Shown: piece by piece, positions 1 through 64,000 of the stretch | Layout: every line of letters starts with the position of its first letter | How positions within the stretch are numbered: the stretch's first letter is position 1 | IMG/VR virus record: IMGVR_UViG_3300040801_002079 | Location: 124,001-188,000 of that record | Length of the DNA: 64,000 nucleotides | Strand: one strand, 5' to 3' | The notes under the pieces: generated by a model | What the model saw: only the letters and a program-made list of their open reading frames with translations | Databases searched by the model: none | Told to the model about the DNA's origin: nothing | Made by a program: the position numbers and the translations under genes

Positions 1-53
1 ATCGTTATTGGTGGGGCTTGCACCCTAGCAATTTATCATCCGTACATTATTGA

Positions 54-82
54 TTGACACAGATCAATTTATTTGGTAAAGT
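54..82 (+). promoter_or_regulatory. sigma70-like promoter (TTGACA-17 nt-TAAAGT)
   Basis: TTGACA at 54-59 and TAAAGT at 77-82, upstream of the ORF at 112. Confidence 0.55.
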
Positions 83-111
83 ATTAAAACTTTCACTCAA
101 TAGGTAAGACT

Positions 112-726
112 ATGAAAATTTTATTTTTGTCGATATGGCTATCGGCTGCGTATTTTTTATACTCAATTCCTTACGAGGATTATATCATCGAAGAGGATTT
201 GGTTCCCGTGTCTGATGCGGAACTCAATCTTCCTGTTCGTAAAGTTCCACCCAAGGTGGGGCTAGAACCTCTTTTTTCTGAAAGCGAGGTTTTGTGTCTG
301 CAACAAAACATATTTTTTGAAGCCCGCAATCAGGGCTACGAAGCTAAGATCGCAGTCGCATGGGTTACTTTAAACCGAGTTAACCACTCTCGCCATGCAA
401 ATGATATATGCGGGGTAGTGAAACACGCTATCTATAAAAATGGTTTGCCGGTTAAAAATCGATGTGCATTTAGTTGGTTCTGTGATCGAAAGCCAGATCG
501 TCCATCAAATAATAAAATAGAATTACGTGCATGGGACGAAGCCGGATATATTGCGCGAAAATTTTTAATGAATTGTTTAGATGGTAAAACGGAGTTGTGC
601 CCGGAAGACCCCACTCACGGGGCAACATTTTATTTTAACCCAACTTTAGCTGATCCACACTGGAAAAATGTAAAGGTTAAAACTGTGGCTATCGATGATC
701 ACGTTTTTTATCGATATAATGATTAA
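112..726 (+). CDS. Cell wall hydrolase, SleB/CwlJ (Hydrolase_2) family, N-terminal membrane anchor
   Basis: EARNQ catalytic Glu motif, AVAWVTLNRV, ICGVV, FSWFCD, GATFYFNP, IDDHVFYR; hydrophobic N-terminus. Confidence 0.88.
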   Translation: MKILFLSIWLSAAYFLYSIPYEDYIIEEDLVPVSDAELNLPVRKVPPKVGLEPLFSESEVLCLQQNIFFEARNQGYEAKIAVAWVTLNRVNHSRHANDICGVVKHAIYKNGLPVKNRCAFSWFCDRKPDRPSNNKIELRAWDEAGYIARKFLMNCLDGKTELCPEDPTHGATFYFNPTLADPHWKNVKVKTVAIDDHVFYRYND

Positions 727-730
727 AATG

Positions 731-940
731 CTATGAATTGAAATCTTTGACCTTATTGGCTTCAAGTATTTCAAATAACTCAAACACATTCAATGATACC
801 AACGTGCTACCACCAACTCTTTTTACTAAAAAGAAGGGTACAGGTTTAGCGTCAAACAGCATGTATATGTTTGCAGAAGTCCCATCTAAAAGTGGGAATG
901 ATTTGCCAACCAAATCATTTAGATTAATATACTCATCCAT
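731..940 (-). CDS. hypothetical protein
   Basis: 69-aa ATG ORF filling the gap between two + strand genes; no motif. Confidence 0.45.
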   Translation of the reverse strand: MDEYINLNDLVGKSFPLLDGTSANIYMLFDAKPVPFFLVKRVGGSTLVSLNVFELFEILEANKVKDFNS

Positions 941-969
941 TATTGTATTTAGTGTTATTTTGAGGTATA

Positions 970-1482
970 ATGTTTCATATGAACATTTTAAGTGAAAAAT
1001 GGTGCGTTAGATTTTTACATCTGGCGAGAACTGTATCTAGATGGTCTAAGGACCCCTCAACTCAGGTTGGGGCGGTTATTACATCTATGGAAGGTGATCC
1101 TATATCTTTTGGATATAATGGATTCCCAAAGGGTGTGAGAGAATCTGATGAACGCCTAGAGCGTCCACAAAAATATGATTTCTCTGAACATGCCGAAAGG
1201 AATGCAATATACCTTTCACGGAGAGACTTACGGGATATGGTCATGTATGTGACCTGTTTGCCATGCTGCGACTGTGCCAGAGCTATTATACAATCAGGAA
1301 TAAACATTCTAGTAGTAGATGGTGAGTATCAAAAGACGATAAGGGCTGGAAGCTCTATTTTAACGCCAGATTTTAAACGTCAAAAGGAAAATTCAAGAAT
1401 CATGCTGGAAGAAGCAGGGGTTCAGATTATAGAAAAGTTTACAGCTAATGATATTACTAAATGGGAGAATATAAATGGCTAA
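970..1482 (+). CDS. cd: dCMP deaminase (cytidine/deoxycytidylate deaminase family)
   Basis: SKDPSTQVGAVI, GYNGFPKG, HAERNAI, PCCDC zinc ligands. Confidence 0.93.
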   Translation: MFHMNILSEKWCVRFLHLARTVSRWSKDPSTQVGAVITSMEGDPISFGYNGFPKGVRESDERLERPQKYDFSEHAERNAIYLSRRDLRDMVMYVTCLPCCDCARAIIQSGINILVVDGEYQKTIRAGSSILTPDFKRQKENSRIMLEEAGVQIIEKFTANDITKWENING

Positions 1483-1996
1483 AGGTAAGAACAGTAAGAA
1501 AAAGAAAGAAGTGATTGAAGATGTGGAAGAAGTGATCAGTGATGTGGTTGAAGAGATAACGGCTGAAACCAAATTTGTTGATAATTCATTTGCTGAATGC
1601 ATTGCGAGTATTACCAGAATTCCATCTGAACTTTTCGGTGATATTCATGCAAACATTGACCGTGTTGGAGTTGAAGAATGGCATAAGCCATACATTGAGG
1701 TTTTGAAACACCACGGCTATGATATGATATTCTTTGAGTATAATCCGGCTGAACCCATTGGTGGGGACAAGAAGCTTGAAAACATTATGTTTGAGCGTCT
1801 TCCCACCGGTAAGTGCATCATGATGGGGCGTGATTCGGTTCACAACTTTAAGAGTGTTACGGCAATTATTAATGACAAACACTTAGCTAAGGTTGTATTT
1901 GATCCAGCACCCAATGCATCGTTTGTTGAATTGTCACATGTCGGGTTCTTTATTAGAACGTTTATGGAAAGTTCTACTGAAGCCGATGGTTCTTAA
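1475..1996 (+). CDS. hypothetical protein
   Basis: 173-aa ORF overlapping its neighbours in operon fashion; charged N-terminus. Confidence 0.7.
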   Translation: MAKGKNSKKKKEVIEDVEEVISDVVEEITAETKFVDNSFAECIASITRIPSELFGDIHANIDRVGVEEWHKPYIEVLKHHGYDMIFFEYNPAEPIGGDKKLENIMFERLPTGKCIMMGRDSVHNFKSVTAIINDKHLAKVVFDPAPNASFVELSHVGFFIRTFMESSTEADGS

Positions 1997-2372
1997 TCAA
2001 ACATCTTATAACAAAGCATTTAATCTGCGAATCAATGAATGTTTGCAGAGTGTGGCACACTCATATGGGAATATTTTAGATATTCCCCGCAAAGCCGATA
2101 TTATTTTTAATTATGAATTTATTAAAAAGGATTGGCTGGCAGCAGCGAGTGTTGACCCAAATGCTAAAGTTACTCAAAGCATCATATCCTTCAACCCTCT
2201 ATATGTAGAAGAGTATTTTGATGAATTTATAGAAGATATTATTCCCCATGAGTTATCACACATTATTTGTTTTTTAAATAGATTAGATGATGGGCATGGG
2301 AAAAACTGGAAAACATTGTGTCGTGAAATGGGCGGCACCGGGGAAGAATTTCATAGGATCAGATACGCATGA
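1986..2372 (+). CDS. SprT-like zinc metalloprotease domain protein
   Basis: IIPHELSH (HExxH) followed by DDGHGKNWK; start moved to ATG 1986. Confidence 0.8.
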   Translation: MVLNQTSYNKAFNLRINECLQSVAHSYGNILDIPRKADIIFNYEFIKKDWLAAASVDPNAKVTQSIISFNPLYVEEYFDEFIEDIIPHELSHIICFLNRLDDGHGKNWKTLCREMGGTGEEFHRIRYA

Positions 2373-3106
2373 TTTATGCTATTGGTGACATTCATGGAAC
2401 ATATGTAAAACTGATACGCCTGTATCAGAAGATTATGCTTCATATGAAATACAACGGGGTGAAACGAGCCACGATCATCTTTTTGGGTGATTATGTTGAT
2501 CGCGGTCCACACCCACATAAAGTATTTGATTTCCTTATGAATTTGAAAGATACTGATGAAATTAAGCACATCTTTTTAAAGGGAAATCACGAGGATATGA
2601 TGATTCATGCTTATGATGGAGCAGACTATAAAGTATGGGTTGCTAATGGTGGGAGAGATACATTAAATGCTTTTGACATTGGCTATCCTGAAGACTTTGT
2701 TGGCAATGAAGAAGTAAAGCCCTATATTGATTGGTGCCGACAACTTGATGTTATGCATGTTGTGGGTAAATATATTTTTGTTCATGGCGGATATGACCCA
2801 AAGCGTCCACCAAACGATCAAAAAGATGAAGTTTTAATGTGGAAAAGAAGCACTCCTTACATGGATGGGAGAGAGTATGAAACGTGCGATTACACTATAG
2901 TGCATGGACATACTCCACATAAGGAACCCAAGATGTATAAAAATGAAATCAATGTTGATACATTTGCATATTATGATGGGCCTCTTACAGCAGTTGCTAT
3001 ACCGGAAGATATTACCCAGTATAATGCTGATGACATTTATGGTATGACAGATGATTGTTTCAATAAGGTAACCAATAATACTATTGAGTTCTTGACGGCT
3101 CAATAG
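2369..3106 (+). CDS. Calcineurin-like metallophosphoesterase (Ser/Thr protein phosphatase, NinI/PphA-like)
   Basis: IGDIHG, GDYVDRG, KGNHE, FVHGG, VHGHTP motifs. Confidence 0.92.
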   Translation: MIYAIGDIHGTYVKLIRLYQKIMLHMKYNGVKRATIIFLGDYVDRGPHPHKVFDFLMNLKDTDEIKHIFLKGNHEDMMIHAYDGADYKVWVANGGRDTLNAFDIGYPEDFVGNEEVKPYIDWCRQLDVMHVVGKYIFVHGGYDPKRPPNDQKDEVLMWKRSTPYMDGREYETCDYTIVHGHTPHKEPKMYKNEINVDTFAYYDGPLTAVAIPEDITQYNADDIYGMTDDCFNKVTNNTIEFLTAQ

Positions 3107-3155
3107 GGATTATGATATAGTTCAATCTCATTTAACGCAAACAGGAGAAAATTAA

Positions 3156-4520
3156 ATGAATGAAGTAAGCACAGGTTTTAATATTTGGCTGGTTCTCGTT
3201 CCCCTCATTTTGGTTGGTGGCGTAGTAATCTGGCTAGGATTATCGAAATGGCTGCGTGTCGCCGTCAAACCCAATGAAGTACATATTGTTCAATCATCAA
3301 ACAAACGTGTTTCGTATGGCGGTGATGGTTCCGCTAAAAACGTTTATTGGCGCTGGCCCGAGTGGGTCCCCATTTTGGGTGTTGAAGTAATTGAGTTACC
3401 TCTTTCCGTATTTGATCTTGATCTTCCTAATTATGAAGCATACGATCAGGACAAAGTACCCTTTATGGTTGATGTAAAGGCGTTCTTCCGCATTATGGAT
3501 TCCCGCATTGCATCAGAGCGAGTAGAAAACATGCATGAACTTAATGAACAGTTGCTTGCGATTGTTCAGGGTACTATTCGTAAGGTTCTTGCCATGCATG
3601 ATGTTGAAAAGATCATGGTTGATCGTGCAACTTTTGGCGAACTCTTTACAGAAGAGACCACTGAGAGTCTTGCAGCATGGGGTGTTGAAAATGTCAAGAA
3701 CATTGAACTCATGGATGTTCGTGACGCTAAAGGCTCTGAAACCATCTCTAACATCATGGCAAAGCGTGAATCTTTTATTGAGAAAGAATCTCGCATTGAA
3801 GTAGCCGAAAACCGTAAAGCAGCCGCCCAGAAAGAAATTGAAGCACAGCGTGAAGTTGATATTTCCGAACAGGAAGCTGAACAAAAGGTTGGTGAGCGCA
3901 CTGCCGAAAAAACCAAGATGGTTGGTATTGCTGAAGAAATGGCTCAGCAGGAAATTAAAGAGCAAGCCCGTGTTACTGCCGAGAAAGATATGGCGGTTAA
4001 AAAGGTTAACGATGTCAGAACTGCTGAAATTAATAGAGAGGTTCGTGTGGTTCAGGCAGACGAAGCCAAGCAGGTTGACATTGTTGAATCCGAAGGTAAG
4101 AAGCAAGAAGCTATCATCGTTGCTGAAGGTATGAAGGAATCTGAATTCTTACGAGCAATGGGTATTGAAAAGGTTGGTAACGCGGAGGCTGAGGCCATTA
4201 AAGCTAAGGGTCTTGCAGAAGTTGCGCCCGATATCCGTCTTGCCGAAGAGATTGGTGAAAATGAAGGATATCAGGAATACCTTGTTAAAATTCGTGTTCA
4301 GGATAAAGAACAAGCGGTTGGTGAAGAAGCTGCAAGAGCACTCCAAACTGGTGATCTTAAAATTATCGCCAATGCTGGAGATGTTAATGGCGGCATGAAT
4401 AGCCTGCTTGATATCTTTTCTTCAAAGGGTGGAACTAACCTTGGTGCAGCGTTAGAGGGTCTTGCTCAAACTGAAGTCGGTGGGGCACTTCTCAATAAGG
4501 TGACTGGAACCAAGGATTGA
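3156..4520 (+). CDS. SPFH/Band-7 flotillin-like membrane protein
   Basis: N-terminal TM helix, SPFH domain, long EA/AE-rich coiled coil, flotillin-like C-terminus. Confidence 0.88.
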   Translation: MNEVSTGFNIWLVLVPLILVGGVVIWLGLSKWLRVAVKPNEVHIVQSSNKRVSYGGDGSAKNVYWRWPEWVPILGVEVIELPLSVFDLDLPNYEAYDQDKVPFMVDVKAFFRIMDSRIASERVENMHELNEQLLAIVQGTIRKVLAMHDVEKIMVDRATFGELFTEETTESLAAWGVENVKNIELMDVRDAKGSETISNIMAKRESFIEKESRIEVAENRKAAAQKEIEAQREVDISEQEAEQKVGERTAEKTKMVGIAEEMAQQEIKEQARVTAEKDMAVKKVNDVRTAEINREVRVVQADEAKQVDIVESEGKKQEAIIVAEGMKESEFLRAMGIEKVGNAEAEAIKAKGLAEVAPDIRLAEEIGENEGYQEYLVKIRVQDKEQAVGEEAARALQTGDLKIIANAGDVNGGMNSLLDIFSSKGGTNLGAALEGLAQTEVGGALLNKVTGTKD

Positions 4521-4542
4521 TTTAATCCCACCAGTATGATAT

Positions 4543-4576
4543 AAAAGAACCCTCGCTTATGCGGGGGTTTCTTTTT
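4543..4576 (+). terminator. Rho-independent terminator
   Basis: AAGAACCCTCGC-TTAT-GCGGGGGTTTCTT followed by a T run after the flotillin gene. Confidence 0.8.
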
Positions 4577-4586
4577 GGAGAAGAAT

Positions 4587-5369
4587 ATGAAATGGGTAAT
4601 ACAGGATAATTTATACAATGAAGATGGGTACGTTAGATTTATTGAAGCATTGGACAATCAAAAACAGGATTACGAGGTTGTAAAGGTTGTCCCATTCGCT
4701 CATGAATTAATTCCAGATATAGACTTAAACTATAGGCCCATCTTGGTCATGGGGTCAGACTCTCTTATTGCTGCTGCACAGAAGAAGAACTGGTACCCCG
4801 GTGCTTTCACCAATCCCGTTACATTCCACCAGAGTATGTGGAACAGAAAACTTGGGATTAACATGCTCAATTATGATGCGCAGATTGTAAAGTTCGGGGA
4901 TGTTCGTGCCCCTAATGATAGCGAAGAGTTTTTTATTAGACCAGCATTGGATTTTAAAATTTTTGCTGGAACGGTAATAGATGCTGATAGTTTTGAAAAA
5001 TGGCAAGAAAAGGCTGTTGCCTATGGGGACACATTAAATGCGGATACAGAAGTCGTAATCGCTTCACCGAAAGTAATTTATGAGGAATATAGATTCTTTG
5101 TTGTGAATTTCAAAATTGTTACTGCATCCCGTTATAAGATAGGCAATAGAGTTAAACCGGACACCGAGGTTCCATCAGAGGCGGTTCAGTTTGTTACCGA
5201 TATGACTAACTATTGGAACCCAGATATTGCATACGTCATTGATGTTGCCAAGACTCCAAAGGGGTTTAAAGTGATTGAATATAACTGCATTAATGCGTCA
5301 GGATTTTATGCATGTGACTGTGAAAAAATTGTTTCTGCATTGTACGAGCAAGTTCGCTGGTTGAAATAA
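4587..5369 (+). CDS. ATP-grasp domain protein (DUF4343/R2K-like)
   Basis: FFIRPALDFKIFAG, EYRFFVV, AYVIDV, VIEYNCINASGFY. Confidence 0.82.
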   Translation: MKWVIQDNLYNEDGYVRFIEALDNQKQDYEVVKVVPFAHELIPDIDLNYRPILVMGSDSLIAAAQKKNWYPGAFTNPVTFHQSMWNRKLGINMLNYDAQIVKFGDVRAPNDSEEFFIRPALDFKIFAGTVIDADSFEKWQEKAVAYGDTLNADTEVVIASPKVIYEEYRFFVVNFKIVTASRYKIGNRVKPDTEVPSEAVQFVTDMTNYWNPDIAYVIDVAKTPKGFKVIEYNCINASGFYACDCEKIVSALYEQVRWLK

Positions 5370-5372
5370 ATA
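5366..5372 (+). promoter_or_regulatory. T4-type late promoter ATAAATA
   Basis: motif 5 nt before the MKLNEI gene; same motif at more than 20 intergenic sites. Confidence 0.65.
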
Positions 5373-5377
5373 CTGGT

Positions 5378-5872
5378 ATGAAACTTAATGAAATTGCGTC
5401 CAGTCGAGCATTAAAAACAAAAAAAGGTAGCCTCATTAAACGCTCCAAGTTTGGAGTTGGGAAACTTATTGGTGGGTACCTCTATCTACATAGAAATTAC
5501 ATCAATGATTTGCCTCCGGAGTTAAAACAAAAAATTATTGCAGCCGAAGAATATCTTGATGGGTTCGAATATAATACAGTTAAGGTTGGGTTAAAAAATG
5601 ATGTTGTAACATTTATAAATTCATCAGATTTTGATGAATCCCCGGAACCCACTGTAGGCAAATATGTTTCAATAAATTCATCGGGTGATACTAAAACCGG
5701 TTCCAGTAATGCAATCTGGCATCATAAATGGCTATGGGTCAAGGATGATTATCAGGGATTTGATGTGGAGGATTCATTTGAGCGATCCAAGAAATATCTG
5801 GAAATGGACATAGATTTCTCTAGAATAGGTAATAAAACATTTTGGGAGGACAACTATGCCAACAAACTATAA
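5378..5872 (+). CDS. Putative head-packaged protein; resembles the C-terminal domain of DNA-phosphorothioation-associated putative methyltransferases
   Basis: Late promoter at 5366; MKLNEI N-terminus; GK..LYLH, DFDESPEP, IWHHKWLWVKDDY pattern recalled from that family. Confidence 0.5.
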   Translation: MKLNEIASSRALKTKKGSLIKRSKFGVGKLIGGYLYLHRNYINDLPPELKQKIIAAEEYLDGFEYNTVKVGLKNDVVTFINSSDFDESPEPTVGKYVSINSSGDTKTGSSNAIWHHKWLWVKDDYQGFDVEDSFERSKKYLEMDIDFSRIGNKTFWEDNYANKL

Positions 5873-6575
5873 CCCATATACCCCACAGGCAGTCTCTGAG
5901 TGGCATCAAGAGCTTTCTAAACATGTCGGATGGCATGTACGTCATGTCGTAGATTATTTCCTAGACAGGGGCTTCACAGAGATTAAGATGATTGATGTTG
6001 GATGCTGCACTGGAAGGCTGGTTGAGCTAATGAATGAGCGTATAACCATTTCTGATGCAATCCTCATTGATGCCATATCCGAATTAACAGATCATGCAAA
6101 ATCAATATTCGGGGACAAATACAAATATGAAACCACTGTTCTTGGAAACAAAATAGGAGTAACGGACATTACTTTGCCTCAGCCAACAAACGGCGCTGTA
6201 AACTTAGGGGGAGCAACTGCACGAAAACAGGCAAACGATGTTCGCCCCAATGTCCCCATAAATACATTTGACGCACTATGGAAAGAGAAGTACATGGGGT
6301 TTGAACCCAACCTAATCAAAATAGATGCTGAAGGTTTGGATATAGATGTTATAGAAGGTATGAGGGAATTCTTAACATCTCTGGATACCAAGCCCCTCAT
6401 TGTTTATGAGATAGCGGGCATAAATATGTCTGAAGACGAAGTTGATGAGGTATATGATAGGCTTTCATTTTTAACCGAAATGGGATATGAGCCAATCTGG
6501 GAAGATTCCCTAGCTCCGAAGAAATGTTGTGACTTAGTAATAGGTATTAAAGATGAAATTGAAACAATTATATGA
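5856..6575 (+). CDS. FkbM-family SAM-dependent methyltransferase
   Basis: MIDVGCCTG SAM-binding motif I; LIKIDAEGLD motif typical of FkbM. Confidence 0.82.
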   Translation: MPTNYNPYTPQAVSEWHQELSKHVGWHVRHVVDYFLDRGFTEIKMIDVGCCTGRLVELMNERITISDAILIDAISELTDHAKSIFGDKYKYETTVLGNKIGVTDITLPQPTNGAVNLGGATARKQANDVRPNVPINTFDALWKEKYMGFEPNLIKIDAEGLDIDVIEGMREFLTSLDTKPLIVYEIAGINMSEDEVDEVYDRLSFLTEMGYEPIWEDSLAPKKCCDLVIGIKDEIETII

Positions 6576-6957
6576 AGCGGATTTAAATTGGGCTACACGG
6601 GATAATGCTCAGCGTCCCGGAAACTTTGATGATAAAAATTATGTACTATTAATGGTTAACATTAAAGACACTTTTGACAATGGACACTCTGGTTTCAAAT
6701 TAGATGTTGAAGATGAAAAAGGTGGACCCAATGCAATTGGTGATAGGTTGACCAAAGCTAAGGCACATTTTGAACAAGGGAAGCCCATGGACTATCCCGA
6801 AGTTGCATACAATCTATCAACAAAAACAGTAGATTATACCAATGGTAGACATCGTGCGGTTGCAGCATATCAAATGGGTAAATGGTTTATTCCTATGTTC
6901 GTATCAAAAGATGGGCTTCACAAATTCAAAGAGGTTGTAAGAACCCTTCCAATCTGA
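6553..6957 (+). CDS. ParB/Srx-like domain protein, putative head-associated
   Basis: TNGRHRAVAA motif; MKLKQLYE N-terminus. Confidence 0.55.
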   Translation: MKLKQLYEADLNWATRDNAQRPGNFDDKNYVLLMVNIKDTFDNGHSGFKLDVEDEKGGPNAIGDRLTKAKAHFEQGKPMDYPEVAYNLSTKTVDYTNGRHRAVAAYQMGKWFIPMFVSKDGLHKFKEVVRTLPI

Positions 6958-6969
6958 TATAATCACATC

Positions 6970-7428
6970 ATGTGGTTACCAGATTTTAGCAATTTATTCT
7001 ATGGAACATCAAATGTCAAGAATGGCAGAATCGGCACTCATTTCAATATTGGGTGGCTTTCGCATCGCCATGAGTTTCCCACCGGAAGCATTGATGATGA
7101 AATCTTAAATAAATTAAGAGCATATCCCATTGTTAATAGATGTAGAGGATTTCATCCCTGTGATTTTTGTGAAGAAAATGTGTTTGGTAATGGTGAAATT
7201 CATGTGATAAGTAACGGTGGGGTTGAATTTAGATCACCCCAAATGCTCATTCATTATATTGAATTCCATAGTTATTTGCCACCTCAACCATTTCTAGACG
7301 CAGTTATTGGGTTGCCTGTAAGCAGAAATGATGTTATTCAGTATATCTTACACCATCACGAACCAACCCTCCAATTCTATGAAGAATGGGAGAAGGGGTT
7401 ACAGACATATCTTAATAAATTTGGATAG
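6970..7428 (+). CDS. conserved hypothetical protein with CxGxHxCxxC putative zinc site
   Basis: CRGFHPCDFC...GNGEIHV...PQMLIHYIEFHSYLPP motif. Confidence 0.65.
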   Translation: MWLPDFSNLFYGTSNVKNGRIGTHFNIGWLSHRHEFPTGSIDDEILNKLRAYPIVNRCRGFHPCDFCEENVFGNGEIHVISNGGVEFRSPQMLIHYIEFHSYLPPQPFLDAVIGLPVSRNDVIQYILHHHEPTLQFYEEWEKGLQTYLNKFG

Positions 7429-7432
7429 ATAT

Positions 7433-10400
7433 TTACCCTGAAACTGTCGGTGTTACGGTTATTGTCGGTGTAACCGTAGCTGTAACAGTTGGTGTAACCG
7501 TTAATGTCGGTGTAACCGTAGCTGTAACAGTTGGTGTAACTGTATTTGTTGGCGTAATCGTTGGTGTAACCGTAGTAGTCGGAGTTACTGTTGGGGTTAA
7601 TGAAATAGTAGCTGTAACAGTTGGTGTAACGGTTGGTGTAGGAGTAGGAGTAGCTTCGATGCCCTTCCATTTTAAAACCAGAGAGTCAATAACTTGCTCA
7701 ACTGTGAAATCATTTAATCCACCCTGAATAAAAATAACTTCACCTATATCAGCATTGAGTCCATCAACCATTGTCATATCATTACAAAATATCCATGATT
7801 CATCCACAACAAATGAATCAACATCCAGTGTTCCAGTGTCAACAATTTCACTGTTATAATATGCCTTAACAGACGTACCATCCTTGAATATTCCACGAAT
7901 AACAATTTCACCCGCTTCGGGATTATTTCCTACACCTTGTGTTAATGTTAATTCCGTTCCTCCATCTGGATAGAACGTAGCTATCGGTCCATCATCAACA
8001 GTGGAATTATAGAGTCTAATTCTTGCTGAACTTGTGTCGGTACTAGAAAAGAATGTGTCGGTGGAACTGTTAGCTATATTGGCAGTTACCCAGAACATCC
8101 CAACATTTGAAAAATCACTTATAGCGTTCCCCTGTGTTCCAACATTTACCGCGCCCGTCACACGGGCAACACTGAGGCCGTTAAATGCATTTTCTCTATA
8201 TGTTATATTGGCTGCATTCCTCCATGAGGGCATTGTGCCGGAATTATTAACCCATGCAGAAACTGATTGACCATCAGTTGGGTTAGTTATAATTTCCCCC
8301 TCCGATGATCCCGTTGATAACCACTGTCCATCACTTGCGTCAAGCCATGTTATAACGGAAACATCCGTATCATCAATCCACCAATTTGGTTTATCATATA
8401 AGTCATGATATGTGAAGCCATTGCCGCTATTGTAGAAGAATGAAATGTCTCCATCAGCTAATAAAACATCACCGTGCACGGCTTGTCCTATATTGCCTTG
8501 GAATTTATATCCAGTATTGGAGCCATAAAGTCCCATATTGGTGTACATCCATTGATTGTCACCAGTATTAGACGTTGGATTAGATGGGGTGTTGGTTACA
8601 GTATGCCACTCAAACGGAGACCCGTTTACAGAAATTCCCATTCTGCCAAGAGTTGAATCCCATTGGACGCAAATTAAATATCGCTGAAGTCTCTGATATT
8701 CTTCACTGAATAGTAAAATTTCATCGTCAATTAAATCTGAATTATTTCTACAAACAAACGCTATTTCGTTTCGGTGTGTACCAAAACTATCAGATATTGA
8801 TATGCCGGAATCATAAGGGTTATAGGGATTATTAACTTCACTCACGTACCTAATCCCTCGTCCTCTGAGCATCAAGAACCACCCATCTCCTTGCCCATCT
8901 TCGCCTGCTGGTCCCTTTTCTGAGCCAACACTTATAAGCGTTTTATCAGAAACATCTTCCATTGGCTCACACCATATCCAGTGGAACCAATCATTATCAA
9001 AATTAAATGATTCTGCTCTTGTTGAACCACTATTCCATCCAGATGTTGAATTATTTGAAAGCACATTATATTCCCTTCCAGTTATCATATCTTCATCTCT
9101 AACGGTGGAAATATCCCATGGAGTTGACATATCAAATTCATAAAAAGCGTCATAGGCATGTGTCATAAAGAGCTTTGTACCATCTGAGCTAATATCAATT
9201 CCATATATCTGCGATGAATCACCTTGCAGGTAATTAAAGTTATGACTGTTAGTTAATGTTGCGCTGGTTATATCCCAAGCCGTACTCAGTGTATATTGTT
9301 CAAGCTCTGCAAAATCTGCTGTTCTATTGCGGCACATTACATACATTTCAGTGCCATCGGGCTTAAATTTTAATCCTACTGGAGAGTCGGAGGTTGACGT
9401 TGTTGCAAGTGGAGTTCCACCAGATACACTTGATGTTATATCCCATGGTGTTCCTAATGTGTATTCAGAGATAGCATCTGTGCCAATAGATGTGCCGAAG
9501 AACTTTGTTCCATCGGGGCTAATATAAATACCATGCATCTCACTATTAACTACAAGCTCCCCCGCAATGGGTGCAGCATTTATATCCCAAGGTGTTGAGC
9601 ATGTTAACTGATAAATCTTAAATGTGCTGGGATTTCTCTCTTCTACCGATACATAGAGACTGGTGCCATCGGGACTGAATATAGCAGCATTTGTAGCGGC
9701 CCAGCGTGATATATCTTCAACATCAGGATGATAAAGATTGCGTCTATTCCCATCACATGTTGCTGTTGTTACATCCCATGGCGTTGACAGTGTAAATGTG
9801 AACAAATCGCTGCCGAATTCGGTAAGGATATATAATTTGGTTCCGTCTGAAGATATATCCATATCCTGTGGAACCCCATCCCAGAAATTAATTTCAAATC
9901 TACCTTCTAGTGTTGCTGTGCTCAAATCTTTAGGTGTTGACATTAGATATTGTGTAATCCAATTACCCTCTTCACCTAAAATATACAATCTGGTATTATC
10001 ATCGCTTATATGAAGCGCTCTTGCTCCGCTGTGTAGGCTTTCATCTACTGATAGTTCAATACTATCATAAGTCATGGTACTAATGTCCCATGGAGTTGAA
10101 AGGCTAAATGAATGCAATGCAAAGTAATCTGCTGGCACTAAATATCGATCAGCTATAGCAAAATATTTAGTTCCATCGGATGAAAAAGCTCCCCCATACT
10201 CTGCCCAATCAACGCCCAACGTCGATAAATCAAGGTAGTAATAACTTGTAGGGTCTAATGTTGTTATATCCCAAGCAGTGGATAGAGTATATGATGCTAC
10301 GCCACCATTGCCGTGCTCATACATAATCAAACCATCTGAGGAAAATTCAATACCATCTTCTTCACCTACATAATAATTAGTATCACTTGTTTTATAATCG

Positions 10401-12055
10401 GTGTACGCTGAATTTATATCCCATGGTGTTCTTAACTCTATCTGATAAACATTGTCTTCCCATGATCCATAAAAATAAAAATATCTACCATCTATGCTAA
10501 AAGTTGATGCTAGGGTGCCACCATCTATCCAAGAAAAGAATTTAGCATTTGATACATGTGCCCCCTCTATTGACCATGGTTTGTTAATTGTTTGCTCACA
10601 TATTCCACTATTCCCGAAATCTGTCACGAATAACCGTGTCCCATCATCTACAAAGTGTATACCAGTAGGATTTTGCCACGGTTCCGTTACGTGCATTCTT
10701 TCCACAATATTGGTGAGGTTCATCGGATCAAACCCTTCGTCTCTTATATTCGTGGTTCTATCTCCGGTTGTTTCATCCCAATATGCCGTTTTTATAAATG
10801 CCCCGGAACTCTCGTCTGCTGTGTTTTCGTTTGTTATAACAGGCTTTTCTCTGGAAGCATCTTGATTAAACTCGAACCATGTGATAACACTTGGGTATAT
10901 TGGAGGAGCGGGTGACGGCGTAGGGGTTGGTGCCAGATAAACATATTCGATGATCAGTTTTTCAGATATTCCAACCTTAACATGTGAATGTTTGGGCGTA
11001 CTACACTCACCATCACCGTCAAATCCAGCCGTATTAACATATCCATATAATTTAACGAATCCAGTGCTTGCAGATGTTGGGACCAAATCAGCTAGATGTA
11101 TAATGGTTTCATTCGCATTTTTATCATATTCAGATCGAATAATCTTATACTGCTTATCACTATCTGTCCCAGTATCTTCAATTTCAATATAACGATTAGG
11201 AAGCATACCGGTTCTTAATTGAATACTTCCGTGATTAGAACCTTCTGTTGTATTCGTAAACGAAGTTTGGGTCGTACTATGTAAATTTATTGTTGTAAAG
11301 TTGCCATCGAAGTTATAACTTTCGATTAAATATGCTCCGTTATTCTTGTTACCAATTTTATATTCGACAATGGCGTTATCCAATCCAACCGCTATTGGTT
11401 TACTCTCAGATATAACAATTGTTGTAATATTTGATATGGAATCGTATGTTGCAGATAGTACAGTGTACATATCGTCATCAACATCCGCATTATATAGTTT
11501 AAACCTGCCCTCATTGATCAACTCTTGTGTATAATTTCCCTTAACAAGAATTTGTGTCTCTGTGGTAGTGTGTACATCAAGGGTTCTTACGGGAACAACC
11601 AAAAATAATTTCTGAAAAGCTAGCTGTGGACGAATATCGCCCCTAACCACAATTGAATCATATGTTGGTATGGAATCAATTTGTGCGCGAACATCATATG
11701 TGTTATTACCTGAAATGCGAACGGTGTCAGTTACGTTTTCTATTTCATTGATGGGCAATACGTTTACAAGATCGGAGTTATCAAAAATTACACCATAACC
11801 ACCAAGACACTCAAACAAATCACAGCAGTCAACCGAGTCGAATCCACATTCGCCATCCCATGTATATCCATAACCCACTGTTTGACACAAGGGATTATTT
11901 TTATAGTCGATGTTAAAAAATATATTTTCCTCGAACTTTACATCCAAATCTTCTCGAAAATTATAGTTCTCAATAATTTCTAGAATTTTCGTATGGTACG
12001 GTTTAACGTCAAGAAAATATTTTTTAAACGAGTCGGTTGGTCTTGAGTTAGTCAT
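7433..12055 (-). CDS. Large virion fibre/adhesin: N-terminal virion module, STPWDI beta-propeller repeats, LamG-like domains, C-terminal TPTV tail
   Basis: 1540 aa; about 10 xSTPWDIxxA repeats; two VITW-starting LamG-like segments; late promoter at 12061-12067 on -. Confidence 0.8.
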   Translation of the reverse strand: MTNSRPTDSFKKYFLDVKPYHTKILEIIENYNFREDLDVKFEENIFFNIDYKNNPLCQTVGYGYTWDGECGFDSVDCCDLFECLGGYGVIFDNSDLVNVLPINEIENVTDTVRISGNNTYDVRAQIDSIPTYDSIVVRGDIRPQLAFQKLFLVVPVRTLDVHTTTETQILVKGNYTQELINEGRFKLYNADVDDDMYTVLSATYDSISNITTIVISESKPIAVGLDNAIVEYKIGNKNNGAYLIESYNFDGNFTTINLHSTTQTSFTNTTEGSNHGSIQLRTGMLPNRYIEIEDTGTDSDKQYKIIRSEYDKNANETIIHLADLVPTSASTGFVKLYGYVNTAGFDGDGECSTPKHSHVKVGISEKLIIEYVYLAPTPTPSPAPPIYPSVITWFEFNQDASREKPVITNENTADESSGAFIKTAYWDETTGDRTTNIRDEGFDPMNLTNIVERMHVTEPWQNPTGIHFVDDGTRLFVTDFGNSGICEQTINKPWSIEGAHVSNAKFFSWIDGGTLASTFSIDGRYFYFYGSWEDNVYQIELRTPWDINSAYTDYKTSDTNYYVGEEDGIEFSSDGLIMYEHGNGGVASYTLSTAWDITTLDPTSYYYLDLSTLGVDWAEYGGAFSSDGTKYFAIADRYLVPADYFALHSFSLSTPWDISTMTYDSIELSVDESLHSGARALHISDDNTRLYILGEEGNWITQYLMSTPKDLSTATLEGRFEINFWDGVPQDMDISSDGTKLYILTEFGSDLFTFTLSTPWDVTTATCDGNRRNLYHPDVEDISRWAATNAAIFSPDGTSLYVSVEERNPSTFKIYQLTCSTPWDINAAPIAGELVVNSEMHGIYISPDGTKFFGTSIGTDAISEYTLGTPWDITSSVSGGTPLATTSTSDSPVGLKFKPDGTEMYVMCRNRTADFAELEQYTLSTAWDITSATLTNSHNFNYLQGDSSQIYGIDISSDGTKLFMTHAYDAFYEFDMSTPWDISTVRDEDMITGREYNVLSNNSTSGWNSGSTRAESFNFDNDWFHWIWCEPMEDVSDKTLISVGSEKGPAGEDGQGDGWFLMLRGRGIRYVSEVNNPYNPYDSGISISDSFGTHRNEIAFVCRNNSDLIDDEILLFSEEYQRLQRYLICVQWDSTLGRMGISVNGSPFEWHTVTNTPSNPTSNTGDNQWMYTNMGLYGSNTGYKFQGNIGQAVHGDVLLADGDISFFYNSGNGFTYHDLYDKPNWWIDDTDVSVITWLDASDGQWLSTGSSEGEIITNPTDGQSVSAWVNNSGTMPSWRNAANITYRENAFNGLSVARVTGAVNVGTQGNAISDFSNVGMFWVTANIANSSTDTFFSSTDTSSARIRLYNSTVDDGPIATFYPDGGTELTLTQGVGNNPEAGEIVIRGIFKDGTSVKAYYNSEIVDTGTLDVDSFVVDESWIFCNDMTMVDGLNADIGEVIFIQGGLNDFTVEQVIDSLVLKWKGIEATPTPTPTVTPTVTATISLTPTVTPTTTVTPTITPTNTVTPTVTATVTPTLTVTPTVTATVTPTITVTPTVSG

Positions 12056-12121
12056 AAATGTATTTATCTTATTATTATCTACTTGAAATCGCCTATTTTG
12101 TTTGATATAATCCTATTTATT

Positions 12122-12751
12122 ATGAGATTTGTAAAGTATCCAAAAACAAACTATCTGCCATGGTCACGCTCTATTGGTGAGGGAGACCGTGTACTTAAAC
12201 ATATGGATATATTTGAAAATCAGCGAGTTATTGTAACTGAAAAAATGGATGGTGAAAATACCACCATGTATCACTCTAAGATTCATGCTCGTTCTCTGGA
12301 TTCCGTTAATCACCCCTCTAGAAACTGGGTGAAAAATTATTGGGCATCTATTCAATATAATATCCCACATGATATTCGAATTTGCGGAGAAAACTGCTTC
12401 GCAAAACATTCTATTCATTATACCAAATTGCCATCATATTTTCTAGGATTTAATGCTTGGAAAGAAAACACATGTCTAGAATGGGATGAAACTATGGAAT
12501 TATTTTCAACCATAGGTATATCTCCCGTCAAAGTTTTATACGATGACATATATGATGAAAACTTAATTCGAACTATTCCAATAAATGAATCTAAGTGTGA
12601 AGGCTATGTTATGCGCCTAGCGCGATCATTCACTATGGATGAGTTTCCGCGTGTTGTCGGAAAGTATGTAAGAGAAAATCATGTACAGACCGATGAGCAT
12701 TGGATGAAAGGTCCAATGATACCCAATATTCTTAAGGAAATAACACTATGA
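12122..12751 (+). CDS. rnl: RNA ligase (Rnl2-like nucleotidyltransferase)
   Basis: KYPKT, TEKMDGENT motif I, ICGEN, EGYVMR, KYVRENH. Confidence 0.88.
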   Translation: MRFVKYPKTNYLPWSRSIGEGDRVLKHMDIFENQRVIVTEKMDGENTTMYHSKIHARSLDSVNHPSRNWVKNYWASIQYNIPHDIRICGENCFAKHSIHYTKLPSYFLGFNAWKENTCLEWDETMELFSTIGISPVKVLYDDIYDENLIRTIPINESKCEGYVMRLARSFTMDEFPRVVGKYVRENHVQTDEHWMKGPMIPNILKEITL

Positions 12752-12993
12752 TTGTACCAGAAGATACCCTTTTAATGGACGGATATGACGATTGTCTAGA
12801 AGGAATTTGTATTCGCTTTGGTCAAGACCCCATTGCAATATATGATTATGATAAAGTCATTAATAAATTAATGGAAGATGGCCTATCAGAGGTTGACGCA
12901 ACGGAATGGTTCGAATATAATATGATTGGTGCGTGGGTAGGAGAAAAGACTCCCGCATTTATCGTGAAAGATGTAGAGTTTGAATACGAATAA
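12748..12993 (+). CDS. conserved phage hypothetical protein
   Basis: DGYDDCLEG...AIYDYDKVI...EWFEYNMIGAWVG pattern common in aquatic phages. Confidence 0.7.
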   Translation: MIVPEDTLLMDGYDDCLEGICIRFGQDPIAIYDYDKVINKLMEDGLSEVDATEWFEYNMIGAWVGEKTPAFIVKDVEFEYE

Positions 12994-13029
12994 ATTTTTA
13001 ATATAAATATACAATAGGAACATTATAAT

Positions 13030-13245
13030 ATGAATGGCAAAACCGCAAAACTTATCCGGAAAGTTGCATTAACTGCGCCCTACGGCAATAAAGGATTTGA
13101 TGAAGAAGAAACAAAATATGTTATGAGGGAAAGCACAATTATGTTGGCACCCGGAGTTAGACTCACAGAAAAGTTGCTCAAGAAATTCTACAAGCAGGGC
13201 AAATTCACCACAGAAGATTTAAGACAGGGCCTTCTTTCAGAATAA
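13030..13245 (+). CDS. hypothetical protein
   Basis: TATAAATA at 13002 and AGGA SD upstream. Confidence 0.65.
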   Translation: MNGKTAKLIRKVALTAPYGNKGFDEEETKYVMRESTIMLAPGVRLTEKLLKKFYKQGKFTTEDLRQGLLSE

Positions 13246-13571
13246 TGAACGATTTTATAATCTTTGATGAAATTATATCAACCGAGCCTAGCGTCAACTG
13301 GCTTGACTATCTGGGTCAATCGAATGTAAATTTGGTTAATTTACATGCATCCATATATGCCCTTCTCTTGGTTCACAGTGATGATGAGTCATTAAGTGGA
13401 GATGAGCAAAAAACACTGGATGAGGCCCGTGATATTCTGGATCAACATATATCACATGACAATCTTTTTGACATTATGGGTGACGAAGTTGGGTCATATG
13501 ATTATGATCCACAATCAGTTTTAAAGTACGCAGTAAGAATTATTGACTTTTATAAAGGAGATTCAACCTAA
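13245..13571 (+). CDS. hypothetical protein
   Basis: TAATG translational coupling to the upstream gene. Confidence 0.65.
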   Translation: MNDFIIFDEIISTEPSVNWLDYLGQSNVNLVNLHASIYALLLVHSDDESLSGDEQKTLDEARDILDQHISHDNLFDIMGDEVGSYDYDPQSVLKYAVRIIDFYKGDST

Positions 13572-13572
13572 A

Positions 13573-13746
13573 ATGCGTAATGAAATGCAAAAGTTGTTAC
13601 AGTTAACACAAGCACTTGAAAAGGCAACTGATCCCGATGAGAGGGATAGATTGGAAGAAGAAATTTTTAATTTGGAAATGGAAATGGAAGACTATGATGA
13701 TAACCAATATAGGACAAACCATCATCAAAAATTTTCTGACTTTTGA
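13573..13746 (+). CDS. small acidic coiled-coil hypothetical protein
   Basis: AAGGAG SD at about 13555; ATG 13573. Confidence 0.6.
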   Translation: MRNEMQKLLQLTQALEKATDPDERDRLEEEIFNLEMEMEDYDDNQYRTNHHQKFSDF

Positions 13747-13754
13747 ATAAATAC

Positions 13755-13836
13755 GGAAAAATGGGAGTGTCTGGTTATATTGGAGTCTCGCTGGGGAGCG
13801 AGTTTTGTTGGGGACCAGACACTCCCTTATTTTTTA
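13755..13836 (+). ncRNA. Candidate structured small RNA or attenuator behind a late promoter
   Basis: ATAAATA 13747-13753; perfect 13-bp stem 13763-13775/13814-13826 enclosing hairpin CTCGCT-GGGG-AGCGAG; T run follows. Confidence 0.45.
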
Positions 13837-13846
13837 GGGCAGACCA

Positions 13847-14053
13847 ATGATTGATAAAGATGAAGTTGCTATTTTAACCAACAATATTACCAATAGTATT
13901 AAAGACATCTTAGAGAATAAAAAAATTAGTTATATGTCAGATACCCCTGAATTTGTGGAGGGATTGTTGGTCGGACTAGAGATAGCTGGGATTTATGGGA
14001 ATGATATTCAAAAAGTTTATTCTGATTTTGTTTCTCGCAATAATAGCGAGTAG
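13847..14053 (+). CDS. hypothetical protein
   Basis: 68-aa ATG ORF. Confidence 0.55.
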   Translation: MIDKDEVAILTNNITNSIKDILENKKISYMSDTPEFVEGLLVGLEIAGIYGNDIQKVYSDFVSRNNSE

Positions 14054-14261
14054 TTGCACTATAAATGATCCTAAGCCGTTTTTTCCAGAAAATGCGATAA
14101 CGTGTGTGCACAAATATGAAAAAGAAATAAAATTCACTTACTTGCCCGAAAATATCAGCAGATTTATCATCAATGACATGACTATGTTCCATATTGCAAC
14201 CATCGATGATAGAAATGTATTTTTAAACATCTACGAAATAGAAAATTACAACTGTGATTGA
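14001..14261 (+). CDS. putative lipoprotein
   Basis: KK + hydrophobic stretch + lipobox IASSC. Confidence 0.6.
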   Translation: MIFKKFILILFLAIIASSCTINDPKPFFPENAITCVHKYEKEIKFTYLPENISRFIINDMTMFHIATIDDRNVFLNIYEIENYNCD

Positions 14262-14559
14262 CTTAAGCAAAATGAGCCTGCCACGTAAAGTCTTGGTTTA
14301 CATGAGACTCCCTCATTCTTATTACCTAAATATGATTACAGCTATTATTGCTATGATACTGTCCGGTATATTTTTACATCGAAGTGTGACGTATCTAATT
14401 AGCGGTGATATGTGGATTGGGATAATAGAGTTTTTTATTGGTTGTATGATTATCATATTTGGAATAATATGTATTTCAAGATTTATGAGAAAATACCATG
14501 ATTACTTATATGGAATCATAACCAAAGGAAAATCCAATTTGGAGATAAAATTTAAATGA
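14254..14559 (+). CDS. membrane protein (2 TM helices)
   Basis: two long hydrophobic segments. Confidence 0.65.
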   Translation: MIDLSKMSLPRKVLVYMRLPHSYYLNMITAIIAMILSGIFLHRSVTYLISGDMWIGIIEFFIGCMIIIFGIICISRFMRKYHDYLYGIITKGKSNLEIKFK

Positions 14560-14876
14560 ATATGAGAATCAGGACAAAATGGGGTCAAATTATTATAGAC
14601 CCTGAAAGAATTTTTGAAATGCGAGTAGTTGTTAATCCATGGGACAATGTTTACAAAGTAGAGTTTGTCATGGACGGCACATATGAGGTTATACCAGCAG
14701 ATGTGGCAAATGCCAATGAGCTTAACGCTCTTATGCGCAGGGTGACCAATGAACTTCACTTTGTAAAACAATACAAGTTCAAAGATACTACTGGACATTT
14801 GCAGATTAATGAAGCAAGAAGGCGGTCAGCCTTTAAGGAGAGGAAAGAGTATGAAGCGAATAATAATGTACAGTAA
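14556..14876 (+). CDS. hypothetical protein
   Basis: ATGA overlap with the upstream gene. Confidence 0.6.
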   Translation: MNMRIRTKWGQIIIDPERIFEMRVVVNPWDNVYKVEFVMDGTYEVIPADVANANELNALMRRVTNELHFVKQYKFKDTTGHLQINEARRRSAFKERKEYEANNNVQ

Positions 14877-15117
14877 ACCAACATGCAGTTTTTGCACTAA
14901 AGCTAAAAAATTGCTTGATGAGAAAATGGTCCCATATGAGGAAAGAGTGGTTGGGAATGGATATTCGGCAGATCAGGTGAGAGAACATTGTCGAAAATTG
15001 GACCCCAATGCCGTAGTAACAACTGTTCCTCAAATTATTTTACAAATTGATACATCTGAGCAGTACATAGGGGGATATACAGAGTTGGCAGTTAAGGTTC
15101 ATTCTGGAACCTTGTAG
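14851..15117 (+). CDS. nrdC: Glutaredoxin
   Basis: MYSKPTCSFC CxxC, TTVPQI, YIGGYTEL. Confidence 0.9.
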   Translation: MKRIIMYSKPTCSFCTKAKKLLDEKMVPYEERVVGNGYSADQVREHCRKLDPNAVVTTVPQIILQIDTSEQYIGGYTELAVKVHSGTL

Positions 15118-15125
15118 GAGGAAGT

Positions 15126-15443
15126 ATGGATGGTGTTTTAATAGTATTGGCTCTACTTCTGGGCGTTATTATTTCCGCGTGTGCAATAGCATACAAAGAA
15201 AGAAAATTTGAGCCACCGGTCACTGATGAACAAGATAATGTTGTTGTTAACGGCGTTGTTTTGGGTAAGTATTACGGAGACCCTGAAACCAAAACATGCG
15301 TAGAAGTTATAGCGGTTGAAGATGATATGGTCGCCTTTCGACATATGAGCGAAGAAATTCACAGTATGCCAAAAAGCGCATTTTTAGAAAAATATTATAA
15401 GTATCCCAACGGATGTGAGTTCCCGGAAATTGATAGATACTAA
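15126..15443 (+). CDS. membrane-anchored hypothetical protein
   Basis: N-terminal TM helix; GGAGG SD. Confidence 0.65.
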   Translation: MDGVLIVLALLLGVIISACAIAYKERKFEPPVTDEQDNVVVNGVVLGKYYGDPETKTCVEVIAVEDDMVAFRHMSEEIHSMPKSAFLEKYYKYPNGCEFPEIDRY

Positions 15444-15717
15444 AGTAGTACACTGTCAGAGCGAACCATATGATATTTATATTGGTAGACCCAGTATATG
15501 GGGTAATCCGTTCAAAATAAATGATGGGATGACCCGCAAAGAAGCTATAAATGCCTATAGGGATTGGATTCTATATTCCCCAGATGCTGAAGAGCAGCGA
15601 TCTAAATTACACACATTAAAAGGAAAAACACTTGGATGTTGGTGTAAGCCAAAATCATGTCATGGGGATGTTTTGGTTGAATTAGCCGACAATAACGTGC
15701 TAGACTTGCTATCATGA
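15430..15717 (+). CDS. DUF4326 family protein
   Basis: YIGRPSIWGNPF...LKGKTLGCWCKPKSCHGDVL signature. Confidence 0.85.
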   Translation: MIDTKVVHCQSEPYDIYIGRPSIWGNPFKINDGMTRKEAINAYRDWILYSPDAEEQRSKLHTLKGKTLGCWCKPKSCHGDVLVELADNNVLDLLS

Positions 15718-16160
15718 AATACATTAAACAGGACATAACAAAGGTTGAGCGTGGCATCATTGTTCATGGAGTGAATTGTTTAGGTGTTATGGGCAGTGGT
15801 GTCGCGCTAGCTATTCGAAACGCCTTTCCAGTTGTATATGAAAAGTTTAAAGATGCCCCCACTGGAAAAGACATGTTGGGCACCACCCATATGATTACTG
15901 TAAAAGATGATCTTTATGTTGCGAATTGCTACACCCAAGTGAACTATGGTTCAGATAACAGGCGTTACGCAGACTTAGATGCTGTTCGTAAATGTTTAAC
16001 GGATTGCTATGATTTTGCCGATTTAATGCAACTCCCATTATGTTCAGCTAAAATAGCTAGCCTTCGCGGTGGTCTGGATTGGGATACAGAAGTTGAACCT
16101 ATTTTTTTGGAACTAAATAAAGAGTATACGAACGTAGACGTTGCAATTTACTATATATAG
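15714..16160 (+). CDS. Macro domain protein (Poa1p/Appr-1-p processing type)
   Basis: QDITK, IVHGVNCLGVMGSGVA, IASLRGGLDW; ends in TAG. Confidence 0.9.
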   Translation: MKYIKQDITKVERGIIVHGVNCLGVMGSGVALAIRNAFPVVYEKFKDAPTGKDMLGTTHMITVKDDLYVANCYTQVNYGSDNRRYADLDAVRKCLTDCYDFADLMQLPLCSAKIASLRGGLDWDTEVEPIFLELNKEYTNVDVAIYYI

Positions 16161-16169
16161 GAGTATACT

Positions 16170-16355
16170 ATGCTTATTGATGGAACAAACGCTAGTACAG
16201 CAAAATACAATGTAATCGTTAATGGAAGAGTGGTTCGACACAAGGTTCCAAAAATGGTTGCTGAAAACTACATTATAAACTTAGATGAAAATTCACAGAA
16301 AGAGGCCAAAATGGTCCCCGTAACTGATGAAGGAAAAGAAATCTTATTAGGATAG
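16170..16355 (+). CDS. hypothetical protein
   Basis: GGAG SD; same frame as the macro gene; ends in TAG. Confidence 0.65.
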   Translation: MLIDGTNASTAKYNVIVNGRVVRHKVPKMVAENYIINLDENSQKEAKMVPVTDEGKEILLG

Positions 16356-16358
16356 GAA

Positions 16359-16565
16359 ATGGACTTAGAGAAAAAGGAACAGCTAGAAAAGCTGCATGAC
16401 GGAATTGAAGAATTTTTAACATTTATTGAAGAACACGAGGATATTGAAGAGGAAGATGGCGAGTATGAGTTTTTAGCCGATGAATCTGGTGTATCCAATA
16501 CTGAATGGGATAATTTTATTGAATCCCTTAATGTTGTTAGTGAACATATTGAAAAATTAAAATAG
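16359..16565 (+). CDS. small acidic hypothetical protein
   Basis: very Glu/Asp-rich; same frame; ends in TAG. Confidence 0.65.
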   Translation: MDLEKKEQLEKLHDGIEEFLTFIEEHEDIEEEDGEYEFLADESGVSNTEWDNFIESLNVVSEHIEKLK

Positions 16566-16931
16566 ATGTATACTGCATACGTATTAACAGAAAAATCTAG
16601 AAAGACCCTGTTCTTTCTTTTTCCACCAAAATATCCTGAGGTTATTGGTCACCATATAACCGAAACCTTCGGGGTTTCCAAAGATGCTGAAGCTCCGGAA
16701 ATGCCAACGCTTGTTGAGGTTGTTGGCTACATCGACAATGGTGATGGAGTTGAGGGATTCTTGGTGGAAATAGACGGGTCTAGTGATCGCCCATCTGGTG
16801 GTAAATATCACATTACATGGTCAATTGATCGTGATAAGGGATATAAGCCTGTTAATACTAATGATTATACAAATGATGCAAAACCGGTTAAGCCTGTACG
16901 ATTGCAGGTTGAACCCAAAGTGCTCCGGTAG
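16566..16931 (+). CDS. 2H phosphoesterase (cyclic phosphodiesterase-like)
   Basis: two HxT motifs, GHHITE and KYHITW, about 50 aa apart; its stop TAG lies inside the tRNA gene. Confidence 0.65.
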   Translation: MYTAYVLTEKSRKTLFFLFPPKYPEVIGHHITETFGVSKDAEAPEMPTLVEVVGYIDNGDGVEGFLVEIDGSSDRPSGGKYHITWSIDRDKGYKPVNTNDYTNDAKPVKPVRLQVEPKVLR

Positions 16932-16999
16932 CTCAGTTTGGTTAGAGCAAGAGCTTCTAAAACTCATGGTCGTGGGTTCGAATCCCGCCCGGAGCGCCA
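16922..16999 (+). tRNA. tRNA with CUA anticodon in canonical register (putative amber suppressor), encoded CCA
   Basis: 7-bp acceptor GCTCCGG/CCGGAGC, D arm GCTC/GAGC, loop TT-CTA-AA (16955-16961), T arm GTGGG-TTCGAAT-CCCGC, G73, CCA; anticodon stem has two mismatches. Confidence 0.8.
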
Positions 17000-17011
17000 A
17001 GAATTAAAGTT

Positions 17012-17320
17012 ATGTTGACAGAAGGCAAATACAGAAGTAACATAAAAACTGCGGTGTCTAATGTTAGACCTAACCGTCCACCACCAGCACCTAAGGGAAC
17101 TAATACAGTGAAAAAGTCCAGAATAGACATAGATGTAAGCCCTGAAGTCTTTGTTGAAATTTACGAAGCTGTAAGCGATGAAGATACAAAAGCATTTGAT
17201 ATAAATCTCTTTGTTGACGGTAAGTTAGCAGGGAGAATGACAGACATAAGTGCGGAAGATGGGGGCACTTTTTCAACATTAAACGCAAATGCAAGGAGAA
17301 ATATAAAAGATGAGCAATAA
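17012..17320 (+). CDS. hypothetical protein
   Basis: 102-aa ORF after the tRNA. Confidence 0.55.
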   Translation: MLTEGKYRSNIKTAVSNVRPNRPPPAPKGTNTVKKSRIDIDVSPEVFVEIYEAVSDEDTKAFDINLFVDGKLAGRMTDISAEDGGTFSTLNANARRNIKDEQ

Positions 17321-17555
17321 TGAATTAGAAAGAGTTGAAAGATTGCAAAAAGTGGACATTAGTCCGGGTGATATACTGATTGTTTACGTAGATTATGGTA
17401 AACTTCCATCAGATAAAAGAGAGGCGTATGCTGAAAATATCTTAACATATTACAAAAAGGCGTTACATCGAAGTGCGCTTAAAGATGTTAATATAATATT
17501 AGCGCCTAACACTTTTGATCATGCCGTTCTTCACGTAGTGGAAGAGCATATATAA
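17310..17555 (+). CDS. hypothetical protein
   Basis: 81-aa ORF overlapping the upstream gene. Confidence 0.6.
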   Translation: MSNNELERVERLQKVDISPGDILIVYVDYGKLPSDKREAYAENILTYYKKALHRSALKDVNIILAPNTFDHAVLHVVEEHI

Positions 17556-17913
17556 ATAATTTTATAGCCAAAGGAAGATAAAATTATGAATCAGTTTAGG
17601 GGGAGAGTTCCAAATTATGTTGATGCCGGTGAACTTCCTGAATTTGAGTTCGAAACCGAAGAAGAATTACTATCACACTATTGGCTCAAACATTGGACAG
17701 AAATGAGTGATTTTAAAGAATTTCGTTACTCTCCTACTGGACGCAAAAGGGATTATGCTTATTATTTAATGGCAATAATTAAAACACCTCTGTTTAAAAA
17801 GAATGAACATTGGGTTATGGGATTTATAAAGTCATTAGATGGATTATCATTTAAAGAGTGGAAGGAATAGCAAGGTATAAATAATTTTATAACCAAAGGA
17901 GGATAAAATCATG
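17551..17913 (+). repeat. Duplicated 38-nt late promoter + SD + ATG cassette (17551-17588 and 17876-17913)
   Basis: TATAAATAATTTTATA[G/A]CCAAAGGA[A/G]GATAAAAT[T/C]ATG, 35/38 identical. Confidence 0.9.
17586..17870 (+). CDS. hypothetical protein (late-expressed)
   Basis: late promoter and SD directly upstream. Confidence 0.7.
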   Translation: MNQFRGRVPNYVDAGELPEFEFETEEELLSHYWLKHWTEMSDFKEFRYSPTGRKRDYAYYLMAIIKTPLFKKNEHWVMGFIKSLDGLSFKEWKE

Positions 17914-18007
17914 ACATAGATTTACATACGTGGATCACCATAAGTTAGTACCAAATTTAATATCGAATTTAGTACCAAATTTAATACTTAACTTATGGAG
18001 ATTTAAA

Positions 18008-18472
18008 ATGGAAACATTAGTAAAACAAGACGTAAACTTGACAAACGAAATCACATCGTTCTTTGATTCCAAGGAACATTACTTAGAATTCATCGCTGCA
18101 TGGAAAAAAAGCATAGCTGATGGATATCATGAAAGACAGAAGTATACACACCGCATTTATGTTGATGGGTCCCACAAAGAAGTGGAGCTTAAGCATCCAT
18201 CAAAGTTAACATGCGTTCATCACTTAATCTATAATGCGTTACGCAAAAAAGATTTACATAAATCTTTTGCACCGTTAACCAGCGAAGGTAAAATAAATGC
18301 CAACGCTTATCGTGATCCATATTATGCATTTAGACGAGCATGTGATGTTCTAGACCGCAATGTAACATCTCGTTGGGGTAGAACCGATTGGATCAAGGAG
18401 CCTTTTGGTGATACAGTAACAGATGAGATGTTAATTAAGTTGAATGCAGCGTTAAAATGTGTTAAGCTGTAA
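18008..18472 (+). CDS. hypothetical protein
   Basis: GGAG SD at about 17997, ATG 18008. Confidence 0.7.
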   Translation: METLVKQDVNLTNEITSFFDSKEHYLEFIAAWKKSIADGYHERQKYTHRIYVDGSHKEVELKHPSKLTCVHHLIYNALRKKDLHKSFAPLTSEGKINANAYRDPYYAFRRACDVLDRNVTSRWGRTDWIKEPFGDTVTDEMLIKLNAALKCVKL

Positions 18473-18479
18473 CTGAAGT

Positions 18480-18549
18480 AACAGGGTGGGTAGTTCTCCT
18501 CGGGGTTTTTGTTTATTTTTCCCCCTTTCATAGCTACCCACCCTGTTTT
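18480..18549 (+). terminator. Long-stem hairpin (terminator or processing site)
   Basis: AACAGGGTGGGTAG/CTACCCACCCTGTT 14-bp perfect stem around a 40-nt loop, then TT and a late promoter. Confidence 0.55.
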
Positions 18550-18574
18550 ATAAATATATCAATAAGGAAGAATT

Positions 18575-19078
18575 ATGACTAGCAAGTATAAACTATATTT
18601 GGATATGGACGGTGTTGTGAGTGATATGGACGCTATGATGGCAGATATCACTAATGGTGCGTCTGAGCAGCCAGATTACCCTAGGGGAAAATTCTGGGGT
18701 GCAGTGTCGCGTTACAATAAAGAGGTTGCTCCATTCTTTGAGTCACTTCCTAAAACGAAAGATGCTGATAAACTCGTACAGTTTGCGACTGATAATTTTG
18801 ATGATGTTGCCTTTTTAACAGCATCGGGAACAACTCCCAAGGATGGGCCTGAGCAAAAGCGTAGATGGGTTGAAAAGCATTACCCCGGTATGAGGGTCAT
18901 TGTGGTAACCAAAAGCGCTGAGAAGGCCGTGTATGCCAATCCTCGGTCAATTCTAGTGGATGATAGGGATAAGTCTATTAATCCATGGAGAAAAGCTGGT
19001 GGAGTTGGTATACTCCACACCTCAGTGAACGACACAATTAATCAACTAAGCTCTTTTATGCCTGACCACCGTCAGTAA
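18575..19078 (+). CDS. HAD-family 5'(3')-deoxyribonucleotidase (NT5C-like)
   Basis: LYLDMDGV motif I, FLTAS, ILVDDR motif IV. Confidence 0.88.
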   Translation: MTSKYKLYLDMDGVVSDMDAMMADITNGASEQPDYPRGKFWGAVSRYNKEVAPFFESLPKTKDADKLVQFATDNFDDVAFLTASGTTPKDGPEQKRRWVEKHYPGMRVIVVTKSAEKAVYANPRSILVDDRDKSINPWRKAGGVGILHTSVNDTINQLSSFMPDHRQ

Positions 19079-20546
19079 TATTAAGTGAATATGTAGTTGT
19101 TAATGTGTTTCTAGCTGTTGTTGCTGCACCGGCTGAATATTGAACATTACTAAAGTGCCAGTCACCTCCAGTGTTAATTCCAGCAAGCCCACTCCATGCA
19201 ATAAGGACCTCATCATATTTCGCAGTGGAAAACGGGGTCGTGACTCCGTTACAGAAGTTTGGACCACTGCCGCTTAAGGGCCTCCATCCGGCAATATCAA
19301 GTCCTGTCATAGCGAAACACCCACTAAACATTTCATCAAAATACTGAACGTCATCAACATCCCAGCCCGACACATCGGGGGCGGGGGTCATCACGCTACA
19401 ATTTTCAAACATGCTATCCATGTCGGTTGCGCTTCCAGTATTCCAGTTACTAGTATCTGGTGGTGTAAGCATGGCATTACAGTCTTGGAACATACTCCAG
19501 AAAACACCAACATTACTTACGTCCCAATTACTAGTATCAGGAGCAGAGGTCATATTAAGACAACCATAAAACATTCCTTCCATATTTGTAACATTTCCAA
19601 CATTCCAGTCGGTTGTGTTCGGGGGATTTATTAAAGACGTACAATCTTCGAACATATAATCCATGGAATCAACCAAATCAAATGTATTATTAACCCCAGC
19701 GTCAGTGGCTGTTATAGACGATAAGTTTGAACACAAGCGGAAGCCATTATTGCAATATAATAAACCTATGTCTCCCCAATTTTTTATTCCCACTAATTTG
19801 TCACGATCTGCTTGGGGCATAGTATCTGTTGTTATCCAACTAAATGTTCCCGTGATTGAAACATCATATGTCCCGGCTGTTGCATACGTGTGAATTCTTA
19901 ATGGATCGGAGCCGCTCGTGATTGTATCACTATTTCCATCACCCCAATCTACATCATAACTATAGGTGCCCGTATTTCCGGATGGTAATTGTATAGTATC
20001 CCCATCACTCGCAATTGTCCATGTCGTAACAAAAGCGGCACTAACAGGCGATGGTGTTGGAGTTACCGTAGGAGTAACAGTCGGGGTAACGGCTGATGTA
20101 ACCGTGACTGTGGGTGTTGGGGTTGGTAAGTTACTATTTGTTGCAGCAAGAGCTACCCATTCCGTGGCTGAATACTTAGTAAGTTGCATACTGTTCCATT
20201 GGGTCGGTGTTGAGACAGCAAGTGTTGACCCATTAATTGTATCAGTTGCGGGAGTCACAAACACCTCACCATTACCTAATTGCAACATAATACAGAAGAA
20301 GCCTTCGGGTAATCCATCAGGTAGTGTAACCGAAACATCATCATTACTAGTAAAGGCAACGGTCTTTCCATGGTCCGATGCCTGTATTGTATAAGTTAAA
20401 CCCGCTTGAATGTTAAAAATAGGCTTATAAAAGAAGTCCCTAGCTGTTAATGAAAAGAATTTAAAGGTGCTAGCATTATCAACGCCCACTAGCTCCTCTG
20501 TTCCATCCAATGCTGTTTTTTCTGTTAAGTCATTAATTCTTGCCAT
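19056..20546 (-). CDS. Virion fibre/adhesin with PKD-like domain and BspA/DUF285 repeats
   Basis: TPTV linker, VDWGDG...HTYATAGTYDVSITG, repeated W(N/D)VxNVxxMxxMFxxC units. Confidence 0.8.
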   Translation of the reverse strand: MARINDLTEKTALDGTEELVGVDNASTFKFFSLTARDFFYKPIFNIQAGLTYTIQASDHGKTVAFTSNDDVSVTLPDGLPEGFFCIMLQLGNGEVFVTPATDTINGSTLAVSTPTQWNSMQLTKYSATEWVALAATNSNLPTPTPTVTVTSAVTPTVTPTVTPTPSPVSAAFVTTWTIASDGDTIQLPSGNTGTYSYDVDWGDGNSDTITSGSDPLRIHTYATAGTYDVSITGTFSWITTDTMPQADRDKLVGIKNWGDIGLLYCNNGFRLCSNLSSITATDAGVNNTFDLVDSMDYMFEDCTSLINPPNTTDWNVGNVTNMEGMFYGCLNMTSAPDTSNWDVSNVGVFWSMFQDCNAMLTPPDTSNWNTGSATDMDSMFENCSVMTPAPDVSGWDVDDVQYFDEMFSGCFAMTGLDIAGWRPLSGSGPNFCNGVTTPFSTAKYDEVLIAWSGLAGINTGGDWHFSNVQYSAGAATTARNTLTTTYSLNITDGGQA

Positions 20547-20573
20547 TATATAATTCCTATATCTTATCTCTAT

Positions 20574-21170
20574 TTATGGTCCTGATAGTTGTTGTCCATC
20601 ATGTCCATCAATCGTGTTACCATCCTGTCCTTCTAGATATGTTCCATCGGCTACCGAAGGTGTAACCGTTGGGGTAACGGTGCTTGTAGGTGTAACCGTT
20701 GGGGTAACGGTGCTTGTAGGTGTAACCGTTGGGGTAACGGTGCTTGTAGGTGTAGCCGTTTGTGTCGGAGTAACGGTACTTGTTGGGGTAACAGTCGGGG
20801 TAACAGTTGAAGTGGGTGTTAGTGTTGGAGTTACAGTTGGAGTTACAGTTGGAGTCGGTAATATGTTAAAGAAATCTGCCTCTCTGAATATTAAATTTAA
20901 TGTCCCAGAAGTGGGTTCCGAAAACTCAATTAATATGGTATTATTATCAACAATTTGAACAGATTGTGGTATAATTTCAGAATTACGGTTATCCAGAATC
21001 TGGAAATAAAGTTTGGTGGTTCTTCTCCAGTGCTTTACATACCATGTATCAGAAGCTTTACGCACACGAACCCTCAAGCTTTTAAGGTTTGAGTCGGATA
21101 TTTCATTGGTTGTATACCAGTTACCGTTTTCTAAGTCAATATAAAGTGGCTTGTATCTTGTTTTAAGCAT
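20574..21170 (-). CDS. Virion structural protein with TPTV repeat tail
   Basis: late promoter 21196-21202 on -; C-terminal TPTSTVTPTV repeats. Confidence 0.7.
   Translation of the reverse strand: MLKTRYKPLYIDLENGNWYTTNEISDSNLKSLRVRVRKASDTWYVKHWRRTTKLYFQILDNRNSEIIPQSVQIVDNNTILIEFSEPTSGTLNLIFREADFFNILPTPTVTPTVTPTLTPTSTVTPTVTPTSTVTPTQTATPTSTVTPTVTPTSTVTPTVTPTSTVTPTVTPSVADGTYLEGQDGNTIDGHDGQQLSGP
20659..20748. repeat. Perfect 30-nt tandem repeat x3 (encodes TPTSTVTPTV-type units)
   Basis: GGTGTAACCGTTGGGGTAACGGTGCTTGTA three times plus a partial fourth. Confidence 0.95.
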
Positions 21171-21195
21171 ATTGGGTCCAATTTTCTACAATATA

Positions 21196-21214
21196 TATTT
21201 ATCCGTCATAAATA
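21196..21214. promoter_or_regulatory. Back-to-back divergent T4-type late promoters
   Basis: TATTTAT 21196-21202 (- strand ATAAATA) and ATAAATA 21208-21214. Confidence 0.7.
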
Positions 21215-21244
21215 TAATATATAAATTAAATATTGGATTCCCTT

Positions 21245-21661
21245 ATGAAAAAGACATTAAAAGACAAATTGATTGATGAGGCTATGGATTTCTATAGGAT
21301 TGATAGCCTGCTTGATGATGAAGATTTCGACATGGGAGAAGATGAAGATATGGATTTCGACTTCGATGATGAAGATTTCGATGATGAAATGGGGGAAGAA
21401 AATCCAGACAAGGCTGGTATGATAAGACCAGTTAAGGGTGCATATTTGGTTTATAAAAGAGTTACTCCCAATAATAACTATGAGGAGTTATGGGTTTATA
21501 ATTTAGGTAACGTTAAATCTCAGACTCGGATCAGAAACTCTATACTGGCTGGCACGGACATTGATCCTGTCGATCTAAGATCACCCGATAATGAGCAATC
21601 AGCTACTACATGGTCGAAGGGTAATGTGCAATATCTTCATATCGATGGATTGCCCAATTAA
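21245..21661 (+). CDS. Putative head/virion protein with acidic N-terminal region
   Basis: late promoter; DEDFD-rich tract; AGMIRPVKGAYLVYKR...YEELWVYN. Confidence 0.65.
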   Translation: MKKTLKDKLIDEAMDFYRIDSLLDDEDFDMGEDEDMDFDFDDEDFDDEMGEENPDKAGMIRPVKGAYLVYKRVTPNNNYEELWVYNLGNVKSQTRIRNSILAGTDIDPVDLRSPDNEQSATTWSKGNVQYLHIDGLPN

Positions 21662-21719
21662 CCGTTGACATTTTTCAAATTAGGTTATACACTTCTATAG
21701 TTATTCTATAGGAGGAAGC

Positions 21720-22286
21720 ATGTCACTAATAACAATAAGCGGATCGCAAGGTCAAGGCAAAACCACAGTTTTATCATCCCTTGCTGAATTAGGCTATAAC
21801 GTAATTCCACATAAAACATCCCGTCTGATCTTAGATGATTGGGGCTACACTTTAAACGAGGTTAACAAAGATTTAAACTTGAAAAAGAAGTTTCAGGATG
21901 AAATTCTTGTTCGCCACGTAGAAAATAATAGAATCGCATTAGAGTCCGATGAAGTGTTTCTGTCTGAGCGATCTTTCGCTGACATATTCACGTACACTAT
22001 ATTCACTCTTGGAGCATTCAATGAGTATAGTGAGTGGCTGGACGGGTATTATCAAAAATGTAAGCAGGGTCAGGCAATGTATGACGCGGTTATTTCTTTA
22101 AGTGGAAGAACCACTGATATTGACAATGATGGTGTTAGATCAGTCAATCAACACTTCACTGAATCCATTGATATTGTATTACAGTTTTATCTTGAGCAGT
22201 TTACTGGTCCTGATTTGGTTAGAGTTAGCACACCAGATCATGCTGAAAGAGTAACAGAGATATGTAATTACATTGATTCCATTTAA
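21720..22286 (+). CDS. AAA_28/NadR-Ttd14-like P-loop nucleotide kinase
   Basis: ITISGSQGQGKTT Walker A, SERSFAD; TTGACA at about 21665. Confidence 0.75.
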   Translation: MSLITISGSQGQGKTTVLSSLAELGYNVIPHKTSRLILDDWGYTLNEVNKDLNLKKKFQDEILVRHVENNRIALESDEVFLSERSFADIFTYTIFTLGAFNEYSEWLDGYYQKCKQGQAMYDAVISLSGRTTDIDNDGVRSVNQHFTESIDIVLQFYLEQFTGPDLVRVSTPDHAERVTEICNYIDSI

Positions 22287-22307
22287 TTATTTTATATAAA
22301 TATACTT

Positions 22308-22559
22308 GTGAACACTGTAAAACCAAGAAAGAAACAAAGGCGCAAAGCCATAAGAGAGGCAGCGCCTGCTGATGCAAAGGAAGTTGATAACTTAAAGCGA
22401 GAACTTGCTGCGCAGCGTAAGGCTATCAACACTTTGGAGCGGTCAAATAAGTACTTGCGTGACAGGCTTTCTAATGTTGAATACAGGGTGAGCGTAGCAG
22501 ATCGCATTCTAACCAATCTTCAGAATGCGGTTAACAAGTTCTCAAGGATAATCAGATAA
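22308..22559 (+). CDS. coiled-coil hypothetical protein
   Basis: GTG start after late promoter 22295-22302. Confidence 0.55.
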   Translation: MNTVKPRKKQRRKAIREAAPADAKEVDNLKRELAAQRKAINTLERSNKYLRDRLSNVEYRVSVADRILTNLQNAVNKFSRIIR

Positions 22560-23014
22560 TGCAAATCAATGTCAGGGAAAAGAAAATAGAAGATGGTCGC
22601 TTTGGGTTCTTTGGCCCAACGTCCGTACTCTTTACACCCTTTACAAAAATCATATGTGGGGTGTTATTGGTTGGTTTACTGGGAAGTTTGGGTGTAACTA
22701 CTTGGAAGGTTTTTGAAACAAAAAATCTGAAAATTGAATTACTTGAAGTAAAGAATGATAATACGCACCTGAATAATGAACTGGATATCTGTAAATTTGA
22801 ATTGGACGATACAAATATTAGAATTGCAGAAATACAAGCGGCTTCAGAAAAGGATATGCAGATCATAAGGGAAGTTAATGAAGAACTCAGTAAACTTACC
22901 GTTGAACAGAAAAAAGAAATTAATAGACTGAAATCATTACCCGCACCAGAGGGGTGTGATGGAGCCACGGAATGGTTACGGGATAATCTGGACATATTTA
23001 CGAGGCAGCAATGA
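22559..23014 (+). CDS. Putative i-spanin (Rz-like)
   Basis: single TM helix, periplasmic coiled coil, C-terminal Cys; adjacent to a lipoprotein. Confidence 0.7.
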   Translation: MQINVREKKIEDGRFGFFGPTSVLFTPFTKIICGVLLVGLLGSLGVTTWKVFETKNLKIELLEVKNDNTHLNNELDICKFELDDTNIRIAEIQAASEKDMQIIREVNEELSKLTVEQKKEINRLKSLPAPEGCDGATEWLRDNLDIFTRQQ

Positions 23015-23472
23015 AAAATCTAATAGTGTTAAGCATAAGTGCAATCATACTAATGGGCTGTGGTCATCAGCAAGTTAAAACTGTATATCAGGATAAGTAT
23101 ATCCCCATACCTATTGTTCCAGCACCACCCGAGGTTGCAAAACCTGAATATTATTCAGAAACACTAACCGATGAGCAAAAAGAAGACATTGGTGAGTTGG
23201 CTAAAGCTTACGTTATAGACTCTAAGCAAGCAAAGGCTTATGCTGATAACCTTGAACGAGTGTATGAAACATACGGTGATATGGCAACAAGCTCAGAAAA
23301 CCGATTAAAAGCATTAGAAAGTCTGGGAGCTACTGTTGATAGAAGTTTAATGGAGCAGGCATCTGCCGAGATTAATACTGAACTAAAATCACTATCTTTG
23401 CAAATTGAAACGAACAGCGAAGAGGTTGATTCGGACATAGAAGAACTCAGGCAGATGAAAAAGCCTGAATAG
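23011..23472 (+). CDS. Putative o-spanin (Rz1-like lipoprotein)
   Basis: signal peptide with lipobox LMGC, Pro-rich IPIPIVPAPP segment. Confidence 0.72.
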   Translation: MKNLIVLSISAIILMGCGHQQVKTVYQDKYIPIPIVPAPPEVAKPEYYSETLTDEQKEDIGELAKAYVIDSKQAKAYADNLERVYETYGDMATSSENRLKALESLGATVDRSLMEQASAEINTELKSLSLQIETNSEEVDSDIEELRQMKKPE

Positions 23473-23496
23473 TTCCCTTTATTCATAAATACCCTT

Positions 23497-23817
23497 ATGA
23501 AATTAAAAACTTTATTCGAAGCCAAAAAATCAGAAGATAAGGTGGTATTTAAGGAAACTGATCCGCAGTTGCCGTTTCCTAATGATACCATCACGGCTAT
23601 TAAAAAGAGAATTAATGTTTTTGCTAAGGACTTGACAACCGACTGGGATAGTGCAGTTGAAATGTTAGATGCTGTCCTTATGGAATTGAAAGTTCCAAAG
23701 CCTCAAGCTTATTTAAAAGAGCGGTGGAGACAATACCAAGAGTTAATTGAATTTACAGTAGAAAATTTATATGACTCTAGGGGCTTTGGTGGCAACTGGA
23801 ATAGAGTTGTAAAATAA
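23497..23817 (+). CDS. Putative head-internal protein
   Basis: late promoter 23485-23491; MKLKTLFEA N-terminus. Confidence 0.65.
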   Translation: MKLKTLFEAKKSEDKVVFKETDPQLPFPNDTITAIKKRINVFAKDLTTDWDSAVEMLDAVLMELKVPKPQAYLKERWRQYQELIEFTVENLYDSRGFGGNWNRVVK

Positions 23818-23831
23818 CTTCGGAGAATGTA

Positions 23832-25283
23832 ATGAGTATAGACTATTTAAAAGAAATGTTAGACCTAAACCCATCTAAAGTGGAATCGGATATACCGACA
23901 CCCCACTCAGATTCACTTGACAACAAATTGAGCATTGTTAAGTACTCAGAGGCCAAGCAAATCTTAGAGCATCCTGAAGTTTATCCTGTGCTCAAAGAAA
24001 TGAAAGCTTTTGATCTTTTAAATGAACACGATGTTGATACTTATCACACACTAGCAATATGGGTATCAGAAGCTTTAGAGGTTTTCGCAACCGAGAACTT
24101 CGGAACAGCGCAGGCAATTGATTTTAATGAGAAGTTCATTCTTCGTTCCGTAACTGAAGGACTGAATGATTTTTCTAGTGAGTTCTTGACGGAATTTACA
24201 AAGAAGCGCTTTATGGATACGGATGATGGAGAGGTGGAAAAATCACTAGATGTGCCTTCACAGTCAACGTCATGGCTTGATAAGCTTGCTGCGAAGTTTG
24301 GAATCTCTGAATTTGGTATAAAAGACTTTCTTTACCTCTATCTCTTAAATAGGATGGGTCAAGGTAAAGAAGATACAAAGTTTATGAAGCCCCCTGTAAC
24401 GGAGGCTATGGCTCTTTTCCTAAATGAAAAGGCTCCACCGGGAATGGAAGGCTGGATCAACAGTGTTAAAGCTAAGTTCCAAAAAGAATATGGGGATGAT
24501 TGGGAAGAGGTTTTATACTCAACTGCATGGAAGAAATATAAAGCTAATAAAAAGAAAGTAAACGAAGGCTTTATGGACAAGGAAATTCCTCATGAAGAAA
24601 TGATGCGATCAATGGAGCAGGCTGGTTGGGAAGAAAATGGTGGAACGGCTTTATGGTCTCACCCCGATCACCCCGATTTCTGGGTTGATGGAAATACCGG
24701 ATATATCTATGTTTATCCAACAAGACCCTTATCTGGCCCGTTTACAGCGGAAGATGATTTTCTTGAAACATTCGACAATATGGGAGACTTTCTCAATTGG
24801 GTAAACAGTGGGGAGGCAGATGAACGTGCTGCTAAATATAAGAGAATGGCAACCGATGCTGGTTGGAGAGGATATGTTGAAGAGGATGACATGAGCAAAG
24901 TAAATGAAGATGTAGATGATATGTATGGTGGAGCTACGAAACAGGAACACTTCCCTCGCCCAGAGGACAAAAAGGCTCCGAAGGCATCATCTAAAGTAAA
25001 ATCTGACGTTAGCCAACGTATTAAAGAGCTTGATAAATTGATTCGGGATTATAAGGAAAAAACACACTTCTTTGGTGAGGTTAAGCCCGCCATATTTAAT
25101 GCTAAAGAAGCATTAGAAGAGATTCAGGGCAAAATTAATGATGGATCGATGGATGCATACAAAGAAGCACAGATTCATTTCCAGAAACTAATGAGTCCGA
25201 TCACTAACTTATTCCCACCAAGCTTGGTTAAGTTTCTAGCATACGGGAATGATGGAGAAGAAAATAAACCTAAAGATGTTTAA
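23832..25283 (+). CDS. Putative head-internal/core protein, acidic, with ChaB-like YSTAWKKY segment
   Basis: 483 aa; repeated LNE/VNE/VTE sites resembling prohead protease cuts. Confidence 0.6.
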   Translation: MSIDYLKEMLDLNPSKVESDIPTPHSDSLDNKLSIVKYSEAKQILEHPEVYPVLKEMKAFDLLNEHDVDTYHTLAIWVSEALEVFATENFGTAQAIDFNEKFILRSVTEGLNDFSSEFLTEFTKKRFMDTDDGEVEKSLDVPSQSTSWLDKLAAKFGISEFGIKDFLYLYLLNRMGQGKEDTKFMKPPVTEAMALFLNEKAPPGMEGWINSVKAKFQKEYGDDWEEVLYSTAWKKYKANKKKVNEGFMDKEIPHEEMMRSMEQAGWEENGGTALWSHPDHPDFWVDGNTGYIYVYPTRPLSGPFTAEDDFLETFDNMGDFLNWVNSGEADERAAKYKRMATDAGWRGYVEEDDMSKVNEDVDDMYGGATKQEHFPRPEDKKAPKASSKVKSDVSQRIKELDKLIRDYKEKTHFFGEVKPAIFNAKEALEEIQGKINDGSMDAYKEAQIHFQKLMSPITNLFPPSLVKFLAYGNDGEENKPKDV

Positions 25284-25975
25284 TCCTTTTTATGGATTGC
25301 ATCTCTTATGTTTTTATTAACCTGATCTCTTCGGGCCATCTTTTGCTTTCTTTCTTCAATTTCAGTTAGGATGGCATGTAGATTTTTTTCCGCTTTACTT
25401 GCAGTCGGAGCAGGTTGAGTTAATGGGAGAGGGGTTGGCTTAGGTGTTACAGCCTCTTCAGTCTTCTTCTCTACCACTACTTCATCAACCACACTATCAG
25501 CTTCTAGATTCCTGCCGATAAGCTCTTCTGCAAAGTCTATTGGATCAAAAGCAGTTGATTCTTTAACTTCTTTAGCGGATGGTGACGGCTTGGGTGTTGA
25601 CTCTGATTTCTTGGTCTCAGGCTTATCTTTCTTTTCTTCTTCAGGCTCTTCCATTGGACGCATTTTAGCATTGTCTTTAACCTGAACCTTGAAGTCCTTT
25701 TCATCAATAAACTTAATGTCACCAGAATCAACTTCAAATCTGGCATTTTCTTTGTATACAAATATAGAATAAGAGACCTTGGCTTTCTTTAAAGTATCCT
25801 TGAGCTTTGTTGGTATAGTGAAGGTATAGTCAATGTCCTCACCTTTTATCTTCTTTAGCTTAATACCTATTTGAAAATCAGTCTTGTTAAGCATAAGCTC
25901 AGCATCGAATTTCCCTATATCAATTGAGGGTTCGATAGATATCTCATATGGTACACCAATTGCTATTTTTTCCAT
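25280..25975 (-). CDS. hypothetical protein (probably virion-associated)
   Basis: 231 aa at the end of a minus-strand structural operon. Confidence 0.65.
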   Translation of the reverse strand: MEKIAIGVPYEISIEPSIDIGKFDAELMLNKTDFQIGIKLKKIKGEDIDYTFTIPTKLKDTLKKAKVSYSIFVYKENARFEVDSGDIKFIDEKDFKVQVKDNAKMRPMEEPEEEKKDKPETKKSESTPKPSPSAKEVKESTAFDPIDFAEELIGRNLEADSVVDEVVVEKKTEEAVTPKPTPLPLTQPAPTASKAEKNLHAILTEIEERKQKMARRDQVNKNIRDAIHKKD

Positions 25976-26451
25976 TTCGCTGTAAACCTATTATTTTTGA
26001 CCTTATTCCATGCCGTTTTAAACTTGATTCTTAATGTATTTATCTGTCCAACTCGTTTTATTATCTGATCCTTCTTAAACGAATCAACAATGAATGTTCT
26101 AGTAACACGCTTCTTACGGAACTTAACTACGAACGTAAGCTTATATTTCTGCTCTTCCGGTAAATCATCGTCCCATCCAGATGGATACGATGCTCCACCA
26201 CCTCCACCTCCACCTATTCCCGGTGATGGGCTTGGGCTGGGCGTAACCGAGGGAGACGGTGTAATCGTTGGAGTAACAGTGGGGGTTAACCCACTGGTGG
26301 GCGTTGGAGTGGGCGTTACAGATGTTGCCGTGGGAGTAGGGGTGACACCCAATGGTTCAATGTATAAATGAAATGGACCAAATATTAAAAGATTACACGC
26401 TGGGCCACCTAACCCCTTGGTTATAATACTTCCAACGCCTATGTTCATCAT
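25963..26451 (-). CDS. Virion protein with TPT linker and Gly tract
   Basis: VTPTPTATSVTPTPTPT...GGGGGGG; basic C-terminus. Confidence 0.65.
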   Translation of the reverse strand: MMNIGVGSIITKGLGGPACNLLIFGPFHLYIEPLGVTPTPTATSVTPTPTPTSGLTPTVTPTITPSPSVTPSPSPSPGIGGGGGGGASYPSGWDDDLPEEQKYKLTFVVKFRKKRVTRTFIVDSFKKDQIIKRVGQINTLRIKFKTAWNKVKNNRFTAKWKK

Positions 26452-27815
26452 TATTGTGGTACTCTTTCTGCAACTTCATCTGTGCTTGGCGTTCCAGTGC
26501 TATCCAATAATGCAAATGTTAGTATTGGAGTTACATCATCATCATCATATATAGTAAGAGTATTATTGTCTTTATCAATTACGCTTCTATTCTCTTCATA
26601 TTTCTGTAGAAGTGCAAGCACTTGTGCTATACTGGTTAATGAAGCTAGGGTGGAATCCTTCTCTGCTGTTGTCCAAACAGGGGATAGACCCTTTCTAATA
26701 ACAGTTACCGCACCACCAGATTCATCTGTTATATGTCCAGTTCCTCTAACCACTATTGTTCCAGCAGTGCATGTACTATCAATGATTAGATGACCTGATA
26801 ATAAATCCACGCTGCATAAATTATTTGCATCACTATAGTTCTTTATCCTAATTCCGCCCGTGTAGGGTCTTAATTGCAATTCGAGGTTCGGATGATTATT
26901 ACAATCAATGATGGGTGAACTGGTTCCGGGAATAAGTGAAAAACAGTCCAAGAATGAATAGAACGAATTACTGAAGCCACTGGATGGGAGTGTTATGGTT
27001 CCCAATAGGCCACACTTGGATGCATCCCCTTCGAAATTGGAGAAATCTTCTATAATCCCTTCTTCCAATGAAAAGTTTCCGGAAGCATATCCAGCCATGT
27101 ATAAACGTCTGAATGTACATTCATGGACATCTTGACCAGAAAATATCAACCCAGTTGTTGTCGGGTCTCTACCAAGAAAATCAGAATGTGACCAGTCACT
27201 CGTTGGAGCCGTATTTGCCTGAAAATATCCATTTAGATGAACCCTTCTTGGCAATCCCCTATTAATCATTATAGCATATGCATCAGTTAAATTATCAACC
27301 GGATATGATGTCGTACCGCGTGGATACTGTGATCCGGGTCCACCAACCACATTATCAGTCCATATTCTACCGTCAATAAATGATTGATCTTCAATTTCTT
27401 TTGAATATGTTAAACCGGCTGAGTTTGCAGATCGTACAGAGACTTGGTTAACATTTGTTACGTCAGCAATGTTTGTGTTGCCGCCGACTAGGTTAACAGC
27501 ATATTGTCCATTCTCAAATGTAATGGTATACCCATTAATGATTTCGATAACTCGTGCAAGCGTAACGCCACCAACTGTAACAGGTTGGTTATGTGAGTGG
27601 GTGTCTAAAAACGACATACCCTCAATGCTTGCTTCCAGAGCCTTTAACTCTAATCGAAACAGGTTAACGTCCAATTCACGAATTTCAGTGGGGGTAGATT
27701 GTACCAATAGAAGATAGCTTCGGGGAACATGAATTATCTTGTTTCCCCAATCGATGTATATTCCTGATGCAATATACCCACTTTCTACATATCCACTATC
27801 AACATAATCTGCCAT
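26451..27815 (-). CDS. Virion structural protein with beta-helix-like central region
   Basis: 454 aa in a late operon; Gly/Ser/Cys-rich beta-type repeats. Confidence 0.65.
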   Translation of the reverse strand: MADYVDSGYVESGYIASGIYIDWGNKIIHVPRSYLLLVQSTPTEIRELDVNLFRLELKALEASIEGMSFLDTHSHNQPVTVGGVTLARVIEIINGYTITFENGQYAVNLVGGNTNIADVTNVNQVSVRSANSAGLTYSKEIEDQSFIDGRIWTDNVVGGPGSQYPRGTTSYPVDNLTDAYAIMINRGLPRRVHLNGYFQANTAPTSDWSHSDFLGRDPTTTGLIFSGQDVHECTFRRLYMAGYASGNFSLEEGIIEDFSNFEGDASKCGLLGTITLPSSGFSNSFYSFLDCFSLIPGTSSPIIDCNNHPNLELQLRPYTGGIRIKNYSDANNLCSVDLLSGHLIIDSTCTAGTIVVRGTGHITDESGGAVTVIRKGLSPVWTTAEKDSTLASLTSIAQVLALLQKYEENRSVIDKDNNTLTIYDDDDVTPILTFALLDSTGTPSTDEVAERVPQ

Positions 27816-27818
27816 CGT

Positions 27819-28523
27819 TTACGTCCAGAAATCTGGTGCCCTCTGTTTTGTCGGTAGACCCGTGCTCTGGTAGTGTATATCAACAAAATGAATAAAGGGG
27901 TCAGGCACACCTCCCCCTGAAACCGTTATATCATTTGAGTCAAGATAGAAGCGGCATAATATAAGACCATCTGGCTCTAGAATATCTGTATCCAATTCAT
28001 CAGATGCTCCACCTGAAACCGACAGTGTGGTTTCTGCGATCATATGCTGGTACGGCGTTGTACTTACATTTTGGGCAACAGTCTTGGTTATAGTGGTGGG
28101 AAATGCGGCTTGATTGTGACCTTTAGAATAGGTTGTTTCCCATGCAAACGTTAGACTGCCTCCGGTAACAAGAGCGTTATCGTGTGAATGATGCACATGA
28201 ATGAATAAATCCGAACCCATGAGATAATCATGTGGCATATGAAAACGACAAAGCATTTCGTCGCCCTCTGCAAACTGAAACTCTGTTATTCCGCCCCGAT
28301 AGGCTGCAAACGTTGGCTGGTTTAAAGAGTTTGGATCAATAAACCCCGTTGCTAACATATCATGCCACCCCCATGTTGGGGTAGTCGTATCAAGTTTTAT
28401 ACCAACCGTTCTACTCGAAGGGAACACCTTACCATCGGGAATATCCCTCAATTCGATAAAGTTGTTATCCATTTCGGTGTGTGTTAAAGGAGACCCTTTG
28501 GAAGCTCTTGTAATAATAGCCAT
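27819..28523 (-). CDS. Tail-fibre-like virion protein
   Basis: RASKGSPLTHTEMDNNF N-terminal motif typical of phage fibre proteins; late promoter at 28594. Confidence 0.7.
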   Translation of the reverse strand: MAIITRASKGSPLTHTEMDNNFIELRDIPDGKVFPSSRTVGIKLDTTTPTWGWHDMLATGFIDPNSLNQPTFAAYRGGITEFQFAEGDEMLCRFHMPHDYLMGSDLFIHVHHSHDNALVTGGSLTFAWETTYSKGHNQAAFPTTITKTVAQNVSTTPYQHMIAETTLSVSGGASDELDTDILEPDGLILCRFYLDSNDITVSGGGVPDPFIHFVDIHYQSTGLPTKQRAPDFWT

Positions 28524-28615
28524 TAATAGAATCTCCTGTTATTTTGATTTTTCATATTATAAGTCATAAAGTCGGTATTATAGCATATAGTTGTATTTAT
28601 ACCAGCCCCGAACAA

Positions 28616-29083
28616 TTAAGAGTTGGTTTTTTCTAATAATGCATTAAGCTGATTTATTTTCTTTTCTTGGTCTCGTACCGTCCCTTCTAATTTTTGAATA
28701 AGTTGAATGTATTCATCTTTGGCTTTATTATTGTCAGTAATAGCCTTAAGGACGATGTTTTTCTGTATTAATAAATTCTTTTCGGCATTTTCTAATTGCC
28801 TCTGAACAACATCGACTTTCTCAAGAAGCTTATTTCGCTCTTGTTGCATAATGTCAGCAGCGTGGTTCATACTGCTTGCTAACTTTTTAAGGAATTCGAT
28901 TTTATGTTTATCATCCCATTTATGGAATTCTTCACCAAAATTGATCATTCTGGCTCTGGGAGCAGTAATTCCTTCAAAGTCTAACTCTTTTAGTCCTTCA
29001 ACTTCTATCCCAAGATATTCTTGAGTATGGGGGCTTTCTTCCCCTGCATCCATGATGTCATCAATATCGTCTCTGTTTGTCAT
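28616..29083 (-). CDS. coiled-coil hypothetical protein
   Basis: late promoter at 29108-29115; heptad-rich C-terminal half. Confidence 0.65.
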   Translation of the reverse strand: MTNRDDIDDIMDAGEESPHTQEYLGIEVEGLKELDFEGITAPRARMINFGEEFHKWDDKHKIEFLKKLASSMNHAADIMQQERNKLLEKVDVVQRQLENAEKNLLIQKNIVLKAITDNNKAKDEYIQLIQKLEGTVRDQEKKINQLNALLEKTNS

Positions 29084-29114
29084 GATTATTCCTCTTGAGT
29101 GTACCTATATTTAT

Positions 29115-29146
29115 AAAAAAAATCCCCGCTGTCAAGCGGGGATTTT
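29115..29146 (-). terminator. Rho-independent terminator
   Basis: AAAATCCCCGCT-GTCA-AGCGGGGATTTT, T run on the - strand. Confidence 0.85.
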
Positions 29147-29180
29147 CATTAACGCTAAATTTTAAGAAAGTAGCTTTCCG

Positions 29181-31124
29181 TCAAGCATCTGAGGTCCTGA
29201 TCGCGGCGATTGTACCACCGGTACTCGTTAGCGTTGATGGTGCCTCAAACGTCTTAATAGGCGTTGATCCACCATCTCTAACTCGTACAAACAATGCTCT
29301 ATCACCTAGACCATTATTATAAATGGTTGTGAACGTTGCTGTCGTAGTAGCATCAGCAATTTCATCAATATAAGCAATAAAGATGTTATTGCCGGTTGTA
29401 GCGTCTGCATCATCAGACCCCTGATATGCGCCACTTAGCGTGTAAACAGAACCAGTGTATGAGGTATATGCCTGTGGAGCATATACGCCATTATCGTCCT
29501 GAACACGAACAATACCACTAGCTGGAGTATCAACAGGAATCGAAGAGGTGGTTGTAATGGTAGTTGAAACGTTATCAGTTAATGTACCATTAATCGTATC
29601 CTGATCTTTCTGTAGAATACCCGCTGCACGAGGTCCAACCAATACTCTATCCTCAGCCTCAACCAAACCAGTTACCGTGAAGGTTACATTGTTTGGAGGA
29701 ATCTGCGCTGTACCCGATAGGTCTTCTAGAGAATCCGATGCTCGTAGATCATCTGGGTCAACACCAATACCGTATGCACCAATCAACGAACCCGTATATG
29801 ATCCGAGGAAGGTTTTTGGAACGGTACGTGCTGTTGGAGCACCATTTACATCTGCTGTTGCACTAGAGGTTAATCCTCTAACTGGCAAATCATCAACAGG
29901 GGCAGAGCCAGTTTGTAACTGAATGTACATGTTGCCCGTTGTACCATCATCATCCAATGCTAATAGCAATCCGCTACCGCCGTTATTAGCATTGTTTAGA
30001 ATGGTCGTATCAACTGCTGCTGTAACTGCACCAGTTCCATCAGCCACAGTGATAACATCGTTATCAGCAATAGTGATTGTTGGGTCTTCAAGAGCAACAA
30101 TCATGTTAGTTGAGCCATTGTCGTACATCACACGACCCGCAGCACCATTGGTTCCAATTGTTACATAATCGCCAGCAGAGAATGTTCCACCCGATAATGT
30201 GTCATATGTAATATCGGTTCCCCATACTACAACCTCATCTTCTTGGAATGGACCGCTAGCTTCATTGTCATAAGCAAACGAGTGTGTAATTCCCAAGAAT
30301 AGCTCACCGTTAATACCATGAATGGTTTTGGCTGTGCCATTACCAGTAAGGTCTTTGATGAATTCCCACATACCTTTAAGGCCGTCACCCGATGTATCAG
30401 CGCCATATGTCCAACGAGAGTAGTATTCTCTAGCACCACTACCGTTATTAAGATCAATGGTCTGGAATCCTTCGGTGTTTGTTACGTGCGTATATGCAGT
30501 AACTGTACCCTGTGAAGTGTCATTTTGTGCGTCAGGTGTTGTACCGATAGCCGCAACGGACTCACCCTGTCCCAAGGTTACGTTGAAGAAGTCGTATGAA
30601 TCGCCCCAGTGACGAGCTTGTACACGAATTCTTTTACCATTAATATCTGCACCATTCACACGAGATTTAATCAAAACCCTCATAAGAATACCAGCAGCAG
30701 TGTTACCATTGTAACCACCCGATGACTGATCGCCCCAGAAAGGAGCAGATGGTGTAGTAGTAAACTGATAAAGCTCATTATCCTGAATGATCATAAGCTG
30801 TGTGTTCGCGTTATTTACAGCACCAAGTACCTGTAGTCCAGAATAAACGGTGTCACCATCATCCTGAGTAATAGAACCAGCATAGAGATGTTCTGCTGCC
30901 GTATCATCGATGTTGTACGTACCTAGCAACGTGATAATGTTATCCGTTGAACGCTCAGATGGTGTATCCGAGGTAATGTCAATTAGGTCATTACCCGATG
31001 CACTCGCGTCATCAGCTAGGTCTTGTAAGAATCGGTGAAGTTCCAATACAGTGTAGTTTGCTGTTGTTCCTGTATATCTAATGTCCCCATTTACGGCAAC
31101 ACTGAAATCGTCTGCAATAGCCAT
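29181..31124 (-). CDS. Abundant virion structural protein (decoration/fibre-like)
   Basis: 647 aa Gly/Thr/Asp-rich, with its own late promoter (31193) and terminator. Confidence 0.7.
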   Translation of the reverse strand: MAIADDFSVAVNGDIRYTGTTANYTVLELHRFLQDLADDASASGNDLIDITSDTPSERSTDNIITLLGTYNIDDTAAEHLYAGSITQDDGDTVYSGLQVLGAVNNANTQLMIIQDNELYQFTTTPSAPFWGDQSSGGYNGNTAAGILMRVLIKSRVNGADINGKRIRVQARHWGDSYDFFNVTLGQGESVAAIGTTPDAQNDTSQGTVTAYTHVTNTEGFQTIDLNNGSGAREYYSRWTYGADTSGDGLKGMWEFIKDLTGNGTAKTIHGINGELFLGITHSFAYDNEASGPFQEDEVVVWGTDITYDTLSGGTFSAGDYVTIGTNGAAGRVMYDNGSTNMIVALEDPTITIADNDVITVADGTGAVTAAVDTTILNNANNGGSGLLLALDDDGTTGNMYIQLQTGSAPVDDLPVRGLTSSATADVNGAPTARTVPKTFLGSYTGSLIGAYGIGVDPDDLRASDSLEDLSGTAQIPPNNVTFTVTGLVEAEDRVLVGPRAAGILQKDQDTINGTLTDNVSTTITTTSSIPVDTPASGIVRVQDDNGVYAPQAYTSYTGSVYTLSGAYQGSDDADATTGNNIFIAYIDEIADATTTATFTTIYNNGLGDRALFVRVRDGGSTPIKTFEAPSTLTSTGGTIAAIRTSDA

Positions 31125-31315
31125 TGTATGTATTTCTCCTTAAGTTTAACGTTAAAATGGTATTTCTTGAATACCTAAAAATTATTCAAATATATTTATA
31201 CGAATGGCGCTGTTGTTATAAAAAAATGCTTTACTTTTGATTTTTTACATGTTATAGTAATCATGCTAAATACAAATGTAAGACTAAAACCATTAGGACA
31301 TAGGAGGTATGACTA

Positions 31316-32476
31316 ATGCATAATTACGACTATATCGTATATATCGGGCGATTCCAGCCCTTCCATAATGGTCATCTGACCACGCTTATGAAAGCTCTGC
31401 GCTTGGGCCAAAAGGTTATCATGGTGCTAGGCTCTTCAAATTCCCCTCGAACCTATAAAAATCCTTGGACTTCTACTGAACGAGAAGTAATGATTCGCAG
31501 TTGCCTTAGTGCAACCGAGAACGAAGCATTAGAATTTGCTCATATAGAAGACCATCTTTATTCCAATGAGAAATGGTTACTTGATGTTCGTACCGAGGTG
31601 CGCAAGATCATTACCACCACTCGCACACAGATTGTTTTAAATGAAGATGATTATAATGATCCAAATTATAAACACTCTGTTGCCCTCATTGGGTATAACA
31701 AAGATGAATCCAGCTTTTATACTAAAGAGTTTCCGGATTGGCCCTTAATTGAAACGGGACCACATATTAAGGAAAGTACCGGGAAAGGGAAGCCAGTCGG
31801 ATCAACCATGATTCGCTTCTTAATGTTTACTGGCGATTTGGGATATGTTGAAAGCAACGTTCCTCCCGCCATCTATGCATTTCTTGAAAATTTTACCACC
31901 ACTGAGGACTTTCAGTATCTTCAGGACAGCTTCGACCACTACTACAACGAAGAAAAGCAGTACAAGGATTTACCATATTGGATGAATTTCTTCACCGCTG
32001 ATGCCGTAGTGGTACAGTCGAACCATGTCTTGCTTGGTAAGCGCAAACATCACCCCGGTAAAGGTCTTTGGGCTTTACCCGGAGGTCATGTTAGCGTAAA
32101 TGAAACTTCATATGAAGCCGCTTTGCGTGAACTTACCGAGGAAACTAGAATTAAAGTTCCAAAGGGTAAAATTATCGGTAGTATGGTAATGAATCGTCGC
32201 TTTGATCACCCCGCACGGTCTCTCAGATGTCGTGTAACGGGAAATCATGGTAGGACCGTAACCGATGCCTTCTTCTTTAAGCTTGACGGAGTAGCGTCAA
32301 GCGGAGAAGCAATACATTCACTCCCTAAAGTAAAGGGTGATGATGATTTAGAGGAAGCCCGCTGGTTCCCGCTAGATGAGGTTCGAAACATGCGCTCCGA
32401 GCTTTTTGAAGATCATTTGGACATTATTGAATATTTTGTAGATAGAGCACCCAAGGAGTCTACTTCTTCTTGGTAA
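31316..32476 (+). CDS. nadM: Bifunctional NMN adenylyltransferase / Nudix ADP-ribose pyrophosphatase (NadM-Nudix, NatV-like)
   Basis: IGRFQPFHNGH HxGH motif; Nudix box GGHVSVNETSYEAALRELTEET. Confidence 0.95.
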   Translation: MHNYDYIVYIGRFQPFHNGHLTTLMKALRLGQKVIMVLGSSNSPRTYKNPWTSTEREVMIRSCLSATENEALEFAHIEDHLYSNEKWLLDVRTEVRKIITTTRTQIVLNEDDYNDPNYKHSVALIGYNKDESSFYTKEFPDWPLIETGPHIKESTGKGKPVGSTMIRFLMFTGDLGYVESNVPPAIYAFLENFTTTEDFQYLQDSFDHYYNEEKQYKDLPYWMNFFTADAVVVQSNHVLLGKRKHHPGKGLWALPGGHVSVNETSYEAALRELTEETRIKVPKGKIIGSMVMNRRFDHPARSLRCRVTGNHGRTVTDAFFFKLDGVASSGEAIHSLPKVKGDDDLEEARWFPLDEVRNMRSELFEDHLDIIEYFVDRAPKESTSSW

Positions 32477-32505
32477 ATTAAACTAACCCATGTTACATAG
32501 GAGGT

Positions 32506-33957
32506 ATGAACATGAACACAACTTTTCTAAAATCAATTCTTAACGTACACGGTGCGAAGACCGATGGATACAAGTTTGATCATCACAAGCAGACTGTTCC
32601 CGGTATGACCAACGCCTTTTCTTACATCGAATCCCGAGGAACTAACTTGGATTGGGATAACCCCCGAACCCTGTTCTTTGGATTACAGATGTATCTTAAA
32701 GAGTATATGACTCAGCCTGTTACTCATGAAGATATCGATGCCATCATTCCCCTAGTGGAAAAATATGGTGTTGAATTCAACGAGAAGGGATGGAGACATA
32801 TTGTTGATGCCCATGGAGGCATTCTTCCATTGAAAATTCGGGCAGTTAAAGAGGGTACAGTGATGCCATTAAGTAATGTAATGGTGTCAGTTGAAGCCAC
32901 TGATCCCGAGTGCTACTGGTTAGCACCTTTCGTAGAAACTGCTTTGCTCCGTGCAGTGTGGTATCCAACCACGGTTGCATCCAATTCATTCCGCGCCAAG
33001 GAAATCATCAAAGGATTCTTGGATGAGACTGCTGATAACGGTGATCTTGAACTTCCGTTCAAGTTGCATGACTTCGGTGCAAGGGGTGTATCTTCCGCTG
33101 AAAGTGCACAGATTGGAGGTGCAGCACATCTTGTCAACTTCATGGGTTCTGATACCTTTGAGGGTGCGCTTGCAGCCATGTTGTATTACGACACTGATAT
33201 GCCAGCCGGTACGATTCCTGCTGCCGAACACTTCACCATTACCTCTTGGGGTCCAGAAGGTGAAACCAGTGCGTACCGAAATATGCTTCGGACTTTCGGT
33301 GGTCCTGATAAAATGCTTGCAGTGGTGTCTGATTCTTACGACATGTATAATGCTGCCGAGCATATTTGGGGTGAAGAGCTTCGTGATGACGTTATCAACA
33401 TGGGTGGAACCTTAGTGGTTCGTCCTGATTCTGGTGACCCACTGGTTGTTCCCGTTGATGTCATTGAAATTTTAATGGAGAAGTTTGGTTACACTATCAA
33501 CAAGAAGGGATACAAGGTTCTTCCTGATTGCATTCGAGTTATTCAGGGTGACGGTATCACCGTTGATAACATCAAAGCCATTCTTACTCGCATGAAGTCT
33601 CGTAAGCTTAGCGCATCTAATATTGCATTCGGAATGGGCGCTGGTCTGCTTCAGCAGGTTGACCGTGATACCTACAAGTTTGCAATGAAGTGTTCTGCAA
33701 AGGAAATCAATGGTCGATGGGAAGATGTTTGGAAAGACCCTAAGACTGATTCCGGTAAGAAGTCCAAGCGTGGTCGTGTCACGCTGGTACAGGATCGCAA
33801 TACAAAAGAGTTTAGAACCATTAGACTTGATGGGCCAACTTCTGTTAAGGAAACGGAACTAAATGTAATGCGAACTGTATATAATAACGGTGTTGTTGAG
33901 TCCGAGTTTCAGACGTTTGACGAAATTCGTGAACTTTCAAATTCGTACTTGAAATAA
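32506..33957 (+). CDS. nadV: Nicotinamide phosphoribosyltransferase
   Basis: TDGYKFDH, LHDFGARGVS, PAAEH, VVSDSYD, VVRPDSGDP, VIQGDG, FGMGAGLLQ; SD spacing favours ATG 32512. Confidence 0.96.
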   Translation: MNMNTTFLKSILNVHGAKTDGYKFDHHKQTVPGMTNAFSYIESRGTNLDWDNPRTLFFGLQMYLKEYMTQPVTHEDIDAIIPLVEKYGVEFNEKGWRHIVDAHGGILPLKIRAVKEGTVMPLSNVMVSVEATDPECYWLAPFVETALLRAVWYPTTVASNSFRAKEIIKGFLDETADNGDLELPFKLHDFGARGVSSAESAQIGGAAHLVNFMGSDTFEGALAAMLYYDTDMPAGTIPAAEHFTITSWGPEGETSAYRNMLRTFGGPDKMLAVVSDSYDMYNAAEHIWGEELRDDVINMGGTLVVRPDSGDPLVVPVDVIEILMEKFGYTINKKGYKVLPDCIRVIQGDGITVDNIKAILTRMKSRKLSASNIAFGMGAGLLQQVDRDTYKFAMKCSAKEINGRWEDVWKDPKTDSGKKSKRGRVTLVQDRNTKEFRTIRLDGPTSVKETELNVMRTVYNNGVVESEFQTFDEIRELSNSYLK

Positions 33958-33986
33958 CACAAAGTTGTATATATAATAAATATAAT

Positions 33987-34059
33987 ATGGAGACGGATGC
34001 CTTCGGGGTCCGTCCTCCATTAATTTTAATATTGCTTAAATTAGGAGGATATTATTATG
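33987..34059 (+). promoter_or_regulatory. Structured hsp20 5' UTR with ROSE-like thermometer element
   Basis: hairpin ATGGAG-ACGGATGCC-TTCG-GGGTCCGTC-CTCCAT (33987-34020), then TTGCT (34032-34036) able to pair with SD AGGA (34043-34046) with a bulged G. Confidence 0.6.
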
Positions 34060-34551
34060 AACGCAAAATTAAAAACTTTAACACCTGTTACACCCAAAGT
34101 TAGTGCATTACAATCACTTTTCCCAGATATGAACAAATCCGGTAGGAATTTGTGGATGTTTGATGATTTCTTGGAAGGGCTGTTTGATGACTTTAATTCG
34201 TATCAAACCGAAATTACATTTCCAAAATATAATGTGAAATTCCATAAGGATACAGGAGATGGAATTATTGAAATTGCATTGGCTGGCTACGACAAGAGTG
34301 ATATCAACGTTGAATTAACTCCGGAAAATAAACTTCGGGTTTCGAACGTTAAAACGGAAAACAACGTTGATCGGGAAGATGATTGGGTCTACACGAAAAA
34401 TGGAATCGCCTCTAGGGATTTCAGTATTTCATGGAAGCTAAGTCCCTATCAAGAGGTTGGTGATGTGGAATTCGTCAATGGTATTTTGACCATTAAGATT
34501 AATAACACTGAGCCGCCTAAGCCGGAAACGAAGTACCTTAAAATTAAGTAA
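34057..34551 (+). CDS. hsp20: Small heat shock protein Hsp20 (IbpA-like)
   Basis: FPKYNV, IEIALAGY, GIASRDF, NGILTI. Confidence 0.92.
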   Translation: MNAKLKTLTPVTPKVSALQSLFPDMNKSGRNLWMFDDFLEGLFDDFNSYQTEITFPKYNVKFHKDTGDGIIEIALAGYDKSDINVELTPENKLRVSNVKTENNVDREDDWVYTKNGIASRDFSISWKLSPYQEVGDVEFVNGILTIKINNTEPPKPETKYLKIK

Positions 34552-34574
34552 GCTTATTTACTAAGCACTTAAGT

Positions 34575-34600
34575 AAAGAGGGGACTTCGGTCCCCTCTTT
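34575..34600 (+). terminator. Rho-independent terminator (UUCG loop)
   Basis: AAAGAGGGGAC-TTCG-GTCCCCTCTTT. Confidence 0.88.
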
Positions 34601-34659
34601 CATTTGCAATGTTATAAATTTGCTGGTATAATAAATAATTCATAACAACAGGTAAAAAA

Positions 34660-35154
34660 ATGAAGATTAGAGAATTAAAAGAGAGCGCAGACTATCCGGA
34701 AATTATAGTTATGATAGGGCTTCCCGGTGTAGGGAAGAGTACCGTAATAAAGCGGGATTACCCAAACCATACAATCGTATCTTCGGATGATATTATTGAG
34801 AAATATGCTGCCGAAGAAGGAAAGACCTACGATCAGGTTTTTCAGAAATATATTGGGCAAGCTTCAGGCGAAATGAAATCAGTATTTCGCAGAGCAGTCC
34901 AGAATAATGAGAACATTGTCTGGGATCAGACAAATCTTTCCAAGAAGAAAAGGAGAGGTATACTGAGTCAGGTTCCTCGGCATTATAGAAAAGTTGCCGT
35001 GGTATTTGATGTCTCTGATAAAGTTCGTTATGAGCGAATGGCGCAGAGAGAAGGTAAGAGTATTCCTGCTCATGTAATACAGAGTATGGAAAAAGCGTAT
35101 CAGGCCCCAACCAAAGATGAGGGGTTTGATGAAATTAGAGTAATAAAGGAGTAA
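34660..35154 (+). CDS. AAA_33 P-loop kinase (polynucleotide-kinase-like module)
   Basis: MIGLPGVGKST, SSDDII, VWDQTN, lid R..R; MKIRELKE N-terminus. Confidence 0.8.
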   Translation: MKIRELKESADYPEIIVMIGLPGVGKSTVIKRDYPNHTIVSSDDIIEKYAAEEGKTYDQVFQKYIGQASGEMKSVFRRAVQNNENIVWDQTNLSKKKRRGILSQVPRHYRKVAVVFDVSDKVRYERMAQREGKSIPAHVIQSMEKAYQAPTKDEGFDEIRVIKE

Positions 35155-35160
35155 ATAAAA

Positions 35161-35769
35161 ATGGAAAACATGGTAAAGACTTCATTCACCGGACTGAATC
35201 GACTTCCTCAGATTCTAGCATTGAATAAGAGTGGTGAAGCAATGAGATGGATAGACTACGAAAAGTGTGCATATTACTATGCAAAAGATCGCGTACTGTG
35301 GAGTTTAGGACAGTATGAGGTTATTTTGCGCGGTGGTAGGAATGCGCTCACAGGTCAGCCGTCGATACTTACCATGGATTCCATTGTAGCTATTGACAGT
35401 GATCGTAGTCCAACAAAGTCTCGCAATTACACCTCTCCAGCATTGGAGAACAGACTTCTTTTCCGTAGAGATAAGAACATCTGTGCGTATTGTGGACACC
35501 GCTATGGTAGCAACCAGTTAACTCGTGATCACGTTACTCCACGTTCTCGTGGTGGTAAGAACACTTGGGATAACGTTGTTACCGCTTGTAAGGGATGCAA
35601 CCAGTGGAAAGCAGACAGTATGCTTAATGAACTTGATTTAAAGTTGATTTATGTTCCATACACCCCTACATACAATGAGCACTTGATTCTCAAGAATCGC
35701 AAGATACTTGCAGACCAAATGGAATTTCTTATGAAAGGTGTTGGTAAGAACAGCAGACTGTTGTCTTAA
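35161..35769 (+). CDS. HNH endonuclease (McrA-like/HNH_5)
   Basis: CAYCG...TRDHVTPRSRGG...NVVTACKGCN. Confidence 0.9.
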   Translation: MENMVKTSFTGLNRLPQILALNKSGEAMRWIDYEKCAYYYAKDRVLWSLGQYEVILRGGRNALTGQPSILTMDSIVAIDSDRSPTKSRNYTSPALENRLLFRRDKNICAYCGHRYGSNQLTRDHVTPRSRGGKNTWDNVVTACKGCNQWKADSMLNELDLKLIYVPYTPTYNEHLILKNRKILADQMEFLMKGVGKNSRLLS

Positions 35770-35843
35770 CCCTTTACAAGACTACATTTTGTGGTATAAT
35801 ACAAAGGAAGCCTAGAGCTTCCTTTGTTTTTTTGGAGAACAAT

Positions 35844-36416
35844 ATGGATTTACATGAATTTAATAAAAATGCAATAAAAACAGAGTCTTTAGTCGATACT
35901 GTAATTACAGATAGAGCTATTTTAATGGAATCTTTGGTTGCCTTTGAGCAGGTATCAGAATTATTGGATGCATTAAAAAAGAGTGCTTTTTATAATAAAC
36001 CAATAGATGTTGAGAAGCTTATGGGTTCAGCCGATTCAATCAATAAAATTGGATATGTACTCTCAAATGAAGACATATGGGAAATAGGGGCGACAAAAAA
36101 TGACGATATTAACCCTCGTTTATTCCATGCCATAATTGGAATTTTAACTGAAGCGGGTGAACTTGCAACAATATTGATAAATCACTTGCAGGGCGAAGAA
36201 TTGGATACAGTCAACATGCTAGAAGAATTTGGCGACATTGCATGGTATCAAGCAATCGCATATGATGAATTGAATGTTGATCCATACCATCCACTGGTAG
36301 CAGTGATTAACAAACTAAGGGCTAGATACCCAAACAAGTTTACTTCAGATGATGCTATAAATCGTGATGTAGACAGTGAGCGGGCTATACTTGAGGATTC
36401 CTTAAAGGGTGAATAA
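35844..36416 (+). CDS. MazG-like nucleotide pyrophosphohydrolase
   Basis: GILTEAGEL...EEFGDIAWY...KLRARYPNKF. Confidence 0.85.
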   Translation: MDLHEFNKNAIKTESLVDTVITDRAILMESLVAFEQVSELLDALKKSAFYNKPIDVEKLMGSADSINKIGYVLSNEDIWEIGATKNDDINPRLFHAIIGILTEAGELATILINHLQGEELDTVNMLEEFGDIAWYQAIAYDELNVDPYHPLVAVINKLRARYPNKFTSDDAINRDVDSERAILEDSLKGE

Positions 36417-37044
36417 AATGAGACCAGTATGTTTAGTAGATTTAGATGACACATTGGGTGATTTAAAAAATCCAATGATGAAAGCTCTTAATCGATCAAC
36501 CGGAAAGGACATTCATTGGTCGGAGTGGTACACATACAATGTTCCAACATTATATGATATATCCGATGATGCATTTATGGACATATTGATTAATGAGCAT
36601 GTTATTGAGAATTTAGAGATACATCAATCAAGTTATAAATTTCTGAATGATTTGCACTTATTGGGGTATTATACAGTATTGATAACCGCAAGAGGGTGGC
36701 ACCCAAGAGGAAAAGAAATAACCGAAGAATGGGTCAGTGATTATAATTTGGATATTGATGAACTTATCGTGGTTGAACATGATCAAAGTAAAACGGATGT
36801 AATTTCCGGGTTTAATAATATTGTATTTTCGATTGATGATAGAATAAAACATTGTCGAGAATACATGAGAACTGGGCGCATTCAACATGTTTTGGTATAT
36901 GATGCCCCATGGAATACACATATGACGAAACACAACCCATTCGTGGGCGGGGATGATTATCATCAAAGAATTTTTGATCTACATGAAATTATAGAGCACG
37001 TTGAATGGTGCGATAATAAAAGGAGAGTTTCAAATGTTTGCTAA
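36409..37044 (+). CDS. HAD-family 5'-nucleotidase (NT5C-like), second copy
   Basis: LVDLDDTL, LITARG, SIDDR, DAPWN. Confidence 0.82.
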   Translation: MNKMRPVCLVDLDDTLGDLKNPMMKALNRSTGKDIHWSEWYTYNVPTLYDISDDAFMDILINEHVIENLEIHQSSYKFLNDLHLLGYYTVLITARGWHPRGKEITEEWVSDYNLDIDELIVVEHDQSKTDVISGFNNIVFSIDDRIKHCREYMRTGRIQHVLVYDAPWNTHMTKHNPFVGGDDYHQRIFDLHEIIEHVEWCDNKRRVSNVC

Positions 37045-37327
37045 GTTTGCAGATAAAACAAAAGTTGAAAAGTTATTGGAAAAAGATGCTACATTGGTAG
37101 ATATGAGGTCTCCCGTTGCGTTTAGGAACGGATCAATTGAGGGATCAGTTAACCTGCCCCTCAAGAATTTTTTAAATCGTCTTCCCGGACTTGACAAGAA
37201 TAAGGGATTGATCTTATTCAGTGACGCAAAGAACCACCCCGATGTGACTTCAGCAATTAATTATGCTGCGCAGCTTGGGTTTTCCAATATTTTTGTTTCT
37301 GAATATAATACGTTAAAGGACAAATAA
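37034..37327 (+). CDS. Rhodanese-like domain protein (active-site Cys absent)
   Basis: LVDMRSPVAFRNGSIEGSVNLPL; LILFS at the position of the usual IVVYC. Confidence 0.72.
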   Translation: MFAKFADKTKVEKLLEKDATLVDMRSPVAFRNGSIEGSVNLPLKNFLNRLPGLDKNKGLILFSDAKNHPDVTSAINYAAQLGFSNIFVSEYNTLKDK

Positions 37328-37911
37328 TGACTCTAGGTGAACCTGATCAGTGCATTTGTGGTAGAACCGTTTCAGGGTTCAGTACGTGCCCTGTTCACGG
37401 TGATAAATGGTTTGGGACGGGTACCCCAAATGAAAACAATGATAATAAGCCATTTCCAGCGTTATACTATTTAATCCCCGAAGGGGACTATTGTTATAGA
37501 CGGACAGGTAGAGTTGTTATAGATAACCGTGTATGGGATGATGATGAATACAAATATGTTTCATACTATTTTAAGCCTGAAACAAAACTCTGCTCATTCT
37601 GGAAATCCATAGGTGATGGGAATGCTCTTTGCACTTACATGAATGAAATAAGCTATCAGAGTGAATGCAATAATCTGGTATGGGATCAAGTAAAGGAATG
37701 TGGGGTTCGTGTGGCAGACTACAGTTTAGACGAACTTGAGCACATGAGGGACAATGATCCAGATTGGTACAAGGCCACAAAACGCCAAAAGAAATTTCCA
37801 CAATTTATGGAAAGTCTTGTTACTATCCTAATGGACTCAGAAACAAATGAACTGACTTATGATGGAATTACTTACACCCTAAGTCAGCACATTTATGATA
37901 GTGGCAATTAA
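37327..37911 (+). CDS. Cys-rich hypothetical protein
   Basis: CICG...CPVH, YYLIPEGDYCY, LVWDQVKECG. Confidence 0.6.
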   Translation: MTLGEPDQCICGRTVSGFSTCPVHGDKWFGTGTPNENNDNKPFPALYYLIPEGDYCYRRTGRVVIDNRVWDDDEYKYVSYYFKPETKLCSFWKSIGDGNALCTYMNEISYQSECNNLVWDQVKECGVRVADYSLDELEHMRDNDPDWYKATKRQKKFPQFMESLVTILMDSETNELTYDGITYTLSQHIYDSGN

Positions 37912-38660
37912 GCTGTTACTCCCGCTTCTTCCAGTGCACAAATCCAAGATTTAACAAAGGCGCTTCTAACAATGTCATCGGGCCTGAACGTAACTTGGTC
38001 AAACCCTTCCATACGTTCAACAACATTTAGAAACTCTCTCATACCAGACTGATCATTCTTTTTACGATAAAGATCGGTCTGAATCTGATCACCAATTATG
38101 ATTAACTTGGAATTTGCACCAACTCTGGTTATGACTGAGTTAATTTCATAGAAAGTCATATTTTGAACTTCGTCAATTATTATAACAGCGTCATCCCATG
38201 TTAGACCTCTTACAAATGATGTAGGAACAAACTTGACAATTTTTTGTTTCTTCATTTTTTCGTATGCGGTTGGTCTGCCGAATAGGTCAGAGAATATGTC
38301 ATTATATGGGGTCTCGTAGACCTCCATTTTTTCAGCGTCATCACCGGGGAGGAATCCTATGTCCCTAGAGGCTACTGCGCTTCGGACAATTATCATGTTG
38401 TCCTGTTTTGATTTCTTTGATAGGACATCTGTTAATCCCAGATAAATTGCTGCGTAGGTTTTTCCTGTTCCTGCTGAGCCGTTTGCTAAAATGTTATTAC
38501 CGTAAAAGTAAGATTCAAACATTTGGTGTTGAGGGGTGTTTATTGGTTTTATTGATTTTAAATCATTTATTGTTAGGCGTTTTGATTCTTTGAAATCTTG
38601 AAGTGCCTGTACGTCATTTTCTATAACTTTCATAGTGCATCGCTTTGACTTTCTACTCAT
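37908..38660 (-). CDS. phoH: PhoH family ATPase
   Basis: GSAGTGKT, GFLPG, RGLTW, IIDEVQN, IGDQIQTD, DIVRS. Confidence 0.95.
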   Translation of the reverse strand: MSRKSKRCTMKVIENDVQALQDFKESKRLTINDLKSIKPINTPQHQMFESYFYGNNILANGSAGTGKTYAAIYLGLTDVLSKKSKQDNMIIVRSAVASRDIGFLPGDDAEKMEVYETPYNDIFSDLFGRPTAYEKMKKQKIVKFVPTSFVRGLTWDDAVIIIDEVQNMTFYEINSVITRVGANSKLIIIGDQIQTDLYRKKNDQSGMREFLNVVERMEGFDQVTFRPDDIVRSAFVKSWICALEEAGVTA

Positions 38661-38754
38661 GTTTAAGTATTTCCTTTAGTAGTTGGTTTAAAAATAAAAG
38701 TGCTTAAAGTGTTACTTTGGACTAAACATGTTTCGATATCCTACCTCCTTTAGA

Positions 38755-38872
38755 TAAAAAAATGGGATGAGTCATGTACGGCATCATTCTAAACTAAATA
38801 TGTTGTAAATGATTTTGTAATGTTGACTACATCCCATCGGTTGTTTTTGTTCATATCTTATGATATATTTAT
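38755..38872 (-). promoter_or_regulatory. phoH leader: late promoter plus long-range stem ending in a U run
   Basis: ATAAATA (-) 38866-38872; 38762-38774 pairs with 38824-38837; T run on - at 38755-38762. Confidence 0.45.
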
Positions 38873-38898
38873 AGTTAACTTTGGAGTAATTTTAAAAA

Positions 38899-39102
38899 AT
38901 GACACAAGTATATGTTTATAATGGAAAAGAAGTTTTTTTAACGGGAAGAACTGCTAAAAAGAGTAGCAGAAGAGGCGACAAAGTATTGCATGAGATTCTT
39001 CCTAAGAGGTATATGAACAAAGAAATTGACTCATTTATTGAATCCGATTGGGTGTTTTTAAAGGACCTCTATGCTATAGTCGAAAATTCAGAAGATAAAT
39101 AA
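38899..39102 (+). CDS. hypothetical protein
   Basis: VYVYNGKEVFLTGRTAKK pattern; GGAG SD. Confidence 0.6.
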   Translation: MTQVYVYNGKEVFLTGRTAKKSSRRGDKVLHEILPKRYMNKEIDSFIESDWVFLKDLYAIVENSEDK

Positions 39103-39122
39103 GCTTAAACGAGGTTAATATA

Positions 39123-39455
39123 ATGAAAACAATAAACGAAAGAGCCGATATTATATCAAACACTTTTCAGAATAAAGCACTTAGCTTTCTTAAAGGAATG
39201 GAAGAACGAATGGGGAATGATTTGATTTATTCTCTAGCTCTTGAAGCTGGAAATGTTTTTCTCTGCGTTGCTGCACACCCATCAATGACACCAAAACGCT
39301 GGGACACAGAGCGGGAACGTATTCTGTTCTTAATTGATGAAGAGGAATATGGAATGGATCAAGATGAACTTATTGAGGTTCTCTCTGAGCGCCTAGAAGA
39401 TCATATGTATTATGTCACTGCGGGACCCGAAGAAAATGAAACTGAGACATCTTAA
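39123..39455 (+). CDS. hypothetical protein
   Basis: late promoter 39095-39101, GAGG SD. Confidence 0.65.
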   Translation: MKTINERADIISNTFQNKALSFLKGMEERMGNDLIYSLALEAGNVFLCVAAHPSMTPKRWDTERERILFLIDEEEYGMDQDELIEVLSERLEDHMYYVTAGPEENETETS

Positions 39456-40029
39456 GCCCGTACCACAAACCGACTATGATCCGCGTGATCCAATTGGAAC
39501 AGTGTATACATTTAGACATCCCGATGGTATGCGTGGCACCGTAACTGTATTAGAAAAAATTGAAGATGAAGCCTCAGGGGTATTTGTCGGAGTGAAGTTT
39601 TCCGAGGAAACCAATGATGCCATAATGAATTTTATTGAATCTCAGGATATCCCAAATCCTGTAACAAAAGATAAACTACATTGTACTGTTATGTACACAT
39701 ATAGTGATGCCCCTGATTTAATTGAAGAAAGTAGACCCCCTCTTATCCCCGCATGGAATGCTACACCGGATAAATTTGAAATATTTGAAACACAGGATGA
39801 TAATAATTGCTTGGTTTTAAGAATAAAATGTGATGAACTAACCGAAAGGCATGAGAAAATCATAGCGGATTACGGAGTTGTTTATACGCACGAGGAATAC
39901 AAGCCACATATAACATTATCATATGATTGTGGAGATTTCGATATTTCAACGTTGGACAAAGATGCGTTACCTGATGAAATCCTTATAACAGAGGAGTATG
40001 CATCATCGATTGATCCAGACTGGGTATAG
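39436..40029 (+). CDS. acb1: Anti-CBASS nuclease Acb1 / T4 gp57B-like 2H phosphoesterase with N-terminal extension
   Basis: VGVKFSEET...IPNPV...KLHCTVMY...YKPHITLSY...EEY...DPDW follows T4 gp57B along its length. Confidence 0.85.
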   Translation: MKLRHLKPVPQTDYDPRDPIGTVYTFRHPDGMRGTVTVLEKIEDEASGVFVGVKFSEETNDAIMNFIESQDIPNPVTKDKLHCTVMYTYSDAPDLIEESRPPLIPAWNATPDKFEIFETQDDNNCLVLRIKCDELTERHEKIIADYGVVYTHEEYKPHITLSYDCGDFDISTLDKDALPDEILITEEYASSIDPDWV

Positions 40030-40031
40030 TG

Positions 40032-40038
40032 ATAAATA
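40032..40038 (+). promoter_or_regulatory. T4-type late promoter driving the tmRNA
   Basis: ATAAATA just after the acb1 stop and before the acceptor piece. Confidence 0.7.
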
Positions 40039-40043
40039 AGTAT

Positions 40044-40328
40044 AACATTGTACGATCCATTTAAGGATTTATTGTGGACGGCGGTTCGATTCCGCCCATT
40101 TCCACCAAAAGCATACCTAATGGGTATATTTTATGATGGGAATGCACTGGTTTCGACATGGTAAGTTGGTAAATGAGGACAATGCGGCAACCGTGAAAGT
40201 CGTTAGGGTAAAACCAAAGAAGCAAAAAACTAAATGCAAACGATAGCATATATGATCAGGCCCTTGCCGCTTGATCGTGGGTTTAGCCAACCTTGAACCA
40301 GAACGGGTTAGGGGGGAGTAATCCCCCC
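40044..40328 (+). ncRNA. ssrA: Circularly permuted (two-piece) tmRNA; tag ANDSIYDQALAA
   Basis: acceptor piece with T arm and CATTTCC-A-CCA ends at 40107; coding piece starts GGGAATG at 40138 (G3:U70, A73); tag frame 40236-40274; terminator 40311-40328; late promoter 40032-40038. Confidence 0.9.
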
Positions 40329-40351
40329 GAATTTTATCAAAAGGGACTTCT

Positions 40352-41107
40352 ATGAATCACGCAAAAAATGATGAGACTTACAACGATAACAATAATAACA
40401 ATGAACAGCCTCTTTTTCCATTTTTACCTAACAGGGAACAAATAAGGTCCTTTAAAAGAACCATCCCAGTAGCGGTCTATGACTTCTACATTACTGATGA
40501 AATAAAAGAACCAGATGTGTACATGGAGTTAATTCAAACTCTTAAAAGTGCTGATCCTCAGGATACAATTTTCATCTATTTAAATACTCCGGGCGGGAGC
40601 CTCTATACTACCATTCAGATAATGTCGGCAATCACTAGCTCACAGGCAAAGGTCATAACATGCCTTGAAGGGCAGGCATGTTCTGCTGGAACATTCATTT
40701 TCTTAGCGGGAGACACTAAAATAGTTAATCCCCACTGTACGTTCATGGTTCATAATTATAGCCAAGGAGCAAGTGGTAAGGGTAACGAAATTGTATCCCA
40801 TGTTAATTACATGGATCGATATTTTAAAAGACTAGCTGAAGATGTATACACTGAGTTTTTAACCAAAACTGAGTTGGAATCCGTTATTAAGGGTGATGAC
40901 ATGTGGATGGATTCACACGAACTGGTGAAAAGATTAGATGCCAACAACCATGACTACATCTACACGGGCCAAGATTTGGATGAAATATTAGGCAGAGACC
41001 CTGATGAGATTTCAGATGAAATGGAAGATGCTTCTAAGCCCAAACAAAGGGCAAAAAAGAAAGTAACTAAGAAAAAAGCTTCGAGGAAAAAAACCGCGTC
41101 TGATTAA
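40352..41107 (+). CDS. clpP: ClpP-like serine protease with Lys-rich C-terminal tail
   Basis: YLNTPGGS, ACSAG (Ser), FMVHN (His), DMWMDSHE. Confidence 0.9.
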   Translation: MNHAKNDETYNDNNNNNEQPLFPFLPNREQIRSFKRTIPVAVYDFYITDEIKEPDVYMELIQTLKSADPQDTIFIYLNTPGGSLYTTIQIMSAITSSQAKVITCLEGQACSAGTFIFLAGDTKIVNPHCTFMVHNYSQGASGKGNEIVSHVNYMDRYFKRLAEDVYTEFLTKTELESVIKGDDMWMDSHELVKRLDANNHDYIYTGQDLDEILGRDPDEISDEMEDASKPKQRAKKKVTKKKASRKKTASD

Positions 41108-41145
41108 TATTGACCCACCCATCTTCAATGTGATATAATTTCAAA

Positions 41146-42156
41146 ATGAATTATGAGTGCATTGAAGATGTAGTCAGAGAGCATGTTGCATTTAAAAATG
41201 TGTCAGCATCTGGCTGGAACCAAGCATATTGTGAATATTGTGGCGATGGCGGGAGAACCAAGGGTCCCCGTGGTAATTGGCTATTTGATGGTGATATGCT
41301 ATTCTTCAATTGCTATAATTGTGGAACCAAAGCAAATTTTGATCCTCACAGGGAGATACCATTTAGTAAGCACATGCATGGTGTCTTCAAGGCTCACGGA
41401 ATCCCATTAAAGTTCTGTTATGCGTTAATCCCCAAAGATGCTAATGCCGAAACTAGGGAAGTTAAGCCTCAAAAACTTAAATTTGATTCATTTGAATTAC
41501 CGGATCATTTTTATAAACTATCAAGTGCAGCAATGGATGACAAAAAAGCAATCATTGCTCGTGAACATTTAATAAACAAACGTAAAATTGATCCGGACGA
41601 TTTCCCGTTTTATCTATCAAGCGGAGTTACACAATCATCTAGCCCTAAAGATATAAGTTTGGCTAAGACATTTCAGCAAAGACTTATAATTCCATCATAT
41701 GTCAATGATACATTAATTGGGTATGAGGGAATGGCCCTATATCCAAATAAAAACAAATATATAACAATTGGTTCTAATTTGGTACACGGCTATTCTAATA
41801 TTTTCAGGGAAGAGGGGCATGTGCCACTGTTTGTAACTGAAGGATTTTTTGATTCATATCATGTAAATGGAGTCGCATTGTGTACAAACTCCTTAAGTAA
41901 TAAGCATATAGAGCTTCTGGAAAAGACATCTAGGCCCAAGGTTGTTATACCGGATAGGAAGAATACACATAACGCTTTAGCTGAAGAGGCACTTAATCTT
42001 GGATGGGGCGTGTCGCTACCCGAAATAAAGCCATATAAGGATATTTCAGAGGCAATTGAGCACTATGGTGTATTTTTCGTATTAAATTCGGTTATGAAAT
42101 CCATAAAATACGGGGATAGTGGAAAAATTTATTTAAAAATATATAATGTTGCATAA
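41146..42156 (+). CDS. DNA primase (T4 gp61-like)
   Basis: zinc ribbon CEYC...CYNC; TOPRIM FVTEGFFDS, VVIPDR, KDISE; TTGACC-17-TATAAT promoter upstream. Confidence 0.85.
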   Translation: MNYECIEDVVREHVAFKNVSASGWNQAYCEYCGDGGRTKGPRGNWLFDGDMLFFNCYNCGTKANFDPHREIPFSKHMHGVFKAHGIPLKFCYALIPKDANAETREVKPQKLKFDSFELPDHFYKLSSAAMDDKKAIIAREHLINKRKIDPDDFPFYLSSGVTQSSSPKDISLAKTFQQRLIIPSYVNDTLIGYEGMALYPNKNKYITIGSNLVHGYSNIFREEGHVPLFVTEGFFDSYHVNGVALCTNSLSNKHIELLEKTSRPKVVIPDRKNTHNALAEEALNLGWGVSLPEIKPYKDISEAIEHYGVFFVLNSVMKSIKYGDSGKIYLKIYNVA

Positions 42157-42181
42157 ATAAGTTTGTAAATCTCATTTTTTT

Positions 42182-42373
42182 ATGGAGTATAATATGGATC
42201 ACATGGAAGTTGTTGACACCCAAGAAAAAGCAATCGAAGCTGCTGCTAGAGAGCTTTTTAAACTGACCATTTTAGCCGAAGAAGAGCGTATCTCTAAAAT
42301 TGAGATTAATAACAGCGCTGATTTTTCATTTAGACGCGAATATTTTCAAAAGGCTATACAAAATTTGTTATAA
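42182..42373 (+). CDS. hypothetical protein
   Basis: late promoter 42153-42159. Confidence 0.55.
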   Translation: MEYNMDHMEVVDTQEKAIEAAARELFKLTILAEEERISKIEINNSADFSFRREYFQKAIQNLL

Positions 42374-42568
42374 ATGCACTCGAAGGCGTACAAGTTTTCA
42401 AAAAAATCTTCTGTTGACTTTATAGTTGAGTTCCGCACATCGGATAATCCCCATAATTTTTTTCGCAAATACAACATTGTTTATAATAATGATGGGTCAG
42501 TATACGATTTGGACTTGAAACAATCATTCAAATGCATATATAATTGGGCTGAAGCTATAGCTGTATAA
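42374..42568 (+). CDS. hypothetical protein
   Basis: ATG abuts the upstream stop. Confidence 0.55.
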   Translation: MHSKAYKFSKKSSVDFIVEFRTSDNPHNFFRKYNIVYNNDGSVYDLDLKQSFKCIYNWAEAIAV

Positions 42569-42580
42569 TTGTGAGGAACA

Positions 42581-42913
42581 ATGAAAAAAGAAAACGCATT
42601 AGAAAGTGTATCTATCGACAAGCCCTATATAAATGGGTTGATTGAAATATATGGGGTTATCGGCGCAATTCATGCAATGAGAGAAAGGTTTACCGGGGAT
42701 ATGAATGAAAAAATACCCGATAGATTTTTAAGAATAATGGTATGGCAATTAACACACTCCATTGAGGGGCTTGAGGAAGAGGCTAATATGACCTTTGAAA
42801 GTATTGCAGATATTGCTCACTTTGGTCAAGTCACTGAAATCTATACGTTGCGCACAATGTGCAACCATATTTTGGGTGGAGCCGACAATCTAAAAGAATA
42901 TGTGAAATCTTAG
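42581..42913 (+). CDS. hypothetical protein
   Basis: GAGG SD; 110 aa. Confidence 0.6.
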   Translation: MKKENALESVSIDKPYINGLIEIYGVIGAIHAMRERFTGDMNEKIPDRFLRIMVWQLTHSIEGLEEEANMTFESIADIAHFGQVTEIYTLRTMCNHILGGADNLKEYVKS

Positions 42914-42957
42914 TTTAAAGTTCTAATAAATACCTAAAACAAAGGTCACATATTTAA

Positions 42958-44547
42958 ATGAAATTAGAATTTAGACAGGGCTTAGTCCAAATACAATCTA
43001 CACCACCATTTATAACTACATCGGGCGGCAGTGTAAGTCTAAATTCGTCTGTAACCGATAATATTGTAACATTTGCACACGGTGAAGATAATTACCTTTT
43101 TATAGAATCTAATGATCTTCCCGGTGCATGGACGGGTCCATTCGGGGCTGGAACAACGTGGCTCTATTGGAATCTGGATATAGAGACTGGAGTAAGAACC
43201 TTCGGAAGTACCACTCTTGACCCAACTGGATATGGAGATGATATGCCATCCAGTCCAGTAATGGGTGAAATGTTCTTTTCAACATTAGAAAATAAAATGA
43301 AGGAATGGAATGGTTATAAATGGGTAACCGTTCTGCGTGTACTTGCAGGGGAAATAACTGGGGGAACATTAACGCCATATAGCGAAGGATCACAAATCTC
43401 AGATGATTTTCAAGCATATGCAGGATATTTGCTTTTTGATGAAAATGGAAATCCATTTAAAGAATCTGATCCATTTAATCGTGGTCATTTTGTACATACT
43501 GAGACAAGGCTTAAAGCACAAAATACACCACTCAATCAATACGAGCAAAGAAATACCGAATATTCATATACATCGGATACATCAATACCTGAGGGTTATT
43601 GTGTAGCACTGATAGAAGACAAAACTCTAACCGTTGCATCATATAGAAAGCCTGAAAGACCATGTATTGGAATATCATTAATGGACTTATATGCTGGTGA
43701 TATGGGCAGGTATGTGACGGAGGGGGTGCTGACCTTTGAGGGCTGGAATTTTGATTCCGTACCTAATACCCCTGTTTGGGTTGGACCAAATGGAGAAGTT
43801 ACCACCACTGTACCAACCGAAACTTCAATTCAGAGGTTAGGGTTTGTGGTTTCAAAAAACAGTATACTATTGGATATAAGAGAGCCGGTTTTACTAGACC
43901 CATCTTATAAGGACTGCTTTGTTCCATCACCAACTCCAACTCCAACTCCAACTGTTACACCAACCATTACTGCAACCGTTACACCCACGGCGACAGTTAC
44001 ACCAACTGTTACAGCTACGGCATCTGTTACACCAACTGTTACCCCAACTACTACAGTTGATCCAACAGTAACACCAACTGTTACAGCCGCTATTACACCA
44101 ACACCAACAGTAACACCAACAGTTACCCCAACTATGACGGTAACGCCTGAAGTTAGCCCATCACCAACAACAACTCCTGCTCCATCTGCTGAGGCCACAC
44201 CAACCCCAACTGTTACTTCAGGATTAACTCCAACTGTTACTCCAACTTCTACAGTTACACCAACAATTACTTCAACTGCGGAAGTAACACCAACCCCAAC
44301 AGCTACGACTGGTCTAACACCAACAGTTACACCAGAGGTTACACCAACGAATACGGTAACACCTCCCGTTACACCAACAGTTACTCCATCTTTATCTGTT
44401 GGGGCATCCCCCACACCTACTCCAACGGTTACACCAACGAACACGGCAACAACTACACCTACCCCAACAGTTACGCCGACAATGACAGTAACCCCAACTC
44501 CTTCCCCATTAAGCGGATTGAAGACACTCTTTATTGACTGGACATAA
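42958..44547 (+). CDS. Virion fibre/decoration protein with about 190-aa TPTV mucin-like stalk
   Basis: late promoter 42926-42932; C-terminal third is nearly pure T/P/V/A/S. Confidence 0.8.
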   Translation: MKLEFRQGLVQIQSTPPFITTSGGSVSLNSSVTDNIVTFAHGEDNYLFIESNDLPGAWTGPFGAGTTWLYWNLDIETGVRTFGSTTLDPTGYGDDMPSSPVMGEMFFSTLENKMKEWNGYKWVTVLRVLAGEITGGTLTPYSEGSQISDDFQAYAGYLLFDENGNPFKESDPFNRGHFVHTETRLKAQNTPLNQYEQRNTEYSYTSDTSIPEGYCVALIEDKTLTVASYRKPERPCIGISLMDLYAGDMGRYVTEGVLTFEGWNFDSVPNTPVWVGPNGEVTTTVPTETSIQRLGFVVSKNSILLDIREPVLLDPSYKDCFVPSPTPTPTPTVTPTITATVTPTATVTPTVTATASVTPTVTPTTTVDPTVTPTVTAAITPTPTVTPTVTPTMTVTPEVSPSPTTTPAPSAEATPTPTVTSGLTPTVTPTSTVTPTITSTAEVTPTPTATTGLTPTVTPEVTPTNTVTPPVTPTVTPSLSVGASPTPTPTVTPTNTATTTPTPTVTPTMTVTPTPSPLSGLKTLFIDWT

Positions 44548-44550
44548 GAC

Positions 44551-45933
44551 ATGGAAATTACTAGCAATATTAAAAACAAAATAGAAGAAATTTATAAAGA
44601 TTCTAATTATAATGTTAGAACCGTTAGCTTAGGACGCAAAAAGGTTGGAGATGAAAAAACGGATGAAATTGCCATTGTCATTCGAGTAGAAAAGAAAAAA
44701 CCTTTAAGTGAATTGAGCGCAGACGAAATTGTTCCAAAAACAATAACTATAGATGGACAAGATTTTAAGACTGATGTTATCGAAGACCCTAGTGAAATTA
44801 CAGCAATAGCCTGCTTTACTTCAACTGATCCTGACGTTTTAAAGTTGCAGGGTGACCCAGCGCTTCTTACTCCTCTTAAGGGTGGACAAGAACTTACACA
44901 ATTCCCAACAGGGTGGACAGACTTTGGTGGCGGAAGCTATGGATTCACTGTGGGAACATTGGGATTCATCGGAGTAGATGACATTGATGGAAAAATTGTC
45001 GGTGTGACCAATAATCATGTAGTAATTGGGAACGGAGATATAAATGGAGACAGGGATATACCGACAGAGGTTGCATCCCCATATAATATTATTGAACCTA
45101 TAGAATGGGTGGTTGATAGCTCATCGTATGCTCCCGGAGCATTACTACGTGATGAAAGTGCCCCCGGAACATTTGTAGATGGCGCACCAAATATCAAGAG
45201 ATATATTCCATTTGATGTAGATGGAACAAACTATGTGGATGTTGCGCTTCTGATTATGGACCCAACGAAGGTTGACAACACATCATATCAAATACACCAA
45301 CCAACAGGGGAGACAGCATATACGGATTATTTGCCATTTGCAAGCACCGCAGAGATCGATAGTTTACTAGCTACTCCCAGAACAATATACAGTACAGGAA
45401 GAACTACGGGACCAAAGGGGTGGGGAGTAAGTGCTTCATGTACATTAGAAATAACAGCATTAGCTGAAACCATTAGTGTTAGTGGGTTATCCGATACAAA
45501 CTTAACCTTTTCAGATGTTGTGCGATTTGAGTTTACTGATGGCAGTAATTATCCAATCGATAGTGGAGATTCTGGATCAGCCGTTGTTGCAGATTTTGAT
45601 GGAACTAGAAAAATAGTAGGGTTAGCATTTGCAGGAAGCCTAACAGCAGGATTCTTCTGTAGAATTGATCGAATAGCTGATGCTATAAAAATACGCCAGT
45701 GGGATGAGCACTATGTTTACGATGATACTGTTCCAGCAGGGGCCACACTTAAAGCTGCACCCATTGAGGATTCATCAGCGGATAGTGTAACTGTTACTCC
45801 TGAATGTAAATATCTATTCCAAGCTGGAACATCAATGACAGATACATATGATGATCTATTAGCTATAACTCCACTAGCGTGTTCAGTTACGCCAACTGTT
45901 ACACCCGAAGTAACACCAACCCCATCTGGTTAG
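44551..45933 (+). CDS. Trypsin-like (S1) serine protease with N-terminal prodomain and TPTV tail
   Basis: GTLG, TNNHV (His), VDVALL (Asp), GDSGS (Ser), VGLAFAG. Confidence 0.85.
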   Translation: MEITSNIKNKIEEIYKDSNYNVRTVSLGRKKVGDEKTDEIAIVIRVEKKKPLSELSADEIVPKTITIDGQDFKTDVIEDPSEITAIACFTSTDPDVLKLQGDPALLTPLKGGQELTQFPTGWTDFGGGSYGFTVGTLGFIGVDDIDGKIVGVTNNHVVIGNGDINGDRDIPTEVASPYNIIEPIEWVVDSSSYAPGALLRDESAPGTFVDGAPNIKRYIPFDVDGTNYVDVALLIMDPTKVDNTSYQIHQPTGETAYTDYLPFASTAEIDSLLATPRTIYSTGRTTGPKGWGVSASCTLEITALAETISVSGLSDTNLTFSDVVRFEFTDGSNYPIDSGDSGSAVVADFDGTRKIVGLAFAGSLTAGFFCRIDRIADAIKIRQWDEHYVYDDTVPAGATLKAAPIEDSSADSVTVTPECKYLFQAGTSMTDTYDDLLAITPLACSVTPTVTPEVTPTPSG

Positions 45934-45975
45934 GTGTTGACATAACTAAAAATATTTTTTATAAATAATAGCATA

Positions 45976-46419
45976 ATGAAAAAAATAAGTAAAAAATATC
46001 CCTTAATTGTTGAATCACACCCCGATGATTATAATGGATACGAGTTCATAACTCTAATTCGCTATAATGATATCAACCATTTGACCATTGTTGATAATAC
46101 GGATAAGAAATTCATTAACTGCTATGTGCTGGACCTGTGTAAAACGGTTAATCTAGAAGAAGAAAGAATAATAGATGTTACTCAAGAATGGTACAACACA
46201 TCTAAAGATGCATATCCAATATCAATAGAGTTCTCCAAGCTTGGAATGACAGATGATGTGTCTAAGATTTTAAGAAGCTTCTCCATCGATTTTGTTACAC
46301 GAGTTATCGGACCTCTTCCACATTTCAGTATGAAAGGTGTAACTAAAGTTAGAAAGAGAAAGCGTAAAGATGTGCCTGAGGGAATTCGTATTGTACAAAA
46401 GAAGCTTAAAGATTATTAA
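45976..46419 (+). CDS. conserved jumbo-phage hypothetical protein
   Basis: TATAAATA 45960; basic C-terminus. Confidence 0.65.
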   Translation: MKKISKKYPLIVESHPDDYNGYEFITLIRYNDINHLTIVDNTDKKFINCYVLDLCKTVNLEEERIIDVTQEWYNTSKDAYPISIEFSKLGMTDDVSKILRSFSIDFVTRVIGPLPHFSMKGVTKVRKRKRKDVPEGIRIVQKKLKDY

Positions 46420-46780
46420 GCTTTGATAAAAGTCTGAAGGATTCTTTTACATCCTGATTATTAAACGTCTGAGCAACCCGCTTGGATGCTTCCAGAACTT
46501 CATTTCCCTCTTCCGAAAGCTCTCCTGTTTCATCAACCAAATTATGGTACTCAAGCATCTCCTTACCTCGTGTAGTTAATTCTAAGGCGTTTTCGGTTGA
46601 TCTTAGGGCACCAAGCTTCAATAATGTGTTTCTGGCAACAGAGAGGTTCTCGGAGGCCACAGTGTTCTCATATGCAACCTCTGGTGTGGGAGATACCTGA
46701 ACTATGACCAACACCGCTTTCTGTGTATCATTTAATATAGCAGTGTTAGGATTAATTAATTCTTTAAGTAGTGTTTTCAT
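46406..46780 (-). CDS. Putative head-associated protein
   Basis: MKTLLKEL N-terminus; winged-helix-like LTTRGKEML segment. Confidence 0.55.
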   Translation of the reverse strand: MKTLLKELINPNTAILNDTQKAVLVIVQVSPTPEVAYENTVASENLSVARNTLLKLGALRSTENALELTTRGKEMLEYHNLVDETGELSEEGNEVLEASKRVAQTFNNQDVKESFRLLSKLNNL

Positions 46781-47339
46781 TCTGTTGCCCAATCAAGTGT
46801 AACTGTAGAACAATAAGTAATGAGTAAGGTATCGTATGAGACTTACGCATATCACTATTTATCCGCTTAGTGTATAATTCTGGGCGAATAGCTTCCGGGT
46901 TCTCTAAATATTTTTCCAGCAGGCCAATCTTTCCGGGCCTAATTAATGCTAGAATGTCTGATAATTGCTGAACACTTCGGGGCTTCACTTTCTCCACAAT
47001 GTCAAAATGTTTACCAATATGGAATAACCCGCTAACAATTTTTTCACTTTCAAGTAGTGTCCAATCCGGCTCTTGCTTCAAAAGTGCCCGCATTTGAGCC
47101 TTACTCTTAAACTCTTTCAAGAGATTAAGATGTAGTAAATCAATCTTCAAGAAACCAACATCCTCAGCCTCTTTATAGGGTATGGCAGATAATTTAGTTT
47201 CGGGGTCTACAGGAATTTGCTGAAAATAAACACCAGCAGGGTGTTTTCTCAGTTTACCATCTTCGTTCATTGAGGCATAAACTAAATCAAAAACATCACT
47301 GGGATTAAAATCCGGGCGTAGATCGATATCAATGTCCAT
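46764..47339 (-). CDS. DNA polymerase III alpha (DnaE)-like fragment, C-terminal palm half
   Basis: begins MDIDIDL (catalytic DxD), KHPAGVYF, GFLKIDLL, ALIRPG, KSHTIPY. Confidence 0.85.
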   Translation of the reverse strand: MDIDIDLRPDFNPSDVFDLVYASMNEDGKLRKHPAGVYFQQIPVDPETKLSAIPYKEAEDVGFLKIDLLHLNLLKEFKSKAQMRALLKQEPDWTLLESEKIVSGLFHIGKHFDIVEKVKPRSVQQLSDILALIRPGKIGLLEKYLENPEAIRPELYTKRINSDMRKSHTIPYSLLIVLQLHLIGQQNENTT

Positions 47340-48069
47340 AATTCATTTCTATTTCTCGTTTTGTAACTATTAAATCTTCAACGCTTTCACAAAAGTTTAT
47401 CTTACTTTCATAATGTAGCATATTATACTCTTCCTGTAAAGCGAAGTTGTATTGCTGATCCTTCATGTCAAGTAAGTAAATAATAGTGTCATTGATGTTA
47501 AAGTTTTTTAACCTCATAGTCAATTCGAAAAATGGAAATTTAGAAATATCTATATCTGTTATAGGATTAAGAGATGATATCAATCCTCTCAATTGATTCA
47601 TATTCATGTCTTCGATATAAAAATCATCATCTAATCTGCTTAGCGTGATCGCTATAATGTCCAAAGCCTCTTGATATTTTTCTTCCAGATTTGGAGAAAA
47701 TCTAAAACTTATTCTTTCATTGTAATACTCGACAAGCTTTTGATGTAAGAATTGTTTTCCTGATTCAACATCCTTTAAAGACATATTAGATGAATAGTCT
47801 ATTAATATAAGACCACGTTCTTCTTCTAATTTATTAAGCTTTTCCTTATATTCTGAAATATTCTCAACAGAAAATCTATCAAGATTGCGCAAAGACTCTC
47901 TCCAATTGACCCATTGATTGCGAGATTGTGATGTAAGAGGGACATCCTGTAGTTGTGTCCAGTCACTTTCCAATAGGAGTCTGTTGCGTCTAGCAATAAG
48001 GCTGACCCATTTTATTTCTTCTTGATTTTTTGACTGCGAATATTTTAAATTCTTTATCTTTTTTATCAT
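47329..48069 (-). CDS. Phage tail assembly chaperone (Phage_tail_APC-like N-terminus)
   Basis: RNRLLLESDWTQLQDVP...WVNWRESLRNL. Confidence 0.75.
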   Translation of the reverse strand: MIKKIKNLKYSQSKNQEEIKWVSLIARRNRLLLESDWTQLQDVPLTSQSRNQWVNWRESLRNLDRFSVENISEYKEKLNKLEEERGLILIDYSSNMSLKDVESGKQFLHQKLVEYYNERISFRFSPNLEEKYQEALDIIAITLSRLDDDFYIEDMNMNQLRGLISSLNPITDIDISKFPFFELTMRLKNFNINDTIIYLLDMKDQQYNFALQEEYNMLHYESKINFCESVEDLIVTKREIEMNYGH

Positions 48070-48082
48070 GTCAAGGTCTACA

Positions 48083-50383
48083 TTATGCTGGCTTAAAGAA
48101 GAAATATACCGTGGCCCGTGTTAGGGTTGCATCGTATGTTGTCCAAACCGCAGGGAATGAAAGATTTGATGATCCGTAACTAGTCACTATACTCTGATTT
48201 ATATAGTTAGTGTTCTCAGCTTCATTATAATAAACCCTATAAAATGTTCGCAAATAATTGACCACATATCCATCAGGAACATTTATATCAAATCCAGTTA
48301 CATCTCCGTCATTGCCATCAATATCACTCGTTATAGATAAAGAGAACTTTTCACCGTCAACGAAGGTCGTGGTCCTACTTCCAAACGAACTGGTTCCTCC
48401 GGTTTGTCTAATATCTGCACTTAACGTAAATGATCTTTCTGGAGTCGGCGTTGGGGAAGGGCCATCTGGTGGTGGGGTTCCATCTATGTTCCAACAGAAT
48501 TGATTTAAATAATTACATATGTTTTTGCCTTCCATCCATCTAGTAGCAAAATCACCTGAAAATGAATCATTATGTATTATCTGAACCGCGCCATCTGGTA
48601 ACAACGCCGCACTATCGAATGTTACATCATTCATACTGAAGGTTCTAGTTCCCAAATTACAATTTCCGCTTCCATCAGAAACTCCTATATTTGTATACCC
48701 CATTGGTTGAGTTGAAGACTCACCAATCATTGCTAATAACTGATTTCCTGTAATTCCCACGGGTTCAAATATAAAGAGCCATTTTCTTCCGGGTCCACCA
48801 ATTTCTTGTAGATATAACCCAGCTTTACATATAGCATATTCCGATGTAGTTCTAGACATAGAACCAAAATTATCATTATAATTATTATATCCAACTACTC
48901 TTGTCGCGTTAGAGAAAATTTGCCCAGCCGGAACGGTGTCGCCTTCGGCTGGTGTTATAACGGAGCAACTTCCTGTAACAGGAGCATCATCTACTCCATC
49001 ATGATCCCAGCTTGAGTACCAATATGTCAATGTTCCGGGCGATGAAGGGAATGGCCCCTCAGTCCCCGGATTTGTTAAGTTTGTTCCACCCGCAGCACAT
49101 CCACCAACATATCCAACCGAACTAATATCAGATGATCCGGGTATCCACCATTGTCGGGTATTGCCAACACTATCAGTGAGAATAACTCTACCGTGGAATC
49201 TTACGGTCATGCTATAATTATTTTCAGTATTAAATTCCGCGCTATCAAATTTCAAACGAATATATGGTATTTCTCCGGGGGATATATTTGTACGCAATGA
49301 TCCAGTTCCGTCTCCACCGAAATAACTCTTTAAGACTGTGCTGAGGGGATATGCCGACCCCTGATAGTACGTGCCTCCACTTCCAACCTCAACTAAGCCA
49401 GAGGGATCACTTGTGGGAGATTGAATAGTGGCGAATACATTTTGGAAATCAACAGTGTAAGGTGGGACCCCACCACTAATGTTTTGTAATGAAAAATATG
49501 TACTCTGATCATATGCACTTTTTGCAACATTACCCTCAGTATCGATGTGTGATGTGTTCGTTCCGCCTCCGGGTCCGGGAGTTCCGGGATCACATGGTGC
49601 GGGAGATACATAGAGTCGCGTATCGACTCCTAATGGCTCTACTGGCTCGGGAGTATCGGTTGGAGTCGGTGATACCGGAGGTGAGGGGGGAGGCGTTCCT
49701 GCGGGGCTGCTAGTTGGTGTGACTGTAATTCCCACTGGAGGGGTTGGGGTTGGAGTAACCTCTGGTAAATCTGGGGGAGTAACCTGTTGCCCCAGATTGT
49801 TATTGCCGCGTATTCCTATAATTAAATAGTTTACGTAAGATTCAATAGTAGTGGTATCTCCTAACACCTTATAGTGCATGGTTACTCTTGCTTCAGAGTC
49901 AGTACCACAAGTCATTCCAGAAAATCCGGAATTATATGCTGCGGGTGCTACTGACCATATACATTCAGAGTATTCAAACTCTCGGCCCGTTACAGGGCTA
50001 ATGGGTTTAGGCAATTGCTGACCATGATATACTGTTCCCCAGTTTGCTGCAACATCATCGTAACTTGATATTGGAATCCAATATGTTCCATCCCAAAAAT
50101 ATAGCACACCAGATGTTGAGTTATACCAAAACTGTCCATGGGTTGGGTTAACAAGCAAATTCTCATGACTTTGCGATGTGTCGGGTGTTCCGGGAACAGA
50201 TGGGTTTTCAGGGCAAGCAAAATTTTCTAGCAAGTGTAATAGATTTTCATTAAGATATTCACCATATTCTAGATTTATTCTTCCAAACATAGCAACATCA
50301 ACAGAGGTTCTATTAACATCACCCTGTTTAACTTCTATTGGACTAGCACTAACTTGTGTAAAATCTATTTTATATGTTGACAT
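48083..50383 (-). CDS. Virion fibre protein, paralog 4 of tandem array
   Basis: shared FGR..LEYGE.LNENLLHLLENFACPE module, PT linker, unique C-terminus. Confidence 0.8.
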   Translation of the reverse strand: MSTYKIDFTQVSASPIEVKQGDVNRTSVDVAMFGRINLEYGEYLNENLLHLLENFACPENPSVPGTPDTSQSHENLLVNPTHGQFWYNSTSGVLYFWDGTYWIPISSYDDVAANWGTVYHGQQLPKPISPVTGREFEYSECIWSVAPAAYNSGFSGMTCGTDSEARVTMHYKVLGDTTTIESYVNYLIIGIRGNNNLGQQVTPPDLPEVTPTPTPPVGITVTPTSSPAGTPPPSPPVSPTPTDTPEPVEPLGVDTRLYVSPAPCDPGTPGPGGGTNTSHIDTEGNVAKSAYDQSTYFSLQNISGGVPPYTVDFQNVFATIQSPTSDPSGLVEVGSGGTYYQGSAYPLSTVLKSYFGGDGTGSLRTNISPGEIPYIRLKFDSAEFNTENNYSMTVRFHGRVILTDSVGNTRQWWIPGSSDISSVGYVGGCAAGGTNLTNPGTEGPFPSSPGTLTYWYSSWDHDGVDDAPVTGSCSVITPAEGDTVPAGQIFSNATRVVGYNNYNDNFGSMSRTTSEYAICKAGLYLQEIGGPGRKWLFIFEPVGITGNQLLAMIGESSTQPMGYTNIGVSDGSGNCNLGTRTFSMNDVTFDSAALLPDGAVQIIHNDSFSGDFATRWMEGKNICNYLNQFCWNIDGTPPPDGPSPTPTPERSFTLSADIRQTGGTSSFGSRTTTFVDGEKFSLSITSDIDGNDGDVTGFDINVPDGYVVNYLRTFYRVYYNEAENTNYINQSIVTSYGSSNLSFPAVWTTYDATLTRATVYFFFKPA

Positions 50384-50413
50384 CTATTATTCCCAATTAT
50401 CTGTATTTATCCA

Positions 50414-51784
50414 TTAAAGACAATCCGGACATTCATCACAATGTTCATAATGTCCATAGCTAATAGGAAGCTCCCAGTCAGTCGGCGTTCGATTATTTGA
50501 ACCCCCAACAGGTGTTGGCTCTCTTGGTATATACCAATTAACACTATTGCCTTCAGCATCTATTAGAATAACCCACCCTGACAATGTGTAGTTTATTCGA
50601 TATGTGTAAGTTGGATCGAAATTATCAGGGTTATCAAACTTAGGAGTAAACTTAACATATGGTAGAGATGTTGTATTTAGATTTGTGCGCAACCACGATG
50701 TATCCGACCCCACTCCTCCATAATATCTTATATCCATTGTCATTGGGGGCAGCGCATATTGTCGAGTCTGACTTTCCCCTGTTAAACTATACCACCCTGT
50801 TATCGGGCTAACGACTATCCATCTAAAGATTACTTGATACGGTCCATTGCCTCCTGATAAATCCTGTAAGGACACATAATATGGTTGCTCAACTTGATTT
50901 ATTTGTATTGATGGGCCACATGTGTTGTATAGTCTTATTCCGGTTCCTCCGGGTCCGGGCGCTCCGGGGTCTCCGGGAGATGGTGCAGTATATAATCTGG
51001 TATTAATGCCCAGAGGTTGAGGAGACGGAGTTGGTGTAACTTCGGCTGTAACTGTTGGGGTTACTGTGCTTGTTGGAGTTACAGTTGGTGTAAAATCAGG
51101 GGTGCTCGTCACGGTAGGAGTAACTGTTGGGGTTAATCCATATGTTGGGGTTGGGGTTGGAGTTATACCAGATGGAAGCGGTGGTGGAACTAAGCTTCCT
51201 TTGTTTTGATTCCCCTTTATTCCTATGATTAAGTAATTCGCTGTTCCGGGAAGTAGATCGGGTGGGGTGCCGTATTCCATTGTAACAATGGCATTGTTGT
51301 CTGTTGCGCAATTTACAACACTAAACCCCGTATCATATGTCGCAGGAGCCACACACCATATACATTCGTTATATTCAAACTCTTGACCACTTGTTGGGCT
51401 TACAGGTTTAGGTATCTGCTCTCCATGAAATATTGATCCCCAATTGGCAGCTACATCATCCATACTGCTAATTGGGGTCCACGCAGATTCTGTATAAACA
51501 TATAATGTGCCTTTTGTTGTGTTATACCAGAATTGTCCATTTATTGAATTATCAAATATATTATCAAATGATAAATTGGTGTCTGGGTTTCCGGGATTTA
51601 AAGGGTCTTCGGGGCAGGCAAAGTTTTCCAATAGATGAACAAGGTTTTCCTGAAGAGCGTCACCGTATTTTAATCGAATATATCCAAATAATGATATATC
51701 CGTAGATGTAGTATCAACAGATTGCTCATTAACCTTTATTGGAGCTAGGTTGATGTTTGTATATTGAACGGTATAAGTGGTCAT
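50414..51784 (-). CDS. Virion fibre protein, paralog 3
   Basis: same N-module; PT linker; Cys-rich end HCDECPDCL. Confidence 0.8.
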   Translation of the reverse strand: MTTYTVQYTNINLAPIKVNEQSVDTTSTDISLFGYIRLKYGDALQENLVHLLENFACPEDPLNPGNPDTNLSFDNIFDNSINGQFWYNTTKGTLYVYTESAWTPISSMDDVAANWGSIFHGEQIPKPVSPTSGQEFEYNECIWCVAPATYDTGFSVVNCATDNNAIVTMEYGTPPDLLPGTANYLIIGIKGNQNKGSLVPPPLPSGITPTPTPTYGLTPTVTPTVTSTPDFTPTVTPTSTVTPTVTAEVTPTPSPQPLGINTRLYTAPSPGDPGAPGPGGTGIRLYNTCGPSIQINQVEQPYYVSLQDLSGGNGPYQVIFRWIVVSPITGWYSLTGESQTRQYALPPMTMDIRYYGGVGSDTSWLRTNLNTTSLPYVKFTPKFDNPDNFDPTYTYRINYTLSGWVILIDAEGNSVNWYIPREPTPVGGSNNRTPTDWELPISYGHYEHCDECPDCL

Positions 51785-51802
51785 TCGATCCTCACCTTAT
51801 AC

Positions 51803-53353
51803 CTAGTCGTAACCAAGTATTCTTAACTCTGTCAGACATGAACCCGGACATATACTGCAATCATAATAGTGATTCCAAGTGCTATTAAATTTATATGTCG
51901 ATCCGGGGTTAACTCGTTGATTCGATCCTCCGGTTTGAGTTGCATCCTCGGTTAACCACCATGTAATAGATGTACCAACCGAATCTGTCGCTCTAATATA
52001 TCCCCATACTTCAGTCCAGAATCCAAGATAGCTTGCTTTATCTAAATCGTACCAAAGATCATCATTACCTGTATAGGTGTCAACCCTAGTATAACATGCC
52101 TCTCCGGGATCAACATTAATTCTAATTTCATTAACCCCGCTTGATTGTCGCGTTCCGCCACCATAATAAACTCTCAGTTCAGGCTCGACTGGAAGTGGAT
52201 ATGGATTAGGATCGGTAGGCCACATCATGTATCCAGTAGTATTATCAGTTCCAGCAGAATAGATATTACTCATATCAACAGTGTAAGGTGGAACGCCGCC
52301 AGATAACCCAACTAGATATACACTAACTGTTCTCTCAAGAGCATAAGAAAAATATAAATGTCTAAACGCTGCAACCGTTGCTGGGTCCTGATCGGGCCAC
52401 ACAAGATCGCCACACGAGTTTTTATGGTAAGTTGGTGAGCCACTACTAACGTCATTTGTGTATCCCGGTGAAGGGTACACATATAATCTAGCATCTCTGC
52501 CAAACGGCTCAACACTATTGGGTGGGGTTGATGCGGGTGTGCTCGTTGGCGTTGGCGCAAGAGGTGACGGTGATGGTGTAACAGAATTTGTGGGGGTAAC
52601 TGTTGGGGTTGCGCCAAATGTTGGTGTAGGGGTAGCAGTCGGTGCTGGTGTTTGGGTCGGGGTTATAACTGGGGGATTAATGTTATTAATTCCTCTGTTA
52701 ACATTTCCACGTATGCCAATAATCATGTAATTGGCAATACCGTTTATCAGCGTTGAGTCTCCCGTAACCCTGTATTGCATTGTGACCCGCGCATCATCAT
52801 CATCCGTTGAGCATACCATGAAGTCAATTTCATCATCATAATGATATGGACCCACCATCCAAGAACATTCTTCATATGTAAAGGTTGCACCCGTGCTTGA
52901 CACTGGAAGGGGAATCTGTTCCCCGTGTGCAATGGTTCCATAGTTTGCGGCTATTTCAGAAAATAAACTGAGGGGTACCCAAGTGCCAACATCATTAATC
53001 ATTTTATAAACAAAAAGATGCCCTTCGGTTGATGATGTAAGACCACTGCTTGCAGGAAATCCGGAATTGTACCAAAGCTGTCCTTCAATTGCATTTTCTA
53101 ATGTGTGTCGAATAGCTCCCTCTGTTTCAAGGGTTTCAGATTCAGAGCTAATAAAGGGGTTACCCGCATTCTGAGGGTCTTCGGGACAAGCAAAGTTTTC
53201 CAATAAATGAAGAAGGTTTTCATTCATTAATTCTCCATATTCCAATCTCTCCCTGCCAAATAAAGCAATAGCCAAGTCTTGGTTTATGGTTTTTTCATCC
53301 ACATTAGTGGATGGTTTACTTTTATCTGTTCTGTTAATTACATAAGTAACCAT
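51803..53353 (-). CDS. Virion fibre protein, paralog 2
   Basis: same N-module; PT linker; end DCSICPGSC. Confidence 0.8.
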   Translation of the reverse strand: MVTYVINRTDKSKPSTNVDEKTINQDLAIALFGRERLEYGELMNENLLHLLENFACPEDPQNAGNPFISSESETLETEGAIRHTLENAIEGQLWYNSGFPASSGLTSSTEGHLFVYKMINDVGTWVPLSLFSEIAANYGTIAHGEQIPLPVSSTGATFTYEECSWMVGPYHYDDEIDFMVCSTDDDDARVTMQYRVTGDSTLINGIANYMIIGIRGNVNRGINNINPPVITPTQTPAPTATPTPTFGATPTVTPTNSVTPSPSPLAPTPTSTPASTPPNSVEPFGRDARLYVYPSPGYTNDVSSGSPTYHKNSCGDLVWPDQDPATVAAFRHLYFSYALERTVSVYLVGLSGGVPPYTVDMSNIYSAGTDNTTGYMMWPTDPNPYPLPVEPELRVYYGGGTRQSSGVNEIRINVDPGEACYTRVDTYTGNDDLWYDLDKASYLGFWTEVWGYIRATDSVGTSITWWLTEDATQTGGSNQRVNPGSTYKFNSTWNHYYDCSICPGSCLTELRILGYD

Positions 53354-53526
53354 TATACTTCCTCATAACTGTCAATCTTTGAATGTATCATGTCGGATTT
53401 AAATTCGCCGTCTGATATCTCAAAGACTTCAATTCCCGAATCTGCTGAATTTTGCGCCGATACCCGCTTTTGTGCAGTTCCTATAATAACTTGTTCTCCA
53501 TCGATTTCTTTAACCAATAAAAACAT
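53353..53526 (-). CDS. 57-aa small protein missed by the ORF track ([16 protein letters not shown]...)
   Basis: ATG at 53526 overlaps the upstream stop; its TAA overlaps the downstream ATG (TAATG). Confidence 0.65.
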   Translation of the reverse strand: MFLLVKEIDGEQVIIGTAQKRVSAQNSADSGIEVFEISDGEFKSDMIHSKIDSYEEV

Positions 53527-54893
53527 TATAGTATTTCCCCGCTCCCCTCGACTGTTAATGCAAGCCTAATATCATCAGAGTCGCCTTTTGGTCCAGTTAT
53601 TGTTACAACTATAACCTGAGTCCATTCACTTCCTGATGTTGGTGGACCTAAACACCACGATTTAGTTGTGCCCAGATTACCCGATGTTGGCCCGGATGCT
53701 ACAGGATATGGAAATTCTTGGGTGGCGGTAAATGTATAATCTGATCCATCTTCTCCATCTCTAAATCCATTAACTACCCACTCACCATAAACTCCACATG
53801 ATGCTGCAACGACAGTTCCGTTGGAGTTTATGCTTATACATGCGGTTGAAGCCGTCTTAAGACAAGCATAAAAGCCGCCCTTAACATCGCCAGTTGGATC
53901 AACTGATAGAGATGGTGTAACCTCTGGTGTAACAGTTGGATCAGGCGTATTTGATGGTGTAACTGGAGGCGTTGGCAATGGAGTCTCCGTGGGGTCAGGC
54001 GTACTTGACTGCGTTGGTCCGGGAGTTCCTGCGGGCGTATTTGATGGAGTAACTGGGGGCGTTGGCTCTGGAGTATTTGTTGGTGTAGCAGTAACTCCGG
54101 GTGCGGGTGTATTTGATGGCGTAACAGTATTGGTCGGTGTAACTGTTGGTGTATTTGTTGGGGTTGGCTGTGGAGAGCTTCCGGGAGTCACCGTTGGGGT
54201 TGCGGTAACAACCGGTGTTCCAGTTTGAGTTGGCGTTGGTGTAGGAGTTGCCGCCTCTGGTAAACTTGGAACAGGGCCGATTGCTCCCAGATTTGCATTA
54301 TCCCTTATGCCAACAATCTGATAATTAACTAACCCAGTAGTTAAATCGGAACCAACGGGACGATACTGCATATTAACTGTTGCCTGATCATCAGTAGAAC
54401 AAACCATGTAGTTAATATCATCAGGGTAATTAAACGGGGAAACTATCCACGAACATTCTTCATATTGAAATACATATCCTGTTGTGGGACATACGGGCTG
54501 TGGCAATTGCTCACCGTGTGCAATCACTCCATAGTTGCCAGCAACATCACACCCTGTACCAAGTGCCGTCCATTCTGTTCCATTATATCGATAAGGTCTT
54601 TTATCCGTTGTGTTATACCAAATCTGTCCCTCAATAGGGTTTTCAAGAAGTGCGCCAAATGCATTGGCTAAATCTGGATTTCCGGGATTACCAGCATCTT
54701 CGGGACAGGCAAAGTGTTCTAATAAATGTAAAACATTTTCATTAAATATTTCACCATAATCTCGTTTTGTTTTACCAACGAACGCGATGTCGGCTTTATT
54801 TGTAATCAATTCACCCTTGGAAACAAAGATTGCATCTTTGCTGGCATCGGTAAAGTTTATTGTATAAAGATTTTGTGAGCAGTTAGTTGCCAT
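53526..54893 (-). CDS. Virion fibre protein, paralog 1
   Basis: same N-module; long PT linker; tandem late promoters 54923-54936. Confidence 0.8.
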
Positions 54894-54950
54894 AGTTTAT
54901 CCCAAATATAATATTTCCCTAGTATTTATTATTTATGCGATTCAGGATAA

Positions 54951-55619
54951 CTATAAATCTAACTGAGACAAGTAATTTTTGACCTCATTAATTGATCCTT
55001 TATTAACATCAAGTATTAATTGCCACTTATCTAAGTTTATAACAGACTCTATTAATTTCTGCTCTTCATAGTTGGTTTCATTCCTAACATATTCGTGAAA
55101 TTTTTTACTCAATAATAATGCCCAAGGGGATAAGTTTCTAGACTGTATCAGTTTTATCAAATCCTGTGGCTTCAAATGAGAATAAACCTCAGATATTTTA
55201 CACCCAAATGCAGAAGATAACCTCTCCATTGTTGTCAATGTTATGCGCAGATGAACCTTAGCGTCATTCTCTTTATCAAACTGGTTTATAAAGTATGAGT
55301 AGATATCATCATTGTACCAATGCTGTGGGAGTATTGAATCCTTTGCCATTAGTTCAATATACAACGACACATCCGGAATTCCCATTTTTAGTGCGTAGTC
55401 TGTAAATGTATAAAATACCTTATAATACTTTGACCCTATGAAGATTTCTTGAGAAGGATTAGGGAGGTTGCGCTTCTTAAACCATGTTTGGTAGTTTTTA
55501 TATGCCATCTTTCCACGAGGTGTCTTGAGTTCCCCAATACGAGTCTCCTCATCACACTTATGCTTGGTGTAATTTTCTTCTTTAATAAACTTAGTTTTAC
55601 AATATTCACATTCAAACAT
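54951..55619 (-). CDS. hypothetical protein with N-terminal zinc finger
   Basis: FECEYCKTKF...HKC; in the clamp-loader operon. Confidence 0.65.
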   Translation of the reverse strand: MFECEYCKTKFIKEENYTKHKCDEETRIGELKTPRGKMAYKNYQTWFKKRNLPNPSQEIFIGSKYYKVFYTFTDYALKMGIPDVSLYIELMAKDSILPQHWYNDDIYSYFINQFDKENDAKVHLRITLTTMERLSSAFGCKISEVYSHLKPQDLIKLIQSRNLSPWALLLSKKFHEYVRNETNYEEQKLIESVINLDKWQLILDVNKGSINEVKNYLSQLDL

Positions 55620-56067
55620 TTTTATATTCTTTCTTAATGGCTTCGATTTGATCCCACTCGCCTAATTCATCAATTATAGCTAACATGCTTTCCAGATTCA
55701 TCAACTCACTGTCTGCTTTAGCCTCGGCTGTTCCTATTTTATAATACTTTTTCAAAAGATCAACCGTTATTGGCCTCTTGGTTGGTTTAGATTTTTGTTT
55801 TTTCCATTTATAAAATTCAGGTTTATTATTCCCCGAAGAGCACAATAGGTTATAACAAAGTTCTGGATATCGATGAAGTTTAAATATATTTTGGTTTGCG
55901 GATGCTGCAAGCATCAATAGTTTTTCTTTGTCGTTCGTAAACGCCATCCACCTTAAGATAATATAAGGTGAAATTGTTTTTCTCTCTGCATCAGTTAGGG
56001 ACTGTATATAATTATAGTCCCCAACATCGACATGTTTTAAGACTTCAAATATGTCAATCTTGCTCAT
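55612..56067 (-). CDS. Clamp loader small subunit (T4 gp62-like)
   Basis: SPYIILRWM...FYKWKK...LLKKYYKIG pattern; near the RFC ATPase. Confidence 0.7.
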   Translation of the reverse strand: MSKIDIFEVLKHVDVGDYNYIQSLTDAERKTISPYIILRWMAFTNDKEKLLMLAASANQNIFKLHRYPELCYNLLCSSGNNKPEFYKWKKQKSKPTKRPITVDLLKKYYKIGTAEAKADSELMNLESMLAIIDELGEWDQIEAIKKEYKNV

Positions 56068-56371
56068 TAACTGTTAGCCGTTTATTGCAGAACTTACACA
56101 GAACATAGTCTCCACGATTTACTAAAAACTCCCGTGGATGTACACATTCTTTTGCAAGAAGATCACGTAATGCAATAAGTTCGTCAAGATGGACCTGTCG
56201 CTCCATTGTCAATTCGAGAATCTTTTCTTCTATCGGTTGAATATTCTCTTCAATCATGGTGGTCATCTTTTTATGCTTTCGTTTCCATGCAATACGTTCA
56301 TTCTTTGTAGCATGGTTTACAATTTTGGTAAATAATTCTTTGTCCGTCACGGCAATCTCCTTATATGTCAC
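56054..56371 (-). CDS. hypothetical protein
   Basis: coiled coil plus C-terminal ECVH...CKFC. Confidence 0.6.
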   Translation of the reverse strand: MTYKEIAVTDKELFTKIVNHATKNERIAWKRKHKKMTTMIEENIQPIEEKILELTMERQVHLDELIALRDLLAKECVHPREFLVNRGDYVLCKFCNKRLTVNEQD

Positions 56372-57308
56372 AAATTTTAGCTAGACACGCTGATAAGTTA
56401 AGTTCAGGTATGGCGCTGGTATCATGTATGGCAGCATAATGCGCCAATGTTATTACAGCCTTTCGCATATTCGATTCGTTGTTTGAGCATTTTTCAATTT
56501 CTTTCAGATTGTTATTTAAAAACCGATATACATTACCAATATCATCAGGTGAAAGTTCTTGGTAAATTAAATCGCGTATTGAAATCCAATCATTTTCATC
56601 AATTAACATTAGTATCTTAACAAACACTTCAATATTTTCAACCGATGGTGGATGTAAAACTTTACCATCATATGCTTGCTCAATACTCGTAATAAATTTT
56701 CGTAGGTCAGGAAATGCCAATTCCAAATGTGAATCCAAAATGGCAATCAGTTCACCAGAATCTACACTACTTAAATCCATACCCTGTGTATTGAGTATTT
56801 CTAGCACAATTCGTTTCATCTCTTGTTTACTCATACTTGTAAACATATATTCCGTACAGCGTGAACGAATCTCGGGGATAATTTTATGAGGCTTATTGCA
56901 TGTAAGAATGAACCGTGCATTCATATCCTCATCTTCCATCATTGATTTTAACGCTTCCTGTGCTTGTACGGTTAGCGCATCGGCCTCATCCAAAAAGACT
57001 AACCTGAACTTGCTCATGCTCATGGTGCTTATAAACGGTTTAACTTTATGTCGTATATCGTCAACCGAATTATCATCGCTTGCATTAAGAACAAGAACAT
57101 CAATTTCAGGGATGCCGATTTCATTCTGAAGAATATAGCGAAGCGTTGTTTTGCCCGTACCGCGATGTCCTGCTAACAGAAGGTCAGGGAAATCTTTTTG
57201 ATCTATATATTTCCTGAAATTTCGCTCAGTTGCTTCATCTTGAAATACGTATTCATCAATGGACTTTGGGCGATAAAGTTTATACCACCCTGTAGTTATT
57301 TTGCTCAT
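56361..57308 (-). CDS. Clamp loader ATPase subunit (T4 gp44/RFC-like)
   Basis: WYKLYRPKS, GHRGTGKTT, LNASDD, LDEAD, SRC. Confidence 0.93.
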   Translation of the reverse strand: MSKITTGWYKLYRPKSIDEYVFQDEATERNFRKYIDQKDFPDLLLAGHRGTGKTTLRYILQNEIGIPEIDVLVLNASDDNSVDDIRHKVKPFISTMSMSKFRLVFLDEADALTVQAQEALKSMMEDEDMNARFILTCNKPHKIIPEIRSRCTEYMFTSMSKQEMKRIVLEILNTQGMDLSSVDSGELIAILDSHLELAFPDLRKFITSIEQAYDGKVLHPPSVENIEVFVKILMLIDENDWISIRDLIYQELSPDDIGNVYRFLNNNLKEIEKCSNNESNMRKAVITLAHYAAIHDTSAIPELNLSACLAKICDI

Positions 57309-57361
57309 ATGAACTCCTATAATTCTAATATTTTATAAGAGTCTATTAGATATGTCAAGAA

Positions 57362-58393
57362 CTATGATCGGTTTATTTTTCCAAGATTTTCTCGAACAGA
57401 AGACCGCTTTATCTCATTTTCAATGCGAGTAACAGTATCAGCCAATGATTCGATTGCATCCGTGTTCTGTGAGTTCATTATAAGCTTTTTAAGATCATTT
57501 AAATCATCAGAACTAATGGATGGTTCAGAGGAAGATTGCGTCTCTTCAGGGACTTCTTCAGGGACTTCTTCAGGGACTTCTTCAGTATCCCCCATATGAC
57601 TCACCGCATTATCAATACTATCCACTGTGTGCACTCCTGCATCATCTATAACGTGCTTTGCTTCTTCAACAATATCATCTATAGCCTTAGCAGCCGTTGC
57701 ATTGGCCTTTTCTTCCTCTCGCTTTCTCAGGGCTATATTCGCAGCCAGTGTTAAACTAACCGCCAATGGATCGAAAACACCAATTATTATAAGAACAAAC
57801 CAGAATGTAGCTTTATCGGGATTCTCACCCAACACCTCTGCTACATATATAATAGGTCCAATTTTCGCCTCTGTTGTTAACACATTGCCCTTTAGCTCTA
57901 AAAGCTTAGCATCCGTGTCTTCCAGTTTCTGGATAATGTCCTGCTTTTCTTCCTCATATGTGCGGATAAGTTCCATTCGCTTAGTGATATAATCATCACC
58001 GGTTCTAGCAATGTCAGAGTTTATTCCATCTAATCTTTCTTGATATGATTGTCGCTGCTGCTCATAGATTACAATTTGTTCTTGTTGCTGCTTTAAACCG
58101 ATAGAGTCTGTCTGGTATGCGGCAGTTAGGAATCCAAAAATGCCCAACGATGTAACAACCATAAGAGTGAATACAGCAATAAATAAGTAAGTCTTAAGCA
58201 GTCTAGGTGTAGATGACCAATATCTATAGAGATAAGAGGCAGCAACAAGTTTTCCTACCTCAAGTGCACCACCCATGATTATAACAGGTATAAAAGAGGC
58301 TGAGAATATTTGCGCCAAACCGTAGACACTAAAAAACGCGGCAGACGATGCTACCGCGAATGCGCTTAGTATTAATAGTAAAATAAAACCCAT
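57362..58393 (-). CDS. Conserved T4-like-phage membrane protein (3 N-terminal TM, coiled coil, TM)
   Basis: AAFFSVYGL...LEVGKLV...GIFGFLT...IGPIIY...VFDPLAV; internal EEVP x3 repeat at about 57543-57585. Confidence 0.7.
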   Translation of the reverse strand: MGFILLLILSAFAVASSAAFFSVYGLAQIFSASFIPVIIMGGALEVGKLVAASYLYRYWSSTPRLLKTYLFIAVFTLMVVTSLGIFGFLTAAYQTDSIGLKQQQEQIVIYEQQRQSYQERLDGINSDIARTGDDYITKRMELIRTYEEEKQDIIQKLEDTDAKLLELKGNVLTTEAKIGPIIYVAEVLGENPDKATFWFVLIIIGVFDPLAVSLTLAANIALRKREEEKANATAAKAIDDIVEEAKHVIDDAGVHTVDSIDNAVSHMGDTEEVPEEVPEEVPEETQSSSEPSISSDDLNDLKKLIMNSQNTDAIESLADTVTRIENEIKRSSVRENLGKINRS

Positions 58394-58411
58394 GAGGGTA
58401 TTTATCTATTT

Positions 58412-58747
58412 TTAGGATGCTACTGGATTTTCCTCAGTAACACATACAACCTTTTCAAAGTCAGTAAACCAAAACTTTTCGGCATCATGAGCATCAGTCA
58501 GCGTCATAGCATTAGTCCAACCAAGAGCTTCGATAAGAATATACTCACCCTCTTGAATTAAACTCGTGTCCACATCTGGACCCAGCTTTAAAACCTTACC
58601 CCAACGGTCTTGATTAACCTGATTACTTCTATCTTCAATCAGGTGAATCCCGCCAGCAGACTTACTATGAAAAGCACTGTTTTCAATATCTTCTACAAAC
58701 TGAAATAAAATTTTTGTGTTAATCGGCTTTATTGTTTCTAAACTCAT
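58412..58747 (-). CDS. GroES-like co-chaperonin
   Basis: IKPINTKIL, SAGGIHL mobile loop, GKVLKLGP, GEYILI. Confidence 0.8.
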   Translation of the reverse strand: MSLETIKPINTKILFQFVEDIENSAFHSKSAGGIHLIEDRSNQVNQDRWGKVLKLGPDVDTSLIQEGEYILIEALGWTNAMTLTDAHDAEKFWFTDFEKVVCVTEENPVAS

Positions 58748-58748
58748 G

Positions 58749-59024
58749 TTATCCTCTTTTTTTAATTATTTTGCGTTTTTGATTTTTCATTGCTTCAGGC
58801 TTTTCTTCAGGCTCAGGTTTCGCCGCTTTAGTTTCAACCGGCTTATCCGTCTTGTCAAGCATTTTCTGAACTGCCCTCTTAGAGCCGCGCTTCCGTTTAG
58901 AGTACACAAAGTCTTCTCTATTTTTCACATCAGCGGAAACAGGCTTGTCGCCTATTTTTCTTTTAAGTTCCAGTAAATCAAAATCAACTACTTCGCCTTT
59001 TATACTTGTAGCTTTTCGTGCCAT
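58749..59024 (-). CDS. basic hypothetical protein
   Basis: GEVVDFDLLELK motif; late promoter at 59054. Confidence 0.6.
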   Translation of the reverse strand: MARKATSIKGEVVDFDLLELKRKIGDKPVSADVKNREDFVYSKRKRGSKRAVQKMLDKTDKPVETKAAKPEPEEKPEAMKNQKRKIIKKRG

Positions 59025-59056
59025 CGTTATAAACTCCCAATATCTCTTTTATATAT

Positions 59057-59653
59057 TTATGCTCTAAAAAAATCTGCGATATCAAGCTCATAGTAGATGC
59101 TATCAACATCATGAACTCCTATCAAATAAAGTACATATGAACAGCACGAGCTTCCCCTGCCTGTCCCCCATATTATTCCATTTTCCATAAAGGTGTCAAC
59201 AATGTACATAAGAGATTTTAATAAATCTGATAGCCCCCGTTCTTCCCATAGCTTCAGTTCCATGTTAACGCGGTCAACTCGCTCCATTATCTCAGTTTCG
59301 GTAAATGTATTACTGCGTAACTCGGATTCTAAACTATTGAATACAACATTATTTATCGATAACTCTTTGTATTCATTAGGGATATTCCAGTTAAACATTT
59401 CATCACTGAAATTAAGACTGGTTTTATTTTTTATCCTTTTCCCATCTTCCGTTAAATCATTAAAACGTTTAACAGAAAAATCTTCGGGATCAATGATAAA
59501 GCTATCAATCCAGTCATCCTCACCTGATAATATCTTATCAGCAAGCCCCTTTACGGTATATGATGAATCACCATCAAACCATAATATTCTTTTATCAAGA
59601 ATAGTGTATGGGTTAGATAAAGCTTGATTCGTAGTTTCCATCACTTGTGTCAA
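59057..59653 (-). CDS. DNA polymerase III alpha (DnaE)-like fragment, N-terminal palm half
   Basis: RVNMEL...WGTGRGSSCCSYVLYLIGVHDVDSIYYEL..DFFR matches the DnaE GRGS region. Confidence 0.85.
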   Translation of the reverse strand: MTQVMETTNQALSNPYTILDKRILWFDGDSSYTVKGLADKILSGEDDWIDSFIIDPEDFSVKRFNDLTEDGKRIKNKTSLNFSDEMFNWNIPNEYKELSINNVVFNSLESELRSNTFTETEIMERVDRVNMELKLWEERGLSDLLKSLMYIVDTFMENGIIWGTGRGSSCCSYVLYLIGVHDVDSIYYELDIADFFRA

Positions 59654-60059
59654 TCTCTCCCATCTTATGCACCGTACCTGTATCTATAACCTTTCGTCCA
59701 TTACCAGAATCTACCACTTTTGGATCGCTGGTCTTCTGTGTATGTACATGACGTTTCCTCTGGATTGGTTTATCAGGCAGCTTCACTGTTTCATCCATGT
59801 CCAAATTTGTTAAAGGACCCTCGGGTCTAGGCTTCTTCTGTGCTACCGGTTGCTGATTAGGATTAGCTCGTGGTTGTTGTTGGGCTGGTGCGGCAGGAGC
59901 AGGTTGTCTTTCAACAACCGTGTCTTCCAATTGATCAATTTTATTTTTAATTTTTTCCCATTGTTCGGCATTTGGACTCCATCCCTCGGGTTGGAAATCC
60001 AGCACACCATCTAACCAATTTTTAAACTCATTAACCGAAACTGTTGTTTTTTCACTCAT
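59613..60059 (-). CDS. hypothetical protein
   Basis: EFKNWLDGV...WSPNAEQWEKI, Pro/Gln-rich linker. Confidence 0.65.
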   Translation of the reverse strand: MSEKTTVSVNEFKNWLDGVLDFQPEGWSPNAEQWEKIKNKIDQLEDTVVERQPAPAAPAQQQPRANPNQQPVAQKKPRPEGPLTNLDMDETVKLPDKPIQRKRHVHTQKTSDPKVVDSGNGRKVIDTGTVHKMGEIDTSDGNYESSFI

Positions 60060-60096
60060 AATAATAAATCTCCATAGCGTGACAATTTTATTTATA

Positions 60097-60585
60097 CTAA
60101 ATTAAATCGCCTATAACCATGTCCTTTAAATACTTATTATAGCTATCTGTGGGAGCAATGCAAGCCCACATATCACATCCTAGTGGATGACACAGCATCG
60201 TATTCTTAATAAGTGATGGCGTTTGCACGTTAGTATACGGATCATAGTTTATAACTCGCACAACATTTGGAACCAATTTTTCGGTTTTATGGTTATACAC
60301 AAATGCGGAAAACGTATGTTTTGTTAAATCTGAAAATTCAACCACATCAAGTTCTGATGTTTCAGGTGAGTATATTAATATATTCCAATCTGCTGGGGCC
60401 TCAATTGAATATCCATGTATGGATATGCGCAGAGTTTTAGCGCCTTCAAGTTCTTCATTGAGAACCAATTCTCTAAGAGTGAAGTCCATTATCTCAAGGT
60501 CTAATGCCCAGAAGTGACTGACCGGAAATGGTATATCAATATTATCAAGTATGATGGGGTCGTTATGCTCGTCAAGTAGAATCAT
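60097..60585 (-). CDS. conserved hypothetical protein downstream of UvsW
   Basis: 162 aa, overlaps the helicase stop. Confidence 0.65.
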   Translation of the reverse strand: MILLDEHNDPIILDNIDIPFPVSHFWALDLEIMDFTLRELVLNEELEGAKTLRISIHGYSIEAPADWNILIYSPETSELDVVEFSDLTKHTFSAFVYNHKTEKLVPNVVRVINYDPYTNVQTPSLIKNTMLCHPLGCDMWACIAPTDSYNKYLKDMVIGDLI

Positions 60586-62092
60586 CTGAAATGCCTTTAT
60601 ATTTTATTATATGTTTATGGTCTATAGTATGCCCTTCTTCTTTATAAAATGCAATACGTTCTCGTATATGTTTTTCCGAATAATATAAGTTGGAATAAAT
60701 GTCATAAACATTTACCACATCCTTATCATCTGCCTTCCTCAATCCACGCCCAAGTGTTTGAATAACTCGAACAAAACTCTTTCCAGCATCGACCATAAAA
60801 ATATTGAAAATTCTTTTAATATTTAATCCAACTGCTGCCAAACCATATGTTGTAATCATGATCACATCATCTCTTTCGGCAAACATGTTGAATTGTTCTT
60901 TTCTAACTTTTGTATTTTTGTCACCGTATATAAAAACAGAACCCGGAATCATTTCTTCCAACAGGGTTCCTTGTTTCTTAGTGTTAACTAAGATCACAGA
61001 GTTCCCGGATTGTTCAGTTTTTGCTTTAACAAATTCAGAAATAAACAAATTTCTCTCATAATTTTTGGATAAGTATCCTCGCTCATTAGCAAATTCAGGA
61101 TACAATGCTTTCTTATATTCAGAAAATGTTAGAGGCTTAGGGAATTTTTTACTAGGTTTAAAATTCTCCAAATATATATCATAATCCGGACGCAAATCTT
61201 CATCCAGTCCAAGTACGGTTAACACCATCGTGGATAACCATCCTTGATCAATTAATTCCTTAGCGGGAATCTCATAAAGTATTTGCCCCAATGAGCAACG
61301 CAAAGTGCGAAGATCACATGGATGTGGAGGAAATGTTCCGGTCATGCCCGTCTTCACATAACAATTGCTTCCATATTCATTTAGAATTTTATTAGCTTGT
61401 GATATGAAATTTTTACCACCATGACATTCATCCATTATTATATGCTTATACTTGCGAACAAAGTCTTCTTGATTCATTAGAGTTTGCCATGTACTGACAA
61501 CCACAGGATGATCTATATCTTTTTTAGAATCTCCCCAGAGACCAACATCTTTACTGAATTCATTAAACTCAAGAACAGTCTGGTAAATCAAATCTGTCGT
61601 GGGAACAATTATCAATGTTTCAAGTCCACAATGTGTATAGTACAGATCATGCAGAACCCAACAGCATACCGTCTTACCGGCACCTGTTCCACCTTTAATC
61701 ATTCCACCATTGTTCTGAGTTAATGCGTTTATTGCATTTACCTGATGATCGCCCAGTGTCCATCCAAAATCAGCAAGATAATGTTTATCAATTTTAGGCA
61801 CATTGAGTGAGATTTTATCTCTGGTATCTATAATTGATATTTCATATCCGAAATCCTTTATTATGGGAATAATATCAGGTAAGAGGTTGATGCAGACTTT
61901 ACCATTTTTCGTAAAGAATCGGTGATAACCATCCCATATCTTAGCTTTATATTTCGGGTTAAAAAAGTAGTTAGGTGTTTGCAGTTTAAAAGCGTCACAT
62001 ATAGCAGCATATTCACCGGGACCTAGCCCGATGACAACTGCGTCTACTTCATTTAATAATTTTATCTTTGCTTCTTTTTTTATTGTCTGCAT
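60572..62092 (-). CDS. uvsW: UvsW-like SF2 DNA helicase
   Basis: GTGAGKT, STWQTL, DECH, TGT, GLNIKRI, QTLGRGLR. Confidence 0.92.
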   Translation of the reverse strand: MQTIKKEAKIKLLNEVDAVVIGLGPGEYAAICDAFKLQTPNYFFNPKYKAKIWDGYHRFFTKNGKVCINLLPDIIPIIKDFGYEISIIDTRDKISLNVPKIDKHYLADFGWTLGDHQVNAINALTQNNGGMIKGGTGAGKTVCCWVLHDLYYTHCGLETLIIVPTTDLIYQTVLEFNEFSKDVGLWGDSKKDIDHPVVVSTWQTLMNQEDFVRKYKHIIMDECHGGKNFISQANKILNEYGSNCYVKTGMTGTFPPHPCDLRTLRCSLGQILYEIPAKELIDQGWLSTMVLTVLGLDEDLRPDYDIYLENFKPSKKFPKPLTFSEYKKALYPEFANERGYLSKNYERNLFISEFVKAKTEQSGNSVILVNTKKQGTLLEEMIPGSVFIYGDKNTKVRKEQFNMFAERDDVIMITTYGLAAVGLNIKRIFNIFMVDAGKSFVRVIQTLGRGLRKADDKDVVNVYDIYSNLYYSEKHIRERIAFYKEEGHTIDHKHIIKYKGISDDST

Positions 62093-62093
62093 A

Positions 62094-62573
62094 TTATATG
62101 CTCATGATAATATCTTGAGCTTCGAGTTCTATCATTTTCAAATAATTGTTTAATGTGTAGGAACGCTGACGGAATTGCTTACCAACAACATCAGCCCTCT
62201 CTCTCAATTCCGATATCTCTAATCGTAAGCGCCTTAACTCTATGTATTTCTTATTGCCCGATATTAGACGCTTTATCGCTGTTTCCGAATGATTGTAACC
62301 AGACTGCTGCTTAATAGACGTATAGATTTCTTCTTCTCGTTCATCCAGTTTAATATCGAAATATGTTAACAGTGTGTCCAGATCAACGCGGATTTGATCA
62401 TAGTATGCGGCCCATGAGTCCTGCTCAATTAATGCATTTGCAATGTTCTTTCCATCTATCTTTAAAGTATCTTCCCATCCCTTTAGCTTATTTTCGTATT
62501 TAATCAAAAAGTCACCCAAGGCTTTGTAATCAATGTCGCCATTATCATGGGTTATCATGTTAACAGTACTCAT
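62094..62573 (-). CDS. uvsY: UvsY-like recombination mediator
   Basis: helical 159 aa, position between UvsX and UvsW, QFRQRSYTLNN. Confidence 0.7.
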   Translation of the reverse strand: MSTVNMITHDNGDIDYKALGDFLIKYENKLKGWEDTLKIDGKNIANALIEQDSWAAYYDQIRVDLDTLLTYFDIKLDEREEEIYTSIKQQSGYNHSETAIKRLISGNKKYIELRRLRLEISELRERADVVGKQFRQRSYTLNNYLKMIELEAQDIIMSI

Positions 62574-63163
62574 GATTTCCCCTCTGGTCTTAATAACATG
62601 AGTTGCTTTATCTGATCTTCATCTAAATCCATGTCAGTTAAATCAAAACCCTCATATTCAATTTTCTTAGGCTGATTCTCCTTTGGCGTAGATTTAGGGG
62701 TTGGGATTTTAACCCCATCTTTAAAGCATTCAAAATATTTCTTTAGAAATGCATCATCTGCAACCATTAGGTCCATCTCTTCTTGACTAGAAGAAAGAAC
62801 AAGATCACTATATTCTTTAACAAATTTTACCAAGCCATCAAAATCAGCGTCATCAACCAGCATTAACGGTAGAATTACCCTCATGTGTGTGACATAATTG
62901 TTTACATTGCTTGCGTCAATGTAAACAACGTCTTCGTTTTCTCCACGCATGATGGTGCCTTCCCTATACTTTGCTGCACCAATTAAGTCTATAAGTGCGT
63001 TATTGTTCCTATGGAAGTCAACGTTAATCCACTCTGCCGTCATCTCATCATGACACATATCCTTGAAAACTTCATCGAACACAACCGAATAGTCCGATAA
63101 TATATTAACGGTTTCATCGATTGCGTGTTGATTGCGTTTAGCAATTTTGGCAGCTAATGACAT
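62570..63163 (-). CDS. hypothetical protein
   Basis: ATG 63163 directly after the UvsX stop. Confidence 0.65.
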   Translation of the reverse strand: MSLAAKIAKRNQHAIDETVNILSDYSVVFDEVFKDMCHDEMTAEWINVDFHRNNNALIDLIGAAKYREGTIMRGENEDVVYIDASNVNNYVTHMRVILPLMLVDDADFDGLVKFVKEYSDLVLSSSQEEMDLMVADDAFLKKYFECFKDGVKIPTPKSTPKENQPKKIEYEGFDLTDMDLDEDQIKQLMLLRPEGKS

Positions 63164-63164
63164 A

Positions 63165-64000
63165 TTAATCGGATTTATCCAAGTCTTCGGTTGGGATTTC
63201 ATATTCCAGAACATCGTCTATTGCCTTAACTTCTTTAAAGATAGCATCCTTATACTCATCAAGATTTTTTCTCTGAAATTTATTTTCACCGAATGTATAC
63301 CACGCTCCACTTCTCGTAACAACGCCTAGTGCTTCCGCAGCTTCAAGTATACCAGAATACCAATCCATTCCCGTTTCATACGGAACTTCAATGATACACT
63401 TTTGAAACGGCTTAGTAAGCCTAGTTTTTGCCCCAAACGCTTCCAGAATAATACCTTCGAATTTGTTTGTCATATTATCCTTTAGCAGACGGTTCGTTAG
63501 CATTACAATCTGCGTATATGCGAATTTCAACGAGTGGGTTATTTTTTCAGGCTCACGCTTATTCGTATAAGAATCCTGATTCTGATATGTTTGCTTGGTT
63601 GCCACAACCCCCATGCGATGCTTTCTAATGCGATGCATGATTATTGACTGGAAACTCTTAAGCTGCTTAGCCTGTTGTCCCATATCAGCGGGGTTTTCTC
63701 CCTTTTTCCCTTTCTCAGCTTGTGTATCGGTTTTTAATTCATCAAGAGAATCGATGCATATGAGGTATGGAATCTGTTCACTCTTTGGTGCCTTTTCATA
63801 TTCATTAAAGAATGTAGCCAAAACTTTAGTTGCTGTGGCAATAGAATCAACGCCGTTATACGAGTAGTATGGATTGTCAACATCCACGCCAATCTTGCGC
63901 ATATATTCATTATCCAGTGCATGTTCGGAATCAATAATGAAAACGCCATAACCTTTTTTCAAAACTTCCCTAGCGGCATTTCCAATTAGGAAACTTTTTC
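63165..64000 (-). CDS. uvsX: UvsX/RecA-like recombinase (5' truncated by window edge)
   Basis: (G)KSFLIGN P-loop at the edge, IDSEHAL, IDSLDEL, GADMG-like PADMGQQAK, GAWYTF. Confidence 0.92.
   Translation of the reverse strand, partial: KSFLIGNAAREVLKKGYGVFIIDSEHALDNEYMRKIGVDVDNPYYSYNGVDSIATATKVLATFFNEYEKAPKSEQIPYLICIDSLDELKTDTQAEKGKKGENPADMGQQAKQLKSFQSIIMHRIRKHRMGVVATKQTYQNQDSYTNKREPEKITHSLKFAYTQIVMLTNRLLKDNMTNKFEGIILEAFGAKTRLTKPFQKCIIEVPYETGMDWYSGILEAAEALGVVTRSGAWYTFGENKFQRKNLDEYKDAIFKEVKAIDDVLEYEIPTEDLDKSD

What the first reader, a model, noticed from the sequence alone, without database searches (positions are those of the whole stretch)
16922..16999. Putative amber suppressor tRNA(CUA) in a genome that is not TAG-recoded
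Seen: canonical spacing (position 26, 5-nt stem, 7-nt loop, 5-nt stem, 5-nt variable loop) places CTA at 34-36 with U33 and A37. The anticodon stem has only three Watson-Crick pairs (GAG/CTC) with A:A and C:A ends. There is no A20, so it lacks the Arg identity element; G73 is compatible with Gln/Trp/Lys-type charging. Long late genes (1540, 766, 647 aa) have no internal TAG, so TAG is not a general sense codon. Inference: a conditional suppressor, a decoy or substitute for anticodon-nuclease defences, or a degenerating tRNA-Arg(UCU).
Basis: partly seen in the sequence, partly recalled or inferred. Interest (0 to 1): 0.65.

Follow-up and report, generated by a model that had tools for sequence, protein, structure and literature searches.

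The report
Phage amber-suppressor tRNA, weak anticodon stem
A complete 317-kb jumbo phage that uses the standard genetic code carries an intact tRNA able to read the UAG stop codon; it belongs to a phage-only tRNA family already seen in Xanthomonas phage XacN1, whose purpose is still unknown, and the family's anticodon stems are unusually weak.

Summary
Window 16922-16999 (+) is a canonical 78-nt tRNA with anticodon CUA, U33, A37, G73 and an encoded CCA. Its anticodon stem has three Watson-Crick pairs flanked by A27·A43 and C31·A39.

It is neither an assembly artefact nor a decaying tRNA-Arg:
- Contigs from two runs span it with no differences.
- The same arm occurs in both tRNA-Sup genes of Xanthomonas phage XacN1, in Xoo-sp13 and in more than 35 distinct viral contigs.
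- The acceptor and T stems of this family covary strongly.

The genome is a complete virus record from a microbial mat and is not TAG-recoded. TAG ends about 16% of its genes.

Three family-level results appear to be new:
- A 31:39 mismatch occurs in 42% of phage CUA tRNAs, against 4% of other phage tRNAs.
- TAG stops are depleted near these tRNAs (9.5% against 16.8%), which points to real suppressor activity. This genome shows no such depletion.
- A tmRNA gene is often nearby, but that association is statistically marginal.

Here the tRNA sits at a position specific to this lineage and overlaps the last 10 nt of the upstream gene. My best reading is a host-charged (Gln and/or Lys), probably low-efficiency amber suppressor acting in trans. 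Its biological role is unresolved. It is a new member of a known but unexplained kind.

The parts
16922..16999 (+). tRNA gene, anticodon CUA (reads UAG), 78 nt, G73, CCA encoded
   Evidence: ARAGORN. Rfam tRNA 61.1 bits. Sequence. Contigs of runs X2 and X3 span it with 0 differences and 0 gaps.
16950..16966 (+). Anticodon arm AGAGC-UUCUAAA-ACUCA. The anticodon is at 16957-16959. There are three Watson-Crick pairs, with A27·A43 and C31·A39 mismatched. On its own the arm folds as a 3-bp stem with a 9-nt loop.
   Evidence: Sequence. Isolated arm -0.7 kcal/mol. The same arm type occurs in XacN1, Xoo-sp13 and viral contigs.
16566..16931 (+). Upstream ORF (121 aa, phrog_36523, two H-x-T motifs). Its last three codons and its TAG stop (16929-16931) are tRNA nucleotides 1-10.
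   Evidence: ORF list. PHROG hit 6.6e-30. The C-terminus ..EPKVLR matches the conserved end of 28 homologues, none of which has a tRNA within 4 kb.
40015..40365 (+). Permuted (two-piece) tmRNA, tag ANDSIYDQALAA, tag frame ends in TGA. A possible functional partner of the suppressor (inferred, not shown). It lies 23 kb downstream.
   Evidence: ARAGORN. Rfam RF04321 123 bits and RF01850 98.6 bits. Tag stop codon.
40352..41107 (+). ClpP-like protease ORF that starts inside the 3' end of the tmRNA gene. It may degrade tagged proteins, or it may be a prohead protease.
   Evidence: Pfam CLP_protease 2.1e-21. phrog_1827 'ATP-dependent protease' 4.3e-59.
12083..12751 (+). RNA ligase gene 4 kb upstream of the tRNA. 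Listed as context for the rival tRNA-repair / anticodon-nuclease reading.
   Evidence: Pfam RNA_ligase PF09414, 4.1e-30.

Best explanation
This is a real tRNA gene under selection, with anticodon CUA. It belongs to a family of amber-suppressor-type tRNAs that I found only in phage sequence; the founding examples are the two tRNA-Sup genes of Xanthomonas jumbo phage XacN1. The phage uses the standard code and encodes no synthetase of the Lys/Asp/Asn or Gln/Glu families, no release factor and no SmpB. The tRNA must therefore be matured, charged and used by host enzymes, helped by the phage's own CCA-adding enzyme.

From E. coli precedent, a CUA tRNA with U35 is taken by LysRS or GlnRS, and G73 shifts insertion toward Gln at reduced efficiency. 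Once charged, it would compete with release factor 1 at UAG and cause partial read-through of UAG-terminated mRNAs in the infected cell. It does not decode in-frame sense TAGs, because this genome has none.

The weak anticodon stem is a family trait, not damage. In other systems an unpaired 27:43 pair in CUA tRNAs raises UAG read-through and lets UAA be read, and a 31:39 mismatch loosens first-position decoding at a cost in stability and charging.

In this phage the gene sits at a lineage-specific position and the genome shows no avoidance of TAG. I therefore expect a recently placed and/or low-activity suppressor.

Shown: the gene, its structure, its family, the selection on it, the absence of recoding, and TAG depletion around relatives.
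Inferred: charging, the amino acid inserted, the suppression level and the benefit to the phage.
For: The tRNA call and its canonical tertiary positions come. No indel is seen in the runs' contigs. Relatives with the same arm are XacN1 (two copies, annotated tRNA-Sup) and Xoo-sp13 and the IMG/VR contigs.

Covariation in a 37-member alignment: 94% of cells are paired, 12 pairs have changes on both sides, and 0 of 500 shuffles reach the observed values. The acceptor stem has 7 of 7 pairs and the T stem 4 of 5 pairs with compensatory changes. Pairs 27:43 and 31:39 are unpaired in 12 and 21 of 37 members.

The 31:39 mismatch occurs in 16/38 CUA tRNAs against 25/604 other phage tRNAs (p = 3e-11), and against 6/61 other A36 tRNAs (p = 3e-4).

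TAG makes up 9.5% of stops in 34 dereplicated CUA loci and 16.8% in 109 control loci (p = 1e-4), and the difference has the same direction in three GC strata. XacN1 has only 18 TAG stops among 592 genes (PMC5852040).

The core motif is not part of any tRNA in 185,579 prokaryote species genomes.

The standard code is supported. No RF, SmpB, RtcB or class IIb/Ic synthetase was found, and a CCA-adding enzyme is present.

Precedents come from PMC13092985, PMC3664417 and PMC9976931.
Against: There is no expression, charging or suppression data for this tRNA or any family member, and no RNA run holds the locus.

This genome uses TAG at the ordinary rate (16.3%, against 15% in GC-matched control loci), and TAG stops are evenly spread. 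So nothing in this phage shows that the tRNA is active.

After TAG there is no excess of long extensions and no closer back-up stop than after TAA or TGA. The XacN1 authors likewise found no read-through targets.

The isolated anticodon arm is barely stable (-0.7 kcal/mol), and in yeast a 31:39 mismatch reduced tRNA level and charging.

The TAG depletion in relatives could have preceded acquisition of the tRNA rather than resulted from it, as the Borges et al. model proposes. The family members are not phylogenetically independent, so the p-values are optimistic.
Confidence: 0.6

Rival explanations
1. A passenger or an evolutionary intermediate. The tRNA was acquired recently by horizontal transfer and is currently nearly neutral in this phage. 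It would be either the first step toward TAG recoding (suppressor first, in-frame TAGs later) or a remnant of a recoded ancestor.
For: None of 28 homologous neighbourhoods has a tRNA at this position. The gene is isolated from the phage's main tRNA cluster at 207-240 kb. The genome shows no TAG depletion or patterning. Borges et al. describe standard-code phages that picked up suppressor tRNAs as a step toward recoding.
Against: The family is widespread in locally standard-code contexts and shows strong purifying and compensatory evolution. XacN1 keeps two copies inside its terminal repeat. The recoding model expects TAG to be rare first, whereas here it ends 16% of genes. The gene is fully intact, including the encoded CCA.
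Confidence: 0.2
2. Counter-defence RNA. The tRNA is not meant to decode. It would act as a decoy or sponge for a host anticodon nuclease that targets Lys- or Arg(UCU)-type anticodon loops, working together with the nearby RNA-repair genes.
For: The body resembles tRNA-Lys(UUU) and tRNA-Arg(UCU). The loop YUCUAAA is one base away from the Lys(CUU) and Arg(UCU) loops. An RNA ligase (PF09414), a macro-domain/phosphatase-like ORF and a small protein with two H-x-T motifs lie within 5 kb.
Against: The anticodon CUA and the loop are invariant across the family, although the search patterns themselves fixed much of the loop. A decoy would be expected to copy the target anticodon. It cannot substitute for a cleaved sense tRNA. 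TAG-stop depletion in carrier phages is what translation activity predicts, not decoy activity. No defence system is known to target a CUA tRNA (my knowledge, not tested).
Confidence: 0.07
3. A decoder with an expanded loop. With 27:43 and 31:39 open, the arm is a 3-bp stem with a 9-nt loop (C-Y-U-C-U-A-A-A-A), and it would promote frameshifting or four/five-base decoding at specific sites rather than simple UAG suppression.
For: Thermodynamic folding gives a 3-bp stem and a 9-nt loop. The double mismatch is shared by 9 family members. Engineered tRNAs with 8-9-nt loops are known to read extended codons (my knowledge).
Against: About half of the family has a normal paired 31:39 (U-A, A-U or U·G) and a 7-nt loop, so triplet reading is the family's default. 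I did not search for frameshift sites and met no split genes that would need them. U33 and the CUA register are conserved.
Confidence: 0.05
4. An artefact or pseudogene: an assembly indel in a tRNA-Arg(UCU), or a decaying copy of one.
For: Most BLAST hits in isolated phages are annotated tRNA-Arg. The string CUUCUAA, which is the Arg-UCU loop, is present one base out of register.
Against: Contigs from runs X2 and X3 span the gene with 0 differences and 0 gaps. The identical register is present in independent phage genomes. A20 and C35, the Arg determinants, are absent. The phage already has an intact tRNA-Arg(UCU). All tertiary positions are canonical.
Confidence: 0.02

Closest known systems
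The two tRNA-Sup(CUA) genes of Xanthomonas citri jumbo phage XacN1 (Yoshikawa et al. 2018, PMC5852040)
   Same: This is the best DNA match (84.7% over 72 nt). The two share the anticodon arm (AGAGC-YUCUAAA-ACUCN with C31·A39 and an unpaired 27:43), the D- and T-arm type and the variable-loop type (UGGUC here, GGGUC in XacN1). Both phages are jumbo, use the standard code and also encode a permuted tmRNA. One XacN1 copy also has G73. The XacN1 authors also found no read-through targets.
   Different: The acceptor stem differs. XacN1 has two tandem copies inside its 66-kb terminal repeat, about 1 kb from the tmRNA; here there is one isolated copy 23 kb from the tmRNA. XacN1 has few TAG stops (18 of 592 genes) whereas this phage has about 16%. 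There is no shared gene order.
Suppressor tRNAs of TAG-recoded (code 15) phages such as crAss-like, Lak and phAss-1
   Same: They are phage-encoded, have anticodon CUA and are charged by host enzymes. phAss-1's copy shares the D and T arms (75% identity) and has a weak U31·G39 pair.
   Different: Those phages have in-frame TAG in many late genes, read as Gln. The phAss-1 tRNA has the Gln-type U1:A72 with G73 and a different stem. This genome has no in-frame TAG requirement, and its tRNA has G1:C72.
Laboratory E. coli amber suppressors with unpaired 27:43 (tRNA-Trp Su7 variants of Schultz & Yarus 1994; tRNA-Thr(CUA) with G27·A43), as summarised in PMC13092985
   Same: They have a CUA anticodon with the top pair of the anticodon stem open. 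This was reported to raise UAG read-through and, in tRNA-Trp(CUA), to allow UAA reading.
   Different: Those are engineered or selected mutants of cellular tRNAs. Here the feature is natural, recurrent in a phage family and combined with a second mismatch at 31:39.
tRNA-Trp(CCA) with a 4-bp anticodon stem in Blastocrithidia, Condylostoma and some bacteria (PMC13092985)
   Same: A shortened anticodon stem is used as a natural device to decode a stop codon.
   Different: Those tRNAs keep a sense anticodon and read UGA by near-cognate pairing in recoded genomes. This one is fully cognate to UAG and sits in a genome that is not recoded. That paper does not mention phages.
Yeast sup70-65 tRNA-Gln(CUG) with an A31·C39 mismatch (PMC3664417)
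   Same: It has a mismatch at the 31:39 base of the anticodon stem that is linked to stop-codon reading.
   Different: It is a eukaryotic mutant that reads UAG by first-base wobble, and it is unstable and poorly charged. The orientation here is C31·A39 and the anticodon is already cognate.

Membership tests
tRNA (Rfam RF00005) | Cloverleaf that scores above the family's gathering threshold | tested here: met
   61.1 bits against a gathering score of 29, full-length model match 1-71. ARAGORN also calls it.
tRNA (Rfam RF00005) | Conserved tertiary positions (U8, A14, G18G19, G15:C48, T-loop UUCGAAU, G53:C61) | tested here: met
   Read directly from the sequence and from the ARAGORN drawing.
Amber suppressor tRNA | Anticodon CUA at positions 34-36 of a 7-nt loop, with U33 and a purine at 37 | tested here: met
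   Loop UUCUAAA, CUA at window 16957-16959.
Amber suppressor tRNA | Is aminoacylated and inserts an amino acid at UAG in vivo | not testable with these tools
   No RNA run holds the locus. The only indirect support is TAG-stop depletion in loci of relatives, which this genome does not show.
XacN1-type phage tRNA(CUA) family (defined here) | Arm R/N-GAG-N / YUCUAAA / N-CUC-N on an Arg(UCU)/Lys-like class-I body, occurring in viral sequence | tested here: met
   37 distinct members aligned with 76% mean column identity. The best BLAST hit is XacN1 tRNA-Sup. The core motif is in no tRNA of the prokaryote genome collection.
XacN1-type phage tRNA(CUA) family (defined here) | Helices kept by compensatory change (evidence of function) | tested here: met
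   Acceptor stem 7 of 7 pairs and T stem 4 of 5 pairs with changes on both sides; 0 of 500 shuffles reach the observed scores.
tRNA-Arg(UCU), intact or degenerate | Arg identity set: A20 and C35 (plus U/G36) | tested here: not met
   Position 20 is U, 35 is U and 36 is A. The identity set is taken from established knowledge; the part of the PMC9976931 table shown did not include the Arg row. A separate intact tRNA-Arg(UCU) exists in the genome.
tRNA-Pyl (ARAGORN's label) | Pyl-type architecture: 6-bp anticodon stem, 3-nt variable loop, small D-loop lacking G18G19, atypical T-loop | tested here: not met
   The tRNA has a 5-position stem, a 5-nt variable loop, a 10-nt D-loop with GG and a canonical T-loop. 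ARAGORN's label follows the anticodon only. I did not search for pyl genes.
Gln-type amber suppressor (supE-like, code-15 phage type) | Bacterial Gln identity: G73, U1:A72, G2:C71, G3:C70, G10, U35 (PMC9976931) | tested here: inconclusive
   G73, G10 and U35 are present. G1:C72, C2:G71 and U3:A70 do not fit.
Lys-type amber suppressor | Bacterial Lys identity: A73 and U35 (U34, U36) | tested here: inconclusive
   U35 is present but the discriminator is G73. 19 of 25 family members with an encoded CCA have A73. A73-to-G73 is reported to lower efficiency and give partial Gln insertion.
TAG-recoded (code 15) phage genome | In-frame TAG in conserved genes; coding density rises clearly when TAG is read as sense | tested here: not met
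   Coverage is 0.903 under code 11 and 0.908 with TAG as sense, no better than for TGA or TAA. The three long TAG read-through frames are adjacent genes with their own start codons.

The most novel reading that the evidence does not exclude
Phage CUA tRNAs with deliberately weakened anticodon stems (27:43 and 31:39 open) form a dedicated phage tool for perturbing termination. They would be relaxed decoders that read UAG, and perhaps UAA, in host and phage mRNAs of standard-code infections. They would work as a module with a phage tmRNA (here followed by a ClpP-like protease) that clears the ribosomes and proteins produced by read-through. In this phage, the 10-nt overlap would also mean that RNase P processing of the tRNA cuts the stop codon off the upstream gene's mRNA, feeding that same rescue pathway.
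Probability: 0.15. Interest if true: 0.8.

Novelty: new member of a known kind. Interest (0 to 1): 0.5.

Why it matters
Suppressor tRNAs in phages are usually explained by stop-codon recoding. XacN1 showed in 2018 that a standard-code jumbo phage can carry them with no visible target, and that has stayed unexplained. This window adds a second complete genome with the same tRNA type. [quoted passage not shown] If the weak stem tunes how strongly or how broadly stop codons are read, that bears on three questions: how phages manipulate termination in infected cells, how stop-codon recoding begins, and how suppressor tRNAs might be designed. For this one gene taken alone, the result is ordinary: an intact suppressor-type tRNA of a known kind, with no sign in its own genome that it is used.

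Tried and rejected
- Near-identity search of 6 kb around the tRNA, and a tblastn of the 647-aa protein against isolated phages: no match. The phage has no sequenced close relative in that collection.
- A relaxed ARAGORN run (second half) gave only noise and was ignored.
- Read-through targets: extensions after TAG are not longer than after TAA or TGA. The three long in-frame cases are adjacent genes with their own starts, for example a helicase followed by an SbcD/Mre11-like nuclease beginning MFTDIHFG. TAG genes do not cluster by region, strand or gene length.
- Isotype by nearest neighbours with the anticodon arm masked: inconclusive. Leave-one-out accuracy was only 62%, and the reference set was biased toward Lys by my control scan. 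The nearest bodies are Arg(UCU) and Lys(UUU). tRNAscan-SE isotype models were not available.
- My first control pattern had the wrong spacing and found nothing. I corrected it.
- tmRNA linkage: 6 of 53 CUA loci against 3 of 112 control loci. After dereplication this is 4/34 against 3/109 (p = 0.055), or 5/35 with XacN1 (p = 0.02). It is suggestive only, and the tmRNA tag frames end in TAA or TGA, as most tmRNAs do.
- Shared gene order between this phage and other carriers: essentially none.
- Bacterial genomes: the core motif has 19 hits and none is a tRNA.
- Phage-encoded partners: no release factor, SmpB, RtcB, class IIb synthetase or Gln/Glu-type synthetase.
The single read-laying run used 3,001 letters.

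Full report
WHAT IS THERE. Window 16922-16999 (+) is a tRNA gene. ARAGORN reports anticodon cta. Rfam's tRNA model matches end to end at 61.1 bits, against a gathering score of 29. Parsed from the sequence and drawn by ARAGORN, it has these parts:
- a 7-bp acceptor stem, GCUCCGG/CCGGAGC;
- U8 and A9;
- D arm GCUC-AGUUUGGUUA-GAGC;
- A26;
- anticodon arm AGAGC-UUCUAAA-ACUCA;
- variable loop UGGUC;
- T arm GUGGG-UUCGAAU-CCCGC;
- G73 and an encoded CCA.

The anticodon CUA is at 16957-16959, flanked by U33 and A37. Only pairs 28:42, 29:41 and 30:40 are Watson-Crick. Everything outside the anticodon stem is canonical.

THE GENOME. The window is bases 124001-188000 of a single 316,801-bp contig. This is an IMG/VR virus record with direct terminal repeats, rated 100% complete. 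GC content is 39.4%, and the genome carries 43 tRNA genes plus a permuted tmRNA. Public runs that hold the locus come from one microbial-mat metagenome study. The genome has no close relative among isolated phages. The CUA tRNA is isolated, because the main tRNA cluster lies at 207-240 kb on the other strand.

NOT AN ARTEFACT, NOT DECAY. Logan contigs of runs X2 (16534-17358) and X3 (16667-17372) span the gene with no differences and no gaps. Depth is only about 4x and both runs are from one sample, probably the source, so this is weak independent support.

The comparative evidence is stronger. The best match in isolated phages is an annotated tRNA-Sup of Xanthomonas jumbo phage XacN1. XacN1 has two tandem CUA tRNAs with the arm AGAGC-CUCUAAA-ACUCC, that is, the same three central pairs, C31·A39 and an unpaired 27:43. 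Xoo-sp13 has GGAGC-CUCUAAA-ACUCU, again with C31·A39. Pattern scans of IMG/VR found the same arm type in more than 50 contigs.

In an alignment of 37 distinct members, all 7 acceptor pairs and 4 of 5 T-stem pairs show compensatory double changes. These helices are 97-99% paired, and none of 500 column shuffles reaches the observed values. These are functional tRNAs under structural selection. The idea of a degenerating tRNA-Arg(UCU) fails. The Arg determinants A20 and C35 are absent, and the phage has its own intact tRNA-Arg(UCU).

NO RECODING. A greedy non-overlapping ORF set under table 11 covers 90.3% of the genome. Stops are TAA 257, TGA 118 and TAG 73. Reading TAG as sense gives 90.8%, no better than the same trick with TGA (91.4%) or TAA (89.6%). 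In-frame extensions after TAG are not longer than after the other stops. The three TAG cases that run on for more than 100 codons are neighbouring genes in the same frame with their own start codons. TAG stops are evenly spread over the genome, over both strands and over gene-length classes. The genome encodes no release factor, SmpB, RtcB, Lys/Asp/Asn-type synthetase or Gln/Glu-type synthetase. It does encode a CCA-adding enzyme.

WHAT THE FAMILY SHOWS. First, the weak anticodon stem is a family trait. In scans that left positions 31 and 39 free, 16 of 38 distinct CUA tRNAs have a non-pair at 31:39, mostly C·A, with some C·C and A·C. The rate is 25 of 604 in other class-I tRNAs from the same kinds of contigs (odds ratio 17, p = 3e-11), and 6 of 61 in other tRNAs with A36 (p = 3e-4). 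A G-C or C-G pair at 31:39 occurs in 2 of 45 CUA tRNAs against 255 of 604 others. The 27:43 pair is open in 26% against 13% (p = 0.05). The 31:39 mismatch also appears in CUA tRNAs with unrelated stems, namely the second copy in L055 and the one in L132. Nine members, including this one and both XacN1 copies, carry both mismatches. Because the members are related, the p-values overstate independence.

Second, phages carrying the family avoid TAG stops. TAG is 45 of 473 stops (9.5%) in 34 dereplicated CUA loci, against 196 of 1166 (16.8%) in 109 control loci centred on tRNA-Lys(UUU). The p-value is 1e-4 and the direction is the same in three GC strata. XacN1 has 18 TAG stops among 592 genes. 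This is what an active suppressor would select for, although depletion could also have come first. This genome is the exception at 16.3%.

Third, the core motif occurs 19 times in one-genome-per-species prokaryote data and never inside a tRNA. As far as this exact-motif scan can tell, the type is restricted to viruses.

PLACEMENT IN THIS PHAGE. The upstream ORF (16566-16931, phrog_36523, two H-x-T motifs) ends in ..EPKVLR-TAG. Its last three codons and the stop are tRNA nucleotides 1-10. In 28 homologues from other viral contigs the protein ends the same way (..PEVLK..PKVFR), yet none has a tRNA within 4 kb. The tRNA's position is therefore specific to this lineage, and its 5' acceptor strand doubles as the conserved C-terminal coding sequence. 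One consequence follows by inference. On a shared transcript, RNase P cleavage at tRNA position +1 would leave the upstream message without a stop codon.

HOW IT MOST LIKELY WORKS. With no phage synthetase available, host enzymes must charge the tRNA. The body is of the Arg(UCU)/Lys(UUU) type, but similarity could not resolve the isotype. According to the identity review, amber suppressors with U35 tend to be lysylated. A73 supports Lys identity, and A73-to-G73 lowers suppression and gives partial Gln insertion. Of the family members with an encoded CCA, 19 of 25 have A73, while this tRNA and one XacN1 copy have G73. I therefore expect Gln and/or Lys insertion at modest efficiency.

On the ribosome it would compete with RF1 at UAG. 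Published work links the two mismatches to looser stop-codon reading. An open 27:43 in CUA tRNAs raised UAG read-through and allowed UAA reading. A 31:39 mismatch increased first-base wobble but reduced stability and charging. Alone, the arm is barely stable. I cannot tell whether the phage gains from read-through of host messages, from extension of some of its own proteins, or from insurance against nonsense mutations. In this genome nothing shows adaptation to the tRNA, which fits a recent or weak suppressor.

THE tmRNA LEAD. Read-through by suppressor tRNAs is a documented source of substrates for trans-translation (Ueda et al. 2002, as cited in PMC3985003). XacN1's tmRNA lies 1 kb from its suppressors, and the XacN1 paper does not mention a tmRNA. 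Four distinct metagenomic lineages have a tmRNA 0.7-2.9 kb from the CUA tRNA on the same strand, sometimes with no other tRNA in the locus. Against the control loci this is 4/34 versus 3/109 (p = 0.055), or 5/35 with XacN1 (p = 0.02). That is suggestive, not established. Here the tmRNA (40015-40365) is 23 kb away. It is overlapped by an Acb1-like 2H phosphodiesterase ORF on one side and by a ClpP-like protease ORF on the other.

COMPARISON WITH WHAT IS KNOWN. The paradox of a CUA suppressor in a standard-code jumbo phage was reported for XacN1 and left open. Surveys of recoded phages treat suppressor tRNAs as the means of recoding, or as its first step. Short anticodon stems as a device for reading stop codons are known from Blastocrithidia-type tRNA-Trp and from E. 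coli mutants. The 2026 bacterial survey of 4-bp anticodon stems (PMC13092985) does not mention phages, and the XacN1 paper reported only the CUA anticodon and the search for read-through targets.

VERDICT. The gene is real and belongs to a known but unexplained kind, so I rate it a new member. The family-level regularities (the 31:39 mismatch, TAG avoidance, possible tmRNA linkage) are the part worth following up.

Noticed in passing
window 16922-16931 (overlap of ORF 16566-16931 with the tRNA): The upstream gene's last three codons and its TAG stop are tRNA positions 1-10, yet they still encode the C-terminus conserved in 28 homologues, none of which has an adjacent tRNA. RNase P processing of a shared transcript would remove that gene's stop codon.
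   Followed up: partly
window 39412-41107: The permuted tmRNA (40015-40365, tag ANDSIYDQALAA) is overlapped at its 5' end by an Acb1-like anti-CBASS 2H phosphodiesterase ORF (Pfam 1.2e-33). At its 3' end it is overlapped by a ClpP-like protease ORF (Pfam 2.1e-21). A tmRNA next to a ClpP homologue could be a tag-and-degrade pair, or the protease could be a prohead protease.
   Followed up: partly
L001 2912-3070 (XacN1 36047-36205): XacN1's two CUA tRNAs are identical from position 8 to 65. Their acceptor stems differ at six of seven pairs and their discriminators differ (A73 against G73), as if one body were fitted with two charging identities.
   Followed up: no
genome 224164-224251 and 225888-225975 (minus strand; outside the window), also 228818-228903, 231571-231663 and 83385-83476: Two tRNAs with Lys anticodons (CUU, UUU) have a class-II-like architecture with a long variable arm, a 3-4-bp D stem and A73. 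tRNAs with Gly(UCC), Ile(UAU) and Cys(GCA) anticodons are also 86-93 nt long. Long-arm tRNAs with Lys anticodons are unusual and might be charged by an enzyme that does not read the anticodon.
   Followed up: partly
loci L003-L055 against L056-L167: In viral contigs, TAG ends 9.5% of ORFs near CUA tRNAs but 16.8% near tRNA-Lys(UUU) controls. In the low-GC stratum the figures are 4.2% and 15.0%. This window's genome, at 16.3%, does not follow its family.
   Followed up: yes
window 12083-16160: Upstream of the tRNA there is a run of small genes: RNA ligase (PF09414, 12083-12751), glutaredoxin (14809-15117), DUF4326 (15415-15717) and a macro-domain/phosphatase-like ORF (15714-16160). The glutaredoxin has homologues about 2.4 kb from the CUA tRNA in the L046 group of contigs.
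   Followed up: partly
window 7433-12055, 42958-44547, 48083-50383, 51803-53353, 53526-54893: Five large ORFs (455-1540 aa) match phrog_15511. Three of them share its N-terminal domain of about 250-280 aa, while the 1540-aa and 529-aa ORFs match only an internal part of the profile. This is a multi-copy family of unknown function. A nicotinamide phosphoribosyltransferase gene (32506-33957) is also present.
   Followed up: no
L029 2912-2988: A second CUA tRNA in one viral contig has the XacN1-type D and T arms, but its loop is CCCUAAA. That puts C at the almost universally U position 33, with G73.
   Followed up: no

What the first reader, a model, noticed from the sequence alone, without database searches (positions are those of the whole stretch)
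40032..40328. Phage-encoded circularly permuted two-piece tmRNA under a late promoter
Seen: the 3' half of a tRNA-like domain (T arm GGCGG-TTCGATT-CCGCC, CATTTCC, A, CCA; ends 40107) comes before a 30-nt spacer and the 5' half (GGGAATG-CACTGGTTTCGAC, 40138). The halves form a 7-bp acceptor stem with the G3:U70 alanine determinant and A73. A resume-type frame GCA AAC GAT... encodes ANDSIYDQALAA-stop (40236-40274), and a GC hairpin closes the unit. Established: permuted tmRNAs are known from alphaproteobacteria, some cyanobacteria, some betaproteobacteria and jakobid mitochondria; the phage tmRNAs I know of are mostly one-piece. Inference: either an independent permutation or capture from a host with a permuted gene. 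No SmpB is in this window.
Basis: partly seen in the sequence, partly recalled or inferred. Interest (0 to 1): 0.88.

Follow-up and report, generated by a model that had tools for sequence, protein, structure and literature searches.

The report
Phage-borne two-piece (permuted) tmRNA gene
A 317-kb uncultivated jumbo phage carries an intact circularly permuted ribosome-rescue RNA (tmRNA) of the betaproteobacterial type; the call is right, but dozens of phages are already known to carry such genes, so it is a new example, not a new kind.

Summary
ARAGORN calls a permuted tmRNA with the tag ANDSIYDQALAA. Rfam hits tmRNA_permuted (123 bits, E 1e-23) and beta_tmRNA (98.6 bits, above its gathering score).

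The acceptor stem (G3:U70 kept in 18/18 relatives), the T arm and the inter-piece P2 helix are supported by compensatory changes. The window is part of a 316.8-kb IMG/VR phage contig distantly related to Xanthomonas jumbo phages XacN1 and Xoo-sp13.

An ATAAATA motif 7 nt upstream is a real gene-start motif in this phage (20 of 81 genes, against 1-8 for permuted controls). It also precedes metabolic genes, so "late" is not established. No SmpB is in the window, so host SmpB is presumably used.

The RNA belongs to the existing beta-type permuted lineage. That favours capture or phage-to-phage inheritance over a fresh permutation. Its nearest relative (65% identity) lies in another uncultivated phage.

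Permuted tmRNAs in phages are published: 53 of 133 unique phage tmRNAs in one survey, including Stenotrophomonas, Caulobacter jumbo, Bordetella and cyanophages. The only unusual trait is position. The gene sits directly upstream of a ClpP-family protease with no promoter in between, and just after an Acb1-like gene. That arrangement was seen in no other locus examined.

The parts
40032..40038 (+). ATAAATA promoter-like motif, 7 nt upstream of the start of the covariance-model match
   Evidence: The motif lies in sense within 60 nt upstream of 20 of 81 crude genes, against 1-8 for the 20 same-composition permutations. No sigma-70-type site is called here. Timing is not established.
40046..40107 (+). 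Acceptor piece (about 62 nt): P2 strand 40046-40076, T arm 40080-40096, acceptor 3' strand 40097-40103, discriminator A 40104, encoded CCA 40105-40107
   Evidence: Rfam RF04321 alignment. Covariation on 18 sequences: T arm 98.9% paired and acceptor stem 97.6% paired. The 5' end is inferred from the motif and the model boundary; it was not mapped.
40108..40137 (+). 30-nt intervening spacer removed during maturation; it contains a small hairpin (ATACC/GGTAT)
   Evidence: Direct reading. In the precursor fold the spacer hairpin stacks on the acceptor stem. Spacers in relatives vary in length and sequence.
40138..40184 (+). 5' end of the coding piece: acceptor 5' strand GGGAATG (40138-40144), D-loop analogue CACTGGTTTCGA (40145-40156), P2 strand (40157-40184)
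   Evidence: alignment. MFE cofolding of the two pieces recovers the 7 intermolecular acceptor pairs. P2 outer helix 40046-50/40180-84: 88.9% paired, 5/5 pairs with compensatory changes. P2 inner helix 40070-76/40157-63: 96.3% paired, 5/6.
40185..40235 (+). Hairpin 40185-40202 (CGGC/GUCG) at the pseudoknot-1 position, and the A-rich lead-in AAGCAAAAAACUAAAU before the resume codon
   Evidence: Rfam alignments. AAGCAAAA..UAAAUGCAAAYGA is shared with other beta-type genes. A true pseudoknot 1 was not demonstrated.
40236..40274 (+). Tag reading frame: GCA resume codon to TGA, ANDSIYDQALAA-stop
   Evidence: ARAGORN, direct reading, and alignment to the model's tag region.
40279..40328 (+). Post-tag hairpin 40284-88/40306-10 with loop CCUUGAACCAGAA (possible pseudoknot with GGUU 40280-83), and terminal GC hairpin 40311-40328
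   Evidence: beta_tmRNA model alignment. Terminator-like site with only a weak, displaced T tract (GAATTTTAT).
40352..41107 (+). ClpP-family serine protease gene, 24 nt after the hairpin; possibly co-transcribed (a neighbour, not part of the RNA)
   Evidence: Pfam CLP_protease 2e-21 and phrog_1827 4e-59. Ser (GQACSAG) and His (MVHNYS) align with the ClpP catalytic residues of PDB 8r04. No promoter-like site or ATAAATA lies between the tmRNA and the ATG.
39412..40029 (+). Upstream neighbour: Acb1-like 2H phosphoesterase; its TAG stop lies 3 nt before the promoter motif
   Evidence: Pfam PF23474 Acb1 1.2e-33 and phrog_755 1.3e-37.

Best explanation
This is a functional ssrA gene of the betaproteobacterial-type permuted form, resident in a jumbo phage genome.

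Shown:
- The gene order is P2 strand, T arm, acceptor 3' strand with ACCA, a 30-nt spacer, acceptor 5' strand, D-loop analogue, P2 strand, tag frame, pseudoknot region, terminal hairpin.
- Every tRNA-like-domain helix is kept.
- The tag ends in ALAA followed by a stop codon.

Inferred:
- A precursor of about 290 nt starts near 40045, downstream of a phage-specific ATAAATA motif.
- Host RNase P cuts before G40138, and 3' trimming exposes CCA40107.
- This gives an acceptor piece of about 62 nt and a coding piece of about 190 nt, held together by the 7-bp acceptor stem and the P2 helix.
- Host AlaRS charges the RNA through G3:U70 and A73. Host SmpB (none is in the window) and EF-Tu deliver it to ribosomes stalled on broken mRNAs.
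- Translation resumes at GCA and appends (A)ANDSIYDQALAA. The AAND..Y and LAA-COOH determinants then send the product to ClpXP/ClpAP-type proteolysis.

Likely benefit to the phage: it keeps ribosomes free and recycles amino acids while host and phage mRNAs are being degraded. The adjacent phage ClpP homologue, probably transcribed by read-through, may add degradation capacity.

Origin: captured from a bacterium, or passed between phages, within the existing beta-type permuted lineage.
For: - ARAGORN calls a permuted tmRNA.
- Rfam: RF04321 at 123.3 bits and RF01850 at 98.6 bits, both above gathering score.
- Covariation across 18 beta-type genes supports the acceptor stem, T arm and long-range P2. 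G3:U70 is invariant in 18/18. A rival local leader hairpin is only 52.7% paired.
- The cofold recovers the acceptor stem, with z = -3.1.
- The context is a phage: Acb1, ClpP, primase, PhoH, HNH, helicase and clamp loader. The contig is a 316,801-bp IMG/VR entry. ClpP-primase synteny is shared with XacN1 and Xoo-sp13.
- The promoter motif is enriched at gene starts.
- Cultured phages DLP_6, Marzo (annotated tmRNA), BUDD and PHB04 carry beta-type permuted tmRNAs that score in the same range.
- The nearest relative is embedded in phage genes in L005/L007: 65% identity, support 97/93.
- The gene is 43% GC, against 50-61% in bacterial relatives and 38.9% for the window. This is consistent with long residence in a low-GC phage.
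- Phages with tmRNA generally lack SmpB.
Against: - There is no expression, processing, charging or tagging data.
- The host is unknown.
- Pseudoknot 1 is weak or undemonstrated.
- The minimum-free-energy fold prefers a local leader hairpin to P2.
- The beta_tmRNA score is only 15 bits above threshold and lower than that of bacterial members, which score 165-281 bits.
- No close relative was found to show purifying selection on this particular gene.
- Only 64 kb of the 317 kb could be checked for SmpB.
Confidence: 0.85

Rival explanations
1. Inert passenger or relic: a tmRNA gene picked up with host DNA (for example through an integrative element that targets ssrA) and carried without function.
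For: tmRNA genes are common integration sites, and fragments of them occur in phages (PMC9004378). The gene is a singleton, with no close relative to show conservation. XacN1 and Xoo-sp13 lack it at the syntenic site.
Against: The whole gene is present with every helix, the G3:U70 pair, CCA, an open tag frame with a canonical ALAA end and a stop. It sits behind a phage gene-start motif. Its GC content has drifted towards that of the phage. No integrase turned up among the roughly 50 window ORFs that were scanned.
Confidence: 0.07
2. A modulator rather than a rescuer. In this reading the RNA competes with host tmRNA for SmpB, as the tRNA-like-domain-only RNA of mycobacteriophage DS6A is thought to do. 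Alternatively it re-labels stalled products with a phage-specific tag so that their fate differs.
For: No SmpB is in the window, so the RNA must draw on host SmpB. The DS6A precedent is cited in PMC4131195. The tag differs internally from typical proteobacterial tags (SIYDQ), and two extra residues separate AAND..Y from LAA.
Against: Unlike DS6A, this gene has a complete mRNA-like domain. The tag keeps both the N-terminal AAND..Y determinant and the C-terminal LAA determinant of normal degradation tags, so normal tagging is the simpler reading.
Confidence: 0.05
3. An independent circular permutation of a one-piece tmRNA that arose inside the phage lineage.
For: It is divergent: at most 65% identity to anything found, and a beta_tmRNA score close to threshold.
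Against: It shares beta-type traits outside the tRNA-like domain with other beta-type genes. These are the 5' leader/P2 layout, AAGCAAAA..UAAAUGCAAAYGA before the tag, the post-tag loop CCUUGAACCAGAA and a terminal hairpin. Of the clan CL00001 families (which include beta_tmRNA and the standard one-piece tmRNA, per the clan column), beta_tmRNA was the match kept at this site; the lower-scoring overlapping match was not named. It groups with another phage beta-type gene.
Confidence: 0.03

Closest known systems
Betaproteobacterial-type two-piece tmRNA (Rfam RF01850; Sharkady and Williams 2004, cited in PMC9004378)
   Same: Permuted gene order, helix set, D-loop analogue GGUUUCGAC, lead-in to the resume codon, AND-type tag ending in AA, one post-tag hairpin/pseudoknot and a terminal hairpin.
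   Different: It is on a phage, not a chromosome. It is much more AT-rich. It scores 98.6 bits, against 165-281 for Azoarcus, Cupriavidus and Gallionellaceae genes. It carries extra sequence in the pseudoknot-1 region and a longer tag with SIYDQ.
Permuted tmRNAs of cultured phages: Stenotrophomonas phages DLP_6 and Marzo/Moby/Mendera, Xanthomonas phage BUDD, Bordetella phage PHB04 (beta-type); Caulobacter phiCbK-like and jumbo CcrSC/CcrBL9/CcrPW, pelagiphages, Melnitz and cyanophages (other types)
   Same: A phage-borne, two-piece form, with no SmpB nearby. RF01850 and RF04321 scores are in the same range: 94.6-103.7 and 77.5-136.8 bits.
   Different: In DLP_6, Marzo and PHB04 the gene sits among tRNA genes. 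Here it stands alone between Acb1 and ClpP, 23 kb from the only tRNA in the window. There is no DNA-level match to any of them. The tags differ.
tmRNA of uncultivated phage contigs IMGVR_UViG_3300006108_000041 and 3300025387_000292 (L005/L007)
   Same: Nearest sequence found: 65% identity over 203 columns, sister in the tree with support 97/93. It is flanked on both sides by phage genes: exonuclease, HNH, endolysin and helicase loader. It is low in GC.
   Different: The tag is different (ANDAFYEEFALAA) and so are the neighbours. The pairing may partly reflect shared AT-richness.
Chromosomal permuted tmRNAs of Stenotrophomonas species (L019, L023, L031, L038)
   Same: They share GCACUGGUUUCGACRUGG and a tag beginning AN(D/E)S(I/V)YDQ, as in L019 ANESVYDQPQERELLVA.
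   Different: They are 58-61% GC, with longer tags and a conserved chromosomal setting beside a TonB-dependent receptor. They do not group with the window in the tree.

Membership tests
tmRNA (ssrA), permuted two-piece form | Circularly permuted order: the T arm and acceptor 3' strand with CCA come before the acceptor 5' strand and the tag frame, with a spacer between | tested here: met
   ARAGORN flags the permuted form, and RF04321 is matched over its full length (model positions 1-213).
tmRNA (ssrA), permuted two-piece form | 7-bp acceptor stem with the G3:U70 alanine identity pair, discriminator A, and CCA | tested here: met
   by direct reading. The cofold recovers the 7 intermolecular pairs. 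G:U is present in 18/18 relatives and the stem is 97.6% paired.
tmRNA (ssrA), permuted two-piece form | T arm with a GGTTCGAnTCC-type loop, and a D-loop analogue (GGUUUCGAC) that contacts SmpB | tested here: met
   Invariant columns in alignment A1. T arm 98.9% paired, with 3 of its 5 pairs changing on both sides. SmpB contact itself is established knowledge and was not tested.
tmRNA (ssrA), permuted two-piece form | P2 helix joining the two pieces | tested here: met
   Outer helix 88.9% paired, with 5/5 compensatory pairs. Inner helix 96.3% paired, with 5/6. The middle of the helix is not alignable. The alternative local hairpin is 52.7% paired. The MFE fold alone does not recover P2.
tmRNA (ssrA), permuted two-piece form | Resume codon GCN followed by a short frame that ends in hydrophobic residues and a stop | tested here: met
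   GCA at 40236, tag ANDSIYDQALAA, TGA at 40272-40274. The region aligns to the tag region of both models.
tmRNA (ssrA), permuted two-piece form | Pseudoknot 1 upstream of the tag | tested here: inconclusive
   A 4-bp hairpin at 40185-40202 matches the model hairpin. By eye only about 3 bp are available for the second stem. The covariance models do not encode pseudoknots.
tmRNA (ssrA), permuted two-piece form | Processing into two RNAs, alanylation, SmpB-dependent tagging | not testable with these tools
   Needs Northern blot or RACE, in vitro charging, and mass spectrometry.
Beta-type subfamily (RF01850) | Score above the curated gathering threshold, with the clade-specific 5' and 3' elements | tested here: met
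   98.6 bits against a gathering score of 84, over the full model length (1-331). It was the match kept within its clan at this site. The margin is small, and the post-tag stem has mismatches.
Complete phage trans-translation module (tmRNA plus SmpB, as in some huge phages, PMC7162821) | A phage-encoded SmpB | tested here: not met
   There is none in the 64-kb window. The other roughly 253 kb of the contig could not be read.
T4-type late promoter | TATAAATA at -10, used only for late (structural) genes through a gp55-type sigma factor | tested here: inconclusive
   ATAAATA is enriched at gene starts. The base before it is G here and varies elsewhere. The motif also precedes metabolic genes. 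No gp55 homologue was looked for.

The most novel reading that the evidence does not exclude
The tmRNA and the ClpP gene 24 nt downstream may form one phage transcription unit, a self-supplied tag-and-degrade module. It is placed among counter-defence and RNA-repair genes (Acb1, NAMPT plus NMNAT/Nudix NAD salvage, polynucleotide-kinase-like proteins). Its role would be to rescue ribosomes stalled by host abortive-infection nucleases that cut mRNA or tRNA. The two extra residues between the AAND..Y and LAA determinants might also tune adaptor-mediated delivery. The adjacency was seen only once, in none of the other 71 loci, so it may be coincidence.
Probability: 0.12. Interest if true: 0.6.

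Novelty: new member of a known kind. Interest (0 to 1): 0.27.

Why it matters
This adds one more case, a divergent beta-type one in a 317-kb uncultivated phage, to the published list of phages that carry two-piece tmRNAs. It shows that the first-stage reader can recognise a permuted tmRNA from raw sequence.

Scientifically it matters little on its own, because the function of any phage tmRNA is still untested. The tmRNA-ClpP juxtaposition gives a small, concrete hypothesis. The compact 300-nt gene could serve as a test article for asking what phage tmRNAs do.

Tried and rejected
1. TAG recoding linked to the amber-suppressor tRNA at 16922. With the standard code, 90 crude genes cover 95.9% of the window and 16 end in TAG. 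Reading TAG as sense lowers coding density. The apparent ATG-ACA-TAG start at 17911 is a two-codon ORF and is out of frame with the next gene. Rejected.

2. DNA-level relatives in the phage collection. None was found for the tmRNA or for 20 kb around it.

3. Close relatives of this tmRNA in metagenomes. A signature scan returned only Stenotrophomonas-type chromosomal copies.

4. A tmRNA at the syntenic site of XacN1 or Xoo-sp13. Absent.

5. ClpP, Acb1 or primase next to other permuted tmRNAs. None in 71 loci.

6. A sigma-70 promoter upstream. None passes the scan.

7. The thermodynamic fold as evidence for P2. The MFE fold prefers a local leader hairpin, and only comparative data support P2.

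8. The Stenotrophomonas copies as prophage cargo. Their flanks look chromosomal: TonB-dependent receptor, hydrolases.

9. Alpha- and cyano-type model scores could not be seen separately, because overlapping clan matches are collapsed.

10. The rest of the contig could not be fetched, so the absence of SmpB holds for the window only.

Full report
**Observation.**
- T arm: GGCGG-TTCGATT-CCGCC, 40080-40096.
- Acceptor 3' strand: CATTTCC, 40097-40103.
- Discriminator: A at 40104.
- CCA: 40105-40107.
- Spacer: 30 nt, 40108-40137.
- Acceptor 5' strand: GGGAATG, 40138-40144, followed by CACTGGTTTCGAC.
- Tag frame: GCA...TGA at 40236-40274, encoding ANDSIYDQALAA.
- GC hairpin: 40311-40328.

The seven acceptor pairs include G3:U70.

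Two independent detectors agree. ARAGORN calls a permuted tmRNA with that tag. Rfam 15 gives tmRNA_permuted RF04321 at 123.3 bits (gathering score 47, E 1.3e-23). It also gives beta_tmRNA RF01850 at 98.6 bits (gathering score 84, E 9.7e-29), each over the full model length.

**Structure.** I aligned the tRNA-like domain and P2 region of 18 beta-type permuted tmRNAs from phages, viral contigs and bacteria. I then counted pairs for the structure read off the window.

| Element | Cells paired | Changes on both sides |
|---|---|---|
| Acceptor stem | 97.6% | 2 of 7 pairs; G:U third pair in 18/18 |
| T arm | 98.9% | 3 of 5 pairs |
| Outer P2 helix (40046-50 with 40180-84) | 88.9% | 5 of 5 pairs |
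| Inner P2 helix (40070-76 with 40157-63) | 96.3% | 5 of 6 pairs |

- All slid-register controls fall to 41-56% paired.
- The middle of P2 does not align.
- Thermodynamic cofolding of the two predicted pieces recovers the seven intermolecular acceptor pairs and the T arm (z = -3.1). It folds the leader locally instead of forming P2.
- That local hairpin is only 52.7% paired across relatives, so the comparative evidence favours P2.
- A hairpin at 40185-40202 sits where pseudoknot 1 belongs, but I could not show a second stem.
- After the tag, a hairpin (40284-88 with 40306-10) whose loop reads CCUUGAACCAGAA, and the terminal GC hairpin, match the beta model.

**Context.** The window is part of IMGVR_UViG_3300040801_002079, a 316,801-bp contig from JGI metagenome 3300040801. 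It is 38.9% GC.

| Coordinates | Gene |
|---|---|
| 39412-40029 | Acb1-like 2H phosphoesterase, immediately upstream |
| 40352-41107 | ClpP-family protease, immediately downstream; aligned Ser and His |
| 41146-42156 | Primase-like |
| 37908-38660 | PhoH |
| 35161-35769 | HNH |
| 60572-62092 | Helicase |
| 56361-57308 | Clamp loader |
| 31316-33957 | NMNAT/Nudix (31316-32476) and NAMPT (32506-33957) |
| several | Tail-fibre-like paralogues |

The closest cultured phages by ClpP are the Xanthomonas jumbo phages Xoo-sp13 and XacN1 (about 43% amino-acid identity) and Stenotrophomonas phages CM1 and RAS14. ClpP-primase synteny is kept in XacN1 and Xoo-sp13, but neither has a tmRNA there. Low GC does not exclude a Xanthomonadaceae host, because Xanthomonas jumbo phages of 35-37% GC exist (PMC11273794).

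**Promoter.**
- No sigma-70-type site is called upstream.
- ATAAATA at 40032-40038 lies 7 nt before the model match.
- In this window the heptamer occurs in sense within 60 nt upstream of 20 of 81 crude genes. The 20 same-composition permutations score 1-8. It is therefore a real gene-start motif, and it resembles the T4 late promoter TATAAATA.
- It precedes a deoxyribonucleotidase-like gene and a kinase-like gene as well as tail-fibre-like genes. "Late" is therefore an analogy, not a result.
- Neither this motif nor any promoter-like site lies between the tmRNA and the ClpP start. The terminal hairpin is followed by GAATTTTAT, not a clean T tract. ClpP is probably transcribed by read-through, but that is an inference.

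**SmpB.** E. coli SmpB finds nothing in the window; the best E-value is 2.3. In the phage collection SmpB occurs in 68 of 50,697 records. These are mostly prophage-edge sequences and Lak-type huge phages, and none is listed from Stenotrophomonas, Xanthomonas or Caulobacter phages. Dependence on host SmpB is thus the usual condition for tmRNA-bearing phages. The remaining roughly 253 kb of the contig could not be examined.

**Origin.**
- A pattern scan found 12 other IMG/VR contigs and 24 bacterial contigs with beta-like permuted tmRNAs.
- The window shares features outside the tRNA-like domain with them: the lead-in AAGCAAAA..UAAAUGCAAAYGA, the post-tag loop and the terminal hairpin.
- In a maximum-likelihood tree it pairs with L005, at 65% identity and support 97/93. 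L005 and its identical copy L007 are flanked by phage exonuclease, HNH, endolysin and helicase-loader genes. Shared AT-richness may inflate this pairing.
- The window also shares GCACUGGUUUCGACRUGG and the tag start AN(D/E)S(I/V)YDQ with chromosomal copies in Stenotrophomonas species.
- All of this points to capture or phage-to-phage spread within the existing beta lineage, not to a fresh permutation.
- The GC content (43%, against 50-61% in bacterial relatives) suggests long residence in AT-rich phages.

**Comparison with what is known.**
- Phage-borne permuted tmRNAs are published. Buchholz et al. 2022 (PMC9004378) describe the two-piece tmRNA of phage Melnitz.
- The same paper counts 53 two-piece genes among 133 unique phage tmRNAs. 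Those marked permuted in the part of its Table S1 that I read include Stenotrophomonas phages Mendera, Moby and YB07, Caulobacter phiCbK-like and jumbo CcrSC/CcrBL9/CcrPW, Bordetella PHB04, and several cyanophages and pelagiphages.
- I confirmed beta-type permuted genes in DLP_6, Marzo (annotated as tmRNA), BUDD and PHB04. Their Rfam scores are in the same range as the window's.
- Huge phages with tmRNA and SmpB are reported in PMC7162821.
- The Rfam permuted model and the 79 phage entries of the tmRNA database are described in PMC11915505.

**Verdict.** This is a correct and careful call of an ordinary kind of object: a new, divergent member of a known class.

Its one distinctive trait is position. 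It stands alone between an anti-CBASS-type phosphoesterase and a ClpP gene that it probably shares a transcript with, rather than inside a tRNA cluster. That adjacency occurred in none of the other 71 loci I held. With a single instance it is a hypothesis, not a finding.

Noticed in passing
window 16922-16999 (+): A tRNA with anticodon CUA, an amber suppressor. ARAGORN labels it 'Pyl' from the anticodon alone; Rfam tRNA score is 61 bits. The window shows no TAG recoding: 16 of 90 genes end in TAG, and reading TAG as sense lowers coding density. Its amino-acid identity and purpose are unknown.
   Followed up: partly
L004 672-2024, L010 10780-12132 (IMG/VR contigs 3300009768_000026 and 3300025597_000014; L014 has the same tmRNA): A permuted tmRNA with the long tag ANDAYFVAPAVSAARELRLAA lies within about 1 kb of two amber-suppressor tRNA-CUA genes. 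The window's phage also combines a tmRNA with a suppressor tRNA. A link (read-through into 3' ends raising demand for ribosome rescue) is conceivable but was not tested.
   Followed up: no
L019, L021, L023, L029, L031, L038 and metagenome loci L046-L056: Several Stenotrophomonas species carry a beta-type permuted tmRNA with long tags such as ANADYYDQNEQDTLLAA. It sits in a conserved chromosomal setting beside a TonB-dependent receptor. I did not check whether it is an extra copy alongside a standard tmRNA.
   Followed up: partly
L017 1-115 and 396-718 (Gallionellaceae MAG DMCN01000098.1): The 3' third of a standard one-piece tmRNA (RF00023 positions 256-374) lies about 280 nt upstream of a complete permuted tmRNA. 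This could be an element that integrated into ssrA and carries its own permuted copy.
   Followed up: no
window 31316-33957 (+), 34660-35154 (+), 36409-37044 (+), 39412-40029 (+): The 9 kb upstream of the tmRNA holds a run of likely counter-defence and RNA-repair genes: NMNAT/Nudix plus NAMPT (an NAD salvage pair), two polynucleotide-kinase-like proteins and an Acb1-like phosphoesterase.
   Followed up: partly
window 48083-54893 (-), plus 7433-12055 (-), 20574-21170 (-), 42958-44547 (+): Four tandem paralogues share the N-terminal domain of phrog_15511 (E 1e-90 to 1e-110), and further genes carry a piece of the same family. They lie next to a tail-fibre-assembly-chaperone-like gene (47329-48069). 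This looks like a diversified tail-fibre or receptor-binding set.
   Followed up: no
window 39456-40351 (L058 2105-3000): The JGI gene calls list no gene between 39455 and 40352. The Acb1-like ORF (Pfam E 1e-33) therefore appears to be unannotated in the source record.
   Followed up: no

What the first reader, a model, noticed from the sequence alone, without database searches (positions are those of the whole stretch)
40044..41107. tmRNA directly coupled to a phage ClpP: candidate self-contained tag-and-destroy module
Seen: the tmRNA terminator ends at 40328 and a ClpP-like gene starts at 40352. The tag ends in LAA. Established: C-terminal LAA is the ClpX recognition signal of SsrA tags. The ClpP has intact Ser/His motifs and an unusual acidic region followed by a Lys-rich tail (KPKQRAKKKVTKKKASRKK). 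Inference: the phage rescues ribosomes stalled by host mRNA/tRNA-cleaving defences or by phage-driven mRNA decay, and supplies proteolytic capacity. The basic tail might bind RNA or ribosomes and partly replace an AAA+ adaptor. An acb1 gene sits immediately upstream, so this may be a counter-defence island.
Basis: inference. Interest (0 to 1): 0.78.

Follow-up and report, generated by a model that had tools for sequence, protein, structure and literature searches.

The report
Conserved phage tmRNA–ClpP transcription unit
A 317-kb uncultivated jumbo phage carries a two-piece ribosome-rescue RNA (tmRNA) directly in front of a divergent ClpP-type protease gene; the pairing is kept in most of its relatives and looks like one transcription unit, but whether the protease destroys the tagged proteins is untested.

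Summary
A tmRNA lies at 40046-40335 and encodes the tag ANDSIYDQALAA. Its 3' hairpin ends at 40328. A 251-aa ClpP-fold gene starts at 40352, and an Acb1 gene ends at 40029. The adjacency is not chance. Among 33 distinct relatives with the same ClpP-primase core, 18 have a permuted tmRNA immediately 5' of ClpP and 4 more have one within 3 kb. All 8 closest relatives have it. Two other, well-separated phage ClpP lineages also have a tmRNA within 0-3 kb. The tmRNA follows a T4-late-like ATAAATA promoter. In the window's subclade no promoter fits between the leaky hairpin and the ClpP start, so co-transcription is inferred. Two metatranscriptomes from the source sample contain only the tmRNA coding piece. 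"Self-contained" is not supported: the genome has no SmpB and no Clp-type unfoldase. The ClpX-docking residues and N-terminal loops have diverged. The LAA ending is not conserved in relatives. The basic tail also occurs in relatives without a tmRNA. A separate T4-type prohead protease rules out a head-maturation role. Best reading: a co-expressed rescue-plus-proteolysis unit that depends on host factors. Its functional coupling is plausible but unproven.

The parts
39412..40029 (+). Acb1-family 2H phosphoesterase gene (205 aa). It is the upstream neighbour and ends 2 nt before the tmRNA promoter motif.
   Evidence: PF23474 at 116 bits and phrog_755. Two H-x-T motifs are visible in the translation. 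It lies upstream of ClpP in many, but not all, relatives.
40031..40038 (+). GATAAATA, a T4-late-promoter-like motif about 8 nt before the tmRNA 5' end.
   Evidence: ATAAATA is 54% intergenic in this genome against 8.7% expected, and usually lies 12-40 nt before ORF starts. The same motif precedes the tmRNA in 13 of the relatives examined: L016, L019, L020, L025, L060 and L211-L217.
40046..40107 (+). tmRNA acceptor piece: T-arm, 3' acceptor strand CATTTCC, discriminator A and an encoded CCA.
   Evidence: Rfam RF04321. The T stem pairs 5/5 and the acceptor 7/7, with G3:U70.
40108..40137 (+). Intervening spacer of the permuted precursor, excised on maturation. Its length ranges from 12 to about 140 nt in relatives.
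   Evidence: Fold, alignment and spacer lengths.
40138..40335 (+). tmRNA coding piece. It holds the 5' acceptor strand GGGAATG, the tag ORF at 40236-40274 (ANDSIYDQALAA plus stop) and the 3' G-rich hairpin at 40311-40328 with a weak U tract.
   Evidence: ARAGORN, Rfam and the terminator scan. RNA-library contigs cover 40147-40307 only.
40341..40346 (+). AAGGGA, a ribosome-binding site for clpP. Only 23 nt separate the hairpin from the ATG and no promoter motif lies between them.
   Evidence: Sequence and comparison with 8 close relatives.
40352..41107 (+). ClpP-family (S14-like) serine peptidase gene, 251 aa. Ser111 is encoded at 40682-40684, His134 at 40751-40753 and Asp183 at 40898-40900. 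The acidic linker and Lys/Arg-rich tail are encoded from about 40985 to 41104.
   Evidence: Pfam and PHROG matches, alignment A2, the AF2 model, PDB fold matches to ClpP with TM 0.70-0.77 and the tail comparison.
41110..41139 (+). Sigma-70-like promoter (TTGACC, 18 nt, TATAAT with TG) in front of the primase gene. It marks a change of promoter class directly after clpP.
   Evidence: Promoter scan, 11 of 12 matches. TATAAT-type boxes stand before the primase gene in relatives.
41146..42156 (+). DNA primase gene (336 aa), the downstream neighbour of ClpP in every relative of the clade.
   Evidence: phrog_47 and synteny.
37908..38660 (-). PhoH-like ATPase gene, a recurrent neighbour of ClpP in this and other phage lineages.
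   Evidence: PF02562 at 159 bits and synteny.

Best explanation
A circularly permuted (two-piece) tmRNA gene and a divergent ClpP-fold serine peptidase gene form one phage transcription unit, driven by a T4-late-like ATAAATA promoter at 40031-40038. The primary transcript is cut by host tRNA-processing enzymes into the acceptor piece and the coding piece. RNA polymerase that reads through the leaky 3' hairpin (40311-40328) continues into clpP, which starts 23 nt later.

The tmRNA is charged with alanine by host AlaRS (G3:U70) and works with host SmpB and EF-Tu. It frees stalled ribosomes during infection and adds ANDSIYDQALAA to the unfinished chains. The co-expressed peptidase raises the capacity to clear such unfolded, tagged fragments. 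It would act either alone on unstructured chains or with a host unfoldase.

Shown here: the gene anatomy, covariation in the tmRNA, the ClpP fold and catalytic triad, conserved adjacency, the shared promoter class, the absence of a separate ClpP promoter in this subclade, and accumulation of the tmRNA coding piece in RNA libraries.

Inferred: read-through transcription, timing of expression, trans-translation activity, and above all that the tagged chains are substrates of the phage peptidase.
For: tmRNA identity and function-like constraint:
- Rfam scores are 123 and 98.6 bits.
- Across 17 clade members the T stem pairs 5/5 and the acceptor 6-7 of 7 (14 of 16 at 7/7), with more than 8 different sequences. 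G3:U70 and A73 are present in 15 of the 16 where the arms could be located.
- The tag frame is conserved.

Linkage:
- The tmRNA is immediately 5' of ClpP in 18 of 33 distinct relatives and within 3 kb in 22.
- It is present in all 8 closest relatives (52-73% ClpP identity, from different metagenomes). This includes L211, which lacks Acb1, and L218, which has a LAGLIDADG insertion.
- The adjacent state occurs in every ClpP subclade, so it is ancestral.
- tmRNA nearest neighbours mirror ClpP sister pairs.
- In L025 the tmRNA has moved but still abuts ClpP.
- Two further ClpP lineages, separated by branches with support of at least 99/98, also have a tmRNA within 0-3 kb. One of them groups with bacterial ClpP.

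Transcription:
- ATAAATA is about 6-fold enriched in intergenic DNA and precedes the tmRNA in 14 genomes.
- In more distant relatives the same motif also precedes ClpP after a stronger terminator.
- In the window's subclade only 22-36 nt separate the hairpin from the ATG, with no functional promoter motif between them (L213's ATAAATA abuts the ATG).
- The primase gene has a sigma-70-type promoter instead.

Expression: two metatranscriptomes of the source sample hold a contig of about 156 nt covering 40147-40307 only. The DNA run covers the flanks at about 5x.

ClpP:
- The model has pLDDT 83, and the core matches solved ClpP structures with TM 0.70-0.77.
- The triad is conserved.
- A separate S77 prohead protease exists.
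Against: - The two genes are separable. Eleven of 33 relatives keep ClpP with no tmRNA nearby. Two complete genomes (the L010 genome and RAS14) have no permuted tmRNA at all. In XacN1, Xoo-sp13 and L027 the tmRNA lies 50-86 kb away.
- Three complete tmRNA-bearing phage genomes have no ClpP.
- ClpP-primase adjacency is even more conserved (33 of 33).
- The phage encodes no unfoldase and no SmpB.
- The Pfam match starts at profile position 34, and no N-terminal helix is predicted. Pocket positions equivalent to E. coli M92 and L114 are Glu106 and Asn126.
- The ClpX docking prediction gave no answer.
- Tag C-termini vary: KAA, QAA and DVA.
- No ClpP mRNA contig was seen in the RNA libraries, although assembled contigs cannot show absence.
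- Stable RNA genes are often co-transcribed with unrelated mRNAs in T4-like phages (established knowledge).
Confidence: 0.45

Rival explanations
1. The genes are co-located but functionally independent. The tmRNA only rescues ribosomes. The ClpP-like peptidase has other substrates, such as host regulators, phage early proteins or replication factors. The adjacency persists through inherited gene order and a convenient shared late-type promoter, as with T4 tRNA genes embedded in mRNA operons.
For: ClpP keeps its intact triad and its tail in relatives that lack a nearby or any tmRNA. ClpP-primase adjacency is universal, and ClpP-PhoH adjacency is common in other lineages without a tmRNA. ClpP often lies next to ordinary tRNA arrays (L028, L048, L070). 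Iyer et al. 2021 (PMC7824862) read jumbo-phage ClpP as aimed at host proteins.
Against: The tmRNA stays attached to ClpP while everything upstream varies. Acb1 is lost in some relatives, 4 kb is inserted in L019 and a homing endonuclease is inserted in L218. The tmRNA relocated to the other side of ClpP in L025. Proximity recurs in three well-separated ClpP lineages. The promoter class is shared with the tmRNA, not with the primase.
Confidence: 0.4
2. The ClpP-like protein is a virion or prohead maturation protease, or a packaged protein whose basic tail binds DNA, and has nothing to do with tagged proteins.
For: There are weaker PHROG matches to ClpP-type head maturation proteases (phrog_1684 and phrog_94). 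The gene follows a late-type promoter motif. The Lys-rich tail could bind DNA.
Against: The genome has its own T4 gp21-type S77 prohead protease, 80 kb away. The best PHROG families are non-structural 'ATP-dependent protease' (200 and 159 bits, against 101 or less). The neighbours are Acb1, PhoH and primase, not structural genes. Homologues occur in T4-like phages, which in T4 itself use a gp21-type protease (T4 biology from general knowledge). The XacN1 virion proteome paper does not mention it.
Confidence: 0.05
3. The phage tmRNA acts as a competitor or re-programmer of host trans-translation. It would divert stalled ribosomes to a tag that host proteases handle differently, and the phage peptidase with its basic tail would be recruited to ribosomes or tmRNA and replace the host adaptor or unfoldase step.
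For: Tags in the clade are longer and more acidic than a typical ANDENYALAA-type tag, and their last three residues vary while the ANDS[IT][YF] start is conserved. The peptidase tail is highly basic (12 K/R in the last 25 residues), like the C-terminal tails of SmpB and ArfB that enter the mRNA channel (established knowledge). The canonical ClpX pocket is altered.
Against: The tail is equally present without a tmRNA. There is no structural or binding evidence, and the tail has low model confidence. ClpP-fold barrels are not known to degrade folded proteins without an unfoldase.
Confidence: 0.08
4. The tmRNA is a non-functional remnant or an attachment-site fragment picked up from a host.
For: tmRNA genes are common integration sites, and fragments of them occur in prophages (PMC9004378).
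Against: The gene is full length and both pieces are present. The stems co-vary, G3:U70 is conserved and the tag frame is conserved across relatives whose ClpP is only about 45% identical. It has its own promoter motif. The coding piece is found in RNA libraries. The phages are lytic-type jumbo phages with terminal repeats.
Confidence: 0.02

Closest known systems
Bacterial trans-translation coupled to ClpXP (ssrA/SmpB tagging, with degradation by ClpXP, ClpAP and the SspB adaptor; E. coli paradigm)
   Same: The tmRNA has an alanine-accepting tRNA-like domain and a short tag ending in Ala-Ala. The partner is a ClpP-fold Ser-His-Asp peptidase.
   Different: Both genes are phage-borne and adjacent. 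In bacteria ssrA sits beside smpB and clpP beside clpX (general knowledge). Here the tmRNA is permuted, and there is no SmpB, ClpX, ClpA or SspB in the phage. The peptidase lacks the canonical N-terminal loops and several docking-pocket residues, and it carries an acidic-basic C-terminal extension.
Two-piece (circularly permuted) tmRNAs of Alpha- and Betaproteobacteria and cyanobacteria (Keiler 2000; Sharkady and Williams 2004; Rfam RF01849-51 and RF04321), and phage-borne ones such as OM43 phage Melnitz (PMC9004378)
   Same: The gene order is acceptor piece, spacer, coding piece. The full-length match to the beta-type model includes the terminal hairpin. Phage two-piece tmRNAs are already known: 53 of the 133 unique phage tmRNAs in Buchholz et al.
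   Different: In Melnitz the tmRNA lies upstream of a transcription co-activator and carries a glutamine riboswitch. No link to a protease gene has been described. Here the downstream gene is ClpP, and the pairing is conserved across a jumbo-phage clade.
Phage 'ATP-dependent protease' ClpP-like family (PHROG 1827 and 5410; XacN1 ORF177, Xoo-sp13 gp177; homologues in phages related to T5, KVP40 and PVP-SE1)
   Same: It is the same protein family (phrog_1827 at 200 bits; 39-43% identity to the Xanthomonas and Stenotrophomonas jumbo-phage proteins). The ClpP-primase synteny is the same.
   Different: In the named, cultivated relatives a DNA ligase gene fills the slot 5' of ClpP. Their tmRNA is about 50 kb away (XacN1, Xoo-sp13) or absent (RAS14). 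No function has been tested for any member that I could find.
T4 tRNA gene cluster transcribed together with protein-coding genes (general knowledge)
   Same: A stable RNA is cut out of a longer phage transcript that also carries mRNA. The promoter is of the TATAAATA type.
   Different: Here the unit is a single tmRNA followed by one specific protease gene, and it recurs across lineages.

Membership tests
tmRNA, permuted (two-piece) form | tRNA-like domain with a T-arm and a 7-bp acceptor stem formed between two separate segments | tested here: met
   RF04321 scores 123 bits against a cut-off of 47. The T stem pairs 5/5 and the acceptor 7/7 in the window. Compensatory changes occur across 16 relatives.
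tmRNA, permuted (two-piece) form | G3:U70 wobble pair and A73, the alanine identity elements | tested here: met
   GGGAATG pairs with CATTTCC-A-CCA. G3:U70 is present in 15 of the 16 clade members scored.
tmRNA, permuted (two-piece) form | Tag reading frame with an Ala resume codon, a stop codon and a C-terminal Ala-Ala | tested here: met
   The frame at 40236-40274 reads GCA...TGA and encodes ANDSIYDQALAA. Homologous tags are found in 25 or more relatives.
tmRNA, permuted (two-piece) form | Gene order of acceptor piece (ending in CCA), then spacer, then coding piece | tested here: met
   ARAGORN flags it as permuted. The CCA lies at 40105-40107 and the 5' GGG at 40138.
tmRNA, permuted (two-piece) form | Expressed and processed into stable pieces | tested here: inconclusive
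   Two RNA libraries from the source sample hold a contig at 40147-40307 (the coding piece) and nothing on the flanks. The word depth is low (about 3) and these are assembled contigs, so the exact ends are not mapped.
tmRNA, permuted (two-piece) form | Binds SmpB, is charged by AlaRS and supports trans-translation | not testable with these tools
   There is no SmpB in the phage genome, so host SmpB would be needed.
ClpP (MEROPS S14) proteolytic subunit | ClpP alpha/beta fold with a handle region | tested here: met
   The AF2 model has pLDDT 83, and above 90 over most of the residue 40-205 core. Foldseek against PDB returns ClpP chains as all of the top 50 listed hits, with TM(target) 0.63-0.77 and rmsd of about 3 A over about 170 residues.
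ClpP (MEROPS S14) proteolytic subunit | Ser-His-Asp catalytic triad at the canonical positions | tested here: met
   S111 and H134 are invariant and D183 is nearly invariant in 41 sequences. They align with the Ser, His and Asp of Coxiella ClpP 3q7h.
ClpP (MEROPS S14) proteolytic subunit | N-terminal axial loops and helix A that gate the pore and contact the ATPase | tested here: not met
   The Pfam match covers profile positions 34-168 only. No helix is predicted before the first strand at residue 42, and residues 1-30 have low confidence.
ClpP (MEROPS S14) proteolytic subunit | Hydrophobic pocket for the IGF/LGF loops of ClpX/ClpA (E. coli Y60, Y62, F82, I90, M92, F112, L114; residue list from memory) | tested here: inconclusive
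   From the alignment with 3q7h: F74 and Y76 are retained. The positions of F82, M92 and L114 are polar or charged (Gln or Ser, an invariant Glu106 and a near-invariant Asn126). The docking prediction with E. coli ClpX returned 'no answer'.
ClpP (MEROPS S14) proteolytic subunit | Heptameric rings stacked into a tetradecamer | not tested
ClpP (MEROPS S14) proteolytic subunit | Cognate AAA+ unfoldase encoded alongside | tested here: not met
   There is no PF07724 (AAA_2) hit in the complete genome. Its only PF00004 hit over the cut-off is a clamp-loader-like protein.
Phage head-maturation protease (S77/S78, or the ClpP/S49 type fused to scaffold or capsid) | It is the phage's only prohead protease and lies within the structural gene module | tested here: not met
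   A separate Peptidase_S77 gene (80 bits) lies at genome 244713-245195. The neighbours of ClpP are Acb1, PhoH and primase.
Acb1 anti-CBASS 2H phosphoesterase (upstream neighbour) | Pfam Acb1 domain with two H-x-T/S motifs | tested here: met
   PF23474 scores 116 bits against a cut-off of 27. HCT and HIT motifs are in the translation. Enzyme activity was not tested.
Operon-like tmRNA-clpP transcription unit (proposed here) | Same strand, a promoter upstream of the tmRNA, no promoter between the genes, and conserved order | tested here: met
   ATAAATA lies at 40032-40038. The hairpin-to-ATG gap is 23 nt without the motif. The same layout holds in 8 of 8 closest relatives.
Operon-like tmRNA-clpP transcription unit (proposed here) | A transcript that physically spans the tmRNA 3' hairpin into clpP | tested here: inconclusive
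   No RNA contig crosses 40307-40352. Contigs show presence only, and raw reads were not available.

The most novel reading that the evidence does not exclude
The tmRNA-clpP pair is a dedicated phage quality-control operon. The phage supplies both the tagging RNA and a matching ClpP-fold peptidase, and their dosage is set by read-through of the tmRNA hairpin. Truncated proteins made late in infection would then be tagged and removed by phage-controlled machinery. In this reading the peptidase's acidic-basic tail recruits it to ribosomes or to the acidic tag, which makes it partly independent of host ClpX. The same solution would have arisen or been retained in at least three separate phage ClpP lineages.
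Probability: 0.25. Interest if true: 0.8.

Novelty: new variant of a known kind. Interest (0 to 1): 0.6.

Why it matters
Phage tmRNAs and phage ClpP-like genes are each known, but neither has an established role. I found no paper that connects them; five full-text searches covered these topics. A conserved, probably co-transcribed tmRNA-clpP unit gives a concrete, testable hypothesis for both: phages manage ribosome stalling and the resulting truncated proteins during late infection. The locus is compact, about 1.1 kb, and can be cloned and assayed. The divergent ClpP also raises a question about proteolysis in general: can a ClpP barrel be recruited without the usual IGF-loop docking? If the linkage turns out to be only transcriptional, it is still a clear example of a stable RNA and an mRNA sharing one phage late promoter, with a leaky hairpin setting their ratio.

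Tried and rejected
- DNA similarity search of 39000-42200 against the 50,697 GenBank phage records found no match. The phage has no close sequenced relative there, or its own record is masked.
- A single-protein scan of IMG/VR found nothing. The alignment-based scan worked.
- The ClpX docking prediction (two phage ClpP chains plus E. coli ClpX) returned 'no answer', so it counts neither for nor against.
- Head-maturation protease: rejected, because a separate S77 protease exists and the gene context is wrong.
- Phage-encoded unfoldase: rejected. There is no AAA_2 hit and the AAA hit is clamp-loader-like.
- Phage SmpB: absent.
- tmRNA as an attachment-site remnant: rejected on covariation and completeness.
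- Basic tail as a tmRNA-specific feature: rejected, because it is also present in relatives without a tmRNA.
- TAG recoding linked to the CUA-anticodon tRNA: no sign. TAG ends 15% of long ORFs and shows no excess of back-up stops.
- tmRNA phylogeny deeper than sister pairs: the sequences are too short and saturated, so only nearest-neighbour agreement is reported.
- ClpP mRNA in metatranscriptomes: not seen. Only assembled contigs at low depth were available, so absence cannot be concluded.
- Host identification was not attempted beyond noting the microbial-mat origin and the beta-type tmRNA model match.
Full report
**What is in the sequence**

The window is bases 124001-188000 of a complete 316,801-bp viral contig with direct terminal repeats. 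The contig has 39% G+C, 43 tRNA genes and one tmRNA gene. DNA runs that hold it come from a microbial-mat metagenome.

ARAGORN reports a permuted tmRNA at 40015-40365 with the tag ANDSIYDQALAA. Rfam's permuted-tmRNA model matches 40046-40274 at 123 bits. The beta-type two-piece model matches end to end at 98.6 bits, including the terminal hairpin.

Read directly, the gene has three parts:
- An acceptor piece of about 40046-40107, with the T-arm, the 3' acceptor strand CATTTCC, discriminator A and an encoded CCA.
- A 30-nt spacer.
- A coding piece from 40138, with the 5' strand GGGAATG (which gives G3:U70), the tag frame at 40236-40274 and a G-rich hairpin at 40311-40328 followed by GAATTTTATC.

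The hairpin is scored as terminator-like. The next gene starts at 40352 behind an AAGGGA ribosome-binding site. It encodes a 251-aa protein that matches Pfam Clp_protease (77 bits, profile positions 34-168 only) and PHROG 1827 'ATP-dependent protease' (200 bits). The gene upstream (39412-40029) is Acb1 (116 bits). PhoH lies at 37908-38660 on the other strand, and a DNA primase gene follows at 41146.

**The tmRNA looks functional**

Seventeen members of the phage clade were examined, and the T-arm and acceptor could be located in 16 of them. In those, the T stem pairs 5 of 5. The acceptor stem pairs 7 of 7 in 14 of the 16 and 6 of 7 in the other two. The stem sequences differ in more than eight ways, which is compensatory change. 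G3:U70 and A73 are present in 15 of the 16. The tag frame is conserved. Its start is ANDS[IT][YF] in the window's subclade. Its last three residues vary: LAA, IAA, QAA, KAA, MAA and DVA.

Two metatranscriptome runs from the same sample as the DNA each contain one contig of about 156 nt. That contig covers 40147-40307, which is the coding piece. The runs hold nothing on the flanks, which the DNA run covers at about 5x. This fits a processed, stable RNA that accumulates in nature. The depth is low and the exact ends are not mapped.

**The ClpP-like protein**

An AlphaFold2 model built on 41 homologues has a mean pLDDT of 83. Confidence is above 90 over most of residues 40-205. It is low for residues 1-30 and for the tail at 211-251. 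Foldseek returns solved ClpP chains as all of the top 50 listed matches, with TM 0.63-0.77 (mostly 0.70-0.77), rmsd of about 3 A and 20-24% identity. Ser111 and His134 are invariant and Asp183 is nearly invariant, and they align with the catalytic residues of Coxiella ClpP.

The protein departs from canonical ClpP in four ways:
- The N-terminal helix and axial loops are missing.
- The positions that correspond to E. coli pocket residues F82, M92 and L114 (residue list from memory, mapping) are polar, or are an invariant Glu106 and a near-invariant Asn126.
- An acidic linker and a Lys/Arg-rich tail follow the core.
- The genome has no ClpX/ClpA-type ATPase. Its only clear AAA hit is a clamp-loader-like protein.

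SmpB is also absent. A docking prediction with E. coli ClpX returned 'no answer'. The tail is not tied to the tmRNA. It is just as basic in relatives without a nearby tmRNA (L017, L021) and in complete genomes with no permuted tmRNA (the L010 genome, RAS14). A separate T4 gp21-type prohead protease (Peptidase_S77, 80 bits) lies at genome 244713-245195. Head maturation is therefore not this protein's job. In representative bacterial genomes only canonical ClpP appears, at about 30% identity, apart from three contigs that look like phage. The subfamily is therefore essentially viral.

**Is the adjacency conserved?**

The named relatives would have suggested no. In XacN1, Xoo-sp13 and RAS14 the order is ligase-ClpP-primase. 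An unannotated permuted tmRNA lies about 50 kb away in the first two, and RAS14 has none. Uncultivated relatives give a different picture.

| State of the tmRNA among 33 distinct loci with the ClpP-primase core | Loci |
|---|---|
| Immediately 5' of ClpP, same strand | 18 |
| 0.3-2.6 kb upstream, with small inserted ORFs (L009, L221, L060) | 3 |
| Between ClpP and primase (L025) | 1 |
| No tmRNA within 3.5-6 kb | 11 |

All eight closest relatives (52-73% ClpP identity, from JGI, ENA and Logan assemblies) have the pairing. That includes L211, which lacks Acb1, and L218, where a LAGLIDADG gene separates Acb1 from the tmRNA. On a ClpP tree the adjacent state is found in every subclade, interspersed with losses, so it is ancestral. 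tmRNA nearest neighbours agree with ClpP sister pairs.

Two other ClpP lineages show the same tendency. In a lineage that groups with bacterial ClpP (support 96/99), a permuted tmRNA lies 1-2.4 kb upstream of a 185-aa ClpP on the same strand, again with PhoH nearby (L091, L123, L129, L130, L154, L164). In the clade holding L224 and L078 (support 100/99), the tmRNA is adjacent through one tRNA gene or lies 3 kb away.

The pairing is not obligatory. Three complete tmRNA-bearing phage genomes have no ClpP, and most ClpP-bearing phages sampled have no tmRNA nearby.

**Transcription signals**

The heptamer ATAAATA occurs 156 times in the genome and 85 of those are intergenic (54% against 8.7% expected). 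It usually lies 12-40 nt upstream of an ORF. It resembles the T4 late promoter TATAAATA. The timing this implies rests on that analogy only.

The motif sits at 40032-40038, about 8 nt before the tmRNA 5' end. It holds the same position in L016, L019, L020, L025, L060 and L211-L217. In more distant relatives the tmRNA ends with a strong terminator, and a second ATAAATA then precedes ClpP (L011, L012, L013, L019, L020, L023).

In the window and its eight closest relatives, the hairpin is followed by a weak or absent U tract. Only 22-36 nt, holding just a ribosome-binding site, separate it from the ClpP start. No functional promoter motif lies in that gap; in L213 an ATAAATA abuts the ATG, too close to serve as a promoter. 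I infer that clpP is expressed there by read-through from the tmRNA promoter.

The primase gene is universally adjacent to ClpP but has a sigma-70-type promoter (41110-41139, 11 of 12 matches; TATAAT boxes in relatives). The transcriptional partner of clpP is therefore the tmRNA, not the primase.

**Interpretation**

The evidence supports a conserved, co-regulated tmRNA-clpP unit. It does not show that the peptidase degrades tmRNA-tagged chains.

In favour of functional coupling:
- The link persists while the upstream DNA changes.
- In L025 the tmRNA moved to the other side of ClpP but kept the link.
- The link recurs in three ClpP lineages.

Against functional coupling:
- The two genes are easily separated in evolution.
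- The peptidase keeps its triad and tail without a tmRNA.
- There is no unfoldase.
- The docking surface has diverged.
- The tag ends vary.
- ClpP is also often found beside ordinary tRNA arrays and PhoH, so the pattern may reflect a general 'translation and auxiliary gene' neighbourhood.

I put the tag-and-degrade reading, with host SmpB, AlaRS and EF-Tu and probably a host unfoldase, at about 0.45. I put 'co-transcribed but functionally independent' at about 0.4.

**Comparison with what is known**

Permuted tmRNAs in phages are known. Buchholz et al. (PMC9004378) counted 53 two-piece forms among 133 unique phage tmRNAs, mostly from aquatic phages, and their phage Melnitz has the tmRNA upstream of a transcription co-activator. 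The tmRNA database paper lists 79 phage sequences. Iyer et al. (PMC7824862) note ClpP in some jumbo phages as probably aimed at host proteins and do not mention tmRNA. The XacN1 paper mentions neither the tmRNA nor ClpP. Five full-text searches on these topics found no description of a tmRNA-ClpP linkage. I therefore rate this as a new variant of known kinds: a new, conserved arrangement with a clear hypothesis, not a new class of system.

Noticed in passing
window 16922-16999 (+): A tRNA with a CUA anticodon (ARAGORN calls it 'tRNA-Pyl'), that is, an amber-suppressor-type tRNA. TAG still ends 45 of 298 long ORFs and shows no excess of in-frame back-up stops, so there is no sign of TAG recoding.
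   Followed up: partly
L004:1501-1800 and L006 (XacN1 37231-37530 and 356026-356325); L005 (Xoo-sp13 39030-39373): The cultivated Xanthomonas jumbo phages XacN1 (two copies, about 319 kb apart and so probably one in each terminal repeat) and Xoo-sp13 carry permuted tmRNA genes. The XacN1 paper does not mention a tmRNA.
   Followed up: partly
genome-wide; for example window 40032-40038, 42926, 45961 and 34631: ATAAATA, which is like the T4 late promoter, is about 6-fold enriched in intergenic DNA. It lies 12-40 nt upstream of about 70 ORFs. It is probably the phage's own promoter core.
   Followed up: partly
L033, L036, L042, L049, L055, L067, L068, L074, L076, L083, L084, L088 (and PhoH near ClpP in the window at 37908-38660): In many unrelated phage contigs a ClpP-like gene directly abuts or overlaps a long (about 460 aa) PhoH gene. 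Within the sample examined, ClpP-PhoH is a more widespread gene pair than ClpP-tmRNA.
   Followed up: no
L129:4429-10461 (also L164, L130, L123, L154, L091): A second phage lineage (contigs up to 171 kb) has this order on one strand: UvdE, PhoH, GH19, a PD-(D/E)XK nuclease, a 2OG-Fe(II) oxygenase, a permuted tmRNA, four small ORFs, a cell-wall hydrolase and a 185-aa ClpP.
   Followed up: partly
window 42958-44547 (+): A 529-aa ORF whose C-terminal half is an almost pure Thr/Pro/Val repeat (TPTPTVTPT...). The reverse strand carries a mirror GV-rich ORF, which is an artefact. Only weak PHROG hits of unknown function were found.
   Followed up: no
window 34660-37327 (+): Upstream context: an AAA_33 P-loop kinase (polynucleotide-kinase-like, 82 bits), an HNH endonuclease, and a rhodanese-domain ORF that overlaps the end of the preceding gene. 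Together with PhoH and the 2H phosphoesterase Acb1, this could be read as an RNA-repair or translation-maintenance neighbourhood. The corresponding ORFs recur in relatives L211-L217.
   Followed up: no
L009:5650-5880 and L060 just upstream of ClpP: A small hydrophobic ORF of about 65-75 aa, with its own ATAAATA motif, is inserted between the tmRNA and ClpP in two sister phages.
   Followed up: no
L213:6291-7457; L218:3229-3642; L212 and L214 locus starts: Mobile elements pepper the conserved region in relatives: an IS605 OrfB/TnpB (Cas12f-like) gene, a LAGLIDADG homing endonuclease between Acb1 and the tmRNA, and HNH genes. None of them separates the tmRNA from ClpP.
   Followed up: no
L212:3689-3920, L019, L025: Some relatives do not encode the 3'-terminal CCA of the acceptor piece (ACA, CTA or AAA instead). 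They would need the host CCA-adding enzyme, unlike the window's tmRNA.
   Followed up: no
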